From positions 1-41,968 of the IMG/VR virus record IMGVR_UViG_2563366992_000001: a stretch of DNA of 41,968 bases; one strand, written 5' to 3'. Under the pieces are notes generated by a model. The model saw only the letters and a program-made list of their open reading frames with translations. It was not told the origin of the DNA and did no database searches. Made by a program: the position numbers and the translations under genes. Below, one piece after another: positions 1 through 41,968 of this stretch; positions within the stretch are counted from its first letter, which is position 1, and the number at the start of each line of letters is the position of its first letter. Source of the DNA: a virus (lineage: Duplodnaviria; Heunggongvirae; Uroviricota; Caudoviricetes).

Positions 1-1254
1 ATGCTGGAACAAATGGGCATTGCCGCGAAGCAAGCCTCGTATAAATTAGCGCAACTCTCCAGCCGCGAAAAAAATCGCGTGCTGGAAAAAATCGCCGATG
101 AACTGGAAGCACAAAGCGAAATCATCCTCAACGCTAACGCCCAGGATGTTGCTGACGCGCGAGCCAATGGCCTTAGCGAAGCGATGCTTGACCGTCTGGC
201 ACTGACGCCCGCACGGCTGAAAGGCATTGCCGACGATGTACGTCAGGTGTGCAACCTCGCCGATCCGGTGGGGCAGGTAATCGATGGCGGCGTACTGGAC
301 AGCGGCCTGCGTCTTGAGCGTCGTCGCGTACCGCTGGGGGTTATTGGCGTGATTTATGAAGCGCGCCCGAACGTGACGGTTGATGTCGCTTCGCTGTGCC
401 TGAAAACCGGTAATGCGGTGATCCTGCGCGGTGGCAAAGAAACGTGTCGCACTAACGCTGCAACGGTGGCGGTGATTCAGGACGCCCTGAAATCCTGCGG
501 CTTACCGGCGGGTGCCGTGCAGGCGATTGATAATCCTGACCGTGCGCTGGTCAGTGAAATGCTGCGTATGGATAAATACATCGACATGCTGATCCCGCGT
601 GGTGGCGCTGGTTTGCATAAACTGTGCCGTGAACAGTCGACAATCCCGGTGATCACAGGTGGTATAGGCGTATGCCATATTTACGTTGATGAAAGTGTAG
701 AGATCGCTGAAGCATTAAAAGTGATCGTCAACGCGAAAACTCAGCGTCCGAGCACATGTAATACGGTTGAAACGTTGCTGGTGAATAAAAACATCGCCGA
801 TAGCTTCCTGCCCGCATTAAGCAAACAAATGGCGGAAAGCGGCGTGACATTACACGCAGATGCAGCTGCACTGGCGCAGTTGCAGGCAGGCCCTGCGAAG
901 GTGGTTGCTGTTAAAGCCGAAGAGTATGACGATGAGTTTCTGTCATTAGATTTGAACGTCAAAATCGTCAGCGATCTTGACGATGCCATCGCCCATATTC
1001 GTGAACACGGCACACAACACTCCGATGCGATCCTGACCCGCGATATGCGCAACGCCCAGCGTTTTGTTAACGAAGTGGATTCGTCCGCTGTTTACGTTAA
1101 CGCCTCTACGCGTTTTACCGACGGCGGCCAGTTTGGTCTGGGTGCGGAAGTGGCGGTAAGCACACAAAAACTCCACGCGCGTGGCCCAATGGGGCTGGAA
1201 GCACTGACCACTTACAAGTGGATCGGCATTGGTGATTACACCATTCGTGCGTAA
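1..1254 (+). CDS. proA: gamma-glutamyl phosphate reductase (complete, 417 aa)
   Basis: Full-length ORF from window position 1; sequence recognised as enterobacterial ProA; lies immediately upstream of thrW as in E. coli. Confidence 0.95.
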
Positions 1255-1368
1255 ATAAAACCGGGTGATGCAAAAGTAGCCATTTGATTCACAAGGCCAT
1301 TGACGCATCGCCCGGTTAGTTTTAACCTTGTCCACCGTGATTCACGTTCGTGAACATGTCCTTTCAGG

Positions 1369-1444
1369 GCCGATATAGCTCAGTTGGTAGAGCAGCGCAT
1401 TCGTAATGCGAAGGTCGTAGGTTCGACTCCTATTATCGGCACCA
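1369..1444 (+). tRNA. thrW: tRNA-Thr (anticodon CGU)
   Basis: 76-nt sequence GCCGATATAGCTCAGTTGGTAGAGCAGCGCATTCGTAATGCGAAGGTCGTAGGTTCGACTCCTATTATCGGCACCA read directly; anticodon loop contains CGT; encoded CCA end. Confidence 0.95.
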
Positions 1445-1458
1445 TTTAAATCAATAAG

Positions 1459-2622
1459 TTACACATCATTAGTACCTTCCTTATTTTTTGACTGGGACAA
1501 ATTTGGGACCGATGGGTTCAGGATCGAGTCTATTTGCCGTGCGTGTTCGGTAAGGTGATTAGGTGCAAGGTGAGCATATCGACGAACCATTTCGATAGAC
1601 TCCCAGCCACCCATTTCCTGTAACACTGACAACGGGACTCCGGCTTGAACCAGCCAACTTGCCCAGGTGTGTCTCAAGTCGTGAAATCTGAAATCATCAA
1701 TACCAGCTCGTCTCAGCGCCGCTTTCCAGGCTGTGTTTGCGTCATATCGCATCTTCCTTACTGTTGGCGCTTTCGTTCCGTCTGGTTTGGTACAGCTTTC
1801 CTTGTACACAAATACCCAACGGTGATGATTCCCGATTTGTTTTTTCAAAACGCGACATGCAGTATCATTCAGCGCAACGCCGATTGCGCGGTTTGATTTA
1901 CTCTCTTCCGGGTTTATCCATGCCACCCGGCGCTGCATATCTATTTGTTGCCATTCAAGGTTGATGATGTTCGAGCGTCTTAAACCTGTTGCCAGTGCAA
2001 ATTCAACAACAGACTTTAATGGCTCCGGACATTCATCAATCAGCCTTTGTGCTTCATGGGGCTCCAGCCAGCGGATCCGTTTATTCTTTGGTTGAGGCAC
2101 TTTAATAATTGGTGCCTTATCCAGCATTTTCCATTCACGCTCTGCGGCTCTTAGTAGGGCCTTTATAAATGAAAGATGCGTAGCCTTCGTTGCAACGGAC
2201 GCTGGTTTTGGCGTGTATTCTGGAACAGGTTTCCCTTTTTTTCTGCATGCTTCTGCCCTGAGTTTCCAGTTTTCCTCATGACGCCGGTTCGTCATTTTCT
2301 GCATTGCTGAATAAATTTTTGATTCAGTAATGTCTCTTAGTTGCATTCCTGCGAAATGTTGAAGCCAGAATCCGATCCGGCTTTTGTCATCGTCCAGTGA
2401 TTTTTTATGTGCTTTCTCTTCAAGCCACCTGACACACGCTTCCTCGAACGTTATATCAGGTATTTCACCAAGTTTGCTGACCCGCCATGCTTCAGCCTTT
2501 AGCTTGTCATGGAGTTCTGTCGCCTGCCTTTTGTCCTTTGTTCCAAGAGACTGTTTAAATCTTTTACCGTTCGGCAATGTGAAACTGGCGTACCATATTT
2601 CACCTCTGCGGAAGAGTGACAT
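1459..2622 (-). CDS. int: tyrosine integrase, lambda family
   Basis: 387-aa ORF with C-terminal catalytic motifs (HDLRHTWAS...VRRYAHL); adjacent to tRNA insertion site. Confidence 0.9.
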
Positions 2623-2849
2623 TTTCTTTCCTCTGTTATGCCATCACCCGCGCTCACCTGGACAGTATGCAGCGGAGACTGAAGAGCCGCAATGCAGGCT
2701 TGTCGTGTTGTGAGGTAAGGAGATTTATTCTTAGTGGGATCTTTGCGTGTTGCCTGAAGACGCCCTGTGCGTATCCAGTTAATGGCAGTCGGTCTGGATA
2801 TCTTGAGAAAATGACAGGCCTCATCGAGTGTGAGGCTGTATGGCTCCAT
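2499..2849 (-). CDS. xis: excisionase-like DNA-binding protein
   Basis: Internal ATG ([29 protein letters not shown]) of track ORF 2499..2933; HTH-like N-terminus; directly upstream of int with 3' overlap as in lambda xis/int. Confidence 0.5.
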
Positions 2850-3154
2850 TATTTCACCTCTTGCTGTGACATTGTTGAAAAATGGATACCAGCTCGTTGC
2901 TGCCAGACGATCCAACCGAGAGTCATATCCCATGCCATGTATTCGTTATCGCCGTTTTTTGCTCTCCGACGATCTACTAAGTCACCGAAACGCTTTTCCA
3001 TGAATAATTCATAAGCTTCGCGTTCATCTGGTTCTACTTCCAGAGATAGGAGTGCGATTTCATAAGCACGGCGCTCAATATCGTCTCGCACGTCAAGGCT
3101 GCTGATACGCTCTTTAATTTCTTTAATCAGTTCTTTGTCGGTAAAAGTGGTCAT
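2849..3154 (-). CDS. hypothetical phage early protein
   Basis: 101-aa ORF in the leftward early operon, tightly packed with neighbours. Confidence 0.45.
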   Translation of the reverse strand: MTTFTDKELIKEIKERISSLDVRDDIERRAYEIALLSLEVEPDEREAYELFMEKRFGDLVDRRRAKNGDNEYMAWDMTLGWIVWQQRAGIHFSTMSQQEVK

Positions 3155-3516
3155 TATGCTCCAGCCTCCGGTGCTTTTGGCATTACTGCCCAGTGAGTGA
3201 TATTGACGTTTTCAAGGTCCCCGACCTGAAATGTCCACTGCCATTCTCCGGTTTCTTTTTGTCCCCAGGTGTACCAGAGAGAACGCCAACCAATTAGCCA
3301 GCCTTCTCCGTTAGCATCGAATAACAAAACACTTTCATTTGCTGGTGGCAGTTCAGTTGACACTGGTATTACTTTGTTTTCCTGTGCTGCACATTTAGCT
3401 TCAAGCGCATCGAATTTACGCACCAGGTATTCAGCATCTGTTTCATTTACTTTAAGATCTCGCGGTACACATCTCCCACGAAGAAACCCTTCCATTTCGA
3501 AAACATTCATGCGCAT
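3154..3516 (-). CDS. hypothetical phage protein (DUF551-like, Trp-rich)
   Basis: 120-aa ORF; W/G-rich C-terminus reminiscent of DUF551 prophage proteins; recognition from memory. Confidence 0.4.
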   Translation of the reverse strand: MRMNVFEMEGFLRGRCVPRDLKVNETDAEYLVRKFDALEAKCAAQENKVIPVSTELPPANESVLLFDANGEGWLIGWRSLWYTWGQKETGEWQWTFQVGDLENVNITHWAVMPKAPEAGA

Positions 3517-4043
3517 TTGCGTAACTCCGATAACTCGTTAAAGCGTTCCATAAACATCCCGTAGGCATGGCCCGGTGCCAGTGGAATCACGTTGAACATC
3601 TCTGTTGCCGGGATACCTTCCAGTACAGGCCAGAAAGAGCCATCATCAAGCCCGAGATCGCGGCGTTCGGTTGCCAGCATGATGAGATCGGCATATTTCA
3701 CGGGCGTACTCATAACTGGGGGTAATCCGTATTTCTCACGGATTACGGAGTCTATTTTTTCTTCCATTTGTTTATAGTCAGGAAGAAGGCGTTTCAGTGG
3801 TGCGGGAATGTCCTGGCAATACGCTTCTGTTGCATCATGCATTAACGCTTCAAAAGCAAATTCCTGCGGCACCAGCTGGCTGCAAAGAACCGCATGTTGG
3901 GCGACGCTGTAGAAGTGCGAAAGATGACCGGCAAAGCGACAGATATTTGAAAGGGAAACCGCGATATCGTTAATATCGATGTCGTCTTTATTTATCTTGT
4001 CATAATAAAAATGCTTCCCGGAAAAAGTTTTAATAAATGACAT
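3507..4043 (-). CDS. HD-domain phosphohydrolase (YfdR-like 5'-deoxynucleotidase family)
   Basis: H...HD signature (QHAV ... MHDATEAY); ATG at 4043 preceded by GGAGA; track start at 4070 is a GTG. Confidence 0.6.
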   Translation of the reverse strand: MSFIKTFSGKHFYYDKINKDDIDINDIAVSLSNICRFAGHLSHFYSVAQHAVLCSQLVPQEFAFEALMHDATEAYCQDIPAPLKRLLPDYKQMEEKIDSVIREKYGLPPVMSTPVKYADLIMLATERRDLGLDDGSFWPVLEGIPATEMFNVIPLAPGHAYGMFMERFNELSELRKCA

Positions 4044-4170
4044 TTTGTTCTCCACGTATATGCGCTGCACCGCGCTGAATTCTGGTAAAAAGAATCCCTC
4101 ACCATCCGGCGATTATTGAGTAAATTACGTTTCCATAAATGCCCCCGCAGGGGCATTTGCAGTAATGAAA

Positions 4171-4995
4171 TCAGGCGGTGAAAGTACCAATAAAGGTTTC
4201 TACTTTGCTGTCCTTGAATTTCTCAACAAGCAGATCACGAAATTCGTTAGCCATTTCTTCCTGCACCGCCTCCAGCTGAATAATGCGCAGAACCAGTACC
4301 GGACGATCGCCAGTGATAATGCTGAGGCGTAATTTAAACGGACGTTCTTTCAGACCTTCAAACGGAATGCATTTAAATTCAAATGCCACTGGCATAATGT
4401 CTTTGGTCTTCGCTTCGACAGACTCCATCAGGGAGCGTTTGCCGCTGAAGTCATTATCTTCAAAATCAGCGGTCTGGTTTGCTTCAATCGTGATTTTACG
4501 GATCGCCGCAGCCGCTTTTGTTGCCTGAATGGTGTCACCATTAGCATCAAAGCCCACAAGGTAGTCGGCCCAGTCTTCAATCCATTCTGCCAGTGATTTC
4601 TGGGAGTTACGCTCGCCATTAACAGACAACAGAGCAGAGAACGGTGCTGTCTTTTTCAGTTTGAGAGTGGCGGTGTTATCTGCGTGACCTGGTTCATCAA
4701 TAGTACCCAGGTTAAGCACACTGACGGCACGCATATTATCAGCATCGATAAAGCAGCGGGTGCCTTCATCTGCAAGATCTTTAGAATAACGGGTAAAGTC
4801 ATCGATGCTGGCAGTGGAAAGCGCACCACGGAAACGGAAGCGATTTAAATTAAATTTTTCCAGATCATGAATGCGGAAATTCTCAGGCAATGCCACAGCA
4901 TCGGCACCAATCTTACTGATAATTTCATTAACACCCTGAGCAGAAATAAGGGCATGGATTTGATTAATTGCGGTTGCGTCTAAGTTCTGAGACAT
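4171..4995 (-). CDS. DUF2303 (YfdQ-like) family protein
   Basis: 274-aa ORF; resembles YfdQ-type prophage proteins by memory; neighbour of the HD-domain gene as in CPS-53-like prophages. Confidence 0.45.
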
Positions 4996-5060
4996 AATAA
5001 GTCCTCACTATATAAAGATATTCAGTGATGAGATAAATAATCAGTTAATTAAGAACGATA

Positions 5061-5423
5061 TTAATGACCTGCTGCGCGGAGTTTTCCGTCAGGTTCACCG
5101 GCAAGAGTCAGTAATTGTCCCTGGTCTTCCTGCAGAATAGTCAGGCGACCACCGCGATTGACATACATCGGCGTTTCGGTGGTGTCTTCTTCGGAAATTT
5201 TCCCGCGGTTAGTCGGGCGAACATATGAGAGTTTGTGTTTGATTTTCACACGGTTCTCATCAAATGGTTCGATTTCCAGGTTGAGTGAGACCTTACCTTT
5301 GGTTTTCGTGTTCATCACACCGGAAGCGACTTCACTGAGAACTGCGCCGATTTTGGTTTCAAATACGCCGCCGTCCAGCTCCCCGATAAATGCCTGCACA
5401 TCAGTACTGCGTTCGCTAGCCAT
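5061..5423 (-). CDS. hypothetical phage protein
   Basis: Internal ATG (MASERSTDVQAF...) with GAGGAG RBS; upstream part of track ORF 5061..5741 is low-complexity and probably non-coding. Confidence 0.5.
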   Translation of the reverse strand: MASERSTDVQAFIGELDGGVFETKIGAVLSEVASGVMNTKTKGKVSLNLEIEPFDENRVKIKHKLSYVRPTNRGKISEEDTTETPMYVNRGGRLTILQEDQGQLLTLAGEPDGKLRAAGH

Positions 5424-5471
5424 TTTGCTGCTCCTCATCATATCGACCCTGCAAGGCCGATTAGTTTCTCC

Positions 5472-5660
5472 ACAAAACAGAGAAGAACACCTGCGGTAGC
5501 AGCCGCCCGGATGGATTGGGTTATGAGCCCGTCGTCCGGTGATGCTCTTCTCTGTTTTGTAAAAAGGACGGTACCAGCCGGAAGCAAGGGTACAAACTGG
5601 TACCGCCAGGACTACACACAGCATAAAGTTGTGGTGCCGGGTGCCTCCCGGTGCCTGGCG
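5472..5660. other. cluster of nested inverted repeats (candidate structured RNA or DNA site)
   Basis: 18-nt arms 5472..5489 and 5543..5560 (15 perfect bp + 1 mismatch + 2 bp); 8-bp perfect IR GGTACCAG/CTGGTACC 5570..5604; 7-bp IR CGCCAGG/CCTGGCG 5604..5660. Confidence 0.3.
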
Positions 5661-5860
5661 AAGGTTGCACACCAGACGGGTGGGTATCCACAGAAGGTCG
5701 ACTGTCAGCCTCAACCTTAACCCGCGTGCGCTGAGCCGCATTCACCACAACGCTAAGGATTCTCTTTGGTTGAAAATACTTAGCTGTTATGTGCCTGTCT
5801 TTTCACCACTTCAGGCTCGGTGGTATCCTTTTAAGCCCGTATACATAAAAGGAAAATCAA

Positions 5861-6106
5861 ATGACTTTTGATGAAAAAGAACTTGATAATGCAATTAATA
5901 AAATCATCGTAACGTCGCTCTTTTCCTGTCTCAGCGACACTCAGCAGAAACAGTTCTACGAATCGGCTTTCAACATGATCGAGCGTTGTTGTTTCTGCGA
6001 TGCCGACGAGTTACCTGAAAAAATCAGGAAACAGTTGGCTGATGCTCTTCGAGTGCGACTTTCTGACCAATTTTCTGAAATGTGCTCTCCGAATTTGGAC
6101 AAATAG
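5861..6106 (+). CDS. hypothetical small protein
   Basis: 81-aa ORF with AAAGGA RBS; helical-looking sequence. Confidence 0.45.
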   Translation: MTFDEKELDNAINKIIVTSLFSCLSDTQQKQFYESAFNMIERCCFCDADELPEKIRKQLADALRVRLSDQFSEMCSPNLDK

Positions 6107-6299
6107 AAAAAGGCCATTTCCATTCAGGGTCTGATGGAAATACTTCAGCCTGTTCCAAAGCACGGCGTAAAGAGAACACAACTCCAGCCATAATCTGATG
6201 TTTCCCATTGGTCCAGCTATCGCCGCTCTGATCTACAGGGGCGGCTATGTCGTATGACCAAACGACTTCACAGTTATTGTTTAAAATCTGGACTTTCAT
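6024..6299 (-). CDS. hypothetical small protein downstream of cI (rex-equivalent position)
   Basis: Internal ATG (MKVQIL...) with AGGTG RBS; same orientation as and immediately downstream of cI; 3' end overlaps convergent ORF 5861..6106. Confidence 0.4.
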   Translation of the reverse strand: MKVQILNNNCEVVWSYDIAAPVDQSGDSWTNGKHQIMAGVVFSLRRALEQAEVFPSDPEWKWPFSICPNSESTFQKIGQKVALEEHQPTVS

Positions 6300-6505
6300 T
6301 TCATACACCTGCTTTAACATGAGTGCCTGGTGGCACAACATGACTCAACGAATCATCCTGGACTTCATATGCCCCAGGCGGCTACTTCGTGGGCGTCCTG
6401 CCTGTTCGTTATCTTTGATATAAAATCTAACTTAACTTAGTTATTATGGCAAGAGAAAACACCAAACTTTTCTTAGTTCGGTGCCTTAGTTAGAGAAGAG
6501 AGGTC

Positions 6506-7132
6506 TTAGAGTTCGTATTGAACTCCTTTGACTACACCAATGATAAGGCAATTACCATTGATAGGGATGTTGGGATACCGAGGATTTAATGGCACTAAAA
6601 ACTTTTGAGGGCCATCGATGACTAATTTTTTTACTGTAGCTTCGTTTGTTCCATCAAGTCGAGCGATGACTATTTTTCCATGACGAGGTTCTGCATCTGG
6701 ATCTACAATCACTGTTGCGCCTTCTGGTATTGTTGGGAGGCCATTAGGGTTAGTCATGGAGTCACCTTTAACCTCTAATGCAAATGAGTTATCACCAATC
6801 TTTAATGATGTATCTACCCACTTGTCCACTTCACTAAACACTTCTGCTGCCCTGCACTCAGTAAACTGCCCAGCCTGAACCCACGATATTACAGGAACTC
6901 TGCGCATGTTTGTGACGAGTTTGCCTTCAAACTCAGCACCATAAAGAATGTAATCTATTGACGTATTGAAGAACTTCGCTAATTTCGAAAGTGCCTCCCC
7001 ACCAGGGGTATTGATGTCTTTCTCCCAGTACCCCACAGCAACGTCGCTTACTCCACAAAATTTACCCAATTCTTTCTGGGACGTTCCGGTAACTCTTCTC
7101 AGAGCTTTTATACGCTGACCAACCGTTTCCAT
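6506..7132 (-). CDS. cI: CI-type prophage repressor (HTH + S24 LexA-like peptidase domain)
   Basis: N-terminal HTH, C-terminal GDSM serine motif and downstream Lys; divergent from cro. Confidence 0.85.
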   Translation of the reverse strand: METVGQRIKALRRVTGTSQKELGKFCGVSDVAVGYWEKDINTPGGEALSKLAKFFNTSIDYILYGAEFEGKLVTNMRRVPVISWVQAGQFTECRAAEVFSEVDKWVDTSLKIGDNSFALEVKGDSMTNPNGLPTIPEGATVIVDPDAEPRHGKIVIARLDGTNEATVKKLVIDGPQKFLVPLNPRYPNIPINGNCLIIGVVKGVQYEL

Positions 7133-7229
7133 AGGAGCACCATTTCTTGAATTGCTAAGTAATCTTAGTTTTTATTGACCAAAGATAGATTTGTAATTAG
7201 CATCTAATAAAACTTAGTTTGGAGGGCGT
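7133..7229. promoter_or_regulatory. divergent immunity operator/promoter region (pRM/pR-like)
   Basis: Palindromes CTAAGTAATCTTAG (7155..7168) and ATTAGCATCTAAT (7196..7208); TTGACC -35-like hexamer 7175..7180; cI start codon has no SD (leaderless-like). Confidence 0.55.
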
Positions 7230-7430
7230 ATGACAACTGACGATATCGAAAGCTACTTCGGCAGTATTGAGAAAGTTGCTGCTTTTTTCGGCATAACAAC
7301 TGAAGCCGTTTATCAGTGGCGAAACCGTCCGGGCCAGTTAATTCCAAAAGGACGTGCAGCAGAAGCTGCATATAGAACTTGCGGACGGTTGCCATTTAAA
7401 CCTGAGCTTTATGAAAAATCTAATGGATAA
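7230..7430 (+). CDS. cro: Cro-like HTH regulator
   Basis: 66-aa ORF with GGAGGG RBS, divergent from cI. Confidence 0.75.
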   Translation: MTTDDIESYFGSIEKVAAFFGITTEAVYQWRNRPGQLIPKGRAAEAAYRTCGRLPFKPELYEKSNG

Positions 7431-8019
7431 ATCGATTAACAGAAACCACAGAACGATGAGGCTAACCGTGGGTAAGCATCACTGGAAAGTAGAAAAACAG
7501 CCTGAGTGGTACGTGAAAGCTGTCAGAAAAACTATCGCAGCGTTGCCGGGTGGTTACGCTGAAGCGGCTGACTGGCTCGATGTAACAGAAAACGCTTTAT
7601 TCAACCGCCTTCGTGCAGATGGCGATCAGATTTTCCCGCTGGGATGGGCAATGGTTTTACAGCGTGCTGGTGGCACTCACTTCATTGCTGATGCTGTGGC
7701 GCAGTCTGCAAATGGCGTCTTTGTGTCTCTTCCTGACGTCGAGGATGTGGACAACGCCGATATCAACCAACGCCTGCTGGAAGTCATTGAACAGATCGGC
7801 AGTTATTCAAAACAGATTCGTTCAGCAATTGAAGACGGTGTAGTGGAACCGCATGAGAAGACAGCAATTAACGATGAGCTGTACCTCTCAATTTCGAAGC
7901 TGCAGGAGCATGCAGCACTGGTCTACAAAATCTTTTGCGTTTCAGAAAGTAGTGACGCCCGCGAGTGTGCAGCTCCGGGCGCCGTGGCGTGTCGTGACTG
8001 TGGAGAAACTAACGCATGA
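7423..8019 (+). CDS. putative CII-like / YdaT-like regulatory protein
   Basis: ATG at 7423 overlaps cro stop (ATGGATAA); position after cro. Confidence 0.35.
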
Positions 8020-8354
8020 ACAGTTTAACAACACACTACCGTCGCTCGCAACTGATTGCGCTTCCTGTACCGGGTGGAAAAGCGAAGGTGGAGTATTGCT
8101 ATGCAGTAAATGTACCAGGTGACAGGGAAATTGTAACCCACAGCTTTGCAGAGTGGGCTGTGGGTGATTTCAACCGGCAGAAGGAGACAGTCCTTTGCGA
8201 CAAGTTAACCGCTGGTTCAAAGATCACTACGGAGTGCCCGTCAGAGTCATTCGTTGGGAGCCGGAAACACAACGTGTTATCTACCTCCGCGAAGGCTATG
8301 AGCATGAGTGCTTCAGCCCGCTCGAACAGTTTCGTCGTAAATTCAGGGAAATAG
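8016..8354 (+). CDS. hypothetical protein, possibly frameshifted
   Basis: ATG overlaps previous stop (ATGA); C-terminal ~60 codons are Ser/Thr-rich and look non-genuine, whereas an overlapping frame encodes a protein-like sequence. Confidence 0.35.
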
Positions 8355-8374
8355 AGGTCGGTCATGAGCACTAA
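8195..8374 (+). CDS. alternative-frame small ORF (TTG start) or C-terminal part of a frameshifted gene
   Basis: AAGGAG 8181..8186 then TTG 8195; frame open 8168..8371; encodes [58 protein letters not shown]; stop overlaps the next gene's ATG. Confidence 0.25.
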
Positions 8375-9305
8375 ATTAACCGGCTATGTATGGGATGGTT
8401 GCGCTGCATCAGGCATGAAATTATCCAGCGTGGCAATTATGGCCCGCCTGGCTGATTTCAGTAATGACGAAGGTGTGTGCTGGCCATCAATTGAAACCAT
8501 TGCCCGCCAAATTGGCGCGGGAATGAGTACCGTCAGAACGGCTATCGCACGGCTGGAAGCAGAAGGCTGGTTAACGCGTAAGGCGCGTCGCCAGGGTAAC
8601 CGCAATGCGTCGAATGTTTATCAGCTTAACGTTGCGAAGCTTCAGGCAGCGGCATTTTCTCAACTGTCAGATTCTGACCCGTCAAAATCTGACGCATCAA
8701 AATCTGACCCGTCAAAATTTGATGCGTCGAAATCTGGCAAAAAAGCGGGTTTTCACCCGTCAGAATCTGGCGGGGATCCGTCAGTAAAATCAAAACATGA
8801 TCCGTCAGATAAAAAAACTTCTCGTCCGGACGCTTCGCAACCGGACACGCAGACGGCTGAACAGGAGTTTTTAACTCGCCATCCTGATGCGGTTGTATTC
8901 AGCCCTAAAAAGCGCCAGTGGGGAACGCAGGATGATTTGACCTGCGCACAGTGGCTCTGGAAAAAAATCATCGCCCTGTACGAGCAGGCCGCCGAATGTG
9001 ACGGCGAGGTGGTTCGTCCCAAAGAACCGAACTGGACAGCCTGGGCAAACGAAATTCGCCTGATGTGTGTGCAGGATGGTCGTACTCATAAACAAATCTG
9101 CGAGATGTACAGCCGCGTCAGTCGCGATCCGTTCTGGTGCCGTAACGTGCTCAGCCCGTCGAAGCTGCGGGAAAAATGGGATGAGCTTTCCCTGCGCTTA
9201 TCGCCGTCCGTCAGCACGTACACCGAAAAACGCGAAGACCCGTACTTCAAAGCCAGTTACGACAACGTGGACTACAGCCAAATCCCGGCAGGATTCAGGG
9301 GGTGA
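8364..9305 (+). CDS. phage replication initiation protein (O-like, N-terminal HTH)
   Basis: 313-aa ORF with N-terminal HTH-like region and an internal repeat-encoded linker (SKSD pentapeptides); position after cro/cII. Confidence 0.6.
   Translation: MSTKLTGYVWDGCAASGMKLSSVAIMARLADFSNDEGVCWPSIETIARQIGAGMSTVRTAIARLEAEGWLTRKARRQGNRNASNVYQLNVAKLQAAAFSQLSDSDPSKSDASKSDPSKFDASKSGKKAGFHPSESGGDPSVKSKHDPSDKKTSRPDASQPDTQTAEQEFLTRHPDAVVFSPKKRQWGTQDDLTCAQWLWKKIIALYEQAAECDGEVVRPKEPNWTAWANEIRLMCVQDGRTHKQICEMYSRVSRDPFWCRNVLSPSKLREKWDELSLRLSPSVSTYTEKREDPYFKASYDNVDYSQIPAGFRG
8666..8773. repeat. tandem ~15-bp iteron-like repeats inside the replication gene (candidate phage origin)
   Basis: Five consecutive units of the form GTCAAAATCTGACNC at 8666..8740 plus one more at 8759..8773, followed by an A-rich stretch 8811..8817. 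Confidence 0.45.
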
Positions 9306-9796
9306 GCATGAGTCTTTTGAATGACGTTCAGAAATTCATTGAAGCCCATCCGGGCTGTACTTCCGGAGATATTGCGGATGCTTTTGCCGGTTACTCACGG
9401 CAGCGCGTTCTGCAGTCAGCAAGCAAGTTACGTCAGAGTGGGCGTGTGGCTCACCGTTGTGAAGGAGATACACACAGACATTTCCCGCGCCTGACTGAGA
9501 GAGCGCAGGATCCGGAACCACAACCAGTTCGTGAAACCAGACCTGTGCGCAATTTCTATGTCGGCACTAACGACCCGCGGGTGATTTTGTGCCTGACCCG
9601 CCAGGCGGAAGAACTGGAGTCCAGGGGCTTATACCGTCGTGCTGCAACGGTGTGGATGGCGGCATTCCGTGAAAGCCACTCCCAGCCAGAACGAAACAAT
9701 TTTCTGGCGCGTCGTGAACGGTGTTTACGGAAAAGCAGTAAGCGGGCTGCATCAGGTGAAGAGTGGTATCTCTCAGGGAATTACGTGGGGGCTTAA
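9302..9796 (+). CDS. hypothetical protein with PerC/Pch-like C-terminal motif
   Basis: Segment LESRGLYRRAATVWMAAF resembles the PerC-family signature; recognition from memory only. Confidence 0.3.
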   Translation: MSMSLLNDVQKFIEAHPGCTSGDIADAFAGYSRQRVLQSASKLRQSGRVAHRCEGDTHRHFPRLTERAQDPEPQPVRETRPVRNFYVGTNDPRVILCLTRQAEELESRGLYRRAATVWMAAFRESHSQPERNNFLARRERCLRKSSKRAASGEEWYLSGNYVGA

Positions 9797-10449
9797 TGAG
9801 TAATAAATATTGCCAGGCGCTGGCGGAACTGCGGAACAAACCAGCCCATGAACTGAAGGAAGTGGGCGATCAGTGGCGCACGCCGGACAACATTTTCTGG
9901 GGAATTAACACTCTGTTTGGCCCGTTTGTTCTGGATCTGTTTACTGACGGTGATAACGCCAAATGTGCTGCGTATTACACGGCGGAAGACAACGCGCTGG
10001 CGCATGACTGGTCAGAACGCCTTGCGGAGCTTAAAGGTGCTGCCTTTGGTAATCCCCCATACAGCCGCGCCAGTCAGCATGAGGGGCAATACATCACCGG
10101 CATGCGTTACATCATGAAGCATGCCAGTGCCATGCGTGATAAAGGCGGGCGCTATGTTTTCCTGATCAAAGCTGCCACCAGCGAAGTGTGGTGGCCGGAA
10201 GATGCAGATCATATTGCTTTTATTCGCGGGCGTATTGGTTTTGAACTGCCTGCCTGGTTTATCCCGAAGGATGAGAAGCAGGTGCCGACAGGCGCTTTCT
10301 TCGCTGGTGCTATTGCTGTTTTCGACAAGACCTGGAAGGGACCGGCAATCAGCTACATCGGGCGCGATGAACTTGAGGCATGTGGTGAAGCCTTTCTGGT
10401 GCAGGTTCGCCAGCAGGCGGAAAAACTGGTCAGGGAGATGGCGGCATGA
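9796..10449 (+). CDS. phage DNA N6-adenine methyltransferase (Dam-like)
   Basis: NPPY motif (FGNPPYSRA); ATG at 9796 overlaps previous stop. Confidence 0.75.
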   Translation: MSNKYCQALAELRNKPAHELKEVGDQWRTPDNIFWGINTLFGPFVLDLFTDGDNAKCAAYYTAEDNALAHDWSERLAELKGAAFGNPPYSRASQHEGQYITGMRYIMKHASAMRDKGGRYVFLIKAATSEVWWPEDADHIAFIRGRIGFELPAWFIPKDEKQVPTGAFFAGAIAVFDKTWKGPAISYIGRDELEACGEAFLVQVRQQAEKLVREMAA

Positions 10450-10772
10450 CGACGTTAACTCAATGCCAGCAGCAGGTGCTGGATATGCTGATTTCTTATC
10501 AGAAAGAACGTGGCTTCCCGCCAACCAATCAGGAGGTGGCAACCATGCTGGGATACCGTTCAGTGAATGCAGCGGTGGAACATCTTCGCGCACTGGAGAA
10601 AAAAGGCGTCATCACGATAAAGCGTGGTGTGGCCCGGGGGATCACGCTTCATACCGTGGTGAAGGACGACGACAGCGAGGCGGTCGGGATTATCCGCTCA
10701 CTGCTTGCCGGTGAGGAAAACGCCAGGCTGCGTGCAGCCCACTGGTTACATGAGAGGGGCCTGAAAGTATGA
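10446..10772 (+). CDS. LexA N-terminal DNA-binding-domain protein (no peptidase domain)
   Basis: 108 aa; QQQVLDMLISYQKERGFPPTNQEVATMLGYRSVNAAVEHLRALEKKGVI closely parallels the LexA winged-HTH N-terminus; ORF ends before any S24 domain. Confidence 0.65.
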   Translation: MTTLTQCQQQVLDMLISYQKERGFPPTNQEVATMLGYRSVNAAVEHLRALEKKGVITIKRGVARGITLHTVVKDDDSEAVGIIRSLLAGEENARLRAAHWLHERGLKV

Positions 10773-11158
10773 AGCTGATCCTGCCTTTTCCGCCCAGCGT
10801 GAACACGTACTGGCGACACCCCAACAAAGGGGCATTTGCTGGTAAGAGCCTGATAAGCGAGGCGGGGCGAAAATTTCAGAGCGCGGCGTGCGCAGCAATA
10901 GTTGAGCAGTTACGTCGTCTGCCGAAACCAACGTCGGCACCTGCTTCAGTGGAGATCGTGTTGTTTCCTCCGGATAACCGGATCCGCGATCTGGACAACT
11001 ATAACAAGGCTCTGTTTGACGCCCTGACCCACGCGGGTGTGTGGGAAGACGACAGACAGGTGAAAAGAATGCTGGTGGAGTGGGGACCGGTTATCCCGAA
11101 AGGGAAGGTCGAGATCACTATCAGTAAGTATGAGAAACCGGCGGGTGCAGCCGCCTGA
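10769..11158 (+). CDS. rusA: RusA-family Holliday junction resolvase
   Basis: 129-aa ORF with RusA acidic motif (RIRDLDNYNKALFDAL); nin-region position. Confidence 0.8.
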   Translation: MKLILPFPPSVNTYWRHPNKGAFAGKSLISEAGRKFQSAACAAIVEQLRRLPKPTSAPASVEIVLFPPDNRIRDLDNYNKALFDALTHAGVWEDDRQVKRMLVEWGPVIPKGKVEITISKYEKPAGAAA

Positions 11159-11177
11159 TTAAGAGGAGAAACGAAGT

Positions 11178-11987
11178 ATGAATAATCTGATGGTCATTGA
11201 TGGTATTGAAGTTCGTCGTGATGCTTATGGGCGTTACAGCCTGAACGATCTGCATCGCGCAGCAGTAGCATCTGGTGCAAATGCCAGAACCAAGGAGCCG
11301 GGAAAGTTTCTTTCCAGCCAACAAACTGTTGAACTTGTTCATGAATTGACCAACACCCAGAATTTGGGTGTTGACCCGGTGAGTGTGATTCATGGGGGAA
11401 ATGAACGGGGAACGTATGTCTGCAAGGAACTGGTGTATGCCTATGCAATGTGGATCAGCCCGTCATTCCATCTGAAGGTGATCCGTACTTTCGATATGGT
11501 AACCAGCGCACCGGAAAAATTATCCGGACAGGCTGCTGACAAGATGCAGGCTGGCGTGATCCTGCTGGACTTTATGCGCCGGGAGTTAAACCTGTCTAAC
11601 TCTTCAGTGCTTGGTGCCTGTCAGAAACTCCAGGAGGCTGTTGGCTTACCGAATCTGGCACCGCGCTATGCCATTGATGCTCCTGCTGATGCACACGATG
11701 GCTCAAGTCGCCCGACACTGTCACTGAGTGCACTGCTGAAACAGTATGGTATACGCCTGACGGCTAATCAGGCATATCACCAGATGGTGAAACTGGGGAT
11801 CGTCGAGCAGCGCGAACGATACAGCCGTACCGCGATTAACAACATCAAAAAATTCTGGTCGCTGACAGCGAAAGGTTGCATGTTCGGCAAGAACATCACC
11901 AGTCCCGCAAATCCGCGCGAGACGCAGCCGCATTTCTTCGAATCCCGATTCCCTGAGCTGTTAAAGCTGCTCGATACCGTTCATTGA
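11178..11987 (+). CDS. KilA-N domain protein
   Basis: N-terminal KilA-N-like signature (YSLNDLHRA ... ELVYAYAMWISPSFHLKVIRTFD). Confidence 0.55.
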   Translation: MNNLMVIDGIEVRRDAYGRYSLNDLHRAAVASGANARTKEPGKFLSSQQTVELVHELTNTQNLGVDPVSVIHGGNERGTYVCKELVYAYAMWISPSFHLKVIRTFDMVTSAPEKLSGQAADKMQAGVILLDFMRRELNLSNSSVLGACQKLQEAVGLPNLAPRYAIDAPADAHDGSSRPTLSLSALLKQYGIRLTANQAYHQMVKLGIVEQRERYSRTAINNIKKFWSLTAKGCMFGKNITSPANPRETQPHFFESRFPELLKLLDTVH

Positions 11988-11988
11988 G

Positions 11989-12984
11989 GTGACCGTGAGA
12001 GCACTACTGACCCCTGAAATTGCCCCGCGTATGGGGATCGTATTGTTCAGGCCAGGTTCAGAGCTGATGCCCCTGTTTATGCAGGGGCGTGTCCTGCTGG
12101 AGCCTGAGCCGGAGCGTTATTCATCTTTCGCCAGTGGTGCCGTTCCGGCGGCATCACAACCGCTGGCGGATGATCCTGCCGTTCGGGCCGTGTTCCGCAA
12201 TGAGGCAGTTATCCGTCGTGCTGGTGGCGTGGAATGTCTTGAAAGCTGGTTACGTCGTGAAAAAGGCTGCCAGTGGCCTCATTCCGACTGGCACAGCGAG
12301 AACATGACCACAATGCGACACGCTCCGGGCGCAATCCGTCTGTGCTGGCACTGCGATAACCAGCTGCGCGATCAGTTCACGGAACGGCTGGAATCAATGG
12401 CAACGGATAACTGTGCCCGCTGGGTGTTGTCTGTTGTGCGTCGGGATCTCGGTTTTGATGATAGTCACGTTGTGACAATGCCGGAACTGTGCTGGTGGCT
12501 GATTCGTAATGACCTGGCGGATGCCTTACCGGAAAGTGCAGCCCGTAAGGCACTGAGATTACCAAAGCCTGTTGTGCCGTCTGTCACCCGGGAAAGTGAC
12601 CTTGTGCCTTCGGTTCCTGCCACCAGCATCATCCAGGATAAGGCGAAAAAGGTGCTGGCGCTGAAAGTGGATCCGGAGTCGCCGGAGTCTTTTATGTTAC
12701 GCCCAAAACGTCGCCGCTGGGTTAATGAAAAGTACACGCGCTGGGTTAAGACACAGCCGTGTGCATGTTGTGGAAAGCCTGCTGATGATCCCCACCACCT
12801 GATAGGCCACGGTCAGGGTGGGATGGGTACAAAAGCGCATGACCTCTTTGTGTTGCCTTTGTGCAGAAAGCATCACGACGAGCTGCATGCGGATACCGTG
12901 GCATTTGAAGAGAAGTATGGCTCCCAGCTGGAGCTGATATTTCGTTTTATCGATCGTGCGCTGGCAATAGGCGTACTGGCGTAA
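11989..12984 (+). CDS. DUF968-family protein (putative HNH-like nuclease domain at C-terminus)
   Basis: C-terminal CCGKPADDPHHLIGHG ... CRKHHDELH Cys/His cluster; GTG start. Confidence 0.45.
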   Translation: MTVRALLTPEIAPRMGIVLFRPGSELMPLFMQGRVLLEPEPERYSSFASGAVPAASQPLADDPAVRAVFRNEAVIRRAGGVECLESWLRREKGCQWPHSDWHSENMTTMRHAPGAIRLCWHCDNQLRDQFTERLESMATDNCARWVLSVVRRDLGFDDSHVVTMPELCWWLIRNDLADALPESAARKALRLPKPVVPSVTRESDLVPSVPATSIIQDKAKKVLALKVDPESPESFMLRPKRRRWVNEKYTRWVKTQPCACCGKPADDPHHLIGHGQGGMGTKAHDLFVLPLCRKHHDELHADTVAFEEKYGSQLELIFRFIDRALAIGVLA

Positions 12985-12997
12985 GTGGAGAACGAGC

Positions 12998-13750
12998 ATG
13001 AACCTTGAAGCTTTACCAAAATATTACTCCCCAAAATCTCCAAAATTGAGTGATGACGCACCGGCGACAGGCTCGGGTGGTTTAACAATTACAGATGTGA
13101 TGGCTGCGCAGGGGATGGTGCAGTCGAAAGCACCGCTTGGGTTTGCCTTATTCCTGGCAAAAGTTGGTGTTCAGGATCCTCAGTTTGCGATTGAAGGTCT
13201 GCTCAATTACGCGATGGCACTGGATAACCCGACATTGAACAAATTGAGTGAAGAAACCCGGTTACAGATCATCCCTTACCTTGTGAATTTTGCCTTTGCT
13301 GATTATTCCAGGTCTGCGGCAAGTAAGGCTCGCTGTGAGCATTGTGCTGGTACTGGATTTCATAATGTATTGCGCGAGGTGGTGAAACACTCCAGAAGCG
13401 GGGAATCTGTTATCAAGGAAGAGTGGGTGAAGGAACTATGTCAGCATTGTCATGGTAAGGGAGAAGTCAGCACAGCGTGCAGAGGGTGTAAGGGTAAAGG
13501 TATTGTCCTGGATGAAAAAAGGACCCGGCTTCATGGCACGCCTGTTTATAAGATTTGTGGGCGTTGCAATGGAAACCGATTTAGCCGTTTACCAACCACA
13601 CTGGCGCGGAATCATGTCCAGAAGCTGGTACCAGACCTGACGGATTATCAGTGGTACAAAGGATATGCAGATGTCATTGATAAACTGGTTACAAAGTGCT
13701 GGCAGGAAGAAGCATATGCAGAGACACAATTGAGAAAGGTGACAAGATAA
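12998..13750 (+). CDS. Q: lambda-type late antiterminator Q
   Basis: Strong resemblance to lambda Q (YSPKSPKLSDD...TDVMAAQGM; FAFADYSRSAA; zinc-binding Cys cluster); GTGGAG RBS. Confidence 0.85.
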   Translation: MNLEALPKYYSPKSPKLSDDAPATGSGGLTITDVMAAQGMVQSKAPLGFALFLAKVGVQDPQFAIEGLLNYAMALDNPTLNKLSEETRLQIIPYLVNFAFADYSRSAASKARCEHCAGTGFHNVLREVVKHSRSGESVIKEEWVKELCQHCHGKGEVSTACRGCKGKGIVLDEKRTRLHGTPVYKICGRCNGNRFSRLPTTLARNHVQKLVPDLTDYQWYKGYADVIDKLVTKCWQEEAYAETQLRKVTR

Positions 13751-13781
13751 ATGATTTTCGACGAAGATGGCGACATGATAC

Positions 13782-13810
13782 TTGCATTTTTCAAAAAATC
13801 TGGATAAGAT
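13782..13810 (+). promoter_or_regulatory. candidate Q-dependent late promoter (PR'-like)
   Basis: TTGCAT (13782..13787), 17-bp spacer, TAAGAT (13805..13810), immediately downstream of Q. Confidence 0.4.
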
Positions 13811-13858
13811 TTTCTCAACGATGGGCTTTATGTATCTGCTGTTGATAACCTTCAAGAA

Positions 13859-13880
13859 CTCGCCATTGAGCGGGTTTTTT
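13859..13880 (+). terminator. weak intrinsic terminator (tR'-like)
   Basis: 5-bp stem CTCGC/GCGGG with 6-nt loop followed by TTTTTT. Confidence 0.3.
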
Positions 13881-13952
13881 ATTGTGTAAAAACAGAATGA
13901 CGGTATTAATTAGTAATATAATTATTCGACCATACAACTAGGGGTCGAAAAA

Positions 13953-14738
13953 ATGTATGTTTTTGAGTTAATCAAGCCAGGCAGTAATCTTAAGTTTGAA
14001 AACAGAGAGTTAGAATGGACGTTTAATAACTTATTATCCCATTTAGAAACTGCATTTTATGATGCTAATGTAGCATTAAATTTATTCGAACAGGAAAGAA
14101 CTAAGAATAACAGTAAATTCGATAATATTTCTCAGACATGGCAAGCTGATGTACAGAAACGACAAGCACTGGAAATGCTGGTTCGTAAAGAGTTTGGTTA
14201 TCAACCTTATGAATATTCAGAACAGGTTTTTTCAGAGGTCGAGCTACGTCTAAAAAGAGAAAAATGGAATAACGGTGAATATCCGTTGGCTCATCAACAC
14301 AGATTGATCTTCTTACATGCAAAATCATTTCTCTACGCTTTGGATGCTATTGATAAATTTTTAAAGGTAATTTCAAAAGAAAATGGCGCGCCAGAGAACA
14401 TTAAAAAATTGCATGAACAGCTTTCTAAAGACTTTCCGGATTTAAGAAAGGTAAGGAATTCAGCTCAACACATGGAAGACAGAGTTCGTGGGCTTGGTGC
14501 AGAGAAAGAACCAAAGCCAATAAAACTCAAACCTGTAAATAATATTCATGTTGTTGCACCTCAGGGGGCATTGATGTTGAATAACTTATTCGGAACTAAA
14601 TTTGGGTGCACTATGGCTGATGGCTATTATGGTGAAGTAGATATTTCGACAGAGTCTTTGGCAAAGTTGCAAAATTTAATCCAAAAAGTTTTTAATTCCT
14701 TCAGTTGGGAAGGACCAAAGCAACACCTTCCCCGATAA
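13953..14738 (+). CDS. AT-rich moron protein of unknown function; candidate HEPN-like toxin (R-x4-H motif)
   Basis: 261-aa ORF between PR'/tR' and the holin; marked AT-richness versus flanking phage genes; motif RNSAQH; own downstream terminator. Confidence 0.55.
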   Translation: MYVFELIKPGSNLKFENRELEWTFNNLLSHLETAFYDANVALNLFEQERTKNNSKFDNISQTWQADVQKRQALEMLVRKEFGYQPYEYSEQVFSEVELRLKREKWNNGEYPLAHQHRLIFLHAKSFLYALDAIDKFLKVISKENGAPENIKKLHEQLSKDFPDLRKVRNSAQHMEDRVRGLGAEKEPKPIKLKPVNNIHVVAPQGALMLNNLFGTKFGCTMADGYYGEVDISTESLAKLQNLIQKVFNSFSWEGPKQHLPR

Positions 14739-14756
14739 CATTTTCTTTTTTATTGA

Positions 14757-14786
14757 AAGCCGCCAAATAATTGGCGGCTTTTTTAT
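14757..14786. terminator. strong intrinsic terminator after the moron
   Basis: Stem AGCCGCC/GGCGGCT (14758..14764, 14773..14779) with loop AAATAATT and a T-tract; A/T runs on both sides suggest bidirectional function. Confidence 0.7.
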
Positions 14787-14827
14787 TTCACAGTACCCGC
14801 AAATATCGCGAGGTGAGAGATGACGAA

Positions 14828-15154
14828 ATGCCTCATAACCCAAATACCTGGCTGGAGTTGGTCCAGAGCTGGTGGCGTGGAGACACGCCGCTGGGCGCAG
14901 TAATTATGTCGATCGTTATGGCTGGCTTGCGCATTGCCTATTTTGGCGGTGGTGGTGGCTGGAAGCGAAAAACGCTCGAGATTTTGCTCTGTGGCGCTCT
15001 GACACTGACTTTTGCATCCGCTCTTGAGTATGTCGGATGGCCTAAATCACTTTCTGTTGCCATTGGTGGTGGGGTGGGGCTGATCGGTGTCGATGCTATT
15101 CGTGGGGCTGCAATGCGAGTAATCGGTAATAAATTTGGTAGCTCGAAGGAGTAA
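14828..15154 (+). CDS. putative holin
   Basis: Small membrane protein with hydrophobic segments and charged C-terminus immediately upstream of endolysin; ATG at 14828 (track start 14771 is TTG inside the terminator). Confidence 0.6.
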   Translation: MPHNPNTWLELVQSWWRGDTPLGAVIMSIVMAGLRIAYFGGGGGWKRKTLEILLCGALTLTFASALEYVGWPKSLSVAIGGGVGLIGVDAIRGAAMRVIGNKFGSSKE

Positions 15155-15157
15155 TTT

Positions 15158-15634
15158 ATGCAGGCTCTAAATTCCCAGCGTAAAGCTTTCCTTGATATGG
15201 TGGCATGGTCAGAAGGAACGGATAACGGGCGACAACCGACACGTAACCACGGTTATGATGTTATTGTTGGTGGCGAACTGTTCACTGATTACTCCGATCA
15301 CCCTCGCAAACTTGTCACGCTAAACCCCAAACTCAAATCAACAGCAGCCGGACGTTATCAGCTACTTTCACGCTGGTGGGATGCTTACCGTAAGCAGCTT
15401 GGCCTGAAAGACTTCTCCCCCAAAAGCCAGGACGCAGTGGCATTGCAGCAGATTAAAGAACGTGGCGCTTTACCGATGATTGATCGCGGTGATATCCGTC
15501 AGGCAATCGACCGTTGCAGCAATATCTGGGCTTCACTGCCGGGGGCTGGTTATGGTCAGTTCGAGCATAAGGCTGACAACCTGATTGCAAAATTCAAAGA
15601 AGCTGGCGGAATGGTCAGAGAGATTGAGGTATGA
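15158..15634 (+). CDS. R: endolysin, lambda R-type lytic transglycosylase
   Basis: Near-identical to lambda R by memory ([22 protein letters not shown]...). Confidence 0.95.
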
Positions 15635-16098
15635 GCAGAGTAACCGCGATTATCTCCGCTCTGGTTATCTGCATCATCGTCTGCCTGTCATGGGCTGTTA
15701 ATCATTACCGTGATAACGCCATCGCCTACAAAGAGCAGCGCGATAAAAAAGTCAGTGAGCTGAAGCAGGCGACTACCACCATTACTGACATGCAGCAGCG
15801 CCAGCGTACTGCTGATGCACTTGATGCTAAATACACGAAGGAGTTAGCTGATGCGAAAGCTGAAAATGATGCTCTTCGGCGCAAGCTTGATAATGGTGGT
15901 AGGGTGCTCGTCAAAGGAAAATGCCCTGTGCCATCCTCAGCCGAAACCTCCAGCGCCTCCGGCATGGGCAATGATGCCACCGTCGAACTCTCTCCAGTTG
16001 CTGGACGAAACGTTCTCGGTATCCGGGACGGAATTATCAGCGACCAAACAGCACTAAGAACGCTTCAGGAATACATCAGGACGCAATGCCTTCGATGA
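15631..16098 (+). CDS. Rz: i-spanin (Rz)
   Basis: N-terminus [31 protein letters not shown] matches lambda Rz. Confidence 0.9.
15851..16057 (+). CDS. Rz1: o-spanin (Rz1), embedded in Rz in the +1 frame
   Basis: Lipobox VVGC followed by a proline-rich segment; fully nested in Rz. Confidence 0.8.
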
Positions 16099-16272
16099 TA
16101 GCGATAATTTTACTCATCATCCTTCACATCTGGCTCTGTAGACAGGGTGGTGATCACTTCTGGAGTGAATCCAGATTAAACATCTCATTGCTGATGCTTG
16201 ATATTGAGCATCTGGCGCGCGGTAAGGGGCTGCGTTGAGATAAGAGCCAGTCATCACAAACACCAGGATTTA

Positions 16273-16296
16273 GCCTCGCATTTGCGGGGCTTTTTT
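16273..16296 (+). terminator. intrinsic terminator after lysis cassette
   Basis: 7-bp GC-rich stem (one G-U wobble) with 4-nt loop followed by TTTTTT. Confidence 0.6.
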
Positions 16297-16444
16297 ACAT
16301 CTGCAGTAAACCGCGCATCGCAGCGCGTAACAATCCCGAGTCTTTCAGAAAGCTGAGCCTGAGAACTGCCGTATATGGTGGCGACCATCTCGGGGACGGC
16401 TTTTCTGTGCGAACAGGCTCATCTTTCTAAAAGGTAAAGACGCA

Positions 16445-16987
16445 ATGAACTACCCAACCGTTGTTAACGATATAGATTTCAGAGACCTAATTTTTGTAGC
16501 AAACAACGATCCGGTTACAGATTCTTTTATGGTGGCAAAAGCATTTGGAAAGCTGCCGAAGAACGTGGTTCGTGACATTGAACGAACCATAGAAGCTTGC
16601 CCTCCTGAGTTTGATACAAAGCTCAACTTTGAGCTTTGCTATAAAAACAATGAGTTACAGAATGGTAAGCCGCAAAAATTCTACCGTCTCCGCAAGGATG
16701 GGTTGATGCTTTTGGTTATGTCCTACACCAAAAAAGAAGCAATGCGTATCAAAATTGCTTACATCAACGCATTTAACTGGATGTACGCCATGCTTCAGGT
16801 TGGTCATCGTCAATTTGAAGAAGAGAGAAATGCCGTAATGCTGGAGTACATGAAAGAGAAGGATGTTGCCAGCATGTCAGGTCGCCTGCTCAATCGCTGG
16901 GGAAAAATTAAGAAGCCTCAGCTACTGGCGAGAATTGAACGCCTTGAACAGCACGGGCAGACCGTAATCCCCGGACTCACTAATTAA
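16445..16987 (+). CDS. Rha-family phage regulatory protein
   Basis: N-terminal segment PVTDSFMVAKAFGKLPKNVVRDIE resembles the Rha domain. Confidence 0.65.
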   Translation: MNYPTVVNDIDFRDLIFVANNDPVTDSFMVAKAFGKLPKNVVRDIERTIEACPPEFDTKLNFELCYKNNELQNGKPQKFYRLRKDGLMLLVMSYTKKEAMRIKIAYINAFNWMYAMLQVGHRQFEEERNAVMLEYMKEKDVASMSGRLLNRWGKIKKPQLLARIERLEQHGQTVIPGLTN

Positions 16988-17274
16988 CAGCAGTACCACG
17001 AAGCAACCCAAGCCAGTAAGTGGGGAAATAACACTGGCAGCCACTGAAAGATGAACCTCCTGCCTTATGGCAAAAAAAGATTCTTTGTGGTGGCGGACTG
17101 ATGGAAAGACATCGGTTATTGCAGAGGCCATTCAATGAGTGGTCTCGACAATGGCTTATACCCTGCACGGGATAACTTAACTGATATCCCTTTTAACGGA
17201 TAAACGGAGCCAATAATGGCAGAGAATGTCGGCATTATGGCAGTGAAATTTGGATAAATCGGAGATTAGTACAT

Positions 17275-17625
17275 ATGCCGCCACGAATCCCAAAAGCCTG
17301 CCGTGTTCGCGGTTGCCGCCATACCACCACAGACCCGTCAGGCTACTGCGAAAGCCACAAAAGCGAAGGCTGGAGACAATACAAGCCAGGCCAGTCCCGT
17401 CATCAGCGCGGCTACGGTTCGAAATGGGATGCTATCCGTGAACGTGTACTGAAGCGTGACAAAGGCCTGTGTCAGTTATGTCTGCGTTCTGGTGTGGTGC
17501 GTGAGGCGAAAACTGTTGACCACATCATCCCTAAAGCGCATGGCGGCACTGATGCTGACAGTAATCTGCAGAGTCTGTGCTGGCCGTGCCATAAGACGAA
17601 GACGGCCCGTGAACGGTTAAAGTGA
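17275..17625 (+). CDS. HNH endonuclease (terminase-associated)
   Basis: Cys pairs and DHIIPKAHGG ... CWPCH motif; directly upstream of terminase genes. Confidence 0.85.
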   Translation: MPPRIPKACRVRGCRHTTTDPSGYCESHKSEGWRQYKPGQSRHQRGYGSKWDAIRERVLKRDKGLCQLCLRSGVVREAKTVDHIIPKAHGGTDADSNLQSLCWPCHKTKTARERLK

Positions 17626-17651
17626 TAATAATTCTCAACTGTCTGAGGGGA

Positions 17652-17710
17652 GGGGCGGGTCAAATCCCTGTGACCTGACGTCTTCCGGACTGCCCGCCCC
17701 ATCGTTTTTT
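17652..17710 (+). terminator. GC-clamped hairpin followed by T-run (terminator-like or packaging-site-associated)
   Basis: GGGGCGGG (17652..17659) pairs with CCCGCCCC (17693..17700), then ATCG + T7. Confidence 0.3.
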
Positions 17711-17741
17711 TATACCCGCGAAAAATGAAATTTAACCAGGA

Positions 17742-18245
17742 GTGCCGCATATGGCTGGAACGGCGGGGCGTTCCGGGCGTCGCCCCAAGCCAACGGCGCG
17801 CAAGGCGCTGGCCGGAAACCCCGGCAAGCGAGCCCTGAACAAAGATGAACCTGTTTTTACGCCCATCAAAGGCGTTGAGCCACCGGAGTGGTTCGCAGAA
17901 GAAAATCTCCCTCTCGCCACGATCATGTGGCAACTGACAACCAAAGAACTCTGCGGTCAGGGCCTGTTGTGCGTGACTGACCTCGCGGTGCTTGAGCGGT
18001 GGTGCGTGGCCTATGAGTTCTGGCGACGTGCCGTGAAAAATATTGCCATACAGGGCAACACCATCACCGGTGCAATGGGCGGCAGGGTCAAAAATCCGGA
18101 GCTGACCGCCAAAAAAGAACAGGAGTCCGAGATGAGCAGCACGGGGGCAATGCTCGGACTCGACCCCAGCAGCCGCCAGCGTCTGATTGGCCTGGCGGGG
18201 CAGAAGAAAGCCACTAACCCGTTTCTGAAAATCATCGAGTCATGA
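17742..18245 (+). CDS. terminase small subunit
   Basis: 167-aa ORF immediately upstream of and overlapping terminase large subunit. Confidence 0.65.
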
Positions 18246-19975
18246 GCCGGAAATCTTACCCCAACGTAAATGCTGCCAATCAGTATGCCCGTGATGTTGT
18301 GCGCGGAAAGATTGTGGCCTGCCAGTTTGTGATTCAGGCCTGCCAGCGCCATCTTGATGACCTGATGGCGGAAAAAAGTAAGTCGTTTCGTTACCGCTTC
18401 GACAAGGACCTGGCTGAACGGGCCGCCAAATTTATTCAGCTGTTGCCGCACACCAAGGGTGAGTGGGCATTCAAGAGGATGCCCATCACGCTGGAGCCGT
18501 GGCAGCTATTTGTGGTCTGCTGTGCGTTTGGCTGGGTCAATAAAGGGTCCCGGCTGCGCCGCTTCCGGGAGGTGTATACCGAAATCCCCCGTAAGAACGG
18601 CAAATCGGCAATCTCTGCCGGTGTTGCCCTGTATTGTTTTGCCTGTGATAACGAGTTTGGCGCGGAAGTGTATTCCGGTGCCACGACAGAGAAACAGGCG
18701 TGGGAAGTCTTTCGCCCGGCGCGACTGATGTGTAAACGCACACCCATGCTGACGGAAGCGTTCGGGATTGAGGTTAACGCCTCAAACATGAATCGTCCGG
18801 AGGATGGCGCGCGGTTTGAACCGCTGATCGGTAACCCCGGTGATGGTTCATCACCCCACTGTGCGGTGGTGGATGAATATCACGAGCACGCCACCGATGC
18901 GCTTTACACCACGATGCTTACCGGGATGGGGGCGCGACGTCAGCCACTGATGTGGGCCATTACTACTGCCGGGTACAACATTGAGGGGCCGTGCTACGAC
19001 AAGCGACGGGAAGTTATCGAGATGCTCAACGGGTCGGTACCCAACGATGAACTGTTCGGGATCATCTATACCGTTGACGAAGGCGATGACTGGACCGACC
19101 CGCAGGTGCTGGAAAAAGCTAACCCGAATATTGGCGTGTCGGTTTATCGCGAATTTTTGTTAAGTCAGCAGCAGCGTGCGAAAAATAACGCCCGTCTGGC
19201 AAACGTCTTTAAAACAAAACACCTCAATATCTGGGTGTCGGCGCGTTCGGCGTATTTCAACCTGGTGAGCTGGCAGAGCTGCGAGGATAAATCACTGACC
19301 CTTGAGCAGTTCGAGGGGCAGCCGTGCATTCTGGCCTTTGACCTGGCGCGTAAACTGGATATGAACAGCATGGCGCGACTTTATACCCGCGAGATTGACG
19401 GTAAAACGCATTACTACAGTGTGGCCCCGCGTTTCTGGGTACCGTATGACACGGTGTACAGCGTCGAGAAAAATGAAGATCTACGGACAGCCGAACGCTT
19501 TCAGAAATGGGTGGAAATGGGCGTTCTGACCGTTACCGATGGTGCGGAAGTGGATTATCGCTACATCCTCGAGGAGGCCAAAGCGGCGAACAAAATCAGC
19601 CCGGTCAGTGAGTCACCCATCGACCCCTTCGGGGCGACCGGGCTGTCACATGACCTTGCTGATGAAGACCTGAACCCCATCACTATCATTCAGAACTACA
19701 CCAACATGTCCGATCCGATGAAAGAGCTGGAAGCGGCAATTGAATCGGGGCGCTTTCATCATGATGGCAATCCCATCATGACCTGGTGTATCGGCAACGT
19801 GGTCGGCAAAACCATTCCGGGTAACGATGATGTGGTGAAGCCCGTCAAAGAGCAGGCGGAAAACAAAATCGATGGTGCAGTTGCGCTGATTATGGCGGTT
19901 GGCAGAGCCATGCTGTACGAGAAAGAAGACACGCTGTCTGACCACATTGAGTCCTATGGGATCCGCTCGCTTTAA
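18242..19975 (+). CDS. terminase large subunit
   Basis: 577-aa ORF; ATPase and nuclease arrangement typical of large terminases; position. Confidence 0.85.
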
Positions 19976-19986
19976 CTGAGGTAATT

Positions 19987-20169
19987 ATGATCATGCTGAT
20001 TCTCGCGCCTCTGGTGGGCGTGCTGGGGGCGCTTTTGCTGGCGTATGGTGCCTGGCTGATTTATCCCCCGGCGGGGTTTGTTGTTGCCGGGGCGTTGTGC
20101 CTGTTCTGGTCGTGGCTGGTGGCGCGATATCTCGACCGTACACAGTCGTCTGTCGGCGGAGGTAAATAG
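19987..20169 (+). CDS. small hydrophobic protein (two predicted TM segments)
   Basis: 60-aa ORF exactly filling the terminase-portal gap. Confidence 0.35.
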
Positions 20170-21410
20170 TGTTCTTTTCGGGATTATTTCAACGAAAAAG
20201 TGTCGCACCAGTGACCACGCCAGCAGAGCTGGCGGATGCTATCGGGTTGTCCTACGACACCTATACCGGAAAGCAGATCAGCAGCCAGCGGGCCATGCGA
20301 CTGACGGCGGTTTTTTCCTGCGTCAGGGTGCTGGCAGAGTCGGTCGGGATGTTGCCCTGCAATCTGTATCACCTGAACGGCAGCCTGAAAAAGAGAGCCA
20401 CCGGCGAGCGTCTGCATAAGCTGATCTCCACGCATCCCAATGGCTATATGACGCCGCAGGAGTTCTGGGAGCTGGTGGTCACCTGTCTGTGCTTGCGGGG
20501 AAACTTTTACGCCTACAAAGTGAAAGCATTTGGCGAAGTGGCTGAACTGCTGCCCGTCGATCCCGGCTGTGTGGTACCGAAGCTTAACAGTAGCTGGGAG
20601 CCGGTCTATCAGGTCACATTCCCGGACGGCTCCACGGATGTACTGAGCCAGGAAGATATCTGGCATGTGCGCACGCTGACGCTGGACGGTCTGGTGGGAC
20701 TGAATCCCATCGCCTATGCCCGCGAGGCAATATCGCTGGCAGCTGCGACCGAAGAGCACGGGGCCAGACTGTTCAGCAATGGTGCGGTGACGTCCGGTGT
20801 GTTGCGTACAGAGCAGACGCTGTCGGATCAGGCTTATGAGCGCCTGAAGAAAGATTTTGAGGAGCGTCACACCGGGCTTGGCAATGCTCACCGCCCGATG
20901 ATCCTTGAGATGGGGCTGGACTGGAAGTCGATGGCGCTGAACGCCGAGGACAGCCAGTTCCTGGAAACCCGCAAGTTTCAGCTTGAAGAAATCTGTCGTC
21001 TGTTCCGGGTGCCATTGCACATGGTGCAGAACACCGATCGCGCCACCTTCAACAATATCGAAGAGCTGGGGCTGGGATTTATCAACTATTCACTGGTGCC
21101 GTATCTGACCCGCATTGAGCAGCGGATCAACACCGGACTGGTACGAAAAAGTAAGCAGGGCGTTTATTACGCCAAATTTAACGCCGGGGCGTTACTGCGC
21201 GGGGATATGAAGTCCCGTTTTGAAGCCTACGCCACCGGTATCAACTGGGGAATTTACTCTCCCAATGACTGCCGCGACCTGGAAGATATGAATCCGCGTC
21301 CCGGTGGGGATGTCTATCTCACACCGATGAATATGACCACGAAACCCTCCGATGGCAGTAAAGCCGGTAAGCAGAAGGATAACGCCAATGCAGACGAAAC
21401 AACGTCTTGA
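20169..21410 (+). CDS. portal protein (HK97 family)
   Basis: 413-aa ORF following terminase; GTG start; head-module order. Confidence 0.8.
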   Translation: MFFSGLFQRKSVAPVTTPAELADAIGLSYDTYTGKQISSQRAMRLTAVFSCVRVLAESVGMLPCNLYHLNGSLKKRATGERLHKLISTHPNGYMTPQEFWELVVTCLCLRGNFYAYKVKAFGEVAELLPVDPGCVVPKLNSSWEPVYQVTFPDGSTDVLSQEDIWHVRTLTLDGLVGLNPIAYAREAISLAAATEEHGARLFSNGAVTSGVLRTEQTLSDQAYERLKKDFEERHTGLGNAHRPMILEMGLDWKSMALNAEDSQFLETRKFQLEEICRLFRVPLHMVQNTDRATFNNIEELGLGFINYSLVPYLTRIEQRINTGLVRKSKQGVYYAKFNAGALLRGDMKSRFEAYATGINWGIYSPNDCRDLEDMNPRPGGDVYLTPMNMTTKPSDGSKAGKQKDNANADETTS

Positions 21411-22038
21411 TGTACCGCTGAGTCTGAAATCTGTCAGTGACTCCGGTGAGTTTGAAGGGTATGGCTCCGTCTTTGGTGTAAAGGACAGCCACGATGATGT
21501 GGTGATGTCCGGGGCATTTGCTGCTTCCCTGCGGGCGTGGAGTGACAGAAAAGCGTTACCTGCGCTGCTCTGGCAGCACCGCATGGATGAGCCCATCGGT
21601 GTTTACACCGAAATGAAGGAAGACGATGTCGGGCTTTACGTCAGGGGGCGATTGCTCATTGATGATGATCCCCTGGCAAAACGCGCACATGCACACATGA
21701 AGGCCGGTTCGTTAACCGGCCTTTCTATTGGGTACGTCCTGAAGGACTGGGAATACGACCGGACGAAAGAAGCCTTTCTGCTGAAAGAAATCGACCTCTG
21801 GGAAGTCAGTCTGGTGACGTTCCCGTCTAACGACGAGGCACGGATCAGCGACGTCAAGAACGCGCTGGCTCGCGGGGAAATCCCCGAACAGAAAAAAATC
21901 GAAAGAGTCCTGCGTGATGTCGGACTCTCCCGTACCCAGGCCAAAGCATTCATGGCCGGGGGCTATAGCGCACTGTCCCTGCGCGACGCTGAGGATGTGA
22001 GCTCTGCACTGAATGCACTGAAAAATCTGAACTTCTAA
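21388..22038 (+). CDS. prohead protease (HK97 family)
   Basis: Internal ATG (MQTKQRL) overlapping portal 3' end; position between portal and capsid. Confidence 0.75.
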   Translation: MQTKQRLDVPLSLKSVSDSGEFEGYGSVFGVKDSHDDVVMSGAFAASLRAWSDRKALPALLWQHRMDEPIGVYTEMKEDDVGLYVRGRLLIDDDPLAKRAHAHMKAGSLTGLSIGYVLKDWEYDRTKEAFLLKEIDLWEVSLVTFPSNDEARISDVKNALARGEIPEQKKIERVLRDVGLSRTQAKAFMAGGYSALSLRDAEDVSSALNALKNLNF

Positions 22039-22052
22039 TCAGGAGAAATACG

Positions 22053-23258
22053 ATGGCGGTAGATATTAAAGATGTCGAACAGGTCGCGCAGGAGCTGCAG
22101 CAGAAGTTTGACGACTTCAAAGCAAAGAACGACAAGCGCGTGGATGCGATTGAGCAGGAAAAAGGCAAGCTTGCCGGACAGGTGGAAACCCTGAACGGGA
22201 AACTCAGCGAGCTGGAAAATCTCAAAAGCGACCTTGAAAAAGAGCTGCTTGAGCTGAAACGTCCGGCAGGTGGATCGCAAAATAAACTGGCCACCGAGCA
22301 TAAAGAGGCGTTTGTGGGCTTCCTGCGTAAAGGCCGTGAAGACGGTCTGCGCGATCTGGAGCGTAAGGCATTGCAGGTGGGCACCGATGAAGACGGTGGC
22401 TACGCCGTGCCGGAAGAACTGGATCGCAACATTCTTAACCTGCTGAAAGATGAAGTGGTGATGCGCCAGGAAGCCACGGTGATCACCGTTGGTGGTTCCG
22501 ACTACAAAAAACTGGTGAATCTGGGCGGCACGGCTTCCGGATGGGTTGGCGAGACTGACGCGCGCTCCCAGACTGCCACCTCAAAACTGGGCCTGATTGA
22601 ACCTTTCATGGGGGAAATCTACGGTAACCCGCAGGCCACCCAGAAAATGCTGGATGATGCCTTTTTCAACGTGGAAGCATGGATCAACAGCGAGCTGGCA
22701 ACCGAATTTGCCGAACAGGAAGAAATTGCCTTTACCACCGGCGATGGTACCAAGAAGCCGAAAGGGTTCCTGGCGTATGAATCCACGGATGAAACCGATA
22801 AGGTCCGGGCGTTCGGCAAACTTCAGCATATTGTATCCGGCGACGCGACGGCGGTGACCGCAGACGCCATTATCAAACTGATTTACACGCTGCGTAAGGC
22901 ACACCGCACCGGCGCGAAGTTCATGATGAACAACAATAGCCTGTTTGCCATCCGTCTGCTGAAAGACAGCGAGGGTAACTATCTGTGGCGTCCGGGGCTG
23001 GAGCTGGGGCAGCCGTCCTCTCTGGCGGGTTACGGTATCGCTGAAAACGAACAGATGCCGGATATCGCCGCTGATGCGAAAGCCATTGCATTTGGTAACT
23101 TCAAACGGGGTTACACCATCGTTGACCGTATCGGCACCCGCATTCTGCGTGACCCGTACACCAATAAACCGTTTGTCGGTTTTTATACCACCAAACGCAC
23201 CGGCGGCATGCTGGTCGATTCGCAGGCCATCAAACTGCTGAAGATTGCAGTGGCGTAA
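22053..23258 (+). CDS. major capsid protein (HK97 fold)
   Basis: 401-aa ORF with coiled-coil-like N-terminal delta region; follows protease. Confidence 0.85.
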   Translation: MAVDIKDVEQVAQELQQKFDDFKAKNDKRVDAIEQEKGKLAGQVETLNGKLSELENLKSDLEKELLELKRPAGGSQNKLATEHKEAFVGFLRKGREDGLRDLERKALQVGTDEDGGYAVPEELDRNILNLLKDEVVMRQEATVITVGGSDYKKLVNLGGTASGWVGETDARSQTATSKLGLIEPFMGEIYGNPQATQKMLDDAFFNVEAWINSELATEFAEQEEIAFTTGDGTKKPKGFLAYESTDETDKVRAFGKLQHIVSGDATAVTADAIIKLIYTLRKAHRTGAKFMMNNNSLFAIRLLKDSEGNYLWRPGLELGQPSSLAGYGIAENEQMPDIAADAKAIAFGNFKRGYTIVDRIGTRILRDPYTNKPFVGFYTTKRTGGMLVDSQAIKLLKIAVA

Positions 23259-23306
23259 TCACTCAGGGGCGCGGAACCGCGCCCCTGTTCTGACGGGTGA
23301 AGAATC

Positions 23307-23507
23307 ATGATCCTGAAACAAGATCTGAAATGGTCACCGGACGGTATGCGTGTTGAGGTCATTCGGGCCGGTGAGTATGACGACGGGGCGCTTCCTGCCC
23401 GGGTGCAGGAGATTGCACTTCAGGCCGGGTTAGCAGAGCGCGGAACCAGTGCAAAAAGCAGTAAAGCGACAAAAGAGAAAAAAGCCACGACCAGTAAAGA
23501 GGGCTGA
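23307..23507 (+). CDS. hypothetical small head-module protein
   Basis: 66-aa ORF between capsid and connector genes. Confidence 0.35.
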   Translation: MILKQDLKWSPDGMRVEVIRAGEYDDGALPARVQEIALQAGLAERGTSAKSSKATKEKKATTSKEG

Positions 23508-23509
23508 GT

Positions 23510-23833
23510 ATGCTTCTGACAATGGAAGAGATTAAAGCCCAACTCCGGCTGGATGAGGATTTCGATGCTGATGACCGCCATCTGCAACTGCTGGCCTGTG
23601 CGGCACAAAAGCGGACGGAAACGTATCTGAACCGGAAGCTCTATGCACCGGATGAAACCATTCCGGACAGCGATCCGGACGGGCTGCACCTGCCGGATGA
23701 TATTCGTCTGGGGATGCTGATGCTTATCAGCCATTTTTACGAAAACCGCTCGTCGGTTACGGAAGTGGAGAAACTCGACATGCCGCAGAGTTTTGGCTGG
23801 CTTGTCGGCCCGTACAGGTACTTTCCGCAATGA
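23510..23833 (+). CDS. head-tail connector (gp6-like)
   Basis: 107-aa ORF in conserved position after capsid. Confidence 0.65.
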   Translation: MLLTMEEIKAQLRLDEDFDADDRHLQLLACAAQKRTETYLNRKLYAPDETIPDSDPDGLHLPDDIRLGMLMLISHFYENRSSVTEVEKLDMPQSFGWLVGPYRYFPQ

Positions 23834-24240
23834 AAATTCGTCAGGCGCAGACCAGCGCAACCTACATTCTGCCGGACCCCGGTGAACTGAATAAACGCGT
23901 CCTGATCCGCCAGCGGGTGGATATGCCCGCGGATAACTTTGGCGTGGAGCCTCAATACCCGGTTACGTTCCGGACATGGGCGAAGGTTATCCAGACCAGT
24001 GCCACCACCTGGCAGGAAACCGCGCAGACCGGGGACGCCATCACCCATTACATCACCATTCGTTACCGCCGGGGGATCACTGCTGATTATGAGGTGGTCT
24101 GTGATGACAGTGTGTACCGGGTGAAACGTCAGCGTGATCTGAACGGGGCGCGGCGCTTTCTGCTGCTGGAGTGTACGGAGCTGGGCGAATGTAGGCAGAG
24201 TCACGGAGGCAGCAATGGCGACTCCCTTTTTTCACGTTGA
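23830..24240 (+). CDS. head closure / head-tail adaptor protein
   Basis: 136-aa ORF overlapping neighbours; conserved order. Confidence 0.55.
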   Translation: MKIRQAQTSATYILPDPGELNKRVLIRQRVDMPADNFGVEPQYPVTFRTWAKVIQTSATTWQETAQTGDAITHYITIRYRRGITADYEVVCDDSVYRVKRQRDLNGARRFLLLECTELGECRQSHGGSNGDSLFSR

Positions 24241-24721
24241 TGTTCAGCAGCCCGCCGAGATGCGCTTTAACCGCGCCCGTGTCCGGCGGGCGTTTGTCAC
24301 GATTGGGCAGCGTCATATGCGTGATGCCCGTCGGCTGGTGATGCGCCGTGCGCGGTCGGCACCGGGTGAAAACCCCGGTTATCAGACCGGACGCCTGGCT
24401 CGTTCGATTGGTTATATGGTGCCGAGAGCCAGTAAAAAGCGAGCCGGTTTTATGACACGCATTGCCCCTAACCAGCGCAACGGGAAGGGGAACCGGATGA
24501 TCTCTGGTGACTTCTATCCGGCGTTTCTGTTTTTTGGTGTCCGGGGAGGAGCAAAACGTCGTCGTAGTCATCATCGTGGTGCATCCGGTGGCAGCGGCTG
24601 GCGACTGGCTCCACGTAATAACTTCATGGTGGAAACGCTTGAAAAGAACCGCAGCTGGACACGCTATTTTCTGGCGCGGGAATTGCGTAAATCACTGAAG
24701 CCGGAGCGACGACACAGATGA
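24215..24721 (+). CDS. HK97 gp10-like head-tail joining protein
   Basis: 168-aa basic protein; position. Confidence 0.5.
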   Translation: MATPFFHVDVQQPAEMRFNRARVRRAFVTIGQRHMRDARRLVMRRARSAPGENPGYQTGRLARSIGYMVPRASKKRAGFMTRIAPNQRNGKGNRMISGDFYPAFLFFGVRGGAKRRRSHHRGASGGSGWRLAPRNNFMVETLEKNRSWTRYFLARELRKSLKPERRHR

Positions 24722-25278
24722 AACTGACGCCTGTTATTGCTGCACTGCGTGCCCGTTGTCCGTATTTTGAAAACCGGGTTGCAGGCGCGGCCCAGTTCAA
24801 AAATCTGCCGGAGGTCGGAAAGCTGAAACTCCCGGCGGCATATGTTGTACCGGGTGATGATTCTCCGGGAGAAAACAAAAGCCAGACCGACTACTGGCAG
24901 GAGCTGAAAGAGGGGTTCTCCGTGGTTGTCATACTGAGTAACGGGCGTGATGAGCGCGGTCAGTTTGCCTCGTATGATGTGGTGGACGATGTCCGGCAGA
25001 TGCTCTTTAAGGCTCTGCTGGGCTGGAACCCGGAGGCGTGCGGTAACCCGATTACCTATGACGGCGGCACGCTGCTGGATCTGAATCGTCATGAGCTGAT
25101 TTATCAGTTCGATTTTTCGGTCATCAGCGAGCTGACTGAAGACGATACCCGCCAGCAGGATGATCTGAACAGTCTGGATGAACTGCAAACGCTGGCGATT
25201 GATGTTGATTATCTCGAGCCCGGTAACGGGCCTGACGGCGATATCGAACATCACACCGAAATAACCCTTCCTTCCTGA
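24718..25278 (+). CDS. putative tail completion / terminator protein
   Basis: 186-aa ORF immediately upstream of the sheath gene cluster. Confidence 0.4.
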   Translation: MKLTPVIAALRARCPYFENRVAGAAQFKNLPEVGKLKLPAAYVVPGDDSPGENKSQTDYWQELKEGFSVVVILSNGRDERGQFASYDVVDDVRQMLFKALLGWNPEACGNPITYDGGTLLDLNRHELIYQFDFSVISELTEDDTRQQDDLNSLDELQTLAIDVDYLEPGNGPDGDIEHHTEITLPS

Positions 25279-25286
25279 GGATCCTC

Positions 25287-25457
25287 ATGTTTGTCAAACC
25301 TGTTAAAGGGCGGTCAGTGCCTGACCCTGCCCGCGGCGACCTTTTGCCCGCCGAAGGGCGAAATGTTGACGAGAACAACTACTGGCTGCGCCGTGAAGCA
25401 GCGGGTGATATCCGGCGCGTGAATAAAAAGGTGAACACCGATGACGATAAGCTTTAA
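25287..25457 (+). CDS. small tail-module protein (DUF2635-like); absent from the ORF track because it is under 60 aa
   Basis: ATG at 25287 with GAGG RBS; 56 codons; stop overlaps the sheath start. Confidence 0.45.
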   Translation: MFVKPVKGRSVPDPARGDLLPAEGRNVDENNYWLRREAAGDIRRVNKKVNTDDDKL

Positions 25458-26937
25458 CACCATTCCGTCGAATACGCTGGTTCCGTTGTTTTATGCGGAA
25501 ATGGATAACCAGGCGGCGAATACTGCACAGGACAGCGGAGCATCGCTGCTGATTGGTCATGCCAATAACGGTGCAGAGATTGTTGCCAACAGTCTGGTAC
25601 TGATGTCGTCGGCAGACTATGCACGCCAGATTTGTGGTGCGGGAAGTCAGCTGGCGCGTATGGTCGAGGCTTATCGCCAGACTGACCCGTTTGGCGAGCT
25701 GTATGTGATTGCCGTTCCTGAATCCACAGGTGCGGCGGCAACAGTTACGCTGACGGTGACCGGGGCGGCAACCGAAACCGGCACGGTGAATGTGTATGTA
25801 GGACGTACCCGCGTGCAGGCACCGGTGACTAACGGCGATAACGTCACGATGATTGCCAGCAGTATCCAGGATGCCATCAATGCCGTTCCGACCCTGCCGT
25901 TTACGGCTTCATCTTCGGCAGGCGTGGTCACACTGACCGCGCGTCATAAGGGGCTTTGTGGGAATGAAATTCCTGTCAGCCTCAATTACTACGGCTTTGG
26001 TGGGGGCGAAGTGCTGCCAGCGGGCGTACAGATTGCCGTGGCGACGGGTACCGCCGGAACGGGTGCTCCGGTTCTCACCGGCGCGGTGGCTGCAATGGCG
26101 GATGAGCCGTTTGATTATATCGGCCTGCCGTTCAACGACACGGCCTCCGTTAACACGCTGGTGACCGAGATGAACGATACCAGCGGTCGCTGGAGCTATG
26201 CGCGTCAGCTGTATGGTCATGTGTATACGGCAAAGATCGGCACGCTGTCAGAACTGGTGACCGCAGGTGACCAGTTTAACCAGCAGCACATTACCCTGGC
26301 GGGGTACGAAAAAGAGACCCAGACGCCTGCCGACGAGCTGGCGGCAAGCCGTACCGCCCGCGCAGCGGTGTTTATCCGCAACGATCCGGCACGTCCCACG
26401 CAGACCGGTGAGCTGGTGGGTATGCTGCCTGCGCCGAAGGGGAAACGGTTCACGATGACCGAACAACAGACCCTGCTGTCTCATGGCGTGGCAACGGCGT
26501 ATGTCGAAAGCGGGGTACTACGCATTCAGCGTGATGTCACCACGTACAGGAAAAACGCTTACGGGGTTGCGGATAACAGTTACCTCGACAGTGAGACGCT
26601 GCATACCAGCGCGTATGTACTGCGCAAACTGAAATCCGTCATTACCAGTAAGTACGGGCGTCACAAGCTTGCCAGTGACGGTACCCGCTTTGGTCCCGGT
26701 CAGGCGATTGTCACCCCGGCGGTGATCAAAGGGGAACTGCTGGCAACCTACCGTCAGCTTGAGCGTGCGGGGATCGTGGAAAACTACGAACTGTTTAAGC
26801 AGTACCTGGTTGTGGAGCGTGATGCCAGCGATCCGAACCGCCTGAACACGCTGTTCCCGCCTGACTATGTTAACCAGCTGCGTGTCTTTGCCGTGGTTAA
26901 TCAGTTCCGTCTTCAGTATTCAGAGGAGTCTGCATAA
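25441..26937 (+). CDS. tail sheath protein (Mu L-like)
   Basis: 498-aa ORF followed by tube, chaperone and tape measure genes. Confidence 0.8.
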   Translation: MTISFNTIPSNTLVPLFYAEMDNQAANTAQDSGASLLIGHANNGAEIVANSLVLMSSADYARQICGAGSQLARMVEAYRQTDPFGELYVIAVPESTGAAATVTLTVTGAATETGTVNVYVGRTRVQAPVTNGDNVTMIASSIQDAINAVPTLPFTASSSAGVVTLTARHKGLCGNEIPVSLNYYGFGGGEVLPAGVQIAVATGTAGTGAPVLTGAVAAMADEPFDYIGLPFNDTASVNTLVTEMNDTSGRWSYARQLYGHVYTAKIGTLSELVTAGDQFNQQHITLAGYEKETQTPADELAASRTARAAVFIRNDPARPTQTGELVGMLPAPKGKRFTMTEQQTLLSHGVATAYVESGVLRIQRDVTTYRKNAYGVADNSYLDSETLHTSAYVLRKLKSVITSKYGRHKLASDGTRFGPGQAIVTPAVIKGELLATYRQLERAGIVENYELFKQYLVVERDASDPNRLNTLFPPDYVNQLRVFAVVNQFRLQYSEESA

Positions 26938-27293
26938 TGGCCCGTATCGGGGGAACCTGTTATTTCAAAATTGACGGTCAGCAGCTATCGCTGACCGGCG
27001 GCATTGAGGTGCCCATGAACAAAACGGTTAACGATGACATCATCGGCCTGGACGGTTCAGTGGACCGCAAGGAAACTCACCGTGCGCCTTATGTCAAAGG
27101 GACCTTCAAGGTGCCGAAGAATTTTCCGGTAAGCAAAATCACCTCGTCTGATGAGATGACCATCACTGCCGAGCTGGCGAACGGTCAGGTCTATGTACTG
27201 TCGTCTGCCTGGCTGCACGGCGAAGCGAACCATAATGCCGAAGAAGGCACGGTTGATCTTGAGTTCCACGGTGAAGAAGGGGATTACCAGTAA
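26937..27293 (+). CDS. tail tube protein
   Basis: 118-aa ORF directly after sheath. Confidence 0.7.
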   Translation: MARIGGTCYFKIDGQQLSLTGGIEVPMNKTVNDDIIGLDGSVDRKETHRAPYVKGTFKVPKNFPVSKITSSDEMTITAELANGQVYVLSSAWLHGEANHNAEEGTVDLEFHGEEGDYQ

Positions 27294-27562
27294 TGAAAGA
27301 GCTTGAGTTAAAGAAACCGATTACTGCTCATGGCGAGACACTCTCCGTACTGGAGTTTGATGAACCCACCGGGAAGGATGTCCGCGAGCTGGGGTATCCC
27401 TACCAGATGAATCAGGATGAGTCAGTCAGACTTCTGGCGCATGTGGTGTCGAAATACATTGTGCGGCTGGCGAAAGTGCCGCAAAGCTCTGTCGACCAGA
27501 TGTCTCCGGCAGACCTGAATGCAGCGGCGTGGCTTGTGGCTGGTTTTTTCCTCCAGGCCTGA
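27293..27562 (+). CDS. tail assembly chaperone (short form)
   Basis: 89-aa ORF upstream of tape measure. Confidence 0.6.
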   Translation: MKELELKKPITAHGETLSVLEFDEPTGKDVRELGYPYQMNQDESVRLLAHVVSKYIVRLAKVPQSSVDQMSPADLNAAAWLVAGFFLQA

Positions 27563-27717
27563 CGGCTGAATACCTCACTGATCGCTTCTTTGACTGCGCC
27601 AGCTACTGGCGCATTAATCCTTTCGAATTGCTGAATATGCCGATCAGTGAAATTCCCTTGCTGGTCAGTCAGGCAAACAGGATAGAGCAGGAGAAACGCA
27701 CACATGGCGGAATTTGA
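27293..27717 (+). CDS. tail assembly chaperone, -1 frameshift fusion product
   Basis: Slippery T_TTT_TTC at 27544..27550; -1 frame ORF 27529..27717 continues as FFPPGLTAEY... Confidence 0.5.
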
Positions 27718-29539
27718 GCTTAAGGCGTTGATCACCGGTGTCGACAGGCTTTCTCCCGCGCTGTCGAAAATGCAAAAGAAAATCCGGGGATTTAAACGCC
27801 AGGCGGAAGAAGCGTCACAGGGTGGGCTGGCGCTTGGTGGCGGACTGGCAGCGGGTCTGACGCTTTCCCTGAAATCTTATGCCGATCAGGAAAACGCCGC
27901 CACCGGGCTGAAAGTCGCCATGATGGATGCGAACGGCGAGGTTGGAAAGAGCTTTCAGGACATCAATAAACTGGCTATTGGCCTGGGTAACCAGCTACCC
28001 GGTACAACGGCTGATTTCCAGAACATGATGCAGATGCTGGTGCGTCAGGGGATCCCGGCAGAAAACATTCTTGGCGGTGTGGGTAAAGCGACAGCTTATC
28101 TTGCGGTACAACTGAAAAAAACACCGGAAGCGGCTGCTGAGTTTGCTGCAAAGATGCAGGATGCTACCGGAACGGCGTCAGAAGACATGATGGGGCTGTT
28201 CGACACTATCCAGAAGGCGTTTTATCTGGGTGTTGACGATACCAACATGTTGTCCTTCTTCACTAAAACCAGCTCTGTTCTGAAGATGGTGAACAAGGAC
28301 GGTCTTCAGGCTGCACAGAGCCTTGCCCCCATCAGCGTCATGATGGATCAGATGGGGATGAACGGGGAGTCGGCAGGTAACGCCCTGCGAAAAGTTATCC
28401 AGTCCGGATTAAGCGTTAAGAAAATCAGGGACGTCAATAAAATCATGGCCCGCCAGAAACTCGGGGTACAGCTCGATTTTACTGACGGCAAAGGAAGTTT
28501 TGGCGGTCTTGATAACATGTTCAGGCAACTGGCAAAGCTGCGAAAACTGACCGACGTTAAGCGAACAGGTGTACTTAAGGCAATATTTGGTGATGATGCC
28601 GAAACCCTTCAGGTGGTCAATGCACTAATCGATAAAGGAAAGGATGGCTACGATCAGATCCAGCAGAAGATGAATAAACAGGCCAGCCTGAATAAACGTG
28701 TTCAGGCCCAGCTTGGTACGCTGTCCAGCCTGTGGGAGGCAATGACGGGGACCGCAACTAACGGCCTTGCGGCTATTGGCGGCGCATTTTCTGGTGACGC
28801 CAAAAATATCACGCAATGGCTGGGGGAGTTAGGGGAAAAATTCACGAAGTTTGCGGATGAAAATCCCCGGGTTATTCGCGGCGTCGTCGGGCTTGCTGCC
28901 GGTCTTGCGATTCTGAAACTGGGATTGATGGGCGTTGGCGGTGCCATCAGTATTGTCAGCAGGATCATGTCGATGACGCCGATTGGAATGATTGCGACGG
29001 CGATAGCCCTGGCTGCGGGATTAATTATCACTAACTGGGATGTTGTCGGACCTTATTTCAAGAAGCTCTGGGAAACCATTGGTCCTTATTTTGAGGCTGG
29101 CTGGGAACTTCTGAAGAAGGTTTTTGCCTGGTCGCCGCTGGGGATGGTAATCAATAACTGGGGACCGGTTGTTAAGTGGTTTCAGGATATGTGGGACAAA
29201 CTGAAGCCAATTATTGAGTGGTTTACCGACAGTTCCGGTGACACGGTCGATGCCATTAACTCTGCGCAGTGGGGCGCGGGTGCTTATGATGCTTATGGGA
29301 CGGGAATACCGGCACGGGGATACACACCTTATCAGGCGGTAGATCCGGCTCAGTCAAACAACGCCTCCGGTGCCACAGGCCCGAATCCCTTCATGATTAA
29401 CAAAGCTTCTGCGCCAAAAGTTGATGGTGAGATCAAGGTCTCTTTTGTGAATTTGCCTCCGGGTATGCGGGTTATGGAAACGCGATCCAGCGGTTTTGAT
29501 GTCAGCCATGATGTTGGCTATACGCGCTTTGGCAGGTAA
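27704..29539 (+). CDS. tail tape measure protein
   Basis: 611-aa ORF with central hydrophobic region; position after chaperone. Confidence 0.8.
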   Translation: MAEFELKALITGVDRLSPALSKMQKKIRGFKRQAEEASQGGLALGGGLAAGLTLSLKSYADQENAATGLKVAMMDANGEVGKSFQDINKLAIGLGNQLPGTTADFQNMMQMLVRQGIPAENILGGVGKATAYLAVQLKKTPEAAAEFAAKMQDATGTASEDMMGLFDTIQKAFYLGVDDTNMLSFFTKTSSVLKMVNKDGLQAAQSLAPISVMMDQMGMNGESAGNALRKVIQSGLSVKKIRDVNKIMARQKLGVQLDFTDGKGSFGGLDNMFRQLAKLRKLTDVKRTGVLKAIFGDDAETLQVVNALIDKGKDGYDQIQQKMNKQASLNKRVQAQLGTLSSLWEAMTGTATNGLAAIGGAFSGDAKNITQWLGELGEKFTKFADENPRVIRGVVGLAAGLAILKLGLMGVGGAISIVSRIMSMTPIGMIATAIALAAGLIITNWDVVGPYFKKLWETIGPYFEAGWELLKKVFAWSPLGMVINNWGPVVKWFQDMWDKLKPIIEWFTDSSGDTVDAINSAQWGAGAYDAYGTGIPARGYTPYQAVDPAQSNNASGATGPNPFMINKASAPKVDGEIKVSFVNLPPGMRVMETRSSGFDVSHDVGYTRFGR

Positions 29540-29599
29540 TGAAAAATTAATCTGTTAATGAGTCCCACTCCGGTGGGATTTTTTATGTACGGAGTTTAT

Positions 29600-30928
29600 A
29601 TGACGTGGAAAGACAGACTTCAGGACGCGTCATTTCGCGGTGTGCCGTTTAAGGTTGAAGAAGAAAGTGCGGAAACCGGTCGTCGTGTGGAAACGCACGA
29701 ATACCCGAACCGCGACAAACCCTATACCGAAGACCTGGGGAAAATCACTTTCCGCCCGTCCATCACAGCTTATGTGGTGGGAGATGACTGCTTTGACCAG
29801 CGCGATCGCCTGATTGACGCGCTGAATAAACCCGGTCCCGGCACGCTTGTCCATCCGACTTACGGTGAGCTGAAAGTCTGTGTTGACGGGGAAGTTCGGG
29901 TCAGCACATCGAAGAGTGAAGGGCGTATTGTCCGCTTTGACCTGAAGTTTGTCGAAGCGGGAGAACTCTCTTACCCCACTTCAGGTGCGGCGACGGCGCA
30001 GACGCTGATGTCATCCTGTTCTGCACTGGATGACTGCATCAGTGACAGCTTCAGTGGTTTCAGTATCGATGGCGTGGCAGATTTTGTGCAGAACGACGTC
30101 GTCGGTAATGCCAGCACAATGCTTGGGTATGTTTCTGATGCGATGAAAGTGGTGGATTCTGCCGTATCGGATGCCGCCAGGCTGTTGCAGGGGGATATCT
30201 CGGTACTTCTGCCGCCACCATCGTCAGGCAAAAATTTCGTTGAGCAGGTGCAGAAAATGTGGCGTACCGGGAAACGCCTTTATGGTAACGCCAGCGACCT
30301 GGTCACCATGATCAAAACGCTTTCCGGTGTCAGCCTCGGCAGCGATCTGCAACCGCGCGGCGTCTGGAAAACGGACAGTAAAACTACCGCCACGGCGACG
30401 CAGCAGCGTAACGTGGTTGCCAGCACCCTTCGTACGACCGCAATCAGCGAAGCGGCGTATGCCGTCACACGATTGCCTGCGCCCACAACTTCCGCGGTGA
30501 TGCAGAATGCCACAGTAGGGCAGTCAACAACACCCGCGCAGAGCACCGGCTGGCCTTCTGTCACGCATCCGGCACTGAACAATGCACCGGCGGTGAAAAA
30601 CACGGTTGACCTGCCAACGTGGGAAGAACTGACCGACATTCGCGACACACTGAATACGGCAATTGATAAGGAGTTGTCCCGTACAACCAGTGATGCGCTG
30701 TTTCTGGCGCTGCGCCGGGTGAAAGCAGATCTGAATGCGGATATCAACACGCGCCTTGAACAGTCTGCACGGATCATTCAGCGCACGCCGGATGAGGTTT
30801 TACCCGCGCTGGTGCTGGCGGCGACCTGGTTTGATAACGCGGCGCGTGACGCGGACATTATCCGGCGTAATGCCATTAGGCATCCCGGCTTTGTGCCGGT
30901 GATCCCTCTGAAGGTGCCAGTGCAATGA
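29600..30928 (+). CDS. Mu N-like DNA circulation protein
   Basis: ATG at 29600 with GGAG RBS; N-terminus WKDRLQDASFRGVPF; position after tape measure. Confidence 0.5.
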   Translation: MTWKDRLQDASFRGVPFKVEEESAETGRRVETHEYPNRDKPYTEDLGKITFRPSITAYVVGDDCFDQRDRLIDALNKPGPGTLVHPTYGELKVCVDGEVRVSTSKSEGRIVRFDLKFVEAGELSYPTSGAATAQTLMSSCSALDDCISDSFSGFSIDGVADFVQNDVVGNASTMLGYVSDAMKVVDSAVSDAARLLQGDISVLLPPPSSGKNFVEQVQKMWRTGKRLYGNASDLVTMIKTLSGVSLGSDLQPRGVWKTDSKTTATATQQRNVVASTLRTTAISEAAYAVTRLPAPTTSAVMQNATVGQSTTPAQSTGWPSVTHPALNNAPAVKNTVDLPTWEELTDIRDTLNTAIDKELSRTTSDALFLALRRVKADLNADINTRLEQSARIIQRTPDEVLPALVLAATWFDNAARDADIIRRNAIRHPGFVPVIPLKVPVQ

Positions 30929-32004
30929 ACGACAATGTCACGCTACGGGTAAATGGCCGGGAGTGGAATGGCTGGACATCGGTGCGCATCGGTGCCGGTA
31001 TTGAACGGCTGGCGCGGGATTTCAGTGTGGAGATCACTCGCCAGTGGCCGGGAGATGAGGGTATCACCACGCTTCAGCCGCGCATTAAAAACGGTTCAAA
31101 AGTGGAAGTGCTGATTGGTGATGAGCTGGTGATCACCGGCTGGGTGGAGGCGACTCCCGTTCGTTACGATGCCCGTTCGGTCAGCATCGGTATTGCCGGA
31201 CGTAGTCTGACGGCTGACCTGATTGACTGTGCAGCCGAACCGACACAGTTTAACGGACGCTCGCTGGTGCAGATTGCGCAGGCGCTTGCTGCGCCTTTCG
31301 GCATTGAGGTGGTGAACAGCGGTGCGCCGTCGGGTGTTATTCCTGATGTTCAGCCTGATCACGGTGAAACGGTGATTGAGGTAATCAACAAAATACTCGG
31401 TCAGCAGCAGGCGCTGGCTTACGACGACCCGCACGGCAGGCTGGTGATTGGCGGTATTGGCTCAACGCGGGCACATACCGCGCTGGTACTTGGGGAAAAC
31501 ATCCTTTCCTGTGATACGGAGAAGAGTATCCGGGAGCGGTTTTCTGTTTACCAGGTGGCGGGGCAGCGTGCCGGAAACGACGATGATTTCGGTGAGGCCA
31601 CCACCACCGCGCTGCGGGCCCGCACAGAGGATGCATTTATTGCCCGTTACCGTCCGATGTATATCAGGCAGACAGGGCAGGCCACGGGGGCAGGCTGTAT
31701 TGCGCGTGCTGACTTTGAAGCCCGAAAACGGGCGGCGCGGACGGATGAAACCACCTATGTGGTGCAGGGCTGGCGACAGGGTAACGGTACGCTGTGGCAG
31801 CCCAACCAGCGGGTGATTGTCTTCGATCCGGTCTGTGGTTTCGACAATACCGAACTGCTTGTCTCGGAAGTCACGTTTACTCAGGACCAGAACGGCACCC
31901 TGACGGAAATCCGTGTCGGCCCGCCTGATGCTTATCTGCCTGAACCCGAAGCCCCCGGCGCGCGGAAAAAGAAAAAAGCCAGAGTACAGGAGGACCCGTT
32001 CTGA
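30925..32004 (+). CDS. Mu P-like baseplate hub / tail protein
   Basis: 359-aa ORF in Mu-like tail gene order. Confidence 0.5.
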   Translation: MNDNVTLRVNGREWNGWTSVRIGAGIERLARDFSVEITRQWPGDEGITTLQPRIKNGSKVEVLIGDELVITGWVEATPVRYDARSVSIGIAGRSLTADLIDCAAEPTQFNGRSLVQIAQALAAPFGIEVVNSGAPSGVIPDVQPDHGETVIEVINKILGQQQALAYDDPHGRLVIGGIGSTRAHTALVLGENILSCDTEKSIRERFSVYQVAGQRAGNDDDFGEATTTALRARTEDAFIARYRPMYIRQTGQATGAGCIARADFEARKRAARTDETTYVVQGWRQGNGTLWQPNQRVIVFDPVCGFDNTELLVSEVTFTQDQNGTLTEIRVGPPDAYLPEPEAPGARKKKKARVQEDPF

Positions 32005-32552
32005 TGAGGACGATTGAAGCCATGCAGCGACAACTTCTCGGCCTGATTGGGCGGGCAGTGGTGAAAAGCATCAGTGCCGCCACGAAATGTCAGACCGTGG
32101 ATGTGTCCCTGATTGCCGGTGAACCCAAAGCCGGGGTTGAACATCTTGAACCCTACGGTTTTACCGCAAGGGCAAACAGCGGTGCGGAAGCGGTGGTGTT
32201 GTTTCCGGATGGCGACCGTTCTCATGCGGTGGTTGTTACGGTGTCGGACCGGCGCTACCGCCTGAAAGGGCTGCAAACGGGTGAGGTGGCTGTCTATGAC
32301 GATCAGGGGCAGTCTGTGACGCTGACCCGGGAGGGGATCGTGGTGGACGGTGCAGGGAAAACGATCACGTTTCGCAATGCACCTGAAGCACGTTTTGAAA
32401 TGGATCTGGAAGTGACCGGACAGGTGAAAGACCTGTGCGACTCCGGCGGCACCACCATGTCAGCGATGCGGCTTGCCTATAACGGGCATCGTCACAGAGA
32501 GAACGGTCAGGGCAGTAACACCGACAAACCTGATAAAGCGATGGAGGCATGA
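32004..32552 (+). CDS. baseplate assembly protein V-like (spike)
   Basis: 182-aa ORF; position and family resemblance. Confidence 0.6.
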   Translation: MRTIEAMQRQLLGLIGRAVVKSISAATKCQTVDVSLIAGEPKAGVEHLEPYGFTARANSGAEAVVLFPDGDRSHAVVVTVSDRRYRLKGLQTGEVAVYDDQGQSVTLTREGIVVDGAGKTITFRNAPEARFEMDLEVTGQVKDLCDSGGTTMSAMRLAYNGHRHRENGQGSNTDKPDKAMEA

Positions 32553-32977
32553 TGGAACTGTGGCTGACGGTGAACGGTAAACGCACCTGCGCCAGCGCAC
32601 CGCTGGATCCGCTGACCCGCGCCGTGGTGATTTCCCTGTTCACCTGGCGGCGGGCGGAGCCTGATGACAATGCCGACGTCCCGATGGGATGGTGGGGGGA
32701 TACCTGGCCTGCGGTACAGAATGACCGTTACGGCTCCCGACTGTGGTTGCTTCAGCGCAGCAAACTGACCAATCAGCTGGTGCAGACGGTAAGGGGATAT
32801 ATCCGCGAATGCCTGCAATGGATGACTGATGACGGCGTGGTGTCCCGTATTGATCTGGATATCCGCCGCACCGGGATTAATGAGCTGGGTAACAGTATCA
32901 CCCTCTGGCGTCGTGATGGACCAGTAATGATTTCTTTTGATGATCTGTGGAGTGCGATAACGCATGGCGGACAGTGA
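32549..32977 (+). CDS. GP46-family baseplate protein
   Basis: 142-aa ORF preceding the J-like gene. Confidence 0.5.
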   Translation: MMELWLTVNGKRTCASAPLDPLTRAVVISLFTWRRAEPDDNADVPMGWWGDTWPAVQNDRYGSRLWLLQRSKLTNQLVQTVRGYIRECLQWMTDDGVVSRIDLDIRRTGINELGNSITLWRRDGPVMISFDDLWSAITHGGQ

Positions 32978-34022
32978 ATTTCAGCGCCCGACGCTGGCAG
33001 AAAATATCAGTATGCTCCGTAACGATTTATTCGCCAGGCTGGACGTCAGCGACACGCTCCGGCGCATGGATGAAGACGTGCGGGCAAAGGTGTATGCGGC
33101 AGCGCTGCATACGGTCTACGGTTACATCGATTATCTGGCAATGAATATGCTGCCTGACCTGTGCGATGAGTCCTGGCTGGCGCGACATGCTGCGATGAAA
33201 CGGTGTCCGCGCAAGGGAGCCACGGTTGCCAGCGGGTATATGCGCTGGGAAGGTGTCAGCGATGGCCTGAAGGTGACTGCCGGGAGTGTTATTCAGCGCG
33301 ATGACCTGGTGCAGTACACGACAACTGACGATGCAATCAGCTCCGGTGGTGTCCTGCGCGTGCCGATCGCCTGCTCAAGTGCAGGTGCGGTCGGTAACGC
33401 TGACGACGGTACGGCATTAATCCTGGTCACGCCGGTGAATGGTCTGCCGTCTTCCGGTGTGGCTGACACCCTGACAGGCGGATTTGATACTGAAGAGCTG
33501 GAAACGTGGCGCGCCCGCGTCATTGAGCGGTATTACTGGACGCCGCAGGGCGGGGCTGACGGGGACTATGTCGTCTGGGCTAAAGAAGTGCCTGGCATTA
33601 CCCGCGCATGGACATACCGACACTGGATGGGAACGGGGACTGTCGGTGTGATGATTGCCAGCAGTGACCTGATTAATCCCATTCCGGAAGAATCAACGGA
33701 AACTGCGGCAAGACAACATATCGGGCCACTGGCCCCGGTGGCAGGCTCTGATTTGTATGTGTTCAGGCCGGTGGCACATACGGTGGATTTTCATATCCGT
33801 GTGACGCCGGACACACCGGAAATACGGGCTGCCATCACCGCGGAGTTGCGTTCGTTCCTGCTGCGTGATGGTTATCCGCAGGGAGAACTGAAGGTGTCAC
33901 GTATCAGTGAAGCGATTTCCGGTGCGAACGGGGAATACAGCCATCAGTTGCTTGCACCGGCGGACAATATCACCATTGCGAAAAATGAACTGGCGGTTCT
34001 GGGGGCGATTTCATGGACGTGA
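32964..34022 (+). CDS. baseplate J-like protein
   Basis: 352-aa ORF in conserved order. Confidence 0.65.
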
Positions 34023-34597
34023 CAAACGATGATTACATCCGTCTGTTGTCAGCACTGTTGCCGCCCGGTCCGGCGTGGTCAGCCAGCGATCCGGCGATTG
34101 CCGGTGCGGCACCGTCATTAACCCGTGTTCATCAGCGTGCGGATGCCCTGATGCAGGAGCTGGATCCGCGCACCACCACCGAACTGATAAACCGCTGGGA
34201 GCGTCTGTGCGGCCTGCCGGATGAATGTATTCCGGCAGGGACGCAGACCCTTCGCCAGCGTCAGCAACGGCTGGATGCGAAGGTTAACCTGGCGGGCGGC
34301 ATCAATGAGGATTTTTACCTTGCACAGCTTGCTGCCCTGGGCAGACCAGACGCCACCATCACGCGATACGACAAAAGCACGTTCACCTGCTCATCGGCCT
34401 GTACTGACGCGGTGAATGCGCCGGAATGGCGGTATTACTGGCAGGTCAACATGCCAGCCGCCACCAACACCACCTGGATGACATGTGGCGATCCCTGTGA
34501 TTCCGCGCTGCGCTTCTGGGGGGACACCGTTGTCGAGTGTGTTCTTAACAAACTCTGCCCGTCGCATACCTATGTGATTTTTAAATATCCGGAGTAA
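34013..34597 (+). CDS. YmfQ-like (DUF2313, Mu gp48-like) tail protein
   Basis: 194-aa ORF immediately upstream of tail fibre, as ymfQ in e14. Confidence 0.55.
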
Positions 34598-34600
34598 TCC

Positions 34601-35383
34601 ATGCATCGTATAGACACGAAAACCGCGCAGAAGGATAAGTTCGGCGCGGGTAAGAACGGTTTTACCCGTGGTAACCCCCAGACCGGCACGCCTGCCACCG
34701 ATCTGGATGATGACTACTTTGACATGTTGCAGGAGGAGCTTTGCAGCGTTGTGGAGGCATCCGGTGCCAGCCTGGAGAAGGGGCGGCATGACCAGCTGCT
34801 TACCGCGCTTCGTGCGCTGCTGTTAAGCCGCAAGAATCCGTTTGGCGATATCAAATCGGATGGCACGGTGAAAACAGCTCTCGAAAACCTTGGTTTGGGA
34901 GAAGGCTCAGCATTACCCGTTGGTGTGCCTGTTCCGTGGCCTTCAGCCACTCCGCCAACAGGCTGGCTGAAATGCAATGGTGCGGCTTTTTCTGCTGAAG
35001 AATACCCGGAACTGGCAAAGGCTTATCCGACAAATAAATTACCTGATTTACGCGGTGAGTTTATTCGTGGCTGGGATGACGGACGTGGAGTGGATAACGG
35101 AAGGGGATTATTAACGCTTCAGGACGGTGCGATTGTCAGTCATAACCACTATTGGGGAATCTGGACTTCACGAACTAACGACCAGACTCTGGGAAGTTTT
35201 ACAGGCACCACGATTTTAAAACAAATCACGCCCCTGTCTCCAGCCATTGACTTCGATAATTACCCAATTCCCAACCCGGCTATTACAGAGGGTGGTGTTG
35301 TTGCGGCAACGACTAAACCTGCAGGTGCGAATGAAACACGCCCACGAAATGTCGCTTTTAACTATATTGTGAGGGCTGCATAA
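34601..35383 (+). CDS. tail fibre protein (constant N-terminus plus currently expressed variable C-terminus)
   Basis: Gly-rich C-terminal tail-fibre motif ([19 protein letters not shown]); crossover site lies within the gene. Confidence 0.8.
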
Positions 35384-35985
35384 TGAATAACGCAGAATTA
35401 AACAGTGAATTAATTGCCACTATGGCAGGAGAAATTACTGTTTATAACTTTGACGTCATGAGTCGGGAGTATATTTCAGCTTCAACTGAATATCTTGCTG
35501 TTGGTGTCGGCATTCCGGCATATTCCTGTTTAGATGCTCCAGGCACCTACAAAGCTGGTTATGCAATCTGCCGCTCTGCAGATTTTAACTCATGGGAATA
35601 TGTACCAGACCATCGCGGTGAAATCGTCTATAACACCGAAACGGGAGACGCCAAAGAAATCACAACTCCGGGTGATTACCCCGAAAAAACAACCACTATC
35701 GCCCCGTTAACGCCATACGATAAATGGGATGGTGAGAAATGGGTGACGGATACTGAGACACAGCATAGCGCCGCAGTAGACGCGGCAGAAGCACAACGTC
35801 AGTCACTGATTGATACTGCAATGGCTTCCATTAGTCTGATTCAACTGAAATTGCAGGCCGGGCGGAAGCTGATGCAGGCAGAGACCACCCGACTTAACAC
35901 TGTGCTGGATTACATTGACGCGGTGACGGCAACAGATACCAGTACCGCGCCGGATGTCATCTGGCCTGAACTGCCGGAGGAGTAG
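35383..35985 (+). CDS. tail fibre assembly protein (active orientation)
   Basis: C-terminal motif LNTVLDYIDAVTATDTSTAPDVIWPELPE. Confidence 0.85.
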   Translation: MNNAELNSELIATMAGEITVYNFDVMSREYISASTEYLAVGVGIPAYSCLDAPGTYKAGYAICRSADFNSWEYVPDHRGEIVYNTETGDAKEITTPGDYPEKTTTIAPLTPYDKWDGEKWVTDTETQHSAAVDAAEAQRQSLIDTAMASISLIQLKLQAGRKLMQAETTRLNTVLDYIDAVTATDTSTAPDVIWPELPEE

Positions 35986-36388
35986 GCCATTCAATATCTG
36001 GCGCACTGGAAGTATCGACCAGTTCCAGGGCGTCCAGATAATCCAGCCACAAATTATATTGCGCCAGTTCCTCACCTTTCAGACGACCAATCGCCGCTTT
36101 ACCAGGCCATTGTTTACTGTTCATGTATTCGTTGGCCTGATTAACTAATCGCTGTTTATTTGATTCAGCGATTGAGATTAATTCTTCGCTGGTAAGTGGT
36201 GGCGCATCCTGCCATGCTGGAAAACCATTTTTATCTGAACCAAGTATTTTACCATCAGGCCATGCAACTCCTGCGAACTCAGAATAAATAGTAAAGTTTA
36301 TTTTCGTAGCGTTCTCAGGAATGGTTTGGCTATCTGGTGAAATATAAAATCCCGAATCAGAGGGATTAAAATAATATGTCTTTTCCAT
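35957..36388 (-). CDS. tail fibre assembly protein (alternative orientation)
   Basis: C-terminal motif YNLWLDYLDALELVDTSSAPDIEWPTPP; inside the invertible segment. Confidence 0.75.
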   Translation of the reverse strand: MEKTYYFNPSDSGFYISPDSQTIPENATKINFTIYSEFAGVAWPDGKILGSDKNGFPAWQDAPPLTSEELISIAESNKQRLVNQANEYMNSKQWPGKAAIGRLKGEELAQYNLWLDYLDALELVDTSSAPDIEWPTPPAVQAR

Positions 36389-36390
36389 AG

Positions 36391-36789
36391 TTAATACCCC
36401 ACAGCCATCCAGTAAATTGAATTTGTTGTAGCAGAAGTGTAAGTAAATCTGATTTTAGTTCTGTTGGTACTTCCAATATCAAAGCCCACAGAACGGGCAG
36501 AAGGATCATTAGTTGAAATAAGAGCGTTTACCGAACGACAAGCAGCAGGGAAAGCTACAGGTAATGTTATATCAACTGTTCCAACACTTCCTCCGGTTGG
36601 TGAGACAGAAAAACTCCCCCATTGAATAATCATCCCCCCAGGTAATTTCTGGTATCCATTGGCGGTCAATGAGTTACCAAAGCTGTTCATATCCGGTACC
36701 TGATTTTCTCCTGTCCCCACATTCCTCTTTGCCGCTTCTCCCAAACCAACGTTTATGAAAATGCAGAAATAACGAGCAAATGGCATCAT
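36391..36789 (-). CDS. alternative tail-fibre C-terminal segment (silent orientation, no own start)
   Basis: Reads LGLGE across the crossover site, as the active fibre does; would fuse to the constant region after inversion. Confidence 0.6.
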   Translation of the reverse strand: MMPFARYFCIFINVGLGEAAKRNVGTGENQVPDMNSFGNSLTANGYQKLPGGMIIQWGSFSVSPTGGSVGTVDITLPVAFPAACRSVNALISTNDPSARSVGFDIGSTNRTKIRFTYTSATTNSIYWMAVGY

Positions 36790-36815
36790 TCCTGCTTTTG
36801 TCAGGGAGATCTACC

Positions 36816-37370
36816 ATGCTTATTGGCTATGTACGTGTGTCAACAAATGACCAGAACACAGATCTACAACGTAATGCGCTGAACTGTGCAGGATGCGAGC
36901 TGATTTTTGAAGACAAGATAAGCGGTACAAAGTCCGAAAGGCCTGGACTGAAAAAACTGCTCAGGACATTATCGGCAGGTGACACTCTGGTTGTCTGGAA
37001 GCTGGATCGGCTGGGGCGTAGTATGCGGCATCTGGTCATTCTGGTTGAGGAGTTGCGCGAACGAGGCATCAACTTTCGTAGTCTGACGGATTCAATTGAT
37101 ACTAGTACCCCAATGGGGCGCTTTTTCTTTCATGTGATGGGTGCCCTGGCTGAAATGGAACGAGAACTGATTGTTGAACGAACAAAAGCTGGACTGGAAG
37201 CTGCTCGCGCACAGGGACGAATTGGTGGACGTCGTCCCAAACTTACACCAGAACAATGGGCGCAGGCCGGTCGATTAATTGCATCAGGCGTTCCTCGCCA
37301 GAAGGTGGCGATCATCTATGATGTTGGTATATCGACACTGTATAAGAAGTTTCCGGTCGGAGATAAATGA
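36816..37370 (+). CDS. pin: serine DNA invertase (Pin/Gin/Hin family)
   Basis: N-terminal GYVRVSTNDQ catalytic-Ser motif and C-terminal HTH; adjacent to the invertible segment. Confidence 0.9.
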   Translation: MLIGYVRVSTNDQNTDLQRNALNCAGCELIFEDKISGTKSERPGLKKLLRTLSAGDTLVVWKLDRLGRSMRHLVILVEELRERGINFRSLTDSIDTSTPMGRFFFHVMGALAEMERELIVERTKAGLEAARAQGRIGGRRPKLTPEQWAQAGRLIASGVPRQKVAIIYDVGISTLYKKFPVGDK

Positions 37371-37405
37371 AACCGTAGCACGTCGTATGCAAGATCGTGC
37401 TGCGG
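37353..37405. repeat. direct repeat copy A (pin 3' end plus hairpin)
   Basis: CCGGTCGGAGATAAATGAAACCGTAGCACGTCGTATGCAAGATCGTGCTGCGG; contains an 8-bp stem hairpin 37375..37403. Confidence 0.55.
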
Positions 37406-37427
37406 TTTATGCTTATCACTTAAAGAC

Positions 37428-38297
<870 letters not shown>

Positions 38298-38377
38298 CTA
38301 ACCCTTTGAATTTACATAGCGCAAAAAGATACCTTTCCTCATAATGTGAGCTAATTTTATGTTTCGTTTGATGATCG

Positions 38378-38426
38378 GGTCGGTCTCGAAACCCGTAGCC
38401 ACGTCATATGCAAGAACGTGCTACGA
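38378..38426. repeat. direct repeat copy B (degenerate copy of the pin 3' end plus hairpin)
   Basis: CGGGTCGGTCTCGAAACCCGTAGCCACGTCATATGCAAGAACGTGCTACGA aligns with copy A over about 50 bp with a few substitutions and indels. Confidence 0.55.
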
Positions 38427-38706
38427 CTGGCTGGTGAACTTCCGATAGTGCGAGTATTGAATGATTTCCAACTGTTATCGATTTTGCGTATTTTTTGCAT
38501 GAGAGGATTTTTACCTCCTCCCACCGATCCTCCATGGCTTTACGCCAGTGTCTCTGGTCTGCTATGTGCCAGTTGCGGACATTACAAATAGCAGTACGTA
38601 TTGATCAGTTCAAAAAAACCACAATATTTATTGAAACAAATGAAGGTAATGATATTTTATTGTGATGAAGTATTGGTGCTGGGATTTGACTTAAGGGAGT
38701 GAAGTA

Positions 38707-40026
38707 ATGTGCAATAAGTTATCAGGGTGTTTTCATGCTGTCGGAAATGGAACTTTTTTTACTTCAAAAATCCGAGGGGAAGATGGCAATGTATTTAACT
38801 GGGGTTATGACTGTGGCTCTACAAGTGAAAATGCCATAAATAACATAATTAACTCATCTTATATGGAGTTTGAAGACGGTGATAGTATAGATATGATGGT
38901 CATTTCTCATTTTGACGATGATCATGTTAACGGATTGATAACTCTATTAAGAAAGCACACAATAAAAAGATTGGTACTTCCTTATAGTGATTGGGCTCAG
39001 TCTATTAGGGAAATATGTATAGATGGATTCCATGGGTTATCACGTTCTGCCGCACTTTTTCAGTTAAACCCAGCACTATGGTTATATAATAACGATCTTT
39101 CAAATCGTGTGGAAAAAATAATTTTAGTACAAGGCAATGGTGGACCAGAGAATCCTGAGGAACCGATAACTCCTGAAAATCCTCCGAACAATCATGATGA
39201 ACCTTTGATACTAAGAGATGATTCGGAGGAATTAAACGATCCTGAACAAGAAAGACACATAAATGATGCCAAGGATAATATGTTTATTGATTTAGGCATG
39301 CCAATCAATAGTAGCGGAATGAAAATATCAAAAATCAACCACATGCAACCTATTGGTGCACTCGACGGTATTTTTGAATTTGTATTTTATAATGCTGAAA
39401 AAACATTTAAAAAACTCAATCTTGTGTATGAGAAAGATGAGGAATTTTACGCCATAAAATCTCATGTTAAACTTGCCGATGCTAAGAAAGATATTCAAGA
39501 AACAATTGAGAGTATTAACCTACACCGAAGTATCAACTCTAGTATTGATGTACAATGGCGGGAGAAGTTAAAGATTTGCTACCAAAAACATTTCGGTAGC
39601 ACCAATAAGGCCCAGAACAATATTTCTTTATGTATGTATGCGTCACCTAAAATCACCCCGCATGATGGCCTTTTCTTTTTCGGTCAATGTCAGGAAAGTT
39701 ACAATATTCATTCTTCTGGTTTGATATTTACAGGGGATATTAATCTGACAACCCCTGTTCTAGATGATTTAAAGTCTCATCTGGGCGTTGATCGATGGAT
39801 GAATTGTGGATTGTTTCAGATCCCTCATCATGGTTCGGCGACGTGCTGGGAGAAAGGACATACTAAAAGGATCAAACCTGCTTATTTTGTTCAATGTGCA
39901 AACCCTACATTAAAACATCCCAGTCAGTTTGTTTTAGATGATTTGAATGGTGAAAAAAGCATTGTTTATAATGCATCCCGACAAAATCCAGTACATTTTT
40001 CATACTTTTTCAAAAAGTATATGTAA
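38707..40026 (+). CDS. standalone ComEC/Rec2-like metallo-beta-lactamase-fold hydrolase (putative nuclease)
   Basis: Motifs CFHAVGNGTFF, SHFDDDHVNG (H-x-D-x-D-H), FTGDI, QIPHHGS and KHPSQ in the order seen in ComEC-type MBL domains; AT-rich; AAGGGAG RBS. Confidence 0.55.
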   Translation: MCNKLSGCFHAVGNGTFFTSKIRGEDGNVFNWGYDCGSTSENAINNIINSSYMEFEDGDSIDMMVISHFDDDHVNGLITLLRKHTIKRLVLPYSDWAQSIREICIDGFHGLSRSAALFQLNPALWLYNNDLSNRVEKIILVQGNGGPENPEEPITPENPPNNHDEPLILRDDSEELNDPEQERHINDAKDNMFIDLGMPINSSGMKISKINHMQPIGALDGIFEFVFYNAEKTFKKLNLVYEKDEEFYAIKSHVKLADAKKDIQETIESINLHRSINSSIDVQWREKLKICYQKHFGSTNKAQNNISLCMYASPKITPHDGLFFFGQCQESYNIHSSGLIFTGDINLTTPVLDDLKSHLGVDRWMNCGLFQIPHHGSATCWEKGHTKRIKPAYFVQCANPTLKHPSQFVLDDLNGEKSIVYNASRQNPVHFSYFFKKYM

Positions 40027-40138
40027 GAATAAACTATCGAGGTTTGTCGGAAAACAAAGCTGTTAGGGTAATGTTATGTTGTAATATTATCCGTCTATAA
40101 TTGAATGCTGAGTCCGCTGATCGCTCTTGAAGGACAAC

Positions 40139-40177
40139 CATACTCAAATCTCTCACATTGCAGGAGATTTGAGTATG
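40139..40177. repeat. perfect 14-bp inverted repeat with 11-bp spacer spanning the recombinase RBS and start codon
   Basis: CATACTCAAATCTC (40139..40152) and GAGATTTGAGTATG (40164..40177); the ATG at 40175 lies in the right arm. Confidence 0.7.
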
Positions 40178-40777
40178 AACACGTTACCGTGGAACAAAGA
40201 CCGTATCATCGGCCAAAAAAGACCGCTTCAGATATCTCATATCTGGGGGATCCGAATCAGGCTTGAACTGGAAGGTAAAACGCGCGATCTGGCCCTGTTC
40301 AACATGGCTTTGGACAGTAAGCTACGGGGCTGTGATCTGGTTAAACTAAAAGTATCAGATGTTGCATATGGTAGCTCTGTTTCAAGCAGAGCAACGGTGT
40401 TGCAGCAGAAAACCGGTAGCCCTGTGCAATTTGAGATAACTAAAGGGACTAGAGAAGCCGTTACTGCATTGATAAAGCTTAGTAATTTGCATAGTAAAGA
40501 CTACTTGTTCCGATCTCGGGTCGGTACTAACCGGCACATATCAACCCGGCAATACAACCGAATTTTTCATGGATGGATAGAAAAGCTTGGTCTCGAAGAT
40601 TCGCTTTACAGCACACATTCCATGAGAAGAACAAAACCTTACCTGATCTACAAGAAAACCAAGAATCTCCGAGTGATCCAACTTCTGTTGGGCCATAAGA
40701 AACTGGAAAGTACAGTCCGTTATCTGGGCATTGAAGTCGATGATGCGTTAGAGATCTCTGAATCGATTGAAGTCTAA
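40175..40777 (+). CDS. small tyrosine recombinase, FimB/FimE-like size (200 aa), catalytic domain only
   Basis: Catalytic residues in order: LRGCDLVKLKVSDV (Arg I), HSMRRT (H-x-x-R), LLGH, TVRYLG (Tyr); no arm-binding N-domain; ATG at 40175 with AGGAG RBS. Confidence 0.65.
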   Translation: MNTLPWNKDRIIGQKRPLQISHIWGIRIRLELEGKTRDLALFNMALDSKLRGCDLVKLKVSDVAYGSSVSSRATVLQQKTGSPVQFEITKGTREAVTALIKLSNLHSKDYLFRSRVGTNRHISTRQYNRIFHGWIEKLGLEDSLYSTHSMRRTKPYLIYKKTKNLRVIQLLLGHKKLESTVRYLGIEVDDALEISESIEV

Positions 40778-40783
40778 GGTTGT

Positions 40784-40805
40784 CAGGGCTGCGATAGCAG
40801 CCCTG
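40784..40805 (+). other. perfect 9-bp stem / GATA tetraloop hairpin after the recombinase (no U-tract)
   Basis: CAGGGCTGC GATA GCAGCCCTG. Confidence 0.4.
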
Positions 40806-40866
40806 TGCCAAGAACGGACTTTCTTGGTTCTGTTATTAATTATGGAGATAAGAAATTTATTTATGG

Positions 40867-40925
40867 CACTATAATGAGACTTAGGAAATAAGGGGTTAAG
40901 CTATATGACACTATAAGAACTAAGG
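40867..40925 (+). promoter_or_regulatory. paired direct repeats containing -10-like hexamers upstream of the last gene
   Basis: CACTATAATGAGACTTAGG (40867..40885) and CACTATAAGAACTAAGG (40909..40925). Confidence 0.35.
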
Positions 40926-40972
40926 ATGGGTTTCTAACGGATGAGTATATAACCAATTTAATAGGTGTTACT

Positions 40973-41968
40973 ATGAACGGAATTTGGTATAAAAACACAC
41001 ATACTCGCATTCCTCGCTTTGAATCTACAACTCATATTAATCAGAAAGTAGGTTATGCTTATGAAACATCAAGCCATTTCGTGCACTTTTATGGGCGTGA
41101 TGTTGGATTCAATGTTGTTTCAGTCGGATTAACTGTTGTTGAGCATAAAAATGGAAATCTAGATGAGTGGGTGCAAAGGGTTTTTGGCGCTCAAGATATC
41201 CAGCCATTGAACAAAGAGGTTGGGCATGTCACTCAAGGGGTGTGGAGACCTTCTCTTTACTATATGAAAGATATCGAAGTCGCGCTAGGTATTGATGAGT
41301 TTGAAAAACGCGCATCAGAACAAGCTCTACGAGTTCTCATTGAAAAAATTGATGATATTTTATTATATGTTGAACCTAGCTCTAGTGGGTTAAATTCATA
41401 TAGCCATAAATGCAGAGAGTTGTTGATTCTCGCATGTACTGAGGTTGAAAACCAATGGGTGTCAATAATAAATAAAACAAATGGATTCAAGTCAAATGCA
41501 AGGTACAATACCAATGATTACATTAAACTTTTGGATAAATGTTTTTTAAAAGACTTCAGAATACAGTACTGTAATTATCATGGCCTTAGGTTCTTTAAAC
41601 CATTTGATAGTTGGTCTATAGCCAATCCAACCACATCATTAAGATGGTATGACGCATATAATAAAACAAAACATGACAGATCTGGCGCATTTTATTTTTC
41701 AACTCTGGAAAATGTGATGGAAGCAGTAGCTGCATGTATTGTGTTGTATTGCGTAAAATATGGACCATTTAGTTTAACAGAGTCTAAAACAACGTTATCA
41801 ACAATTGTAAATCAACACTTTTCCATTTCATTTGAAAATAGTGACCCTGCAAATTATTACATTCCTGAAATTGAACTTCCACAAGGTTCTAGAGGTGATT
41901 TGTTTCTTTATGATTGTTATCGTGAAGGGCATAATAAAAATTGGATTAAAGACTCTTTGATTATATAG
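40973..41968 (+). CDS. hypothetical protein (331 aa), AT-rich cargo gene
   Basis: ORF with AGGTG RBS; no motif I can place; stop codon is the last triplet of the window. Confidence 0.5.
   Translation: MNGIWYKNTHTRIPRFESTTHINQKVGYAYETSSHFVHFYGRDVGFNVVSVGLTVVEHKNGNLDEWVQRVFGAQDIQPLNKEVGHVTQGVWRPSLYYMKDIEVALGIDEFEKRASEQALRVLIEKIDDILLYVEPSSSGLNSYSHKCRELLILACTEVENQWVSIINKTNGFKSNARYNTNDYIKLLDKCFLKDFRIQYCNYHGLRFFKPFDSWSIANPTTSLRWYDAYNKTKHDRSGAFYFSTLENVMEAVAACIVLYCVKYGPFSLTESKTTLSTIVNQHFSISFENSDPANYYIPEIELPQGSRGDLFLYDCYREGHNKNWIKDSLII

What the first reader, a model, noticed from the sequence alone, without database searches (positions are those of the whole stretch)
5424..5860. 437-bp non-coding region packed with nested inverted repeats upstream of the leftward early operon
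Between the first leftward early gene and the next ORF is an unusually long non-coding stretch for a phage. It contains an 18-nt near-perfect inverted repeat pair enclosing about 53 nt (5472..5560), followed by an 8-bp IR (5570..5604) and a 7-bp IR (5604..5660) and further GC-rich palindromes. None is followed by a U-tract, so they are not simple terminators. Track ORFs here are low-complexity and lack an RBS. This could be a structured non-coding RNA, a nut-like antitermination leader, or a protein-binding DNA site.
Basis: seen in the sequence. Interest (0 to 1): 0.5.

Follow-up and report, generated by a model that had tools for sequence, protein, structure and literature searches.

The report
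Phage tRNA-like small RNA and leader
The "empty" 437 bases are the transcribed leader of the prophage's leftward early genes and hold a divergent copy of a known prophage small-RNA family (STnc100/PasD/sRNA-17) with its own terminator, followed by a conserved long hairpin; the kind of element is known, but its tRNA-like pseudoknotted fold does not appear in the papers I read.

Summary
The inverted repeats are real and well beyond chance, but they belong to the minus strand, the strand of the leftward operon.

Reading 5'->3' on the minus strand, the region holds:
- a 124-nt multi-helix RNA core (5751-5628);
- a conserved single-stranded linker;
- a terminator (5607-5561);
- a 25-bp hairpin (5560-5472);
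- a small hairpin, the Shine-Dalgarno sequence and the yfdP start.

The core is a divergent member of Rfam STnc100 (39.5 bits against a gathering score of 47; E 6e-7). Ninety distinct relatives give strong covariation for four helices, and 61 distinct members support a pseudoknot. The mEp460 counterpart in the same slot is the published 193-nt sRNA-17 of E. coli K1.

The terminator-hairpin-yfdP leader is conserved with compensatory changes across at least 12 enterobacterial genera. In Phytobacter the slot holds a true tRNA-Ile with homologous flanks and a homologous acceptor helix, so the core looks tRNA-like.

Most likely the region yields a ~190-nt sRNA cut from the pL transcript and also gates read-through into yfdPQR. 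A lambda-type nut site is not supported here. It is a new variant of a known kind, of moderate interest.

The parts
5790..5824 (+). 35-nt block shared with lambda, P22, HK620 and others. In lambda it lies about 55-90 nt upstream of the rightward sieB gene. Here it lies upstream of the plus-strand ORF 5861-6106. It is probably the promoter/leader module of that moron gene and not part of the sRNA.
   Evidence: The block matches at 91-94% in P22, lambda imm434, HK620 and others. The lambda annotation and sequence show its position relative to sieB. Two different reverse-strand ORFs follow the block in SfV-type loci. The promoter role is inference.
5752..5784 (-). 13-bp hairpin (GCUAAGUAUUUUC / GAGAAUCCUUAGC) immediately 5' of the closing helix. 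It takes the place of the boxA-like 5' flank seen in relatives.
   Evidence: Inverted repeat I5 and the minimum-free-energy fold. Comparison of 5' flanks across relatives.
5628..5751 (-). Core of the STnc100-superfamily RNA.
- P1: 5751-5743 paired with 5636-5628.
- J1/2: AAU, 5742-5740.
- P2: 5739-5735 paired with 5729-5728 and 5726-5724, bulged A at 5727, loop UCAGC.
- Pseudoknot 5' strand: AAGGUUG, 5718-5712.
- P4: 5677-5670 paired with 5660-5653. Its loop (5669-5661) holds the pseudoknot 3' strand CAACCUU, 5667-5661.
- P5: 5651-5647 paired with 5641-5637, loop AGGCA.
   Evidence: - Rfam RF02076 scores 39.5 bits, E 6e-7.
- My own covariance model R1 scores 88.4 bits.
- Covariation: 89.8% of cells paired against 42-47% in the slid controls, and 21 of 27 pairs changed on both sides.
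- Pseudoknot: at least 6 consecutive pairs in 90% of 61 distinct members against 27% with shuffled loops.
5608..5627 (-). Single-stranded linker UUUAUGCUGUGUGUAGUCCU. Its GCUGUGUGUAGUC part is conserved across genera. It is a candidate seed or Hfq-binding stretch.
   Evidence: It is unpaired in the fold. It is conserved in leaders of Scandinavium, Superficieibacter, Phytobacter and others. The seed role is inference. No complementary site beyond chance was found in the window.
5561..5607 (-). Intrinsic terminator: an 11-13 bp stem (5607-5597 paired with 5577-5567), then C and UUUUU (5565-5561). This is the predicted 3' end of the sRNA.
   Evidence: - Stability is -20.5 kcal/mol, z = -3.88.
- 70 of 74 distinct family members have a terminator, mostly 32-66 nt after the core.
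- The 3' RACE end of sRNA-17 falls in the homologous U-tract.
5472..5560 (-). Long hairpin in the yfdP leader: a 25-bp stem with a branched top containing the conserved GACGGGCUCAUAACCCAAUCC. In read-through RNA the stem extends to U-tract 5565-5561 paired with GGAGA 5471-5467. It is a candidate RNase III or stability/translation element.
   Evidence: z = -8.73. RNAalifold on 22 leaders from at least 12 genera predicts 28 pairs, 13 of them with compensatory changes. The RNase III role is inference.
5421..5461 (-). Small hairpin (5461-5454 paired with 5449-5442), Shine-Dalgarno GAGGAG (5436-5431) and the yfdP start codon (5423-5421).
   Evidence: Sequence and fold. A hairpin is conserved in this position in the other leaders.
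6424..6452 (-). Candidate pL promoter (TTGCCA, 17 nt, TAGATT). It overlaps a CI operator-like CTAAnnnnnnCTTAG site and is the probable source of the transcript that carries the element.
   Evidence: Promoter scan. Operator-like repeats occur at 6427-6440 and 6463-6476 and also in OR at 7155-7168 and 7204-7217. Homologous pL plus operators are seen in mEp460 and ST64B. Not tested experimentally.

Best explanation
The region is the untranslated leader of the prophage's leftward early operon, read on the minus strand. Transcription probably starts at the CI-controlled pL near 6424-6452 and passes orf33. It then makes a ~124-nt compact RNA domain (5751-5628) of the STnc100/PasD/sRNA-17 superfamily. 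The domain has a closing helix P1, hairpins P2, P4 and P5, a pseudoknot between the segment after P2 and the P4 loop, and the invariant J1/2 AAU and P5 loop AGGCA.

A 20-nt single-stranded linker and an intrinsic terminator follow. Most transcripts should end at about 5561, which would give a ~190-nt small RNA. Its 5' end would be cut at the base of P1, as in the mapped homologue sRNA-17. By analogy with PasD, this RNA would act in trans with Hfq.

Transcripts that escape the terminator continue through a conserved 25-bp hairpin into yfdP-yfdQ-yfdR...xis-int. The module therefore also gates early-left gene expression.

Shown: the strand, the helices and pseudoknot, the terminator, the conservation of the whole leader, and family membership at sub-threshold level. 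Inferred: the promoter, 5' processing (possibly by RNase P, because the fold is tRNA-like), Hfq-dependent trans action, and RNase III cutting of the long hairpin.
For: **Strand and family**
- Rfam STnc100 matches the minus strand at 5773-5558: 39.5 bits, E 6e-7 locally and 2.8e-5 for the whole window.
- Canonical members found with the shared motif score 57-161 bits on the same model.
- The minus strand folds better than the plus strand: -176.5 against -156.1 kcal/mol, z -6.17 against -3.63.

**Structure**
- A motif scan returned 120 viral loci with 74 distinct cores.
- On the CM-based alignment of 90 distinct sequences, 89.8% of cells are paired. Shuffled columns give 77.0% and the slid controls 42-47%.
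- 21 of 27 pairs change on both sides. The covariation score is 0.353 against 0.135, reached by 0 of 500 shuffles.
- The P1 extension covaries.
- The pseudoknot covaries as different sequence pairs in different subfamilies.

**Terminator**
- 70 of 74 distinct members have one. The window's terminator has -20.5 kcal/mol and five U.

**Experimental anchor**
- sRNA-17 of E. coli K1 was mapped by 5'/3' RACE and Northern blot at 193 nt.
- Its full-length primers place its 5' end at CGUUGUGGUGAAU and its 3' end in the terminator U-tract of the mEp460 element, in the same slot (PMC7719688).
- The window shares P1, the linker, the terminator and the hairpin with it. Identity is about 95% over 5424-5608.
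- Replacing sRNA-17 with a cat cassette raised yfdP about 95-fold.
- The authors' qRT-PCR amplicon begins 240 nt upstream of the mature 5' end, so a longer precursor exists.

**Related transcriptome**
- In ST64B the region after cI is transcribed in this direction and is induced together with the lytic genes (PMC7067206).

**Leader conservation**
- The terminator, long hairpin, small hairpin and Shine-Dalgarno sequence are conserved upstream of yfdP homologues in at least 12 genera. 13 of 28 hairpin pairs show compensatory changes.

**Family properties from the literature**
- PasD sRNAs are stabilised by Hfq and have many RIL-seq partners (PMC8550237).
- PasD is structurally related to STnc100 (bioRxiv 10.64898/2026.05.13.724894).
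Against: - The Rfam score is below the curated gathering score (39.5 against 47).
- No transcript data exist for this exact variant.
- No convincing sigma-70 promoter lies next to the core, unlike in many canonical members. The sRNA's 5' end therefore depends on an unproven processing step.
- A hairpin (5784-5752) overlaps the predicted 5' end.
- The yfdP increase in the sRNA-17 mutant may come from the inserted cat cassette and not from loss of the element.
- No target site for the linker was found in the window.
- The P1 and Buttiauxella copies have no terminator and sit directly before a gene. The core can therefore also work as a cis leader element.
Confidence: 0.72

Rival explanations
1. 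The core is a tRNA mimic. It would be derived from a phage tRNA gene, excised by RNase P, and would act through its tRNA-like shape (for example as a decoy for tRNA-targeting host nucleases or tRNA-binding enzymes) and not by base-pairing as an Hfq sRNA.
For: - In Phytobacter prophages the same slot holds a real tRNA-Ile(aat) (ARAGORN).
- That tRNA has a homologous 5' flank. Its acceptor helix GUUGUGGCG/CGCCGCAAC differs from P1 GUUGUGGUG/CACCACAAC by a compensatory pair.
- Its T-arm aligns with P5, and the linker, terminator and hairpin are the same.
- P5 abuts the 3' strand of P1 as a T-arm abuts the acceptor stem. P1 plus P5 is about 12-14 bp.
- The 5' end of sRNA-17 lies at the base of P1.
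- 23 of 80 canonical members have a same-strand tRNA within 1.5 kb upstream, and none has an opposite-strand tRNA there. Mixed tRNA-STnc100 arrays occur.
- The P1 copy lies in the ban operon together with three tRNAs.
Against: - Neither ARAGORN nor the Rfam tRNA model recognises the core.
- The P5 loop has 5 nt, not 7. There is no CCA end and no anticodon-like arm.
- The similarity to the Phytobacter tRNA could reflect module exchange at conserved flanks.
- No decoy target is known.
Confidence: 0.12
2. The element is a cis-acting processive antitermination or anti-Rho leader, nut-, put- or rrn-boxA-like. It would modify RNA polymerase so that the long untranslated pL leader and the downstream terminators are read through.
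For: - It lies in a 0.7-1 kb untranslated or sparsely translated leader between pL and the first conserved early gene, upstream of one (SfV) or two (ST64B) terminators.
- No N-like gene is recognisable.
- In P1, L124, L145, L147, L137, L139 and others an rrn-boxA-like UGCUCUUU sits directly 5' of the closing helix.
- P1 and Buttiauxella carry the core without a terminator, directly before a gene.
Against: - The boxA-like motif is degenerate in this window (AAUCCUUAGC).
- I saw no boxB-type hairpin in the sequence or the predicted folds.
- The architecture differs from the two-stem ~70-nt put RNA described in PMC9378689.
- Most family members are stand-alone genes with their own promoter and an evidently working terminator. 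They are seen as discrete RNAs (PasD, sRNA-17).
- They co-occur with Q proteins, which already provide antitermination.
Confidence: 0.1
3. The region encodes one or more small proteins. RefSeq lists a 'frameshifted hypothetical protein' at 5438-5748 (minus strand), and several phage records annotate ORFs here. The repeats would then be incidental.
For: - RefSeq and phage records annotate hypothetical proteins over the region.
- The 49-aa ORF 5438-5587 matches phrog_33599.
- Long stop-free stretches exist on both strands.
Against: - There are no Pfam hits.
- The PHROG is built from the same automatic annotations.
- Indels between SfV, ST64B and mEp460 are 1 nt and 19 nt.
- Core lengths are spread over all three residues mod 3 (41/31/18), and only 54-60 of 90 cores have any open frame.
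- Substitutions keep RNA pairing, including G-U, and not codons.
- RefSeq itself can call the ORF only as frameshifted.
Confidence: 0.03
4. The repeats act at the DNA level, as a protein-binding site, a cruciform, or a recombination or replication site.
For: The arms are long and nearly perfect. A mosaic boundary lies at about 5608, the end of the terminator.
Against: - The mismatched positions are G-U on one strand only.
- Covariation keeps pairing while the sequence changes completely, as in the Providencia hairpins. That is expected for RNA and not for a protein-recognised DNA sequence.
- Homologues are transcribed.
Confidence: 0.03

Closest known systems
Rfam RF02076 STnc100 (gammaproteobacterial prophage sRNA) and the related PasD1/PasD2 sRNAs of EPEC
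   Same: - The helices P1, P2, P4 and P5 are the same.
- UGGUGAAU and CACCGGGAGGCACCCGGCACCA are identical.
- An intrinsic terminator lies 20-70 nt after the core, giving an RNA of about 200 nt, encoded on a prophage.
   Different: - The score is below the Rfam gathering score.
- The P2 sequence is replaced through compensatory changes (GCGGC..GC-A-CGC in place of CCCCC..GG-A-GGG).
- The middle part is different.
- It lies in the early-left operon leader upstream of yfdP, whereas canonical members lie between Q and the lysis genes.
- There is no adjacent sigma-70 promoter.
- No expression or Hfq data exist for this clade.
sRNA-17 of E. coli K1 RS218 (mEp460-like prophage; Sun et al. 2020, PMC7719688)
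   Same: - It occupies the same slot between the immunity region and yfdP.
- The closing helix GUUGUGGUG/CACCACAAC is identical, as are J1/2 AAU, the linker end, the terminator, the long hairpin and the yfdP leader. Identity is about 95% over 5424-5608.
- The predicted length is the same, about 192-193 nt.
   Different: - The interior of the core is a different mosaic module. P2 is GCGC-AGGCUGAU-GCGC and P5 is CCGG-AGAUCAGCA-CCGG, with six complementary loop bases.
- My model scores it at only 27 bits.
- The authors found no Rfam homologue and treated it as an ArcA-regulated stand-alone sRNA.
Phage-encoded tRNA genes in operon leaders (for example tRNA-Ile in Phytobacter prophages, and the tRNAs of the P1 ban operon and of Stx-phage late operons)
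   Same: - It occupies the same position with the same flanks.
- The closing/acceptor helix is homologous.
- A 5-bp hairpin abuts the 3' strand of that helix.
- It is co-linear with tRNA genes.
   Different: It is not recognised as a tRNA by ARAGORN or by the Rfam tRNA model. It has no anticodon arm, no 7-nt T-loop and no CCA end, and it has an extra pseudoknot.
Lambda N-leader (nutL, the RNase III site and the N ribosome-binding site) and HK022 putL
   Same: It is a structured untranslated leader just downstream of pL, with terminators ahead of the early-left genes. A long duplex lies just before the first ribosome-binding site, like the RNase III hairpin of the lambda N leader (from my own knowledge of lambda).
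   Different: - There is no boxB and no N.
- The boxA-like motif is degenerate here.
- The fold is unlike the two-stem put RNA.
- The element is followed by a terminator that evidently works in relatives.

Membership tests
Rfam RF02076 STnc100 | Reaches the curated gathering score (47 bits) of the covariance model | tested here: not met
   The score is 39.5 bits. E is 6e-7 in the 900-nt search and 2.8e-5 for the whole window. Canonical members score 57-161 bits.
Rfam RF02076 STnc100 | Shared helices (closing helix, 5' hairpin with bulged A, penultimate hairpin, CCGGG-AGGCA-CCCGG hairpin) and invariant UGGUGAAU | tested here: met
   All are present at 5751-5628. My own model R1 scores the window at 88.4 bits. 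Covariation over 90 distinct sequences supports the helices.
Rfam RF02076 STnc100 | Intrinsic terminator shortly after the core | tested here: met
   The U-tract starts 66 nt after the core, with -20.5 kcal/mol and five U.
Rfam RF02076 STnc100 | Location in the late region (between Q and the lysis, nanS-p or stx genes), with its own promoter | tested here: not met
   The window copy lies between orf33 / ORF 5861-6106 and yfdP in the early-left operon. No promoter-like site lies next to it.
Rfam RF02076 STnc100 / PasD | Expressed as a discrete Hfq-associated RNA | not testable with these tools
   Only literature on relatives is available: PasD (PMC8550237) and sRNA-17 (PMC7719688).
sRNA-17 (E. 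coli K1) | Same genomic slot, with shared closing helix, linker end and terminator | tested here: met
   The alignment with mEp460 shows about 95% identity over 5424-5608 and an identical P1. The published primers map onto the mEp460 sequence.
sRNA-17 (E. coli K1) | Sequence identity of the RNA body | tested here: not met
   Homology breaks at about 5608. The mEp460 core scores only 27 bits on R1, and its P2 and P5 differ.
Lambda-type nut site | boxA (CGCUCUUA / UGCUCUUU) followed by a boxB hairpin, and an N-like protein | tested here: not met
   - The flank in the window is AAUCCUUAGC, whereas relatives carry UGCUCUUU.
- No 5-bp stem with a GNRA-like pentaloop follows in the sequence or the folds.
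- No N-like family match was found for the neighbouring ORFs.
HK022 put RNA | A ~70-nt two-stem RNA directly after the promoter that suppresses downstream terminators without protein factors | tested here: inconclusive
   The topology differs, being a five-helix pseudoknotted domain (the put description is from PMC9378689). I did not compare the sequence with put. The function cannot be tested here.
tRNA | Cloverleaf recognised by tRNA detectors, 7-nt T-loop, anticodon arm | tested here: not met
   ARAGORN finds only tRNA-Thr at 1369-1444 in the window. There is no Rfam tRNA match at 5200-6100 even at E <= 10.
tRNA-like element (structural mimic) | Acceptor-like closing helix stacked on a T-arm-like hairpin, interchangeable with a tRNA gene | tested here: met
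   P5 abuts the 3' strand of P1. A tRNA-Ile occupies the slot in Phytobacter, with homologous flanks and helix. Cleavage by RNase P was not testable.

The most novel reading that the evidence does not exclude
The whole STnc100/PasD/sRNA-17 superfamily, present in a large share of E. coli prophages and often in tandem arrays next to tRNA genes, would not be an ordinary Hfq sRNA family. It would be a class of tRNA-derived, pseudoknotted tRNA-like RNAs. RNase P would release them from phage operon transcripts at the base of an acceptor-like helix. The conserved globular domain would have a function of its own, such as a tRNA decoy against host tRNA-targeting defences or a binding platform for a host factor. 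The variable inserts and the linker would carry the specificity.
Probability: 0.15. Interest if true: 0.75.

Novelty: new variant of a known kind. Interest (0 to 1): 0.5.

Why it matters
**How common it is.** Sequence matching this region occurs in 2785 of 5426 complete E. coli genomes, and 1814 of them carry at least 80% of it. It is also in SfV, SfII, SfIV and ST64B. Records annotate it as nothing, or as a broken hypothetical gene.

**What the analysis links.**
- It ties a stretch that most records leave unannotated to a described RNA family.
- It connects three literatures that I did not find linked in the papers I read: STnc100, PasD and sRNA-17.
- It shows that the first conserved gene block of the early-left operon (yfdPQR) lies behind an sRNA-terminator-hairpin gate conserved across Enterobacterales.

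**Structural findings that can be tested directly.** I did not see these mentioned in the papers I read:
- a covarying pseudoknot;
- a P5 hairpin that abuts the closing helix as a T-arm abuts an acceptor stem;
- a true tRNA in the same slot in Phytobacter;
- tandem arrays together with tRNA genes.

Together these give a hypothesis for why a family of "sRNAs" carries a 110-130-nt invariant scaffold.

**Practical consequence.** Rfam's threshold misses this clade and the P1 and mEp460 clades. A rebuilt model would improve prophage annotation.

Tried and rejected
- **Rfam at gathering threshold on the whole window.** Only tRNA-Thr was found. The STnc100 match appeared only in E-value mode.
- **Weak Rfam matches.** DicF, ftsZ-DE, hairpin ribozyme, mir-9412 and cyano-S1 scored 15-21 bits and were treated as chance.
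- **K-12 as an experimental reference.** CPS-53 has lost the immunity region and the element, and DLP12 has none.
- **STnc1310 of ST64B as the counterpart.** It maps to a separate terminated RNA about 70 nt upstream of the core, not to the core.
- **A promoter inside 5424-5560 or next to the core.** Nothing convincing was found by the scan or by eye.
- **The 7-bp repeat 5604-5610/5654-5660 as an antiterminator pairing (P4 3' arm against terminator 5' arm).** By eye it is not conserved in ST64B or in canonical members, so I dropped it.
- **A target for the linker inside the phage.** Only the self-match appeared, and the rest was at chance level.
- **Counting pseudoknot pairs on the MAFFT alignment.** The loop columns were out of register, so I used a per-sequence complementarity test with a shuffled-loop control instead.
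- **Stop-codon-free frames as a coding test.** This is uninformative in such G+C-rich sequence, so I relied on indel phase and covariation.
- **Pfam and PHROG searches of the local ORFs.** Only families of unknown function were hit.
- **RS218 genome record.** It is not in the held collection. I mapped sRNA-17 through the published primers instead.
Full report
**Setting.** The window is an SfV-type prophage. The finding region is 99.8% identical to phage SfV and lies downstream of a tRNA-Thr (1369-1444). On the standard map the order is:
- int-xis ... yfdR, yfdQ, yfdP/orf32 (5061-5423, minus strand);
- the finding (5424-5860);
- a plus-strand 81-aa ORF (5861-6106), overlapped at its end by the annotated minus-strand orf33 (6024-6299);
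- cI (6506-7132, minus strand) and cro.

Sequence matching the 437 bases occurs in 2785 of 5426 complete E. coli genomes, and 1814 of them carry at least 80% of it.

**Observation.**
- All three named inverted repeats exist.
- Both strands fold better than shuffled sequence. The minus strand is clearly better: -176.5 kcal/mol and z -6.17, against -156.1 kcal/mol and z -3.63.
- The four non-Watson-Crick positions in the 25-nt arms of the big repeat are G-U on the minus strand.
The hairpin 5607-5567 (-20.5 kcal/mol) is followed by C-UUUUU-AC.
- The built-in terminator scan missed it, presumably because its loop (about 15 nt in the centroid fold) exceeds the scan's 3-8 nt limit.

**What the core is.**
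- In E-value mode Rfam matches STnc100 (RF02076) on the minus strand at 5773-5558, over the full model length. The score is 39.5 bits against a gathering score of 47, with E 6e-7.
- ST64B and phage 118970_sal3 give the same sub-threshold match at the same position.
- I scanned viral contigs for the two invariant blocks, UGGUGAAU ... CCGGGAGGCACCCGGCACCA. This returned 120 loci with 74 distinct cores of 103-132 nt.
- Canonical members among them score 57-161 bits on RF02076, so this is the STnc100 family.

The common architecture is as follows:
- closing helix P1, then AAU;
- hairpin P2, with 5 bp, a bulged A and loop UNNGC;
- a variable middle;
- a 8-9 bp hairpin P4, then A;
- hairpin P5 (CCGGG-AGGCA-CCCGG), which abuts the 3' strand of P1.

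**Covariation.**
- I built a covariance model on 51 sequences (R1). It found 126 and 44 matches in the held loci.
- On the resulting alignment of 90 distinct rows, 89.8% of cells are paired. Shuffled columns give 77.0% and the slid controls 42-47%.
- 21 of 27 pairs change on both sides. The covariation score is 0.353 against 0.135, reached by 0 of 500 shuffles.
- This alignment was fitted to the model, which favours the structure. The slid controls and the independent count on the P1 extension argue that the signal is real.
- The SfV clade differs from canonical members in P2 by three compensatory pair swaps. This is one reason the Rfam model scores it poorly.

**Pseudoknot.** The segment just after P2 is complementary to the P4 loop, and the pairing changes identity between subfamilies. 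Examples:
- CCAGUC/GACUGG;
- CUGGUG/CACCGG;
- UAUCAGCGC/GUGCUGAUA;
- AGACUGACAAA/UUUGUCAGUCU;
- AAGGUUG (5718-5712) / CAACCUU (5667-5661) in this window;
- UGGUUAU/AUAACCA in P1.

At least six consecutive pairs occur in 90% of 61 distinct members, against 27% with shuffled loops. I did not see this feature mentioned in the papers I read.

**Terminator and gene type.**
- 70 of 74 distinct members have an intrinsic terminator, mostly 32-66 nt after the core.
- Many have a sigma-70 promoter that ends a few bases before P1.
- Most lie between a Q antiterminator gene and holin, endolysin or nanS-p genes.
- They often occur in tandem arrays: four copies in L010, and three plus two in L048 around the lysis cassette.
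- 23 of 80 have a same-strand tRNA within 1.5 kb upstream, and none has an opposite-strand tRNA there.
- The window copy differs. It has no adjacent promoter and lies in the early-left operon.

**Literature anchors.**
- A 2026 preprint (10.64898/2026.05.13.724894) reports that STnc100 is structurally related to the EPEC sRNAs PasD1 and PasD2.
- PasD1/2 depend on Hfq for stability and have many RIL-seq partners (PMC8550237). Their function is unknown.
- More directly, sRNA-17 of E. coli K1 RS218 was mapped at 193 nt by 5'/3' RACE and confirmed by Northern blot. It lies in an mEp460-like prophage (PMC7719688).
- Its full-length primers are CGTTGTGGTGAATGCGCAGGCTGATGCGCGAAA and AAAAGAGCGGTACCAGCCGGAAGCAAGTGTAC. 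They place its 5' end one to two bases before the closing helix and its 3' end in the terminator U-tract of the mEp460 element (L005 2832->2640).
- mEp460 and the window share P1, the end of the linker, the terminator, the long hairpin and the yfdP leader, at about 95% identity over 5424-5608. They differ in the interior of the core, which is a mosaic module.
- The equivalent RNA here would run from about 5752 to about 5561.
- The authors found no Rfam relative. My model links the two at 27 bits.
- Their qRT-PCR amplicon starts 240 nt upstream of the mature 5' end, so a longer precursor exists. Their cat replacement raised yfdP about 95-fold. That increase is compatible with a gate, but it is confounded by the cassette.
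- In ST64B the corresponding region is transcribed towards yfdP and is induced together with the lytic genes. A separate terminated RNA, STnc1310, lies just upstream of the core (PMC7067206).

**The rest of the leader.**
- A scan of species-representative genomes with YfdP gave 31 loci.
- The same order is found upstream of yfdP in Mangrovibacter, Enterobacter, Atlantibacter, Leclercia, Superficieibacter, Kosakonia, Phytobacter, Scandinavium, Pseudocitrobacter and Providencia. The order is: linker, terminator ending in UUUUUAC, long hairpin, GUGGAGAAACUAAC, small hairpin, Shine-Dalgarno sequence.
- RNAalifold on 22 leaders predicts 28 pairs for the long hairpin, 13 of them with compensatory changes. 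Examples are CAGAGAAGAGC/GUUCUUCUCUG, CACACAAGGGC/GCCCUUUUGUG and CAUGUGAGCGC/GCUCUCACAUG. The Providencia hairpin has an entirely different sequence.
- The base of the hairpin pairs the terminator U-tract with GGAGA (5471-5467).
- A 25-bp duplex just before a ribosome-binding site suggests RNase III processing or control of stability or translation. This is inference.

**tRNA connection.**
- In two Phytobacter loci the slot of the core is occupied by a tRNA-Ile(aat) detected by ARAGORN.
- Its 5' flank (AGUGCUCUUUCC) is homologous. Its acceptor helix GUUGUGGCG/CGCCGCAAC differs from P1 GUUGUGGUG/CACCACAAC by a compensatory U-A to C-G change.
- Its T-arm aligns with P5. The linker, terminator and hairpin that follow are homologous.
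- P1's copy has the compensatory variant GUUGCGGUG/CACCGCAAC. It lies, unannotated, in the C1-controlled ban operon with three tRNAs, directly before tciA and without a terminator.
- Taken with the position of P5 against P1 and the 5' end of sRNA-17 at the base of P1, this suggests that the core is tRNA-like. It also suggests that RNase P may make its 5' end.
- The core is not a tRNA by ARAGORN or by the Rfam tRNA model.

**Promoter and the nut question.**
- A pL candidate (TTGCCA-17-TAGATT, 6452-6424) overlaps CTAAnnnnnnCTTAG repeats that recur in OR. mEp460 and ST64B have equivalent pL-operator arrangements just after cI.
- No N-like gene or boxB is evident.
- Relatives carry an rrn-boxA-like UGCUCUUU directly 5' of the closing helix, but the window has AAUCCUUAGC there.
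- A lambda-type nut site is therefore not supported here. A Nus-dependent anti-Rho role in relatives remains possible.

**Coding.**
- There are no Pfam matches.
- The one PHROG match derives from automatic annotations.
- Indels between relatives are 1 nt and 19 nt, and core lengths fall in all three classes mod 3.
- Substitutions preserve pairing.
- RefSeq can annotate the ORF only as frameshifted.

**Verdict.** The finding is real.
- It is a divergent, early-operon clade of a known prophage sRNA family, joined to a conserved terminator-hairpin leader.
- The best-supported mechanism is a pL-derived, terminator-ended ~190-nt sRNA that also gates read-through into yfdPQR. Confidence is about 0.7 for the anatomy and the gate, and lower for trans action.
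- The tRNA-like, pseudoknotted fold is the most interesting open lead.

Noticed in passing
window 6349-6408 (minus strand): A ~60-nt block just downstream of the candidate pL (aacgaacaggcaggacgcccacgaagtagccgcctgggg...) is 84-95% conserved in unannotated DNA. It lies right after cI, or at the start of the early-left operon, in phages of Salmonella, Citrobacter, Yersinia, Pantoea, Klebsiella and Pectobacterium. The Providencia phage matches were not placed relative to cI or the early-left operon. There is no Rfam match, and the fold z is only -0.55. It could be a protein or Nus-factor site.
   Followed up: partly
window 6424-6476 and 7155-7217: Four copies of a CTAAnnnnnnCTTAG motif look like CI operators. 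Two overlap the candidate pL (6427-6440, 6463-6476) and two lie between cI and cro (7155-7168, 7204-7217).
   Followed up: partly
window 5861-6106 (+) versus 6024-6299 (-): A plus-strand 81-aa ORF with a good Shine-Dalgarno sequence (phrog_3311) overlaps the 3' end of the annotated minus-strand orf33 (phrog_3195) by 83 nt. RefSeq and the SfV record annotate only orf33. A hairpin followed by a U-run on the minus strand (6145-6100) lies inside orf33.
   Followed up: partly
window 5790-5824: A 35-nt block is shared at 91-94% with lambda, P22, HK620 and others. In lambda it lies just upstream of the rightward sieB gene. P22 sieB is known to be controlled by the antisense sas RNA made from the pL direction. 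The block may mark a portable moron promoter/leader.
   Followed up: partly
L010 2265-3380 (-); L048 4349-5513 and 8357-8555 (+); L018, L023, L017: STnc100-family genes occur as tandem arrays of 3-5 diverged copies, each with its own terminator. They often lie directly after 2-3 tRNA genes and around the holin-endolysin-Rz cassette.
   Followed up: partly
L126 2077-2204 (phage P1, NC_005856 about 70076-70203, +): Phage P1 carries an unannotated copy of the element (78 bits on my model, with no Rfam match at E <= 0.001). It lies between upl and tciA in the ban operon, has no terminator, and ends 25 nt before the tciA start.
   Followed up: partly
L147 and L152 922-1000 (+) (Phytobacter ursingii): A tRNA-Ile with the unusual anticodon AAT occupies the slot of the sRNA core upstream of yfdP. 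It has the same linker, terminator and long hairpin downstream.
   Followed up: yes
5' flank of the closing helix in L126, L124, L145, L147, L137, L139, L005 and others: An rrn-boxA-like UGCUCUUU/UGCUCUCU motif sits immediately 5' of GUUGUGG in most yfdP-leader and P1-type copies. It is degenerate in the window and in ST64B.
   Followed up: partly
L149, L151, L139 (Kosakonia, Atlantibacter), about 60 nt before the linker: 'Mini' versions keep GUUGUGGUGAAU and an approximate closing strand (..CACCACACAAC in Kosakonia..CCCACAAC in Atlantibacter) around a much shorter interior. My model does not detect them at E < 0.1.
   Followed up: no
L003 5231-5307 (+) (ST64B): An isrK match above threshold (64.3 bits) and a c4-a1b1-like match lie in the rightward operon of ST64B.
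   Followed up: no
window 37348-37404 (+): A sub-threshold Rfam match to CssrB (32.4 bits against a gathering score of 76, E 0.006).
   Followed up: no
L005 2758-3126 (+) (mEp460 gp37) and 2573-2716 (+) (gp36): Two annotated hypothetical genes of mEp460 lie on the opposite strand over the experimentally mapped sRNA-17 and its terminator/hairpin. They are probably mis-annotations.
   Followed up: partly

Follow-up and report, generated by a model that had tools for sequence, protein, structure and literature searches.

A solitary PHROG 5322 gene between Q and the holin of a lambdoid Escherichia coli prophage: a candidate single-gene phage-defense toxin

[quoted passage not shown] The HEPN proteins AbiU2 (PF18734), AbiV (PF18728) and AbiD/AbiF (PF07751) are also encoded by solo genes and are helical proteins of ~200–350 amino acid residues with an R-x4-6-H motif, which are found on plasmids, prophages, integron cassettes and islands. 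In addition, the Q-to-S interval of lambdoid phages carries morons, such as stx operons, tRNA clusters and methyltransferases, that are AT-rich inserts placed right after tR'.

The gene of this study was found in a window of 41,968 nucleotides, positions 1–41,968 of IMG/VR virus record IMGVR_UViG_2563366992_000001. It may encode a new single-gene phage-defense toxin, a possibility that can be tested, and the fold and the activity of the protein are inferred. The features described below are all on the plus strand.

Anatomy and expression signals of the inserted unit

The ORF (13953–14738) starts with ATG and encodes a polypeptide of 261 amino acid residues that is predicted to be cytoplasmic and belongs to the PHROG 5322 family. 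Upstream of it is a Q antiterminator gene of the ydfT/phage-82 type (12998–13750, 250 amino acid residues; PF03589, E 4e-54), annotated as ydfT/Q in RefSeq. Downstream is the lysis cassette (14828–16098), which consists of a holin gene (14828–15154) of the lambda family (Pfam PF05106, E 6e-25), a lysozyme gene (15158–15634) and Rz (15631–16098). The ORF had a GC content of 0.358 and a GC3 of 0.307, whereas the GC content was 0.503 over the whole window, 0.469 in Q and 0.511 in the lysis genes. The ORF was among the three lowest-GC stretches of the window.

The inserted AT-rich unit extends from about 13881 to 14775, has a GC content of 0.351 and comprises the promoter, the gene and most of the terminator. 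On the left, the phages with the same Q are similar up to 13880, straight after the tR'-like terminator, and on the right a match to mEp460_4F5 begins at 14776. A 14-nt direct repeat, GCGG[G/C]TTTTTTATT, flanks the unit at 13870–13883 and 14774–14787. The preliminary description had placed a 261-residue gene between Q and the holin, had called it much more AT-rich than the flanking phage genes and had regarded it as a single-gene moron in the slot where Stx phages carry their toxin genes. All three statements agree with our results; the Stx2c phages with the same Q module also hold cargo at this position. The unit is a moron in the Hendrix/Juhala sense, with an extra gene, deviant GC content, a conserved -10 box of predicted promoter activity and a terminator. 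The lambdoid E. coli prophage thus carries, in the interval from tR' to the holin, an inserted cargo module that is autonomous and has a single gene.

Other phages carry different cargo at this site. A search with a query joining both flanks did not reveal an empty site in E. coli among the best-ranked records; the sister prophages that it identified have an 80-residue ORF in the slot instead. In addition to this ORF, a methyltransferase, tRNAs and, in Stx2c-converting phages, stx were found between Q and the holin of sister phages. Because these cargos are unrelated, the slot looks like a permissive hotspot.

A putative late promoter PR' (TTGCAT-17 nt-TAAGAT, 13782–13810) is located just 3' of the Q stop codon, within 181 nt that are ~90% identical to Stx2c phages, mEp460 and others. 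The PR'-like promoter of the preliminary description is therefore plausible by its position and its conservation among the phages with the same Q, but its sigma-70 consensus score was poor and it was absent from the calls of a consensus promoter scan. Between Q and the ORF, a tR'-like intrinsic terminator was found at 13854–13885, whose hairpin (13854–13879, -11 kcal/mol, z -2.7) is kept in 11 related loci and is the last element in common with the phages that hold other cargo.

The unit also carries signals of its own. A TATAAT box, the predicted -10 element of the gene's own promoter, lies at 13917–13922, 30 nt before the ATG, and its -35 element is weak. A TATAAT/TACAAT box ending 29–31 nt before the ATG was found in 17 of 25 related loci, and in four further loci of the 25 the distance from the end of a TATAAT to the ATG is 51 nt. 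In aligned related loci, the positions of the -10 box are invariant and their surroundings variable, so that the proposal of an own promoter is probably correct. A Shine-Dalgarno sequence, AGGGG (13940–13944), is located 8 nt before the ATG, and its GG is conserved in the aligned loci. Downstream of the gene is an intrinsic terminator (14755–14790) with a stem-loop at 14755–14782 and a T-run. Its 12-bp stem folds at -18.7 kcal/mol (z = -6.2) and none of 200 shuffles folded as well, in line with the strong terminator proposed earlier. Hairpins at the same position with different stem sequences were found 3' of the gene in Leclercia, Citrobacter and Klebsiella loci. Alleles that have diverged retain both signals, the -10 box as well as the terminator. 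A search of Rfam near the gene yielded just terminator-like matches below threshold. Expression of the lysis cassette depends on read-through of the tR'-like and module terminators. As the Q-modified polymerase must cross both, the gene should also be transcribed late.

Protein family, conserved motif and predicted fold

The protein is a full-length member of PHROG 5322 (E 5e-140), which was its sole family match. PHROG 5322 has no functional annotation, so this membership is silent on mechanism, and the literature yielded no experimental report on the accession or the PHROG. Scans of the query against Pfam, NCBIfam and PADLOC gave no match, only sub-threshold noise (Gp44_lid, Exo70_N and BamD), and the Pfam scan of 106 diverse family members had the same noise-level outcome. 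The family comprised about 980 clusters (982) at 50% identity, from Gamma- and Betaproteobacteria and beyond. A distant homolog of 204 amino acid residues was identified in Marinitoga phage MPV1, whose record cites PHROG 5322; bridging via this homolog led to three relatives only, none of them annotated.

The RNSAQH motif covers residues 168–173 (14454–14471). It is the first part of the most conserved block of the family, R-[N/D]-[S/T]-x-x-H-x-[E/D]-[D/E]-R, which in this protein is R168-N-S-A-Q-H173-M-E-D-R177 (codons at 14454–14483). Of the 106 diverse members, 104 have R168, 105 N/D169, 102 S/T170 and 104 H173. The second half of the block is similarly conserved, with E/D175 in 105, D/E176 in 101 and R177 in 101 members. 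Moreover, D131 on the predicted second core helix is conserved in 96 of the 106, as is a C-terminal segment, G-x-T-M-A-D-G-x-x-G-E-x-D, in the family, and the conserved acidic C-terminal positions are D/N223, E228 and D/E230. The pattern R[ND][ST]xxH was matched in all but 5 of 269 sequences, two of the five being short fragments.

The preliminary description had read RNSAQH as the R-x(4-6)-H signature of HEPN RNases. The motif is present and conserved family-wide, but taken alone it does not exceed chance expectation: among shuffles of the protein, 68% had the loose R-x(4-6)-H pattern and 5% the strict R[NDH]x3H one. Because shuffles give it so often, the motif in one sequence is no evidence; it becomes meaningful because it is nearly invariant across the family. 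The spacing and chemistry of R-[N/D]-x3-H are as in catalytic HEPN motifs, and an R-x(4-6)-H motif with a polar N/D/H residue after the arginine is found throughout the family. The conserved E-D-R that follows the histidine is not a described HEPN feature.

Assignment to HEPN, as the preliminary description had suggested, is so far unsupported. The HEPN models of Pfam, PADLOC and NCBIfam gave no match among the query and the 106 members, and hhalign probabilities against the AbiU2 family alignment and against Tha-1 were <1%. Profile-profile comparisons with the AbiU2 alignment, a single AbiU2 and Tha-1 were not significant, and the best alignment, of 9 columns, superposed both motifs. Nothing relevant emerged when the PDB was searched, by sequence and by profile, with the full alignment, with that of the core and with the Marinitoga homolog. 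Thus, the searches made did not find profile or sequence similarity to any established HEPN family.

The AlphaFold2 (AF2) model of the full protein had a pLDDT of 87.5 and a pTM of 0.80, with confidence falling to a pLDDT of 54–59 just past the motif. The protein is predicted to consist of a helical core and a small beta domain, the latter formed by an N-terminal strand and residues ~205–260. The conserved core (residues 84–200, 14202–14552) has four predicted helices and is kept in the 204-residue Marinitoga homolog, including FPNLRYVRNSIAHFEDR. In the core model (pTM 0.51), the helices are at 6–23, 29–58, 65–77 and 81–95 in core numbering. R85, N86 and H90 are in the fourth, so the motif is placed near the N-terminus of a short helix. 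Four helices in the core cannot settle whether the fold is HEPN, because HEPN is itself a four-helix bundle. Foldseek against the PDB gave no match better than E = 0.17; the helical-bundle matches include hemerythrin-like and bacterioferritin metal-binding bundles, and likeness to solved HEPN domains above the generic-bundle background was not found. Finally, no signal peptide or hydrophobic segment is visible in the sequence.

Genomic distribution and possible function

The gene always travels alone. Four Klebsiella prophages have it between Q and the holin, and most of the 31 non-redundant IMG/VR loci have a Q-family match upstream and a holin match downstream. The prophage copies are flanked by several unrelated Q families and five holin families. 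In the Marinitoga phage, the gene sits among tail genes. Outside of phages, it forms an integron cassette of one gene, flanked by attC, in V. parahaemolyticus, is the sole cargo of the 4.2-kb plasmid pA53P1 and occurs as a solo chromosomal copy in Chromobacterium; the cassette array in Vibrio also has HEPN_AbiV. On two other small plasmids it is located beside type II toxin-antitoxin genes. It adjoins HEPN_AbiU2 and AAA_21/RloB genes in a Pseudomonas element, and in an Aeromonas integrase/VapE-type element a SIR2-like gene is two genes away. In Citrobacter and Leclercia, alleles of 38% and 64% identity lie between matching neighboring ORFs. The gene is present in E. coli, Klebsiella, Acinetobacter and Vibrio, and its homologs are common among environmental bacteria that are not pathogens, for example Idiomarina, Limnobacter, Methylobacillus and Psychrobacter. 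VP1817, reportedly an integron defense of V. parahaemolyticus described by Getz et al., is probably a different gene, since the scan of one genome per species gave no V. parahaemolyticus locus.

No conserved partner or antitoxin was found among 150 neighboring ORFs at 44 genomic loci. These neighbors matched 153 different Pfam families, none of which occurred in more than three ORFs. They were mostly housekeeping or unrelated genes with few defense matches; defense neighbors are anecdotal. Similarly, no tandem repeats, conserved non-coding element or type III-like RNA antitoxin was found beside the gene. Occurrence in a prophage slot, in a cassette, on small plasmids and in islands with AbiU2 or SIR2 is a distribution of the kind known for defense or toxin cargo.

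It is quite possible, and we tentatively favor this explanation, that the protein is a HEPN-like, trigger-activated RNase that causes abortive infection. In the lysogen, the own sigma-70 promoter with its consensus -10 box would maintain a low protein level, and upon induction Q-modified RNA polymerase would read through tR' and the module terminator toward the lysis genes. The RNase would be metal-independent. Its four-helix core would present R168, N169 and H173 at the start of the fourth helix, and these residues would probably pair up between the two subunits of a homodimer, as the catalytic residues of other HEPN enzymes do. The small beta domain and the N-terminal helices may hold the enzyme inactive until an infection-derived signal is sensed. 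Once activated, it would cleave cellular and phage RNA (mRNA or tRNA), by which growth would stop and the infection would be aborted. A toxic RNase that is co-transcribed with the phage late genes would need a means of avoiding self-harm, and none is visible at this locus.

It is rather unlikely, in our judgment, that the protein is a conflict or defense effector other than a HEPN RNase, with a different active site formed by the R/H/E/D/R block, D131 and the conserved C-terminal segment. Such an effector could, for example, be a metal-dependent nuclease or phosphodiesterase, or else an enzyme that modifies nucleotides, with a new fold of helical bundle and beta domain. The sequence, profile and fold searches, all without HEPN homology, speak for it, as do the metal-binding bundles among the helical-bundle matches. 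Moreover, the conserved acidic residues E/D175, D/E176, D/N223, E228 and D/E230 would suit metal binding, and HEPN RNases need no metal. A solo, mobile distribution on mobile genetic elements fits this reading equally well. However, R-[N/D]-x3-H at a helix start in a four-helix unit is what HEPN predicts, the signatures of HD, PD-(D/E)xK, HNH, PIN and GIY-YIG enzymes are absent by inspection and no other enzyme family was matched either. In a more specific form, which we regard as unlikely, an unrecognized enzyme fold, with the bundle, a beta domain from both termini and an R/H/E/D/R active site, would represent a new one-gene class of immunity or conflict effectors that lambdoid phages repeatedly placed at the Q-holin junction. 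Lysogens could express it from its own promoter, and Q read-through could express it as well; during the late phase of the phage itself, its targets may be competing phages or satellites.

That the gene serves mainly the phage, through Q read-through in lytic growth rather than protection of the lysogen, is improbable. Host RNA shut-off, interference with satellites or co-infecting phages and countering of defenses would be examples of such a benefit. Most prophage copies directly follow Q and tR' and precede the holin, with diverse Q and holin families, a position from which strong late transcription is expected on the model of lambda, phage 82 and Stx phages, and the location of the Marinitoga copy among tail genes also fits. 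The many non-phage copies (the Chromobacterium chromosome, the integron cassette, the small plasmids and the 44 loci with mostly non-phage neighbors) argue against it, however, as do the unrelated cargo of sister phages in the same slot and the retention of an own -10 box and terminator, which would be superfluous for Q-driven expression. Still less probable is an addiction or stabilization toxin that prevents the loss of plasmids, cassettes or prophages and is controlled by an unrecognized RNA antitoxin or by self-inhibition. The gene's status as only cargo of a 4.2-kb plasmid, its place beside type II toxin-antitoxin genes and its occurrence in a cassette array are consistent with this role, and HEPN AbiF of C. 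difficile is reportedly RNA-controlled, according to the title of a paper. But neither tandem repeats nor a conserved non-coding element adjoins the gene, no neighboring ORF is conserved and use of the -10 box would leave a 5' leader of just ~24 nt. The two roles, addiction and defense, can coexist. A type II toxin-antitoxin pair was rejected, as the 150 neighbors at 44 loci include no conserved adjacent antitoxin and the gene is alone in the cassette and on the plasmid. The remaining reading, a eukaryote-directed virulence toxin freed by phage lysis like Shiga toxin, shares its genomic slot and Q-dependent logic with stx. It is nonetheless highly improbable and was rejected because the protein has no export signal and no likeness to known exotoxins, and because its homologs are widespread in environmental bacteria.

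If the gene indeed encodes an infection-triggered RNase, a widespread single-gene defense family has been missed by Pfam, NCBIfam and PADLOC 2.0, and the junction between Q and the holin in lambdoid prophages, a site known above all for Shiga toxin, also accommodates immunity cargo. It would also raise the question of how the phage tolerates a toxic effector that its late transcript must cross, for which Tha uses a dedicated inhibitor. The hypothesis is directly testable with standard phage panels, given a small, solitary gene that occurs in E. coli, Klebsiella, Acinetobacter and Vibrio.

Comparison with known systems

Similar to Tha-1, the gene product is a single prophage-encoded protein of similar size (261 amino acid residues vs. 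301 of Tha-1), and the forms of the motif are alike, RNSAQH here and RNSIMH in Tha-1 (PMC11087260). Different from Tha-1, however, no homology is detectable between the two proteins (hhalign probability 0.1%). Moreover, Tha belongs to the lysogeny operon (cI), where an antisense inhibitor gene, ith, overlaps it, whereas the gene of this study is in the late operon and has no visible partner.

The solo occurrence, the helical prediction and the R-x4-6-H motif are shared with AbiU2, AbiV and AbiD/AbiF, and the length and the types of carrier element are likewise similar. AbiU2, the immediate neighbor of the gene in one Pseudomonas island, is of near-equal length (256 amino acid residues), and its motif, R152...H158, occupies a comparable place along the sequence. 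Unlike the HEPN Abi proteins, however, none of the 106 members was matched by Pfam or PADLOC, and the profile-profile probability with AbiU2 was <1%. The extended H-x-E-D-R signature and the C-terminal beta domain are specific to the family of this study when compared with the HEPN Abi proteins.

Finally, the unit resembles the lambdoid Q-to-S morons in being an AT-rich insert right after tR', with promoter-like and terminator signals, that is embedded in the Q-dependent late transcript. Different from these morons, it encodes a cytoplasmic protein of an undescribed family, and the gene circulates outside phages too.

The inserted unit and its signals

The interval 13751–14790 is the gap that separates two phage genes, encoding a 250-aa Q antiterminator of the ydfT/phage-82 type (12998–13750, +; Pfam PF03589, E = 4e-54, and RefSeq annotation) and a lambda-family holin (14828–15154, +; PF05106), the latter followed by the lysozyme gene (15158–15634, +) and then the Rz gene (15631–16098, +). 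The sole ORF within this gap (13953–14738, +) encodes 261 aa and begins with an ATG preceded, 8 nt upstream, by a ribosome-binding site (AGGGG, +). Its GC content of 0.358 (GC3 0.307) is lower than that of Q (0.469), the window (0.503) or the lysis genes (0.511). Terminator-like hairpins with T-runs were found on the + strand at the tR' position (13854–13879; −11 kcal/mol, z −2.7) and 3' of the gene (14755–14782; 12-bp stem, −18.7 kcal/mol, z −6.2, equaled by 0 of 200 shuffles). The single AT-rich ORF between Q and holin, its own strong terminator and the RNSAQH sequence (residues 168–173 of the protein), all claimed in the preliminary description, were thus borne out.

Positions 13700–13880, covering the 3' end of Q and the next 130 nt, were ~90% identical to 15 Stx2c-converting phages, phiSTEC1575-Stx2k, PhiR47_1, mEp460 and others. 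The likeness to same-Q phages ended at 13880, the end of the tR' hairpin, and the match to other phages started again at 14776, shortly 5' of the holin gene. Thus, the insert spans ~13881–14775. Both edges of the insert are marked precisely by a 14-nt direct repeat, GCGG[G/C]TTTTTTATT (13870–13883 and 14774–14787), which consists of the 3' halves of tR' and of the terminator belonging to the insert. Such a repeat might act as a site of recombination at which cargo is exchanged, or it may simply reflect the resemblance of two terminators.

A perfect TATAAT is located at 13917–13922, 30 nt 5' of the ATG. Among 25 related loci, TATAAT or TACAAT ended 29–31 nt 5' of the start codon in 17, and TATAAT ended 51 nt 5' of it in 4 more. 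Across 11 aligned upstream regions (the window and ten IMG/VR loci), the bases of the −10 box were invariant and the adjacent bases varied. The −35 region of the putative promoter is weak. A terminator hairpin followed the family gene in every lineage examined, with a different stem sequence in each. Given its −10 box, gene and terminator, the unit is a classical moron, and we infer from these sequence signals that its own promoter is active. Moreover, since Q-modified polymerase must pass both terminators, and with them the unit, to reach the lysis genes, late transcription of the 261-aa gene would be expected, by analogy with lambda and phage 82. Of the expression from an own promoter or by Q read-through proposed previously, the conserved −10 box and both flanking hairpins stand as sequence features, and promoter activity and late transcription as predictions from them.

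In addition, a hairpin of the form CCCGCC...GCGGG-TTTTTT directly 5' of the gene was conserved in the ten IMG/VR loci of the alignment (window 13843–13955). As the upstream genes in a wider set of viral loci belonged to several Pfam Q families, this hairpin may be a point of crossover common to such loci or may move together with the cargo. If the putative PR' (13782–13810) is active, transcripts ending at tR' (13810–13885) would form a short RNA of ~70 nt, comparable with the 6S RNA of lambda or with StxS, an sRNA of Stx phages; this predicted RNA matched no Rfam family.

Distribution and genomic contexts of the family

The 261-aa protein had no significant match in Pfam, NCBIfam or PADLOC 2.0, and its family is not represented in these collections. 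It was matched over its full length by phrog_5322 (E = 5e-140, PHROGs), annotated as 'unknown function', and no mention of the accession or PHROG was found in the literature. A word-indexed search identified 375 relatives, of which all named ones were 'hypothetical protein', and an exhaustive HMM search identified 982 clusters (50% identity) at E ≤ 1e-3 and 444 at E ≤ 1e-30. Nearly all of the 150 clusters listed were full length (~260 aa). The hosts were Gamma- and Betaproteobacteria, with some Deltaproteobacteria, Campylobacterales and Acidobacteria. The exact sequence occurred on 915 contigs and the region in 22 of 5,426 complete E. coli genomes, and no full-length copy was found among the phage-collection records. 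The matches in Marinitoga phage MPV1 and Marinitoga camini virus 1 were limited to residues 87–182 (~33% identity). The MPV1 homolog, gp37 (3911–4525 of its locus; 204 aa), retains only the four-helix core and the motif. In this Thermotogota phage, its gene is located between those for the tape measure and the tail, which is again a typical site for a moron, here in a host that is very distant.

In same-Q relatives, the Q-holin slot was filled by different cargo, such as four tRNAs with small ORFs, or hypothetical genes with a DNA methyltransferase; Stx2c-converting and Stx2k phages had the Q module in common as far as the insert boundary. Sister E. coli prophages, whose flanks (Q, holin) were 93% identical, had an 80-aa hypothetical ORF (WP_001306866.1; 760–1002 of locus L127) in place of the 261-aa gene. 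The order Q, gene, holin recurred in four different Klebsiella prophages, which had two Q families. Among 31 non-redundant IMG/VR loci, the upstream genes matched the Q families PF03589 (10), PF06530 (6) and PF06323 (5) as well as DUF1133 (6), and the downstream genes five holin families; a few loci had tail genes or AAA_15/AAA_21 genes in place. Neighboring ORFs of the Leclercia and Citrobacter loci agreed in size and spacing, and the alleles were 64% and 38% identical to the 261-aa protein.

The gene before Q in the window (11989–12984) encodes a DUF968 protein whose C-terminus resembles an HNHc_6 nuclease, and a DUF968 protein is also encoded upstream of Q at the Leclercia locus. Between Q and the family gene, Klebsiella prophages carried a small minus-strand ORF of 51–86 aa (L002, 7653–7895; L003, 7634–7894; L005, 7739–7894), which is absent from the E. 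coli window. A Rha/ORF11CD3 regulator-like gene (16445–16987) lies between Rz and the HNH/terminase genes, and at the matching position E. coli JE86-ST05, identical across the moron, has an annotated DUF2441 gene, which points to a second slot with variable cargo. Further low-GC ORFs that lacked a Pfam match (38707–40026, 439 aa; 40973–41968, at least 331 aa) neighbor a serine resolvase/invertase (36780–37370), a GIY-YIG protein (37428–38252, −) and an integrase fragment (40127–40777). The region 36780–41968 probably represents another island or the end of the prophage.

At 44 genomic loci, 150 neighboring ORFs matched 153 Pfam families, none more than three times. Gaps to the neighbors were variable, the neighbors lay on both strands and few of them had PADLOC matches. 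For instance, in Chromobacterium the gene stood alone on the chromosome, flanked by a PTS gene and a GntR gene, and the only other genes of the 4,168-bp Psychrobacter pA53P1, one of the small plasmids with the gene, were rep, mobA and mobC. In a V. parahaemolyticus integron, attC-type repeats (5861–5982 and 6790–6911 of locus L014) bracketed the gene exactly, and the cassette array also carried HEPN_AbiV. A SIR2-like gene was two genes off in an Aeromonas integrase/VapE-type element. In a Pseudomonas parafulva integrative element (locus L010), which has a DUF927 gene, the family gene adjoined a HEPN_AbiU2 gene (5064–5834), with an AAA_21/RloB pair two genes downstream (8837–10796). Given such solo and varied contexts, the protein needs no protein partner to be tolerated and acts as portable mobile-element cargo that travels alone.

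Conserved motif and predicted structure

Because R-x(4-6)-H arose in 68% of shuffles of the 261-aa protein and the strict R[NDH]x3H in 5%, the motif means little in a single sequence. Among 106 diverse members with 29–49% identity to the query, however, R168 was conserved in 104, N/D169 in 105, S/T170 in 102, H173 in 104, E/D175 in 105, D/E176 in 101, R177 in 101 and D131 in 96. At the sequence level, the RNSAQH block is the dominant conserved feature across the family, and the Marinitoga protein retains FPNLRYVRNSIAHFEDR. The catalytic HEPN motif has the form Arg, then Asn/Asp, with His four residues on. The motif of Tha-1 is RNSIMH, and its H270A mutant lost defense (PMC11087260).

The AlphaFold2 model of the 261-aa protein was confident overall (pLDDT 87.5, pTM 0.80). 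It predicted an N-terminal strand followed by long helices at residues 18–54, 59–81, 89–106, 112–142 and 149–160, the motif on a short helix (164–172), a low-confidence loop after it (pLDDT 54–59 around residues 170–190) and a small beta domain (~205–260). A separate model of the conserved core (residues 84–200) consisted of four helices, the R/N/H residues lying close to the N-terminal end of the fourth, and agrees with the HEPN description at moderate confidence (pLDDT 76.5, pTM 0.51).

HEPN was not singled out by Foldseek against PDB (best E = 0.17), and PDB profile searches and a Pfam scan of the 106 members were negative. The hhalign probability was <1% against a 36-sequence AbiU2 alignment, in which the best 9 columns set FPDLRKVRN against LEKLRALRH, motif over motif, and 0.1% against Tha-1. 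Of the checks proposed in the preliminary description, the HMM search of these libraries matched no HEPN family. The RNase suggested there from the motif gains from its near-invariance in the 106 members and loses from the lack of a HEPN link by Pfam, PADLOC, PDB profile or hhalign. Since sequence links are absent and fold searches do not single HEPN out, HEPN membership is a hypothesis based on the motif and the predicted helical core.

Candidate functions

The best-supported reading, held tentatively at somewhat less than even chances, is a HEPN-like RNase that is inactive until infection. The non-catalytic N-terminal helices and beta domain may act as a sensor or lock, and the RNase, unlocked on infection, would cause abortive infection. 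A problem for this defense reading is that no self-immunity device comparable to Ith of Tha is visible, though the phage's own late transcript must include the gene. A conflict gene whose product has a new fold and a different active site, which may depend on metal, is possible but distinctly less probable; such a site could include the acidic residues that are conserved after the His and within the C-terminal G-x-T-M-A-D-G-x-x-G-E-x-D segment.

That the product is a late protein benefiting the phage is improbable, as many copies of the gene occur outside phages and the module has expression signals of its own, both hard to reconcile with such a role. An addiction toxin kept in check by a hidden antitoxin is more doubtful still, given that neither repeats nor a partner was found near the gene, and a Stx-like exotoxin is very unlikely, as the protein lacks an export signal and its family occurs largely in environmental hosts.

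The family is a well-defined, widespread and directly testable candidate, unlikely to surprise a specialist. If the HEPN reading is false, it may be more unusual. If true, it would be an abortive-infection system of the single-gene HEPN kind, distinctive in its signature, C-terminal domain and preferred slot, whose closest functional analogs would be Tha as well as AbiU2, AbiV and AbiD/F, which are solo Abi proteins of the HEPN type.

Follow-up and report, generated by a model that had tools for sequence, protein, structure and literature searches.

The closest described relatives of the protein studied here are the ComEC-like metallo-beta-lactamase (MBL) proteins of defence systems. Three groups reported in 2025 that the ComEC-like MBLs of Hachiman, AVAST, Lamassu, DRT and Canu are DNases, which remain inactive up to the cleavage of two of their loops by a partner protease, and that they act in defence after the removal of these inhibitory loops (PMC12799240; PMC12642450; bioRxiv 10.1101/2025.09.03.673762). 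The HamAB-associated MBL was found to be active on DNA, whereas RNA, beta-lactam and choline substrates were not cut (bioRxiv 10.1101/2025.09.03.673762). CanC of the Canu system is a ComEC-like gated MBL nuclease that pairs with the caspase CanA and with CanB (PMC12799240).

In our study, a gene of this kind was analysed in the virus record IMGVR_UViG_2563366992_000001; the window is the whole stretch of 41,968 nucleotides. The closest studied analogues of the encoded protein, called the MBL protein below, are the pro-nucleases HamM, the Avs-associated MBL and CanC, rather than ComEC. HamM, the Avs MBL (Avs1a of Gao 2020) and the Lamassu- and DRT-associated MBLs are likewise separate soluble ComEC-like proteins, they are encoded in defence loci, and they contain the same order of motifs, as does CanC. 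With moderate confidence, we consider the MBL protein to be a latent one-protein anti-phage DNase, gated by its own insertions and carried on a cassette in a prophage accessory region.

The MBL gene, its motifs and its fold

The MBL gene starts with ATG and encodes 439 aa. The gene and its motifs were located as follows.

38707..40026, + strand: MBL ORF, encoding a 50-kDa soluble ComEC-type MBL-fold protein
38693..38699, + strand: ribosome-binding site AAGGGAG, 7 nt 5' of the ATG, from direct reading of the sequence
38905..38934, + strand: motif II SHFDDDHVNG (aa 67-76), invariant in 52 homologues
39616..39633, + strand: NNISLC (aa 304-309), with N304 invariant and S307 nearly so, the ComEC/Pce-type equivalent of MBL motif 3
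39727..39741, + strand: FTGDI (aa 341-345), with G343 and D344 invariant, containing the predicted bridging aspartate
39817..39837, + strand: QIPHHGS (aa 371-377), with Q371, P373, H374, H375 and S377 invariant and G376 nearly so
39913..39924, + strand: KHPS (aa 403-406), with P405 invariant and H404 nearly so

An earlier note on this DNA had described SHFDDDHVNG, FTGDI and QIPHHGS as ComEC-type motifs in the right order, and the 52 homologues, in which they were invariant or nearly so, bore this out. Further ComEC-type motifs were found in YDCGS (aa 34-38), NNISLC and KHPS, and NNISLC aligned with NNNSLVL of the ComEC structure 9ic4. Motif II reads H68-x-D70-x-D72-H73, which are the predicted metal ligands. 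Across the alignment of the family, D35, H68, D70, D72, H73, N304, G343, D344, H374, H375, S377, P405 and H404 were invariant or nearly invariant. The MBL protein contained the ordered metal-binding motifs of the MBL superfamily (Asp; H-x-[HD]-x-D-H; His/Asn; Asp; His) as well as the set of the ComEC-type MBL domain (HxDxDH, NNxS, GD, HHGS, HP). As judged from the sequence, these motif matches exceed chance.

A profile search against the Lactamase_B and ComEC families, which the earlier note had proposed, gave a divided answer. The single sequence scored 16.5 bits against Pfam Lactamase_B (E 0.0087), below the gathering threshold of 22.7 bits, and it stayed below the cut-off of ComEC/Rec2 TIGR00361 (26 bits against 190). 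The family, on the other hand, matched Lactamase_B at E <= 0.01 in 39 of its 52 members (best E 2e-9), and the top matches of the family profile among solved structures were ComEC MBL domains, namely 9ic4 (E 1.2e-9) and 30bt (E 9.5e-9). The structure prediction, likewise proposed there, was confident (pLDDT 82.8, pTM 0.87), and the model contained the alpha-beta/beta-alpha sandwich of the MBL superfamily. Motifs, profile search and predicted fold agree on a ComEC-type domain.

The name ComEC/Rec2-type was thus found to hold for the MBL domain and not for a ComEC/Rec2 protein as such. Compared with ComEC/Rec2 (9ic4, Moorella glycerini; 30bt), the MBL protein is devoid of the OB domain and of the competence membrane channel; the MBL core begins at residue 2, with no N-terminal Competence-domain channel, and the gene is located on mobile elements and not in a competence locus. 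RefSeq labels the protein of one genome 'ComEC/Rec2 family competence protein' and other members 'hypothetical'. The former name overstates the relationship, because the weak TIGR00361 match covers only model positions 491-536. The protein had also been called soluble, and this was upheld: the maximum Kyte-Doolittle mean over 19 residues was only 0.82, and a membrane segment is therefore unlikely.

The best named matches of the MBL protein were the PADLOC and NCBIfam models of HamM-, Avs-, Lamassu- and DRT-type MBLs. All 52 members of the family matched the PADLOC models LmuA-MBL (best 4.5e-18), RTasMBL and PDC-M48B; the MBL protein itself matched LmuA at 1.3e-11 and Avs1a at 1.6e-6. Against NCBIfam Avs1a it scored 27.1 bits, whereas the cut-off is 420, and no tested member exceeded 43 bits. 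No curated family or defence-system model reached its threshold for the MBL protein, and no Pfam, NCBIfam or PADLOC model claims the family at present. The PHROGs matches were weak, to a 'tail protein' family (2.6e-8) and to a family of unknown function, and the viral structure library returned only two unnamed matches at E <= 0.001. The family comprises 2,917 clusters at 50% identity (E <= 1e-30) and has had no name so far; no paper on it came up in a literature search on family accessions, ComEC-like proteins and MBL defence by single genes. From these features, the product of the MBL gene is predicted to be a soluble phosphodiesterase that depends on metal, belongs to the ComEC/Pce branch of MBLs and has the full set of catalytic motifs.

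Insertions in the MBL core

Compared with ComEC, the core of the MBL protein is broken by about 170 extra residues and by a 20-residue loop before the GD motif. Three insertions were distinguished in the sequence and the predicted structure.

39133..39321, + strand: insertion 1 (aa 143-205), a disordered acidic proline-rich loop (aa 143-178, pLDDT < 50), then a helix
39394..39606, + strand: insertion 2 (about aa 230-300), a folded beta-hairpin and two helices, pLDDT 82-96
39649..39717, + strand: insertion 3 (aa 315-337), a variable loop between the NNISL and TGD strands

The span from motif II to NxS was found to be 236 residues in the MBL protein, 161-192 residues in HamM, Avs1a and CanC, and about 83 residues in ComEC 9ic4. 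The insertions of HamM and the Avs MBL between motif II and the NxS strand occupy the same two positions as insertions 1 and 2, in a mapping from motif spacing and an E-INS-i alignment that is approximate at the loop level. The cleavage-site isoleucines HamM I118 and Avs1a I134 aligned into insertion 1, and HamM I218 and Avs1a I234 aligned into insertion 2. Motif spacing and E-INS-i were used because hhalign of the family against HamM and Avs1a aligned only the C-terminal 80 residues, with probabilities of 96 and 26%, respectively. Insertion 3 is an extra loop, absent from HamM, Avs1a and CanC, and the spacing from NxS to GD was 39 residues in the MBL protein against 18-19 in these proteins. 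Its length ranged between 7 and 53 aa across the family, with pLDDT < 50 at 327-331. The gated pro-nucleases contain 355-386 aa (supplement sequences) and are shorter than the MBL protein.

Insertion 1 was net acidic in 52 of 52 homologues, with a mean net charge of -7.2 and a length of 21-74 aa; the first loop of HamM is likewise acidic-rich, as judged by eye from its sequence. The dN/dS of insertion 1 was 0.30-0.46 in the comparisons with the orthologues of Erwinia and of the viral contig L028, whereas that of the whole gene was 0.18-0.19, which shows purifying selection. Within the gene, constraint was strongest in the stretch of aa 206-314, which encloses insertion 2 (dN/dS 0.06-0.11). Insertion 2 contained the family motif WRxxLKxxYxKHFG, in which Y292 was invariant.

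These insertions bear on the possibility that the MBL protein, in the manner of HamM, the Avs MBL and CanC, is a genuine zymogen, with an activating protease encoded elsewhere. A housekeeping protease of the host could cut the disordered loop, or the infecting phage could supply the protease, such as its prohead protease; the MBL protein would then serve as a decoy, through which proteolysis by the phage leads to the destruction of DNA. In favour of this, the insertions coincide in position with known cleaved gates, insertion 1 is predicted to be long, disordered and exposed, and no mechanism other than activation by a protease has been demonstrated for the gated-MBL clade. However, a conserved Ile or Gly is retained at the cut site of the gated families (Gly in CanC), whereas the loops of the MBL family were devoid of a conserved Ile, and the 52-sequence alignment showed no conserved residue or column in insertion 1, and hence none marking a specific cleavage site. 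In the MBL family, insertion 2 is a highly conserved module, whereas it is a loop in HamM and the Avs MBL; since it is predicted to be folded, the analogy with the protease-cut gates is only partial. Moreover, no protease gene adjoined the MBL gene in the neighbourhoods examined. We consider a zymogen of this type unlikely.

The mobile cassette and its neighbourhoods

The host element is a prophage of E. coli integrated at thrW, and the MBL gene is located between the tail-fibre invertase and attR. The DNA of E. coli CS18F was 100% identical to the window over 37435-41968. In CS18F, a 48-nt 3' part of tRNA-Thr was found to be duplicated, with one copy at the tRNA adjoining the integrase and the other 1.9 kb past the end of the window. 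The bracket between the two copies encloses the MBL gene, so that its description as prophage cargo was confirmed by proof from outside the window. Within the prophage, the gene forms part of a smaller unit.

38557..40126, + strand: single-gene mobile cassette of 1,570 bp, the MBL gene with 150 bp 5' and 100 bp 3'
38631..38658, + strand: putative sigma-70-like promoter site TTGAAA-16 nt-TATTTT, with TG 5' of the -10, from a consensus scan

The GC content was 35.7% in the cassette and 51.7% in the prophage body. In blastn, the cassette was 97.5% identical to the Pantoea stewartii loci (L008-L010) and 82.9% identical to the Erwinia loci (L011/L012), in both cases over 38557/38560-40126 exactly; the similarity ended there, with none beyond, and the borders in the alignments were sharp. 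The Pantoea copy is located in an island and the Erwinia copy in a prophage; the borders are sharp across three genera and three unrelated contexts. The promoter-like site was conserved in the copies of E. coli, Pantoea and Erwinia. The unit that moves is autonomous: it comprises a single gene, the MBL gene, and a promoter-like site of its own.

In the window, a neighbour of the MBL gene matched PD-T4-3 (E 6e-140), and the genes downstream encode a 331-aa protein and a DUF4145 protein that is weakly PD-T7-3-like. An operon with these two downstream genes was rejected, both being missing from the other contexts of the MBL gene. A 200-aa tyrosine recombinase is encoded at 40175-40777, also downstream. 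We considered it as a phase switch for the MBL gene and rejected it, as no convincing inverted-repeat pair was found around a promoter and the recombinase lies outside the shared cassette. A strong hairpin at 40139-40177 likewise lies outside the cassette, and Rfam gave nothing credible as a structured RNA in the cargo region.

No conserved partner gene was found in 45 loci of 23 MBL groups, in agreement with the claim that the protein is standalone. The neighbours in common were limited to CBASS genes at two related Pseudomonas loci, to unrelated integrases and to syntenic phage genes, the last belonging to a distant subgroup of 360-370-aa MBLs. Unlike the HamM and Avs systems, the MBL family has no gene for a trypsin-fused sensor beside it; genes for trypsin-like proteases or caspases were absent from the window and from every annotated neighbourhood of other members, which sets the members examined apart from CanC and its caspase as well. 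The 6A-MBL of jumbo-phage defence (NF058524) is also an MBL-fold defence enzyme, but the MBL protein scored 21.6 bits against its cut-off of 220, and 6A-MBL has a partner ATPase, whereas the MBL gene of the window has no ATPase gene next to it. In a distant Campylobacter branch of the family, an AAA ATPase gene was found 25 nt upstream; these members showed no NF058524 match at E <= 1e-5.

The surroundings of the relatives often contained defence genes, an association judged by eye from about 20 neighbourhoods. In Serratia, the neighbours were GmrSD, an MmeI-type enzyme and T5orf172; in Pantoea, McrBC and Mokosh MkoC; in Pseudomonas, CBASS, with a Gabija-like pair as well in one of the two loci; and in Escherichia sp., a GajB-like UvrD helicase and a 2,113-aa DEAD/MZB helicase. 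The viral contigs contained PDC-S06, HNH nucleases, integrases and tail fibres. The family was also common in chromosomal defence islands outside phages. The surroundings of the MBL gene, in the window and elsewhere, fit a DNA-targeting effector.

Proposed role of the MBL protein

Homology to ComEC, HamM, VcMBL and CanC suggests that the substrate of the MBL protein is DNA, and the genomic association points to a role in defence; the gating role of the insertions and the kind of trigger are what we infer. The latent anti-phage DNase would work as follows. The cassette has landed in the accessory region of the prophage among other defence genes, and the DNase would protect the lysogen via superinfection exclusion or abortive infection. 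In uninfected cells, the family-specific insertions, at the two positions that the cut gating loops occupy in HamM, the Avs MBL and CanC, would keep the DNase latent, and the acidic disordered insertion 1 could be a pseudo-substrate over the DNA-binding face. Infection would lift this block without a dedicated co-encoded protease.

A bolder form of this proposal, which is possible but doubtful, is that the MBL protein is the first example of a widespread 'self-gated' type of immune DNase, which is made of a single protein, needs no dedicated protease and unites sensor, gate and effector in its chain. A cue from the phage would be sensed by the conserved folded insertion (aa 206-314), and the hypervariable acidic loop would mimic DNA as a plug; its displacement, or a cut by the phage's own protease, would free the nuclease.

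It is quite unlikely that the MBL protein hydrolyses phosphodiesters other than those of DNA, as a counter-defence or host-modifying enzyme of the prophage and not as a DNase. Its substrate could then be signalling nucleotides, as in the anti-Pycsar or anti-CBASS action of Apyc1, or RNA, or phosphocholine esters as for Pce. Apyc1 (7u2r, 7u2s), an anti-Pycsar phosphodiesterase, is indeed a phage-encoded MBL-fold enzyme like the MBL protein. However, the motif set HxDxDH / NNxS / GD / HHGS / HP is shared with ComEC and the defence DNases and differs from the HxHxDH of Apyc1 and RNase Z, and the MBL protein had no match to the Apyc1 Pfam model PF23023 at E <= 1. Pce/CbpE of Streptococcus pneumoniae (2bib, 1wra) is a secreted cell-wall enzyme with choline-binding repeats, whereas no signal peptide, which a cell-surface esterase needs, and no choline-binding repeats were found in the MBL protein when its ORF was checked. 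The substrate range of the HamAB-associated MBL (bioRxiv 10.1101/2025.09.03.673762) and the frequency of the family in chromosomal defence islands also argue against this alternative.

We regard it as very unlikely that the protein acts on DNA for the benefit of mobile elements and not in anti-phage immunity, be it by degrading host or competitor DNA at prophage induction, by keeping out plasmids or transforming DNA, or by stabilising its island as an addiction toxin. The high mobility of the cassette, always in mobile elements, is in favour of this, as is its location in Pantoea, where the MBL gene directly follows the CbeA antitoxin gene; in such islands, the CbtA toxin gene would presumably be expected at this very place. 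However, no conserved antitoxin-like small gene accompanied the MBL gene in the 23 groups, and the neighbours were predominantly anti-phage systems. The position within prophages also varied (tail-fibre end, beside replication genes, integrase end), as is usual for cargo of the moron type and not for a life-cycle gene. An inactive remnant or annotation artefact, as the score below the Pfam gathering threshold and the rarity among complete E. coli genomes (3 of 5,426) might suggest, is close to refuted by the intact reading frame in four orthologues (three genera and one viral contig), the low dN/dS of the whole gene in two divergent comparisons, the invariant catalytic motifs, the confident structure model and the thousands of full-length relatives.

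The MBL family contains the catalytic core of the gated DNases described in 2025, with insertions at the same places, yet it has no partner, and its one-gene cassette crosses genera. The label 'ComEC/Rec2 competence protein', which RefSeq gives to members of the family, is misleading. If the family defends against phages, a family of about 2,900 clusters at 50% identity would gain a name and a function, and the question would be how a cytoplasmic DNase stays safe, and is then triggered, without a co-encoded sensor or protease. If the self-gated form of the proposal is true, the protease-gated MBL modules would have a simpler autonomous counterpart, in about 2,900 sequence clusters.

Motifs and fold of the MBL protein

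The MBL gene was found on the plus strand at 38707-40026, where it opens with ATG and encodes 439 amino acids, exactly as the earlier note had placed it. The three motifs that the note had listed, SHFDDDHVNG, FTGDI and QIPHHGS, were present in the claimed order, and the sequence also carries three others that belong to this branch of enzymes.

Motifs of the MBL protein
aa 34-38, YDCGS (additional)
aa 67-76, SHFDDDHVNG
aa 304-309, NNISLC (additional)
aa 341-345, FTGDI
aa 371-377, QIPHHGS
aa 403-406, KHPS (additional)

The protein was computed from its sequence to be about 50 kDa with a pI of 5.7. The highest 19-residue hydropathy mean was 0.82, and the protein is predicted to be devoid of any membrane segment, in agreement with the description of it as soluble. 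A database search returned 182 homologues, and in a 52-sequence alignment of the family the residues D35, H68, D70, D72, H73, N304, G343, D344, H374, H375, S377 and P405 were invariant and H404 was nearly so. The Pfam model Lactamase_B matched the single sequence weakly (16.5 bits, threshold 22.7), whereas it was matched by 39 of the 52 family members (best E 2e-9), and the top relatives of the family profile among solved structures were ComEC MBL domains (9ic4, E 1.2e-9; 30bt, E 9.5e-9). As judged from these profiles, the family evidence for the MBL fold is much stronger than the single-sequence match; the profile check suggested earlier held for the family and failed for the lone sequence. 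The MBL protein belongs to the ComEC-type MBL hydrolases, and its catalytic motif set is complete and strongly conserved.

In libraries that may trail the literature (PADLOC 2023, Pfam 2025, NCBIfam June 2026), no curated model claims the MBL protein. The NCBIfam models Avs1a, ComEC_Rec2 and 6A-MBL scored 27.1, 26 and 21.6 bits against cut-offs of 420, 190 and 220, respectively, and none of ten diverse family members passed a curated-model cut-off. The name ComEC/Rec2 was rejected for the protein on that score and on the lack of a membrane segment. The top named matches were PADLOC models of MBLs from protease-linked systems (LmuA, 1.3e-11; RTasMBL, 2.6e-10; PDC-M48B, 1.7e-7), and these three models were matched by all 52 family members. 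No paper on the family was found by accession or topic in the open-access literature to mid-2026.

The prophage end and the mobile cassette

Features of the prophage, in window coordinates unless the CS18F locus is named
Window start, proA (part)
1369-1444, tRNA-Thr, after proA and before the integrase gene
35383-35985, plus, small tail-fibre/assembly ORF
35957-36388, minus, small tail-fibre/assembly ORF
36391-36789, minus, small tail-fibre/assembly ORF
36780-37370, Gin/Pin-type serine invertase (Resolvase, E 1.3e-51)
37428-38201, minus, full-length PD-T4-3, GIY-YIG, LEM-3-like (PADLOC, E 6e-140; Pfam LEM-3_GIY-YIG, 2.8e-14)
38631-38658, plus, conserved sigma-70-like site (putative promoter) in the upstream part of the cassette
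7 nt upstream of the MBL ATG, plus, ribosome-binding site AAGGGAG, read from the sequence
38707-40026, plus, MBL gene
40175-40777, plus, 200-aa tyrosine recombinase, catalytic domain only (Phage_integrase, E 3.6e-18; phrog_216 integrase)
40973-41968, plus, 331-aa ORF (phrog_19461, unknown function, E 1.5e-187)
CS18F locus L002, 5875-5922 and 25572-25619, two copies of the 48-nt 3' part of tRNA-Thr
CS18F locus L002, 23822-25171, outside the window, 449-aa DUF4145 protein (weak PD-T7-3 match, E 3.8e-15)

The opposed small ORFs adjoining the invertase form an apparent invertible tail-fibre region (35383-37370). Past the invertase the GC content falls from about 52% to 36-40%, and the gene order is PD-T4-3, the MBL gene, the tyrosine recombinase and the 331-aa protein. 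The PD-T4-3 gene, whose GIY-YIG product is already known as a one-gene defence, immediately precedes the MBL cassette and is read in the opposite direction; its start at 38201 was favoured by RefSeq and by the profile alignment, and the mechanical ORF list runs to a TTG at 38252.

The MBL gene was present in 3 of 5,426 complete E. coli genomes. The DNA of E. coli CS18F, one of the three, was 100% identical to the window over 37435-41968, and past its second 48-nt copy a truncated Arm-type integrase was followed by the vat autotransporter island; the attR copy lies about 1.9 kb past the window end. Because the 48-nt tRNA-Thr repeat in CS18F encloses the gene, the MBL gene lies inside the attL-attR bracket, between the invertase and attR, which bears out the claim that it is prophage-encoded. 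At the loci L001 and L002 the thrW site carries tandem elements, namely the prophage and then the truncated integrase with the vat island. In strains E06 and CS18F, insertions of IS26, IS1 and IS5 removed most of the prophage but spared its cargo end, where PD-T4-3 and the MBL gene lie.

A perfect 14-nt palindrome at 40139-40177 (CATACTCAAATCTC, 11 nt, GAGATTTGAGTATG) overlaps the start of the tyrosine recombinase gene. This hairpin region folds well (z = -3.05), and no invertible segment was found around the palindrome and recombinase (40139-40777). The 331-aa ORF matched no defence model and is followed in CS18F by the DUF4145 gene; together they may add one or two defence candidates to this end of the prophage.

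The cassette of 1,570 bp (38557-40126) contained the MBL ORF with 150 bp upstream and 100 bp downstream. Counterparts occur in a genomic island of Pantoea stewartii (97.5% identity) and at the tail-fibre end of an Erwinia prophage (82.9% identity), and in comparison with the fetched homologue loci the similarity of the three copies ended sharply at both borders. The three contexts are unrelated: the thrW prophage beside PD-T4-3 in E. coli; a position after a CbeA/RadC/antirestriction block, with McrBC on one side and the Mokosh MkoC gene on the other, in Pantoea; and tail-fibre genes on one side with the thrS-infC operon on the other in Erwinia. In P. stewartii L008 the cassette (97% identical, MBL gene at 8001-9320) lies 300 bp past the CbeA antitoxin gene (7344-7700), where, by analogy with CP4-44-type islands, the CbtA toxin gene would presumably be expected.

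The left border (38557-38585) contained an inverted repeat, GTCYGC, 12 nt, GCGGAC, and a related short sequence, GAGTCCGCTGATCGCTC, was found at the right border (40110-40126); they may represent a recombination element or a terminator, or may have arisen by chance. Of 5,426 complete E. coli genomes, 3,126 contained the segment of about 290 bp just before the cassette (38300-38590), inside which the border at 38557 falls. The segment matched non-coding DNA of HK97, HK106 and Stx phages, and its 87-bp piece at 38406-38492 is a 'capsid protein' pseudogene in RefSeq; it is apparently a frequent end piece of lambdoid prophages.

Genomic neighbourhoods of the MBL family

For the partner search, 45 loci were used, whose MBL proteins form 23 groups with less than 90% identity between groups, and all ORFs within 5 kb of the MBL gene were clustered. 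The 400-470-aa clade contained no common neighbour family, save for CBASS genes shared by two related Pseudomonas loci only and for unrelated integrases, as expected of the standalone protein first described. In the distant 360-370-aa subgroup, syntenic phage genes were common only within the subgroup.

In Serratia the MBL gene was accompanied by GmrSD, an MmeI-type enzyme and T5orf172, and in Pseudomonas by type II CBASS, to which one of the two loci adds a Gabija-like OLD/UvrD pair. The Escherichia sp. neighbourhood contained a 2,113-aa DEAD/MZB helicase and a UvrD helicase resembling GajB, and AbiH, type I restriction-modification genes and AAA_21/RloB lay beside more distant members. The 17 matches in viral contigs, by name apparently mostly prophages of isolate genomes, placed the gene at varied accessory sites, beside tail fibres, a PDC-S06 ATPase, lambda O/P replication genes, integrases and HNH nucleases. 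The MBL gene is carried on an autonomous cassette without a conserved partner, in prophage cargo and defence islands. Among 1.84 billion cluster representatives searched, 2,917 matched the family profile at E <= 1e-30, and the best 150 of these were nearly all full-length (about 375-500 aa), so the architecture is widespread.

In Campylobacter concisus (L022-L024), the gene of a 575-aa AAA (PF00004) ATPase (6249-7976) ends 25 nt upstream of an MBL gene (8001-9179 or 9240) of a distant branch (about 24-27% identity, 377-396 aa), an arrangement suggestive of a two-gene system. The Campylobacter MBLs gave no NCBIfam 6A-MBL match at E <= 1e-5.

Insertions and probable function

Insertions of the MBL protein
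aa 143-205, insertion 1, beginning with a disordered stretch (pLDDT < 50)
About aa 230-300, insertion 2, confidently folded in the model, with the conserved motif WRxxLKxxYxKHFG
aa 315-337, insertion 3, a loop specific in comparison with the gated nucleases

Insertion 1 was hypervariable in sequence and length (21-74 aa) and held no conserved residue in the 52-sequence alignment; every one of the 52 members nevertheless carries net negative charge there (-7.2 on average), the remainder of the protein being roughly neutral. In the distant members P0063 and P0067, insertion 3 was longer and Cys-rich, e.g. HFECGCSACRKCRRRRYY, and may be a zinc-binding element that replaces the short loop of the window's protein.

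The gated defence MBLs are ComEC-like DNases in which two inserted loops over the active site hold the enzyme inactive until a partner trypsin-like or caspase protease cuts after conserved residues (three 2025 studies; PMC12799240, PMC12642450, bioRxiv 10.1101/2025.09.03.673762). Motif spacing was compared with that of PflHamM, EpiAvs1a and KaeCanC, whose sequences were taken from PMC12799240.

Motif spacing in residues
MBL protein, motif II to NxS 236, NxS to GD 39
PflHamM, motif II to NxS 188, NxS to GD 19
EpiAvs1a, motif II to NxS 192, NxS to GD 18
KaeCanC, motif II to NxS 161, NxS to GD 18
ComEC 9ic4, motif II to NxS about 83

In an E-INS-i alignment, approximate at loop level, the first cleavage-site isoleucines (HamM I118, Avs1a I134) fell in insertion 1 and the second (HamM I218, Avs1a I234) in insertion 2. 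As aligned, the insertions appear to sit at the sites that gate the characterised relatives. Insertion 3, in contrast, has no counterpart in HamM, Avs1a or CanC.

Judging by what is known biochemically for ComEC, HamM, VcMBL and CanC, the enzyme would be metal-dependent and act on DNA. The company of defence genes, as seen by eye in about 20 neighbourhoods, suggests that it guards the lysogen against other phages, probably via indiscriminate DNA degradation (abortive infection) or attack on incoming DNA. From their position and composition, the disordered acidic loop and possibly also insertion 2 would keep the enzyme inactive until infection. We give this combination of metal-dependent DNase, lysogen protection and insertion-based latency a little better than an even chance.

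The main rival, a zymogen activated by a protease encoded elsewhere, in the host or the infecting phage, shares the gating sites, and no trypsin-like or caspase gene was found in any annotated neighbourhood of the family; we consider it unlikely. That the enzyme acts, like Apyc1 or Pce, on something other than DNA is quite improbable beside the ComEC relatives. A role in mobile-element competition or addiction instead of anti-phage defence would suit a mobile cassette; this role we hold to be improbable too. Compared with its orthologues from Erwinia and the viral contig L028, the gene has a dN/dS of 0.18-0.19, with the lowest values (0.06-0.11) in the family-specific stretch aa 206-314 and the highest in the variable loops; the gene is under purifying selection, and a dead gene is hardly credible.

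The combined reading of a latent DNase that protects the lysogen agrees with the earlier proposal of a standalone ComEC-type MBL in phage cargo, a candidate DNA-targeting effector, which the motifs, the fold relatives and the defence neighbourhoods support. From its sequence relationships, the MBL protein fits best into the ComEC-like defence MBL clade, as a standalone member with long insertions, and as an anti-phage nuclease encoded by a single gene it is a good candidate.

Follow-up and report, generated by a model that had tools for sequence, protein, structure and literature searches.

The recombinase locus

The window, meaning the whole stretch of 41,968 nucleotides that was analysed, carries a small tyrosine recombinase gene set between two cargo cassettes and framed by short candidate core sites of two types, termed A and B. 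The features are listed below.

38557-38580, plus strand: candidate B-type core site (GTCTGCT ATGTGCCAGT TGCGGAC), at the start of the variable cargo in the prophage family
38581-40111, plus strand: cargo cassette 1, encoding an MBL-fold protein (ORF 38707-40026), with a B site on its left and an A site on its right
40112-40135, plus strand: candidate A-type core site (GTCCGCT GATCGCTCTT GAAGGAC) whose right arm is degenerate; it bounds the recombinase module on the left
40139-40177, plus strand: stem-loop with arms at 40139-40152 and 40164-40177 and a loop at 40153-40163
40175-40777, plus strand: tyrosine recombinase of 200 aa, catalytic domain only, with PF00589 and phrog_216 matches
40784-40805, plus strand: GC-rich hairpin (CAGGGCTGC GATA GCAGCCCTG) just past the stop codon, read from the sequence
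40796-40819, plus strand: candidate B-type core site (AGCAGCC CTGTGCCAAG AACGGAC) whose left arm is degenerate; it bounds the module on the right
40820-41968, plus strand: cargo cassette 2, encoding a 331-aa protein of unknown function (ORF 40973-41968, phrog_19461)

A recombinase consisting of a catalytic domain

The preliminary description placed the start of the gene at 40127, which is an in-frame TTG without a ribosome-binding site, and the ORF is now assigned to 40175-40777. Its characterization of the product as a FimB/FimE-sized protein consisting of the catalytic domain only was borne out, as PF00589 is the only Pfam match (2.9e-18) and covers residues 35-184 of the 200. The integrase family phrog_216 was matched at 2e-32, and R51, K79, H148, R151, H174 and Y183 are invariant or nearly so among 28 homologues. 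Membership of the FimB/FimE family itself did not hold up, since the scores against the models PRK09870 and PRK09871 were 18.5 and 24.9 bits with cut-offs of 221 and 222. The IntI model PRK15417 gave 15.5 bits (cut-off 435), and the XerC and XerD models gave 48.9 and 30.9 bits (cut-offs 335 and 330).

A truncated remnant of a conventional integrase, considered earlier as a possible origin of the ORF, was rejected, because the homologous protein clusters, at least 7,999 in number, are all about 200 aa long. Judged from its sequence, the ORF is an intact catalytic-domain-only tyrosine recombinase, and the family to which it belongs is very large, extending over gamma- and beta-proteobacteria. 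A PDB sequence search with the recombinase returned nothing at E <= 1e-3, AlphaFold2 supplied with 28 close homologues produced a poor model (mean pLDDT 51), and PADLOC holds no model for the protein.

A perfect inverted repeat over the start codon

The arms CATACTCAAATCTC (40139-40152) and GAGATTTGAGTATG (40164-40177) form a 14-bp inverted repeat of 100% complementarity with a separation of 11 nt, confirming what had been described before. The right arm includes the ATG (40175-40177), and the AGGAG ribosome-binding motif (SD) occupies 40162-40166. No other perfect inverted repeat with arms of at least 12 bp and a loop of at most 20 nt occurs in the 42-kb window, and block shuffles of the window contained on average 0.1 perfect inverted repeats with 12-bp arms.

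Three options had been named for this repeat, i.e. a recombination site, an operator and an RNA hairpin. The last is the best fit, as distant homologues preserve the pairing of both SD and AUG although their sequences differ, while the first found no partner: a second copy of the 14-mer was searched for in the window and none was detected at up to 2 mismatches, the 3-mismatch matches within the window being at chance level. Moreover, the sequence of the repeat varies freely from lineage to lineage whereas sites of the form GTCCGCT...AGCGGAC are conserved, and the likely substrates of the recombinase are the A and B sites rather than the 14-bp repeat.

Two types of candidate core sites

The candidate core sites consist of 7-bp inverted arms, GTCCGCT/AGCGGAC, around a 10-bp centre. 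The centre of type A is NNTCGCTCAN, which contains TCGCTCA, and that of type B is NNGTGCCANN, which contains GTGCCA; type B equals type A inverted, with two centre changes. The A site at 40112-40135 and the B site at 40796-40819 form an inverted repeat around the recombinase gene, and each of these two flanking sites has one degenerate arm in the window. A pattern search for the B-type site returned 2 matches against 0.17 expected. The 3' arm of the GC-rich hairpin behind the stop codon extends into the B site's left arm, and a post-stop hairpin is found at the matching position in other lineages with different sequences. A sigma-54 promoter read from TGGCAC on the lower strand of the B site was dropped, the spacing to the GC element being off by one.

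In many lineages, inverted sites are arranged around the gene, one about 63-65 nt ahead of the ATG and the other about 45 nt past the stop. Some Pseudomonas modules carry an identical centre in both flanking sites, an observation that weakens any rule of always-different centres. Sites also occur well beyond the gene, and their polarity is nearly uniform: 243 kb of Enterobacterales-type loci contained 36 A and 27 B sites in the polarity of the gene and 4 in the opposite one (0 sites in the reversed-sequence control), and viral loci contained 30 A and 32 B sites oriented like the gene and 1 site in the opposite polarity. Gene-less A-B units of 65 bp, in which A and B are separated by 15-18 nt, lie between cargo genes.

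The preliminary description suggested DNA inversion controlling the neighbouring genes. In such a reading the 14-bp repeat would be the crossover site, and the enzyme would act in the manner of FimB/FimE or Hin. The recombinase does share the minimal FimB/FimE architecture, although it fails the models of that family, and inverted sites flank the gene as hix sites flank hin; among the Pseudomonas modules with same-centre flanking sites, inversion is conceivable. Known tyrosine recombinase sites have a 6-8 bp overlap between inverted arms, and the 11-nt spacer between the 14-bp arms is unlike it, quite apart from the missing partner of the 14-mer. In Enterobacterales two positions distinguish the centre of the flanking A site from that of the B site, and the polarity of the sites is constant along the arrays. 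An artificially inverted module matched no plasmid over at least 80% of its length, whereas the uninverted order was present in about 54 plasmid records at 99% identity or more. Inversion as the function of this locus is thus considered very improbable.

Distribution of the module and homology breakpoints

The recombinase module, about 710 bp long, was found at about 92% identity in 855 E. coli records and on 578 plasmids; it is present in 853 of the 5,426 complete E. coli genomes, and the 578 plasmids are mostly from Klebsiella. The conserved segment starts at positions equivalent to 40112-40121 and ends at 40814-40826 in other genomes, the flanks differing among hundreds of genomes. It contains int alone, with no regulator gene travelling along.

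Genome comparisons place the breaks in homology within the A and B sites. In the prophages L087 and L088 and in many E. coli genomes the backbone is common up to 38571-38582 and then diverges, and in related prophages the common backbone reaches to the B centre and resumes at the terminal A site, with different cargo in between. Stretches shared between arrays have similar limits, the one at L003 6685-7695 corresponding to L012 179-1189 from B to A and the one at L007 9805-11667 corresponding to L021 5949-7813 from A to A. The same layout extends to P2-like phages. In phage P2, a B site (15335-15358) and an A site (17432-17455) stand on either side of fun(Z), the divergence between P2 and a Yersinia phage falls at the B site, and Yersinia P2-like phages display a cargo gene between a B site and an A site, together with a recombinase-gene remnant and its hairpin. 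At the 14-bp repeat, no homology breakpoint was found save for one deletion remnant in the Yersinia phages.

A module of about 710 bp with inverted repeats at its ends and with flanks that vary among hundreds of genomes brings to mind a minimal IS-like transposon, of which the 65-bp A-B units would be non-autonomous miniatures. Short gene-less derivatives do exist, and the hairpin could then be a protection of the IS10/IS50 type, as IS10 and IS50 sequester SD and AUG in read-through transcripts. However, the breakpoints lie within the site centres and not at the outer ends of the repeats, target-site duplications were not seen around the module, and the copy number is low, with a median of 1 and a maximum of 3 places per E. 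coli genome. The sites are also not scattered but lined up in arrays of uniform polarity with cargo between them, and we know of no bacterial IS family that uses a PF00589 recombinase in this way. The transposon reading is accordingly regarded as rather improbable.

Cargo between the sites

Cargo genes are preceded by a B site and followed by an A site. In the window, the MBL-fold protein of cassette 1 gave weak PADLOC matches to LmuA (1.3e-11) and RTasMBL (2.6e-10) and NCBIfam matches to Avs1a and ComEC far under the cut-off, while the 331-aa protein of cassette 2 matched phrog_19461 at 1.5e-187. The A site that closes cassette 2 (GTCCGCT CCTCGCTCAT) lies 28 nt past the end of the window, at L001 14097-14120, and is followed by a DUF4145/PD-T7-3-like cassette and the terminal A site at 15700-15723. 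The window's own cassettes were found in no other array among 80 sampled genomes, hence the sharing of cassettes is demonstrated with other ones.

Across loci, 148 neighbouring ORFs cover 134 Pfam families, many of them defence genes. Counted by strand, neighbouring ORFs are divided almost evenly (81 vs 76). The cargo is often 1-9 kb long, occurs in either orientation and includes LysR and MarR regulators.

The stem-loop as a probable element of the mRNA

The predicted RNA fold of the repeat region is a 15-bp stem, and a 119-nt stretch spanning it reached -34.7 kcal/mol (z = -3.65), with none of 200 shuffles being equally stable. An Rfam search with the hairpin matched no family. A sigma-70-like consensus scan detected no promoter inside the recombinase module, including 40112-40175; a -10-like CATACT or CATAAT, read from the sequence at the start of the left arm, has no -35 partner. 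The sole nearby predicted sigma-70-like promoter is located at 39943-39972, in the upstream cargo, and transcripts from it would therefore include the entire stem.

A stem of this stability between two genes could serve as a transcriptional insulator or terminator against read-through from upstream cargo, its overlap with the SD and AUG being incidental; the gene-less A-B units and the GC hairpin behind int are palindromic as well and could likewise insulate cassettes. The reading of the stem-loop as an intrinsic terminator was nevertheless dropped, as no U-tract follows the stem in the sequence and the terminator scan did not call it. In addition, the position of the stem follows the SD and AUG in every lineage rather than the end of an upstream gene, and in about half of the loci the upstream gene is encoded on the other strand, which leaves an insulating role highly unlikely.

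A stem-loop that pairs the SD, and usually the AUG too, recurs in homologues down to 60% identity, and its arm sequences change from lineage to lineage yet remain complementary through matching changes in both arms. In predicted folds, pairing involves at least 75% of the SD in 65 of the 79 unique leaders, and it takes in the whole AUG in 35 and at least 2 nt of it in 52; the fold covers the SD poorly in about one fifth of the leaders and leaves the AUG unpaired in one third. An independent viral set gave a paired SD in 10 of 12 leaders. A covariance model built for the hairpin found no more than the closer lineages and also returned minus-strand matches, the hairpin being palindromic, and was not used for pair counts. 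It was replaced by an alignment-free comparison of duplexes, in which the leader's own SD-AUG segment paired better than foreign ones in 68 of the 79 leaders (Wilcoxon p = 4e-11, or 1e-6 with the SD left out), p-values that are optimistic given the phylogenetic relatedness of the leaders. This conserved pairing fits translational occlusion, and the stem-loop most likely acts in the mRNA, where it would hide the SD and the start codon.

A perfect palindrome over a gene start is also typical of operators, and the 14-bp repeat might accordingly be a DNA operator at which a dimeric regulator, possibly the recombinase itself, represses the transcription of int. The mean folding energy of the leaders is -13.7 kcal/mol for the coding strand and -14.9 for the reverse complement, and G-U pairs are few, as a DNA palindrome predicts; without strand asymmetry, an RNA stem and a DNA palindrome are equally compatible with these data. 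A binding protein co-evolving with its site would also yield co-ordinated change of the half-sites. On the other hand, lineages with recombinases that retain 60% identity have almost nothing in common in their arms, yet complementarity to the SD and AUG is preserved throughout, suggesting that the translation signals are what is targeted. No likeness exists between these arms and the conserved GTCCGCT/AGCGGAC arms presumably bound by the recombinase, the module holds int only and offers no gene for a regulator, and the consensus scan places no promoter across the repeat. An operator is on these grounds judged unlikely.

Proposed mechanism and significance

The reading that we consider moderately probable combines a cassette-exchange recombinase acting at A and B sites with an mRNA hairpin that sequesters the SD and AUG of its gene. 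As the centres differ, A would recombine only with A and B only with B, and cassettes, with or without the recombinase gene, could be cut out, inserted or exchanged among replicons equipped with docking sites, such as prophages, P2-like phages and plasmids. Transcripts reading in from the upstream cassette would be poorly translated because the stem pairs the SD and AUG, and the recombinase would stay scarce until this repression is relieved. What the sequences show directly is the repeat, the sites with their polarity, the breakpoints within them and the conserved pairing; the recombination activity, the partners in site pairing and the translational repression with its relief are what we infer.

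Prophage and plasmid hotspots in which one and the same position is occupied by different anti-phage systems are well documented, and the clean exchange of their cargo is mostly unexplained. If the proposal is true, cassette exchange would supply the mechanism behind known prophage defence hotspots such as Z/fun of P2, and, provided that the recombinase acts on A and B sites, one small enzyme would explain cargo turnover in several unrelated mobile elements. Two site types with differing centres would also be nature's equivalent of engineered recombinase-mediated cassette exchange. A recombinase of 200 aa with 24-bp sites is a potential tool. The hairpin offers a simple handle on the silencing of enzymes of this kind.

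A literature search with the protein accession and on integron-like, defence-cassette and small-recombinase topics returned nothing on the nested recombinase or the hairpin. Exchange or capture of cassettes was not among the suggestions of the preliminary description.

Comparison with known systems

IS10 and IS50 have their own promoter starting inside the repeat, so that their own mRNA escapes fold-back inhibition. The present leader resembles theirs in that the SD and AUG are predicted to pair with an upstream segment, and the expected effect is likewise silence when transcription enters from outside. The differences are that the consensus scan of 40112-40175 identified no escape promoter, and that the enzymes of IS10 and IS50 are DDE transposases rather than a tyrosine recombinase.

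FimB and FimE are also about 200 aa long, with the catalytic domain only and the full R-K-H-R-H-Y residue set. They act on an adjacent invertible segment whose two ends carry identical short inverted repeats; the present locus offers neither an invertible element with a promoter nor any sign of inversion. With regard to the core sites of tyrosine recombinases in general, the A and B candidates appear to share their two-arm architecture and the 14-11-14 repeat does not.

Inverted repeats at the Z/fun locus of P2 were reported in 2004 by Nilsson, Karlsson and Haggard-Ljungquist (Mol Biol Evol 21:1), as cited in a review (PMC8987985), and we assume these repeats to be A/B sites. The fun(Z) gene is bounded by the same B and A site types as those at 38557-38580, 40112-40135 and 40796-40819 of the window, which differs in being part of a lambdoid prophage instead of a P2-like phage and in including the recombinase gene.

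The pdif modules of Acinetobacter plasmids also consist of core sites of alternating orientation, with inverted arms and a short centre, around accessory genes that occur in different plasmid contexts. The pdif sites are bound by the chromosomal XerC/XerD, whereas a dedicated catalytic-domain-only recombinase is encoded within the array here, and the GTCCGCT/AGCGGAC arms are unlike those of dif (11-6-11).

Integrons likewise couple a tyrosine recombinase with arrays of diverse accessory genes, phage-defence cargo included, and have imperfect palindromic units of about 65 bp between cassettes, an analogy of layout only, as the sequences are unrelated to attC. IntI proteins are about 320-340 aa long, in contrast to the 200 aa of the window's recombinase, which has neither a core-binding nor an IntI-specific domain. 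Integron cassettes are mostly promoterless and co-oriented, with a common promoter by attI, whereas the cassettes described here lie on either strand, include regulators and reach up to 9 kb. Two kinds of site are present, both resembling ordinary double-stranded core sites, and the recombinase gene is placed inside a composite site rather than beside attI.

By analogy, the system in the window looks like integrons and pdif modules. As a tentative extension, which we advance with less confidence than the exchange mechanism itself, it may represent a self-contained cassette-exchange system distinct from integrons, in which a 200-aa recombinase without a core-binding domain, nested in a composite two-centre site, would swap multi-gene, largely phage-defence cargo among the P2-like phages, lambdoid prophages and plasmids of gamma- and beta-proteobacteria, with the SD/AUG hairpin as the gate that silences the recombinase until a signal arrives.

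The recombinase and its conserved module

The open reading frame at 40175-40777 encodes a 200-aa protein whose sole domain is the tyrosine recombinase catalytic domain PF00589 (residues 35-184), with R51, K79, H148, R151, H174 and Y183 conserved, and which also matches the phage integrase family phrog_216. At 40127, the start assigned in the preliminary description, the codon is a TTG that is in frame but lacks a ribosome-binding site. At least 7,999 protein clusters match at E <= 1e-5, almost all of the 120 matches listed being 194-203 aa long, and relatives at 60-97% identity from Enterobacterales, Alteromonadales, Pseudomonas, Burkholderiales and others measure about 200-208 aa. Since these relatives are uniformly of about 200 aa, the recombinase is not a truncated integrase. 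The likeness to FimB/FimE proposed earlier holds for the minimal architecture common to both, but not at the level of family, as the protein fell short of the curated FimB/FimE models by wide margins, and likewise of those for XerC/XerD and the integron integrases.

The gene belongs to a module of ~710 bp (40112 to ~40822), composed of a so-called A site, a hairpin, the recombinase gene and a B site, which recurs at ~92% identity in 853 of 5,426 E. coli genomes (855 records) and in 578 plasmids, mostly from Klebsiella, with flanking DNA on either side that varies case by case. P2-like Yersinia phages keep the first 83 bp alone (40112-40194), and this remnant adjoins a cargo gene that has the tail-fibre genes on one side and the sheath genes on the other. 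Many of the viral contigs L121-L156 carry only recombinase fragments, for instance residues 162-200 or 25-102, which suggests that the gene often decays or is partly deleted beside sites that are kept, as in the Yersinia phages.

Two types of candidate core site

Comparison of the module ends across loci revealed that the gene is bracketed by an inverted repeat, whose copies lie at about -65 relative to the ATG and about +45 relative to the stop codon. In each copy, a 10-bp centre separates two inverted arms of 7 bp, GTCCGCT and AGCGGAC, as is classic for the core sites of tyrosine recombinases. The type A centre is NNTCGCTCAN and the type B centre is NNGTGCCANN, corresponding to A inverted with two centre changes. 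These A and B sites are quite probably the targets of the recombinase.

Candidate sites and genes around the recombinase
36780-37370: Pin/Gin-type serine invertase (Resolvase + HTH_7), adjoining opposed tail-fibre/tail-fibre-assembly ORFs (35957-36789)
37428-38252, minus strand: PD-T4-3 GIY-YIG defence protein, full length (PADLOC 6e-140)
38557-38580: B site, 5' of the MBL gene
38707-40026: MBL-fold protein
40112-40135: A site
40796-40819: B site
directly after the recombinase: 331-aa protein, no function assigned
beyond the window: DUF4145/PD-T7-3-like gene, then the prophage end

In L001, which is the same locus extended past the window end, A sites follow both the 331-aa gene and the DUF4145 gene. 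Other genomes contain compact gene-less A-B units, with 15-18 nt between the sites, set between cargo genes, and the recombinase gene with its 5' hairpin and 3' GC hairpin occupies the position of this short spacer. Across 243 kb of 20 Enterobacterales-type loci, 36 A and 27 B sites share the polarity of the gene and 4 sites have the opposite polarity, the reversed-sequence control giving 0 sites; an independent set of viral contigs yielded 30 A, 32 B and 1 opposite. The arm and centre sequences differ in other lineages and the layout recurs, the left and right centres usually differing systematically (e.g., GGGTCG versus TGGCCG), and some Pseudomonas modules have two identical centres.

Several further features were observed at the sites. 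The gene-proximal arms (40129-40135 and 40796-40802) show matched degeneracy, with AAGGGAC and AGCCCT replacing AGCGGAC and GTCCGCT at the same positions in L003-L017 and across Enterobacterales modules, which could hinder excision of the gene-bearing unit or be an accident of lineage. The GC-rich hairpin after the stop codon (40784-40805; homologues in L007-L086) differs in sequence by lineage, and there is an overlap between its 3' arm and the B site's left arm; as the hairpin has no U-tract, it may stabilise the mRNA 3' end or be an extra binding element. The terminator-like stem with a T-rich tail at 40807-40828 is formed by the right half of the B site and the first bases of the next cassette, and is context-specific. 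The B-site centre GTGCCAA/G (for instance 38566-38572, or 15344-15350 in locus L090) appears to be the same heptamer as the sfx crossover core of the R64 shufflon, on which Rci acts, and this may be coincidence.

Proposed exchange of cargo at the sites

Homology breakpoints fall within the A and B sites in several comparisons. One cassette, 92% identical between L003 (6685-7695) and L012 (179-1189), lies directly 3' of the gene in an IncF plasmid, whereas in Erwinia it is located 5 kb upstream of the gene, and its homology stops within a B site and an A site. A unit of gene plus cargo common to Buttiauxella and Rahnella extends from the centre of one A site as far as the A site that follows. 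In prophages related to the window, the common backbone ends at 38571-38582, within the B site; the cargo then differs, and homology resumes at a terminal A site. Phage P2 carries fun(Z) between a B site at 15335-15358 and an A site at 17432-17455. The similarity of P2 to a Yersinia relative extends through gene G into the left part of a B site, where the two diverge.

The cargo is extremely diverse, as 148 ORFs neighbouring the gene, on either strand, match 134 Pfam families. SIR2, Argonaute, Gabija, Thoeris, DRT, Old and Menshen components are among them, and regulators, transporters and acetyltransferases also occur. One site-bounded segment in Klebsiella and E. coli IncF plasmids (L003 257-3953) encodes a BCCT (BetT) transporter and a DUF2254 protein with no defence genes; immunity is therefore not the only function among the cargo.

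The A site and the B site that bracket the gene are mutually inverted, as are the hix sites around hin, and the preliminary description had suggested DNA inversion controlling neighbouring genes. Differing centres should block crossover between sites by a tyrosine recombinase, and A x B recombination should thus be blocked because the centres differ at two positions in Enterobacterales. A query built artificially by inverting the module within its plasmid context found no record that it matched over >=80% of its length, against ~54 records at >=99% identity for the normal order, in assemblies that represent the majority form only, so that a rare inversion would not show. Both points argue against inversion control.

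The inverted repeat at the start codon

The left arm CATACTCAAATCTC (40139-40152) and the right arm GAGATTTGAGTATG (40164-40177) are exact reverse complements separated by 11 nt, AGGAG occupying 40162-40166 and the ATG at 40175 forming the final three bases of the right arm, and the coordinates bear out this repeat as first described. A whole-window scan for perfect inverted repeats with arms of >=12 bp and loops of <=20 nt found no second one, and block shuffles gave a mean of 0.1 such repeats; the repeat is a non-chance feature.

A role as recombination site, one of the options raised at first, is unlikely because the repeat has no partner copy in the window, its sequence changes between lineages in which the arms of A and B are kept, known core sites do not have its 14-11-14 geometry, and the homology breakpoints avoid it.

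The RNA of the repeat region folds into a 15-bp stem. In 79 distinct leaders, the Shine-Dalgarno (SD) sequence is at least 75% paired in 65, and the AUG is fully paired in 35 and paired over at least 2 nt in 52; among 12 distinct viral leaders, the SD is paired in 10 and the AUG in 9. The arms co-vary across lineages, from CATACTCAAATCTC/GAGATTTGAGTATG in the window to CATAATCAAATCTCC/GGAGGTTTGATTATG in Edaphovirga, GGTTCTCC/GGAGAACC in Colwellia and GTCCTCC/GGAGGAC in Pseudomonas. For 68 of the 79 leaders, pairing is better with the native SD-AUG segment than with segments from other lineages (p = 4e-11; p = 1e-6 with the SD omitted), p-values that are generous because the sequences are related. 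What is conserved in the repeat is pairing, not sequence.

This kept pairing of SD and AUG speaks for the RNA hairpin suggested initially, but folding energies are equally good on the opposite strand and G-U pairs are rare, so that some room is left for a role at the DNA level, such as an operator, although an improbable one. A stem that would hide the translation start is the best reading of the repeat, and the chance that the hairpin acts on translation is judged a little better than even. The sole promoter-like site nearby (39943-39972) is within the upstream cassette, and a promoter scan found none inside the module. In read-through transcripts from the upstream cassette, the stem would form and conceal the translation start, a logic similar to the protection of the IS10 and IS50 transposase genes against outside read-through.

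Prophage surroundings

The lambdoid prophage that makes up the window is located at thrW and has a baseplate and tail-fibre region of Mu type, where the Pin/Gin-type invertase and the tail-fibre ORFs presumably constitute the usual invertible host-range segment, a system separate from that of the tyrosine recombinase. The PD-T4-3 gene lies in the prophage backbone, which is conserved, and not in the cargo region that the sites delimit. The ~110 bp at 38388-38496, just 5' of the B site, are a very common prophage element, matching >3,000 E. coli records at up to 7 places per genome, with no match to an Rfam family. In those records the element is either unannotated or labelled a pseudo 'capsid' or 'nucleocapsid' protein. 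A partial match to the Shigella sRNA CssrB at 37348-37404 (32 bits versus a gathering score of 76) is probably not significant. In strain FY10 (L001 10734-11714), the MBL-fold cargo region is split by a copy of ISKpn26, and in strain CS18F (L089 10046-12262) the same prophage was rearranged by ISKpn26, IS26 and IS1, with structural genes lost and the cargo array intact.

Comparison with known systems

Judged by sequence, the module represents a widespread candidate cassette-exchange system with well-defined parts, and the combined explanation of a start-codon hairpin and cassette exchange at A and B sites is moderately likely. The repeats reported for the P2 Z/fun locus are prior art for the cassette idea; the searchable literature yielded no account of a 200-aa recombinase nested in this way, of two types of site, of how broad the family is, or of a hairpin at the start codon. 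Integrons and the pdif modules of Acinetobacter are likewise arrays of accessory genes split by short palindromic recombination units. Membership in either is rejected, since the recombinase fails the IntI and Xer models, the cargo is neither co-oriented nor promoterless, and there are two kinds of site, with the recombinase gene nested in a composite site.
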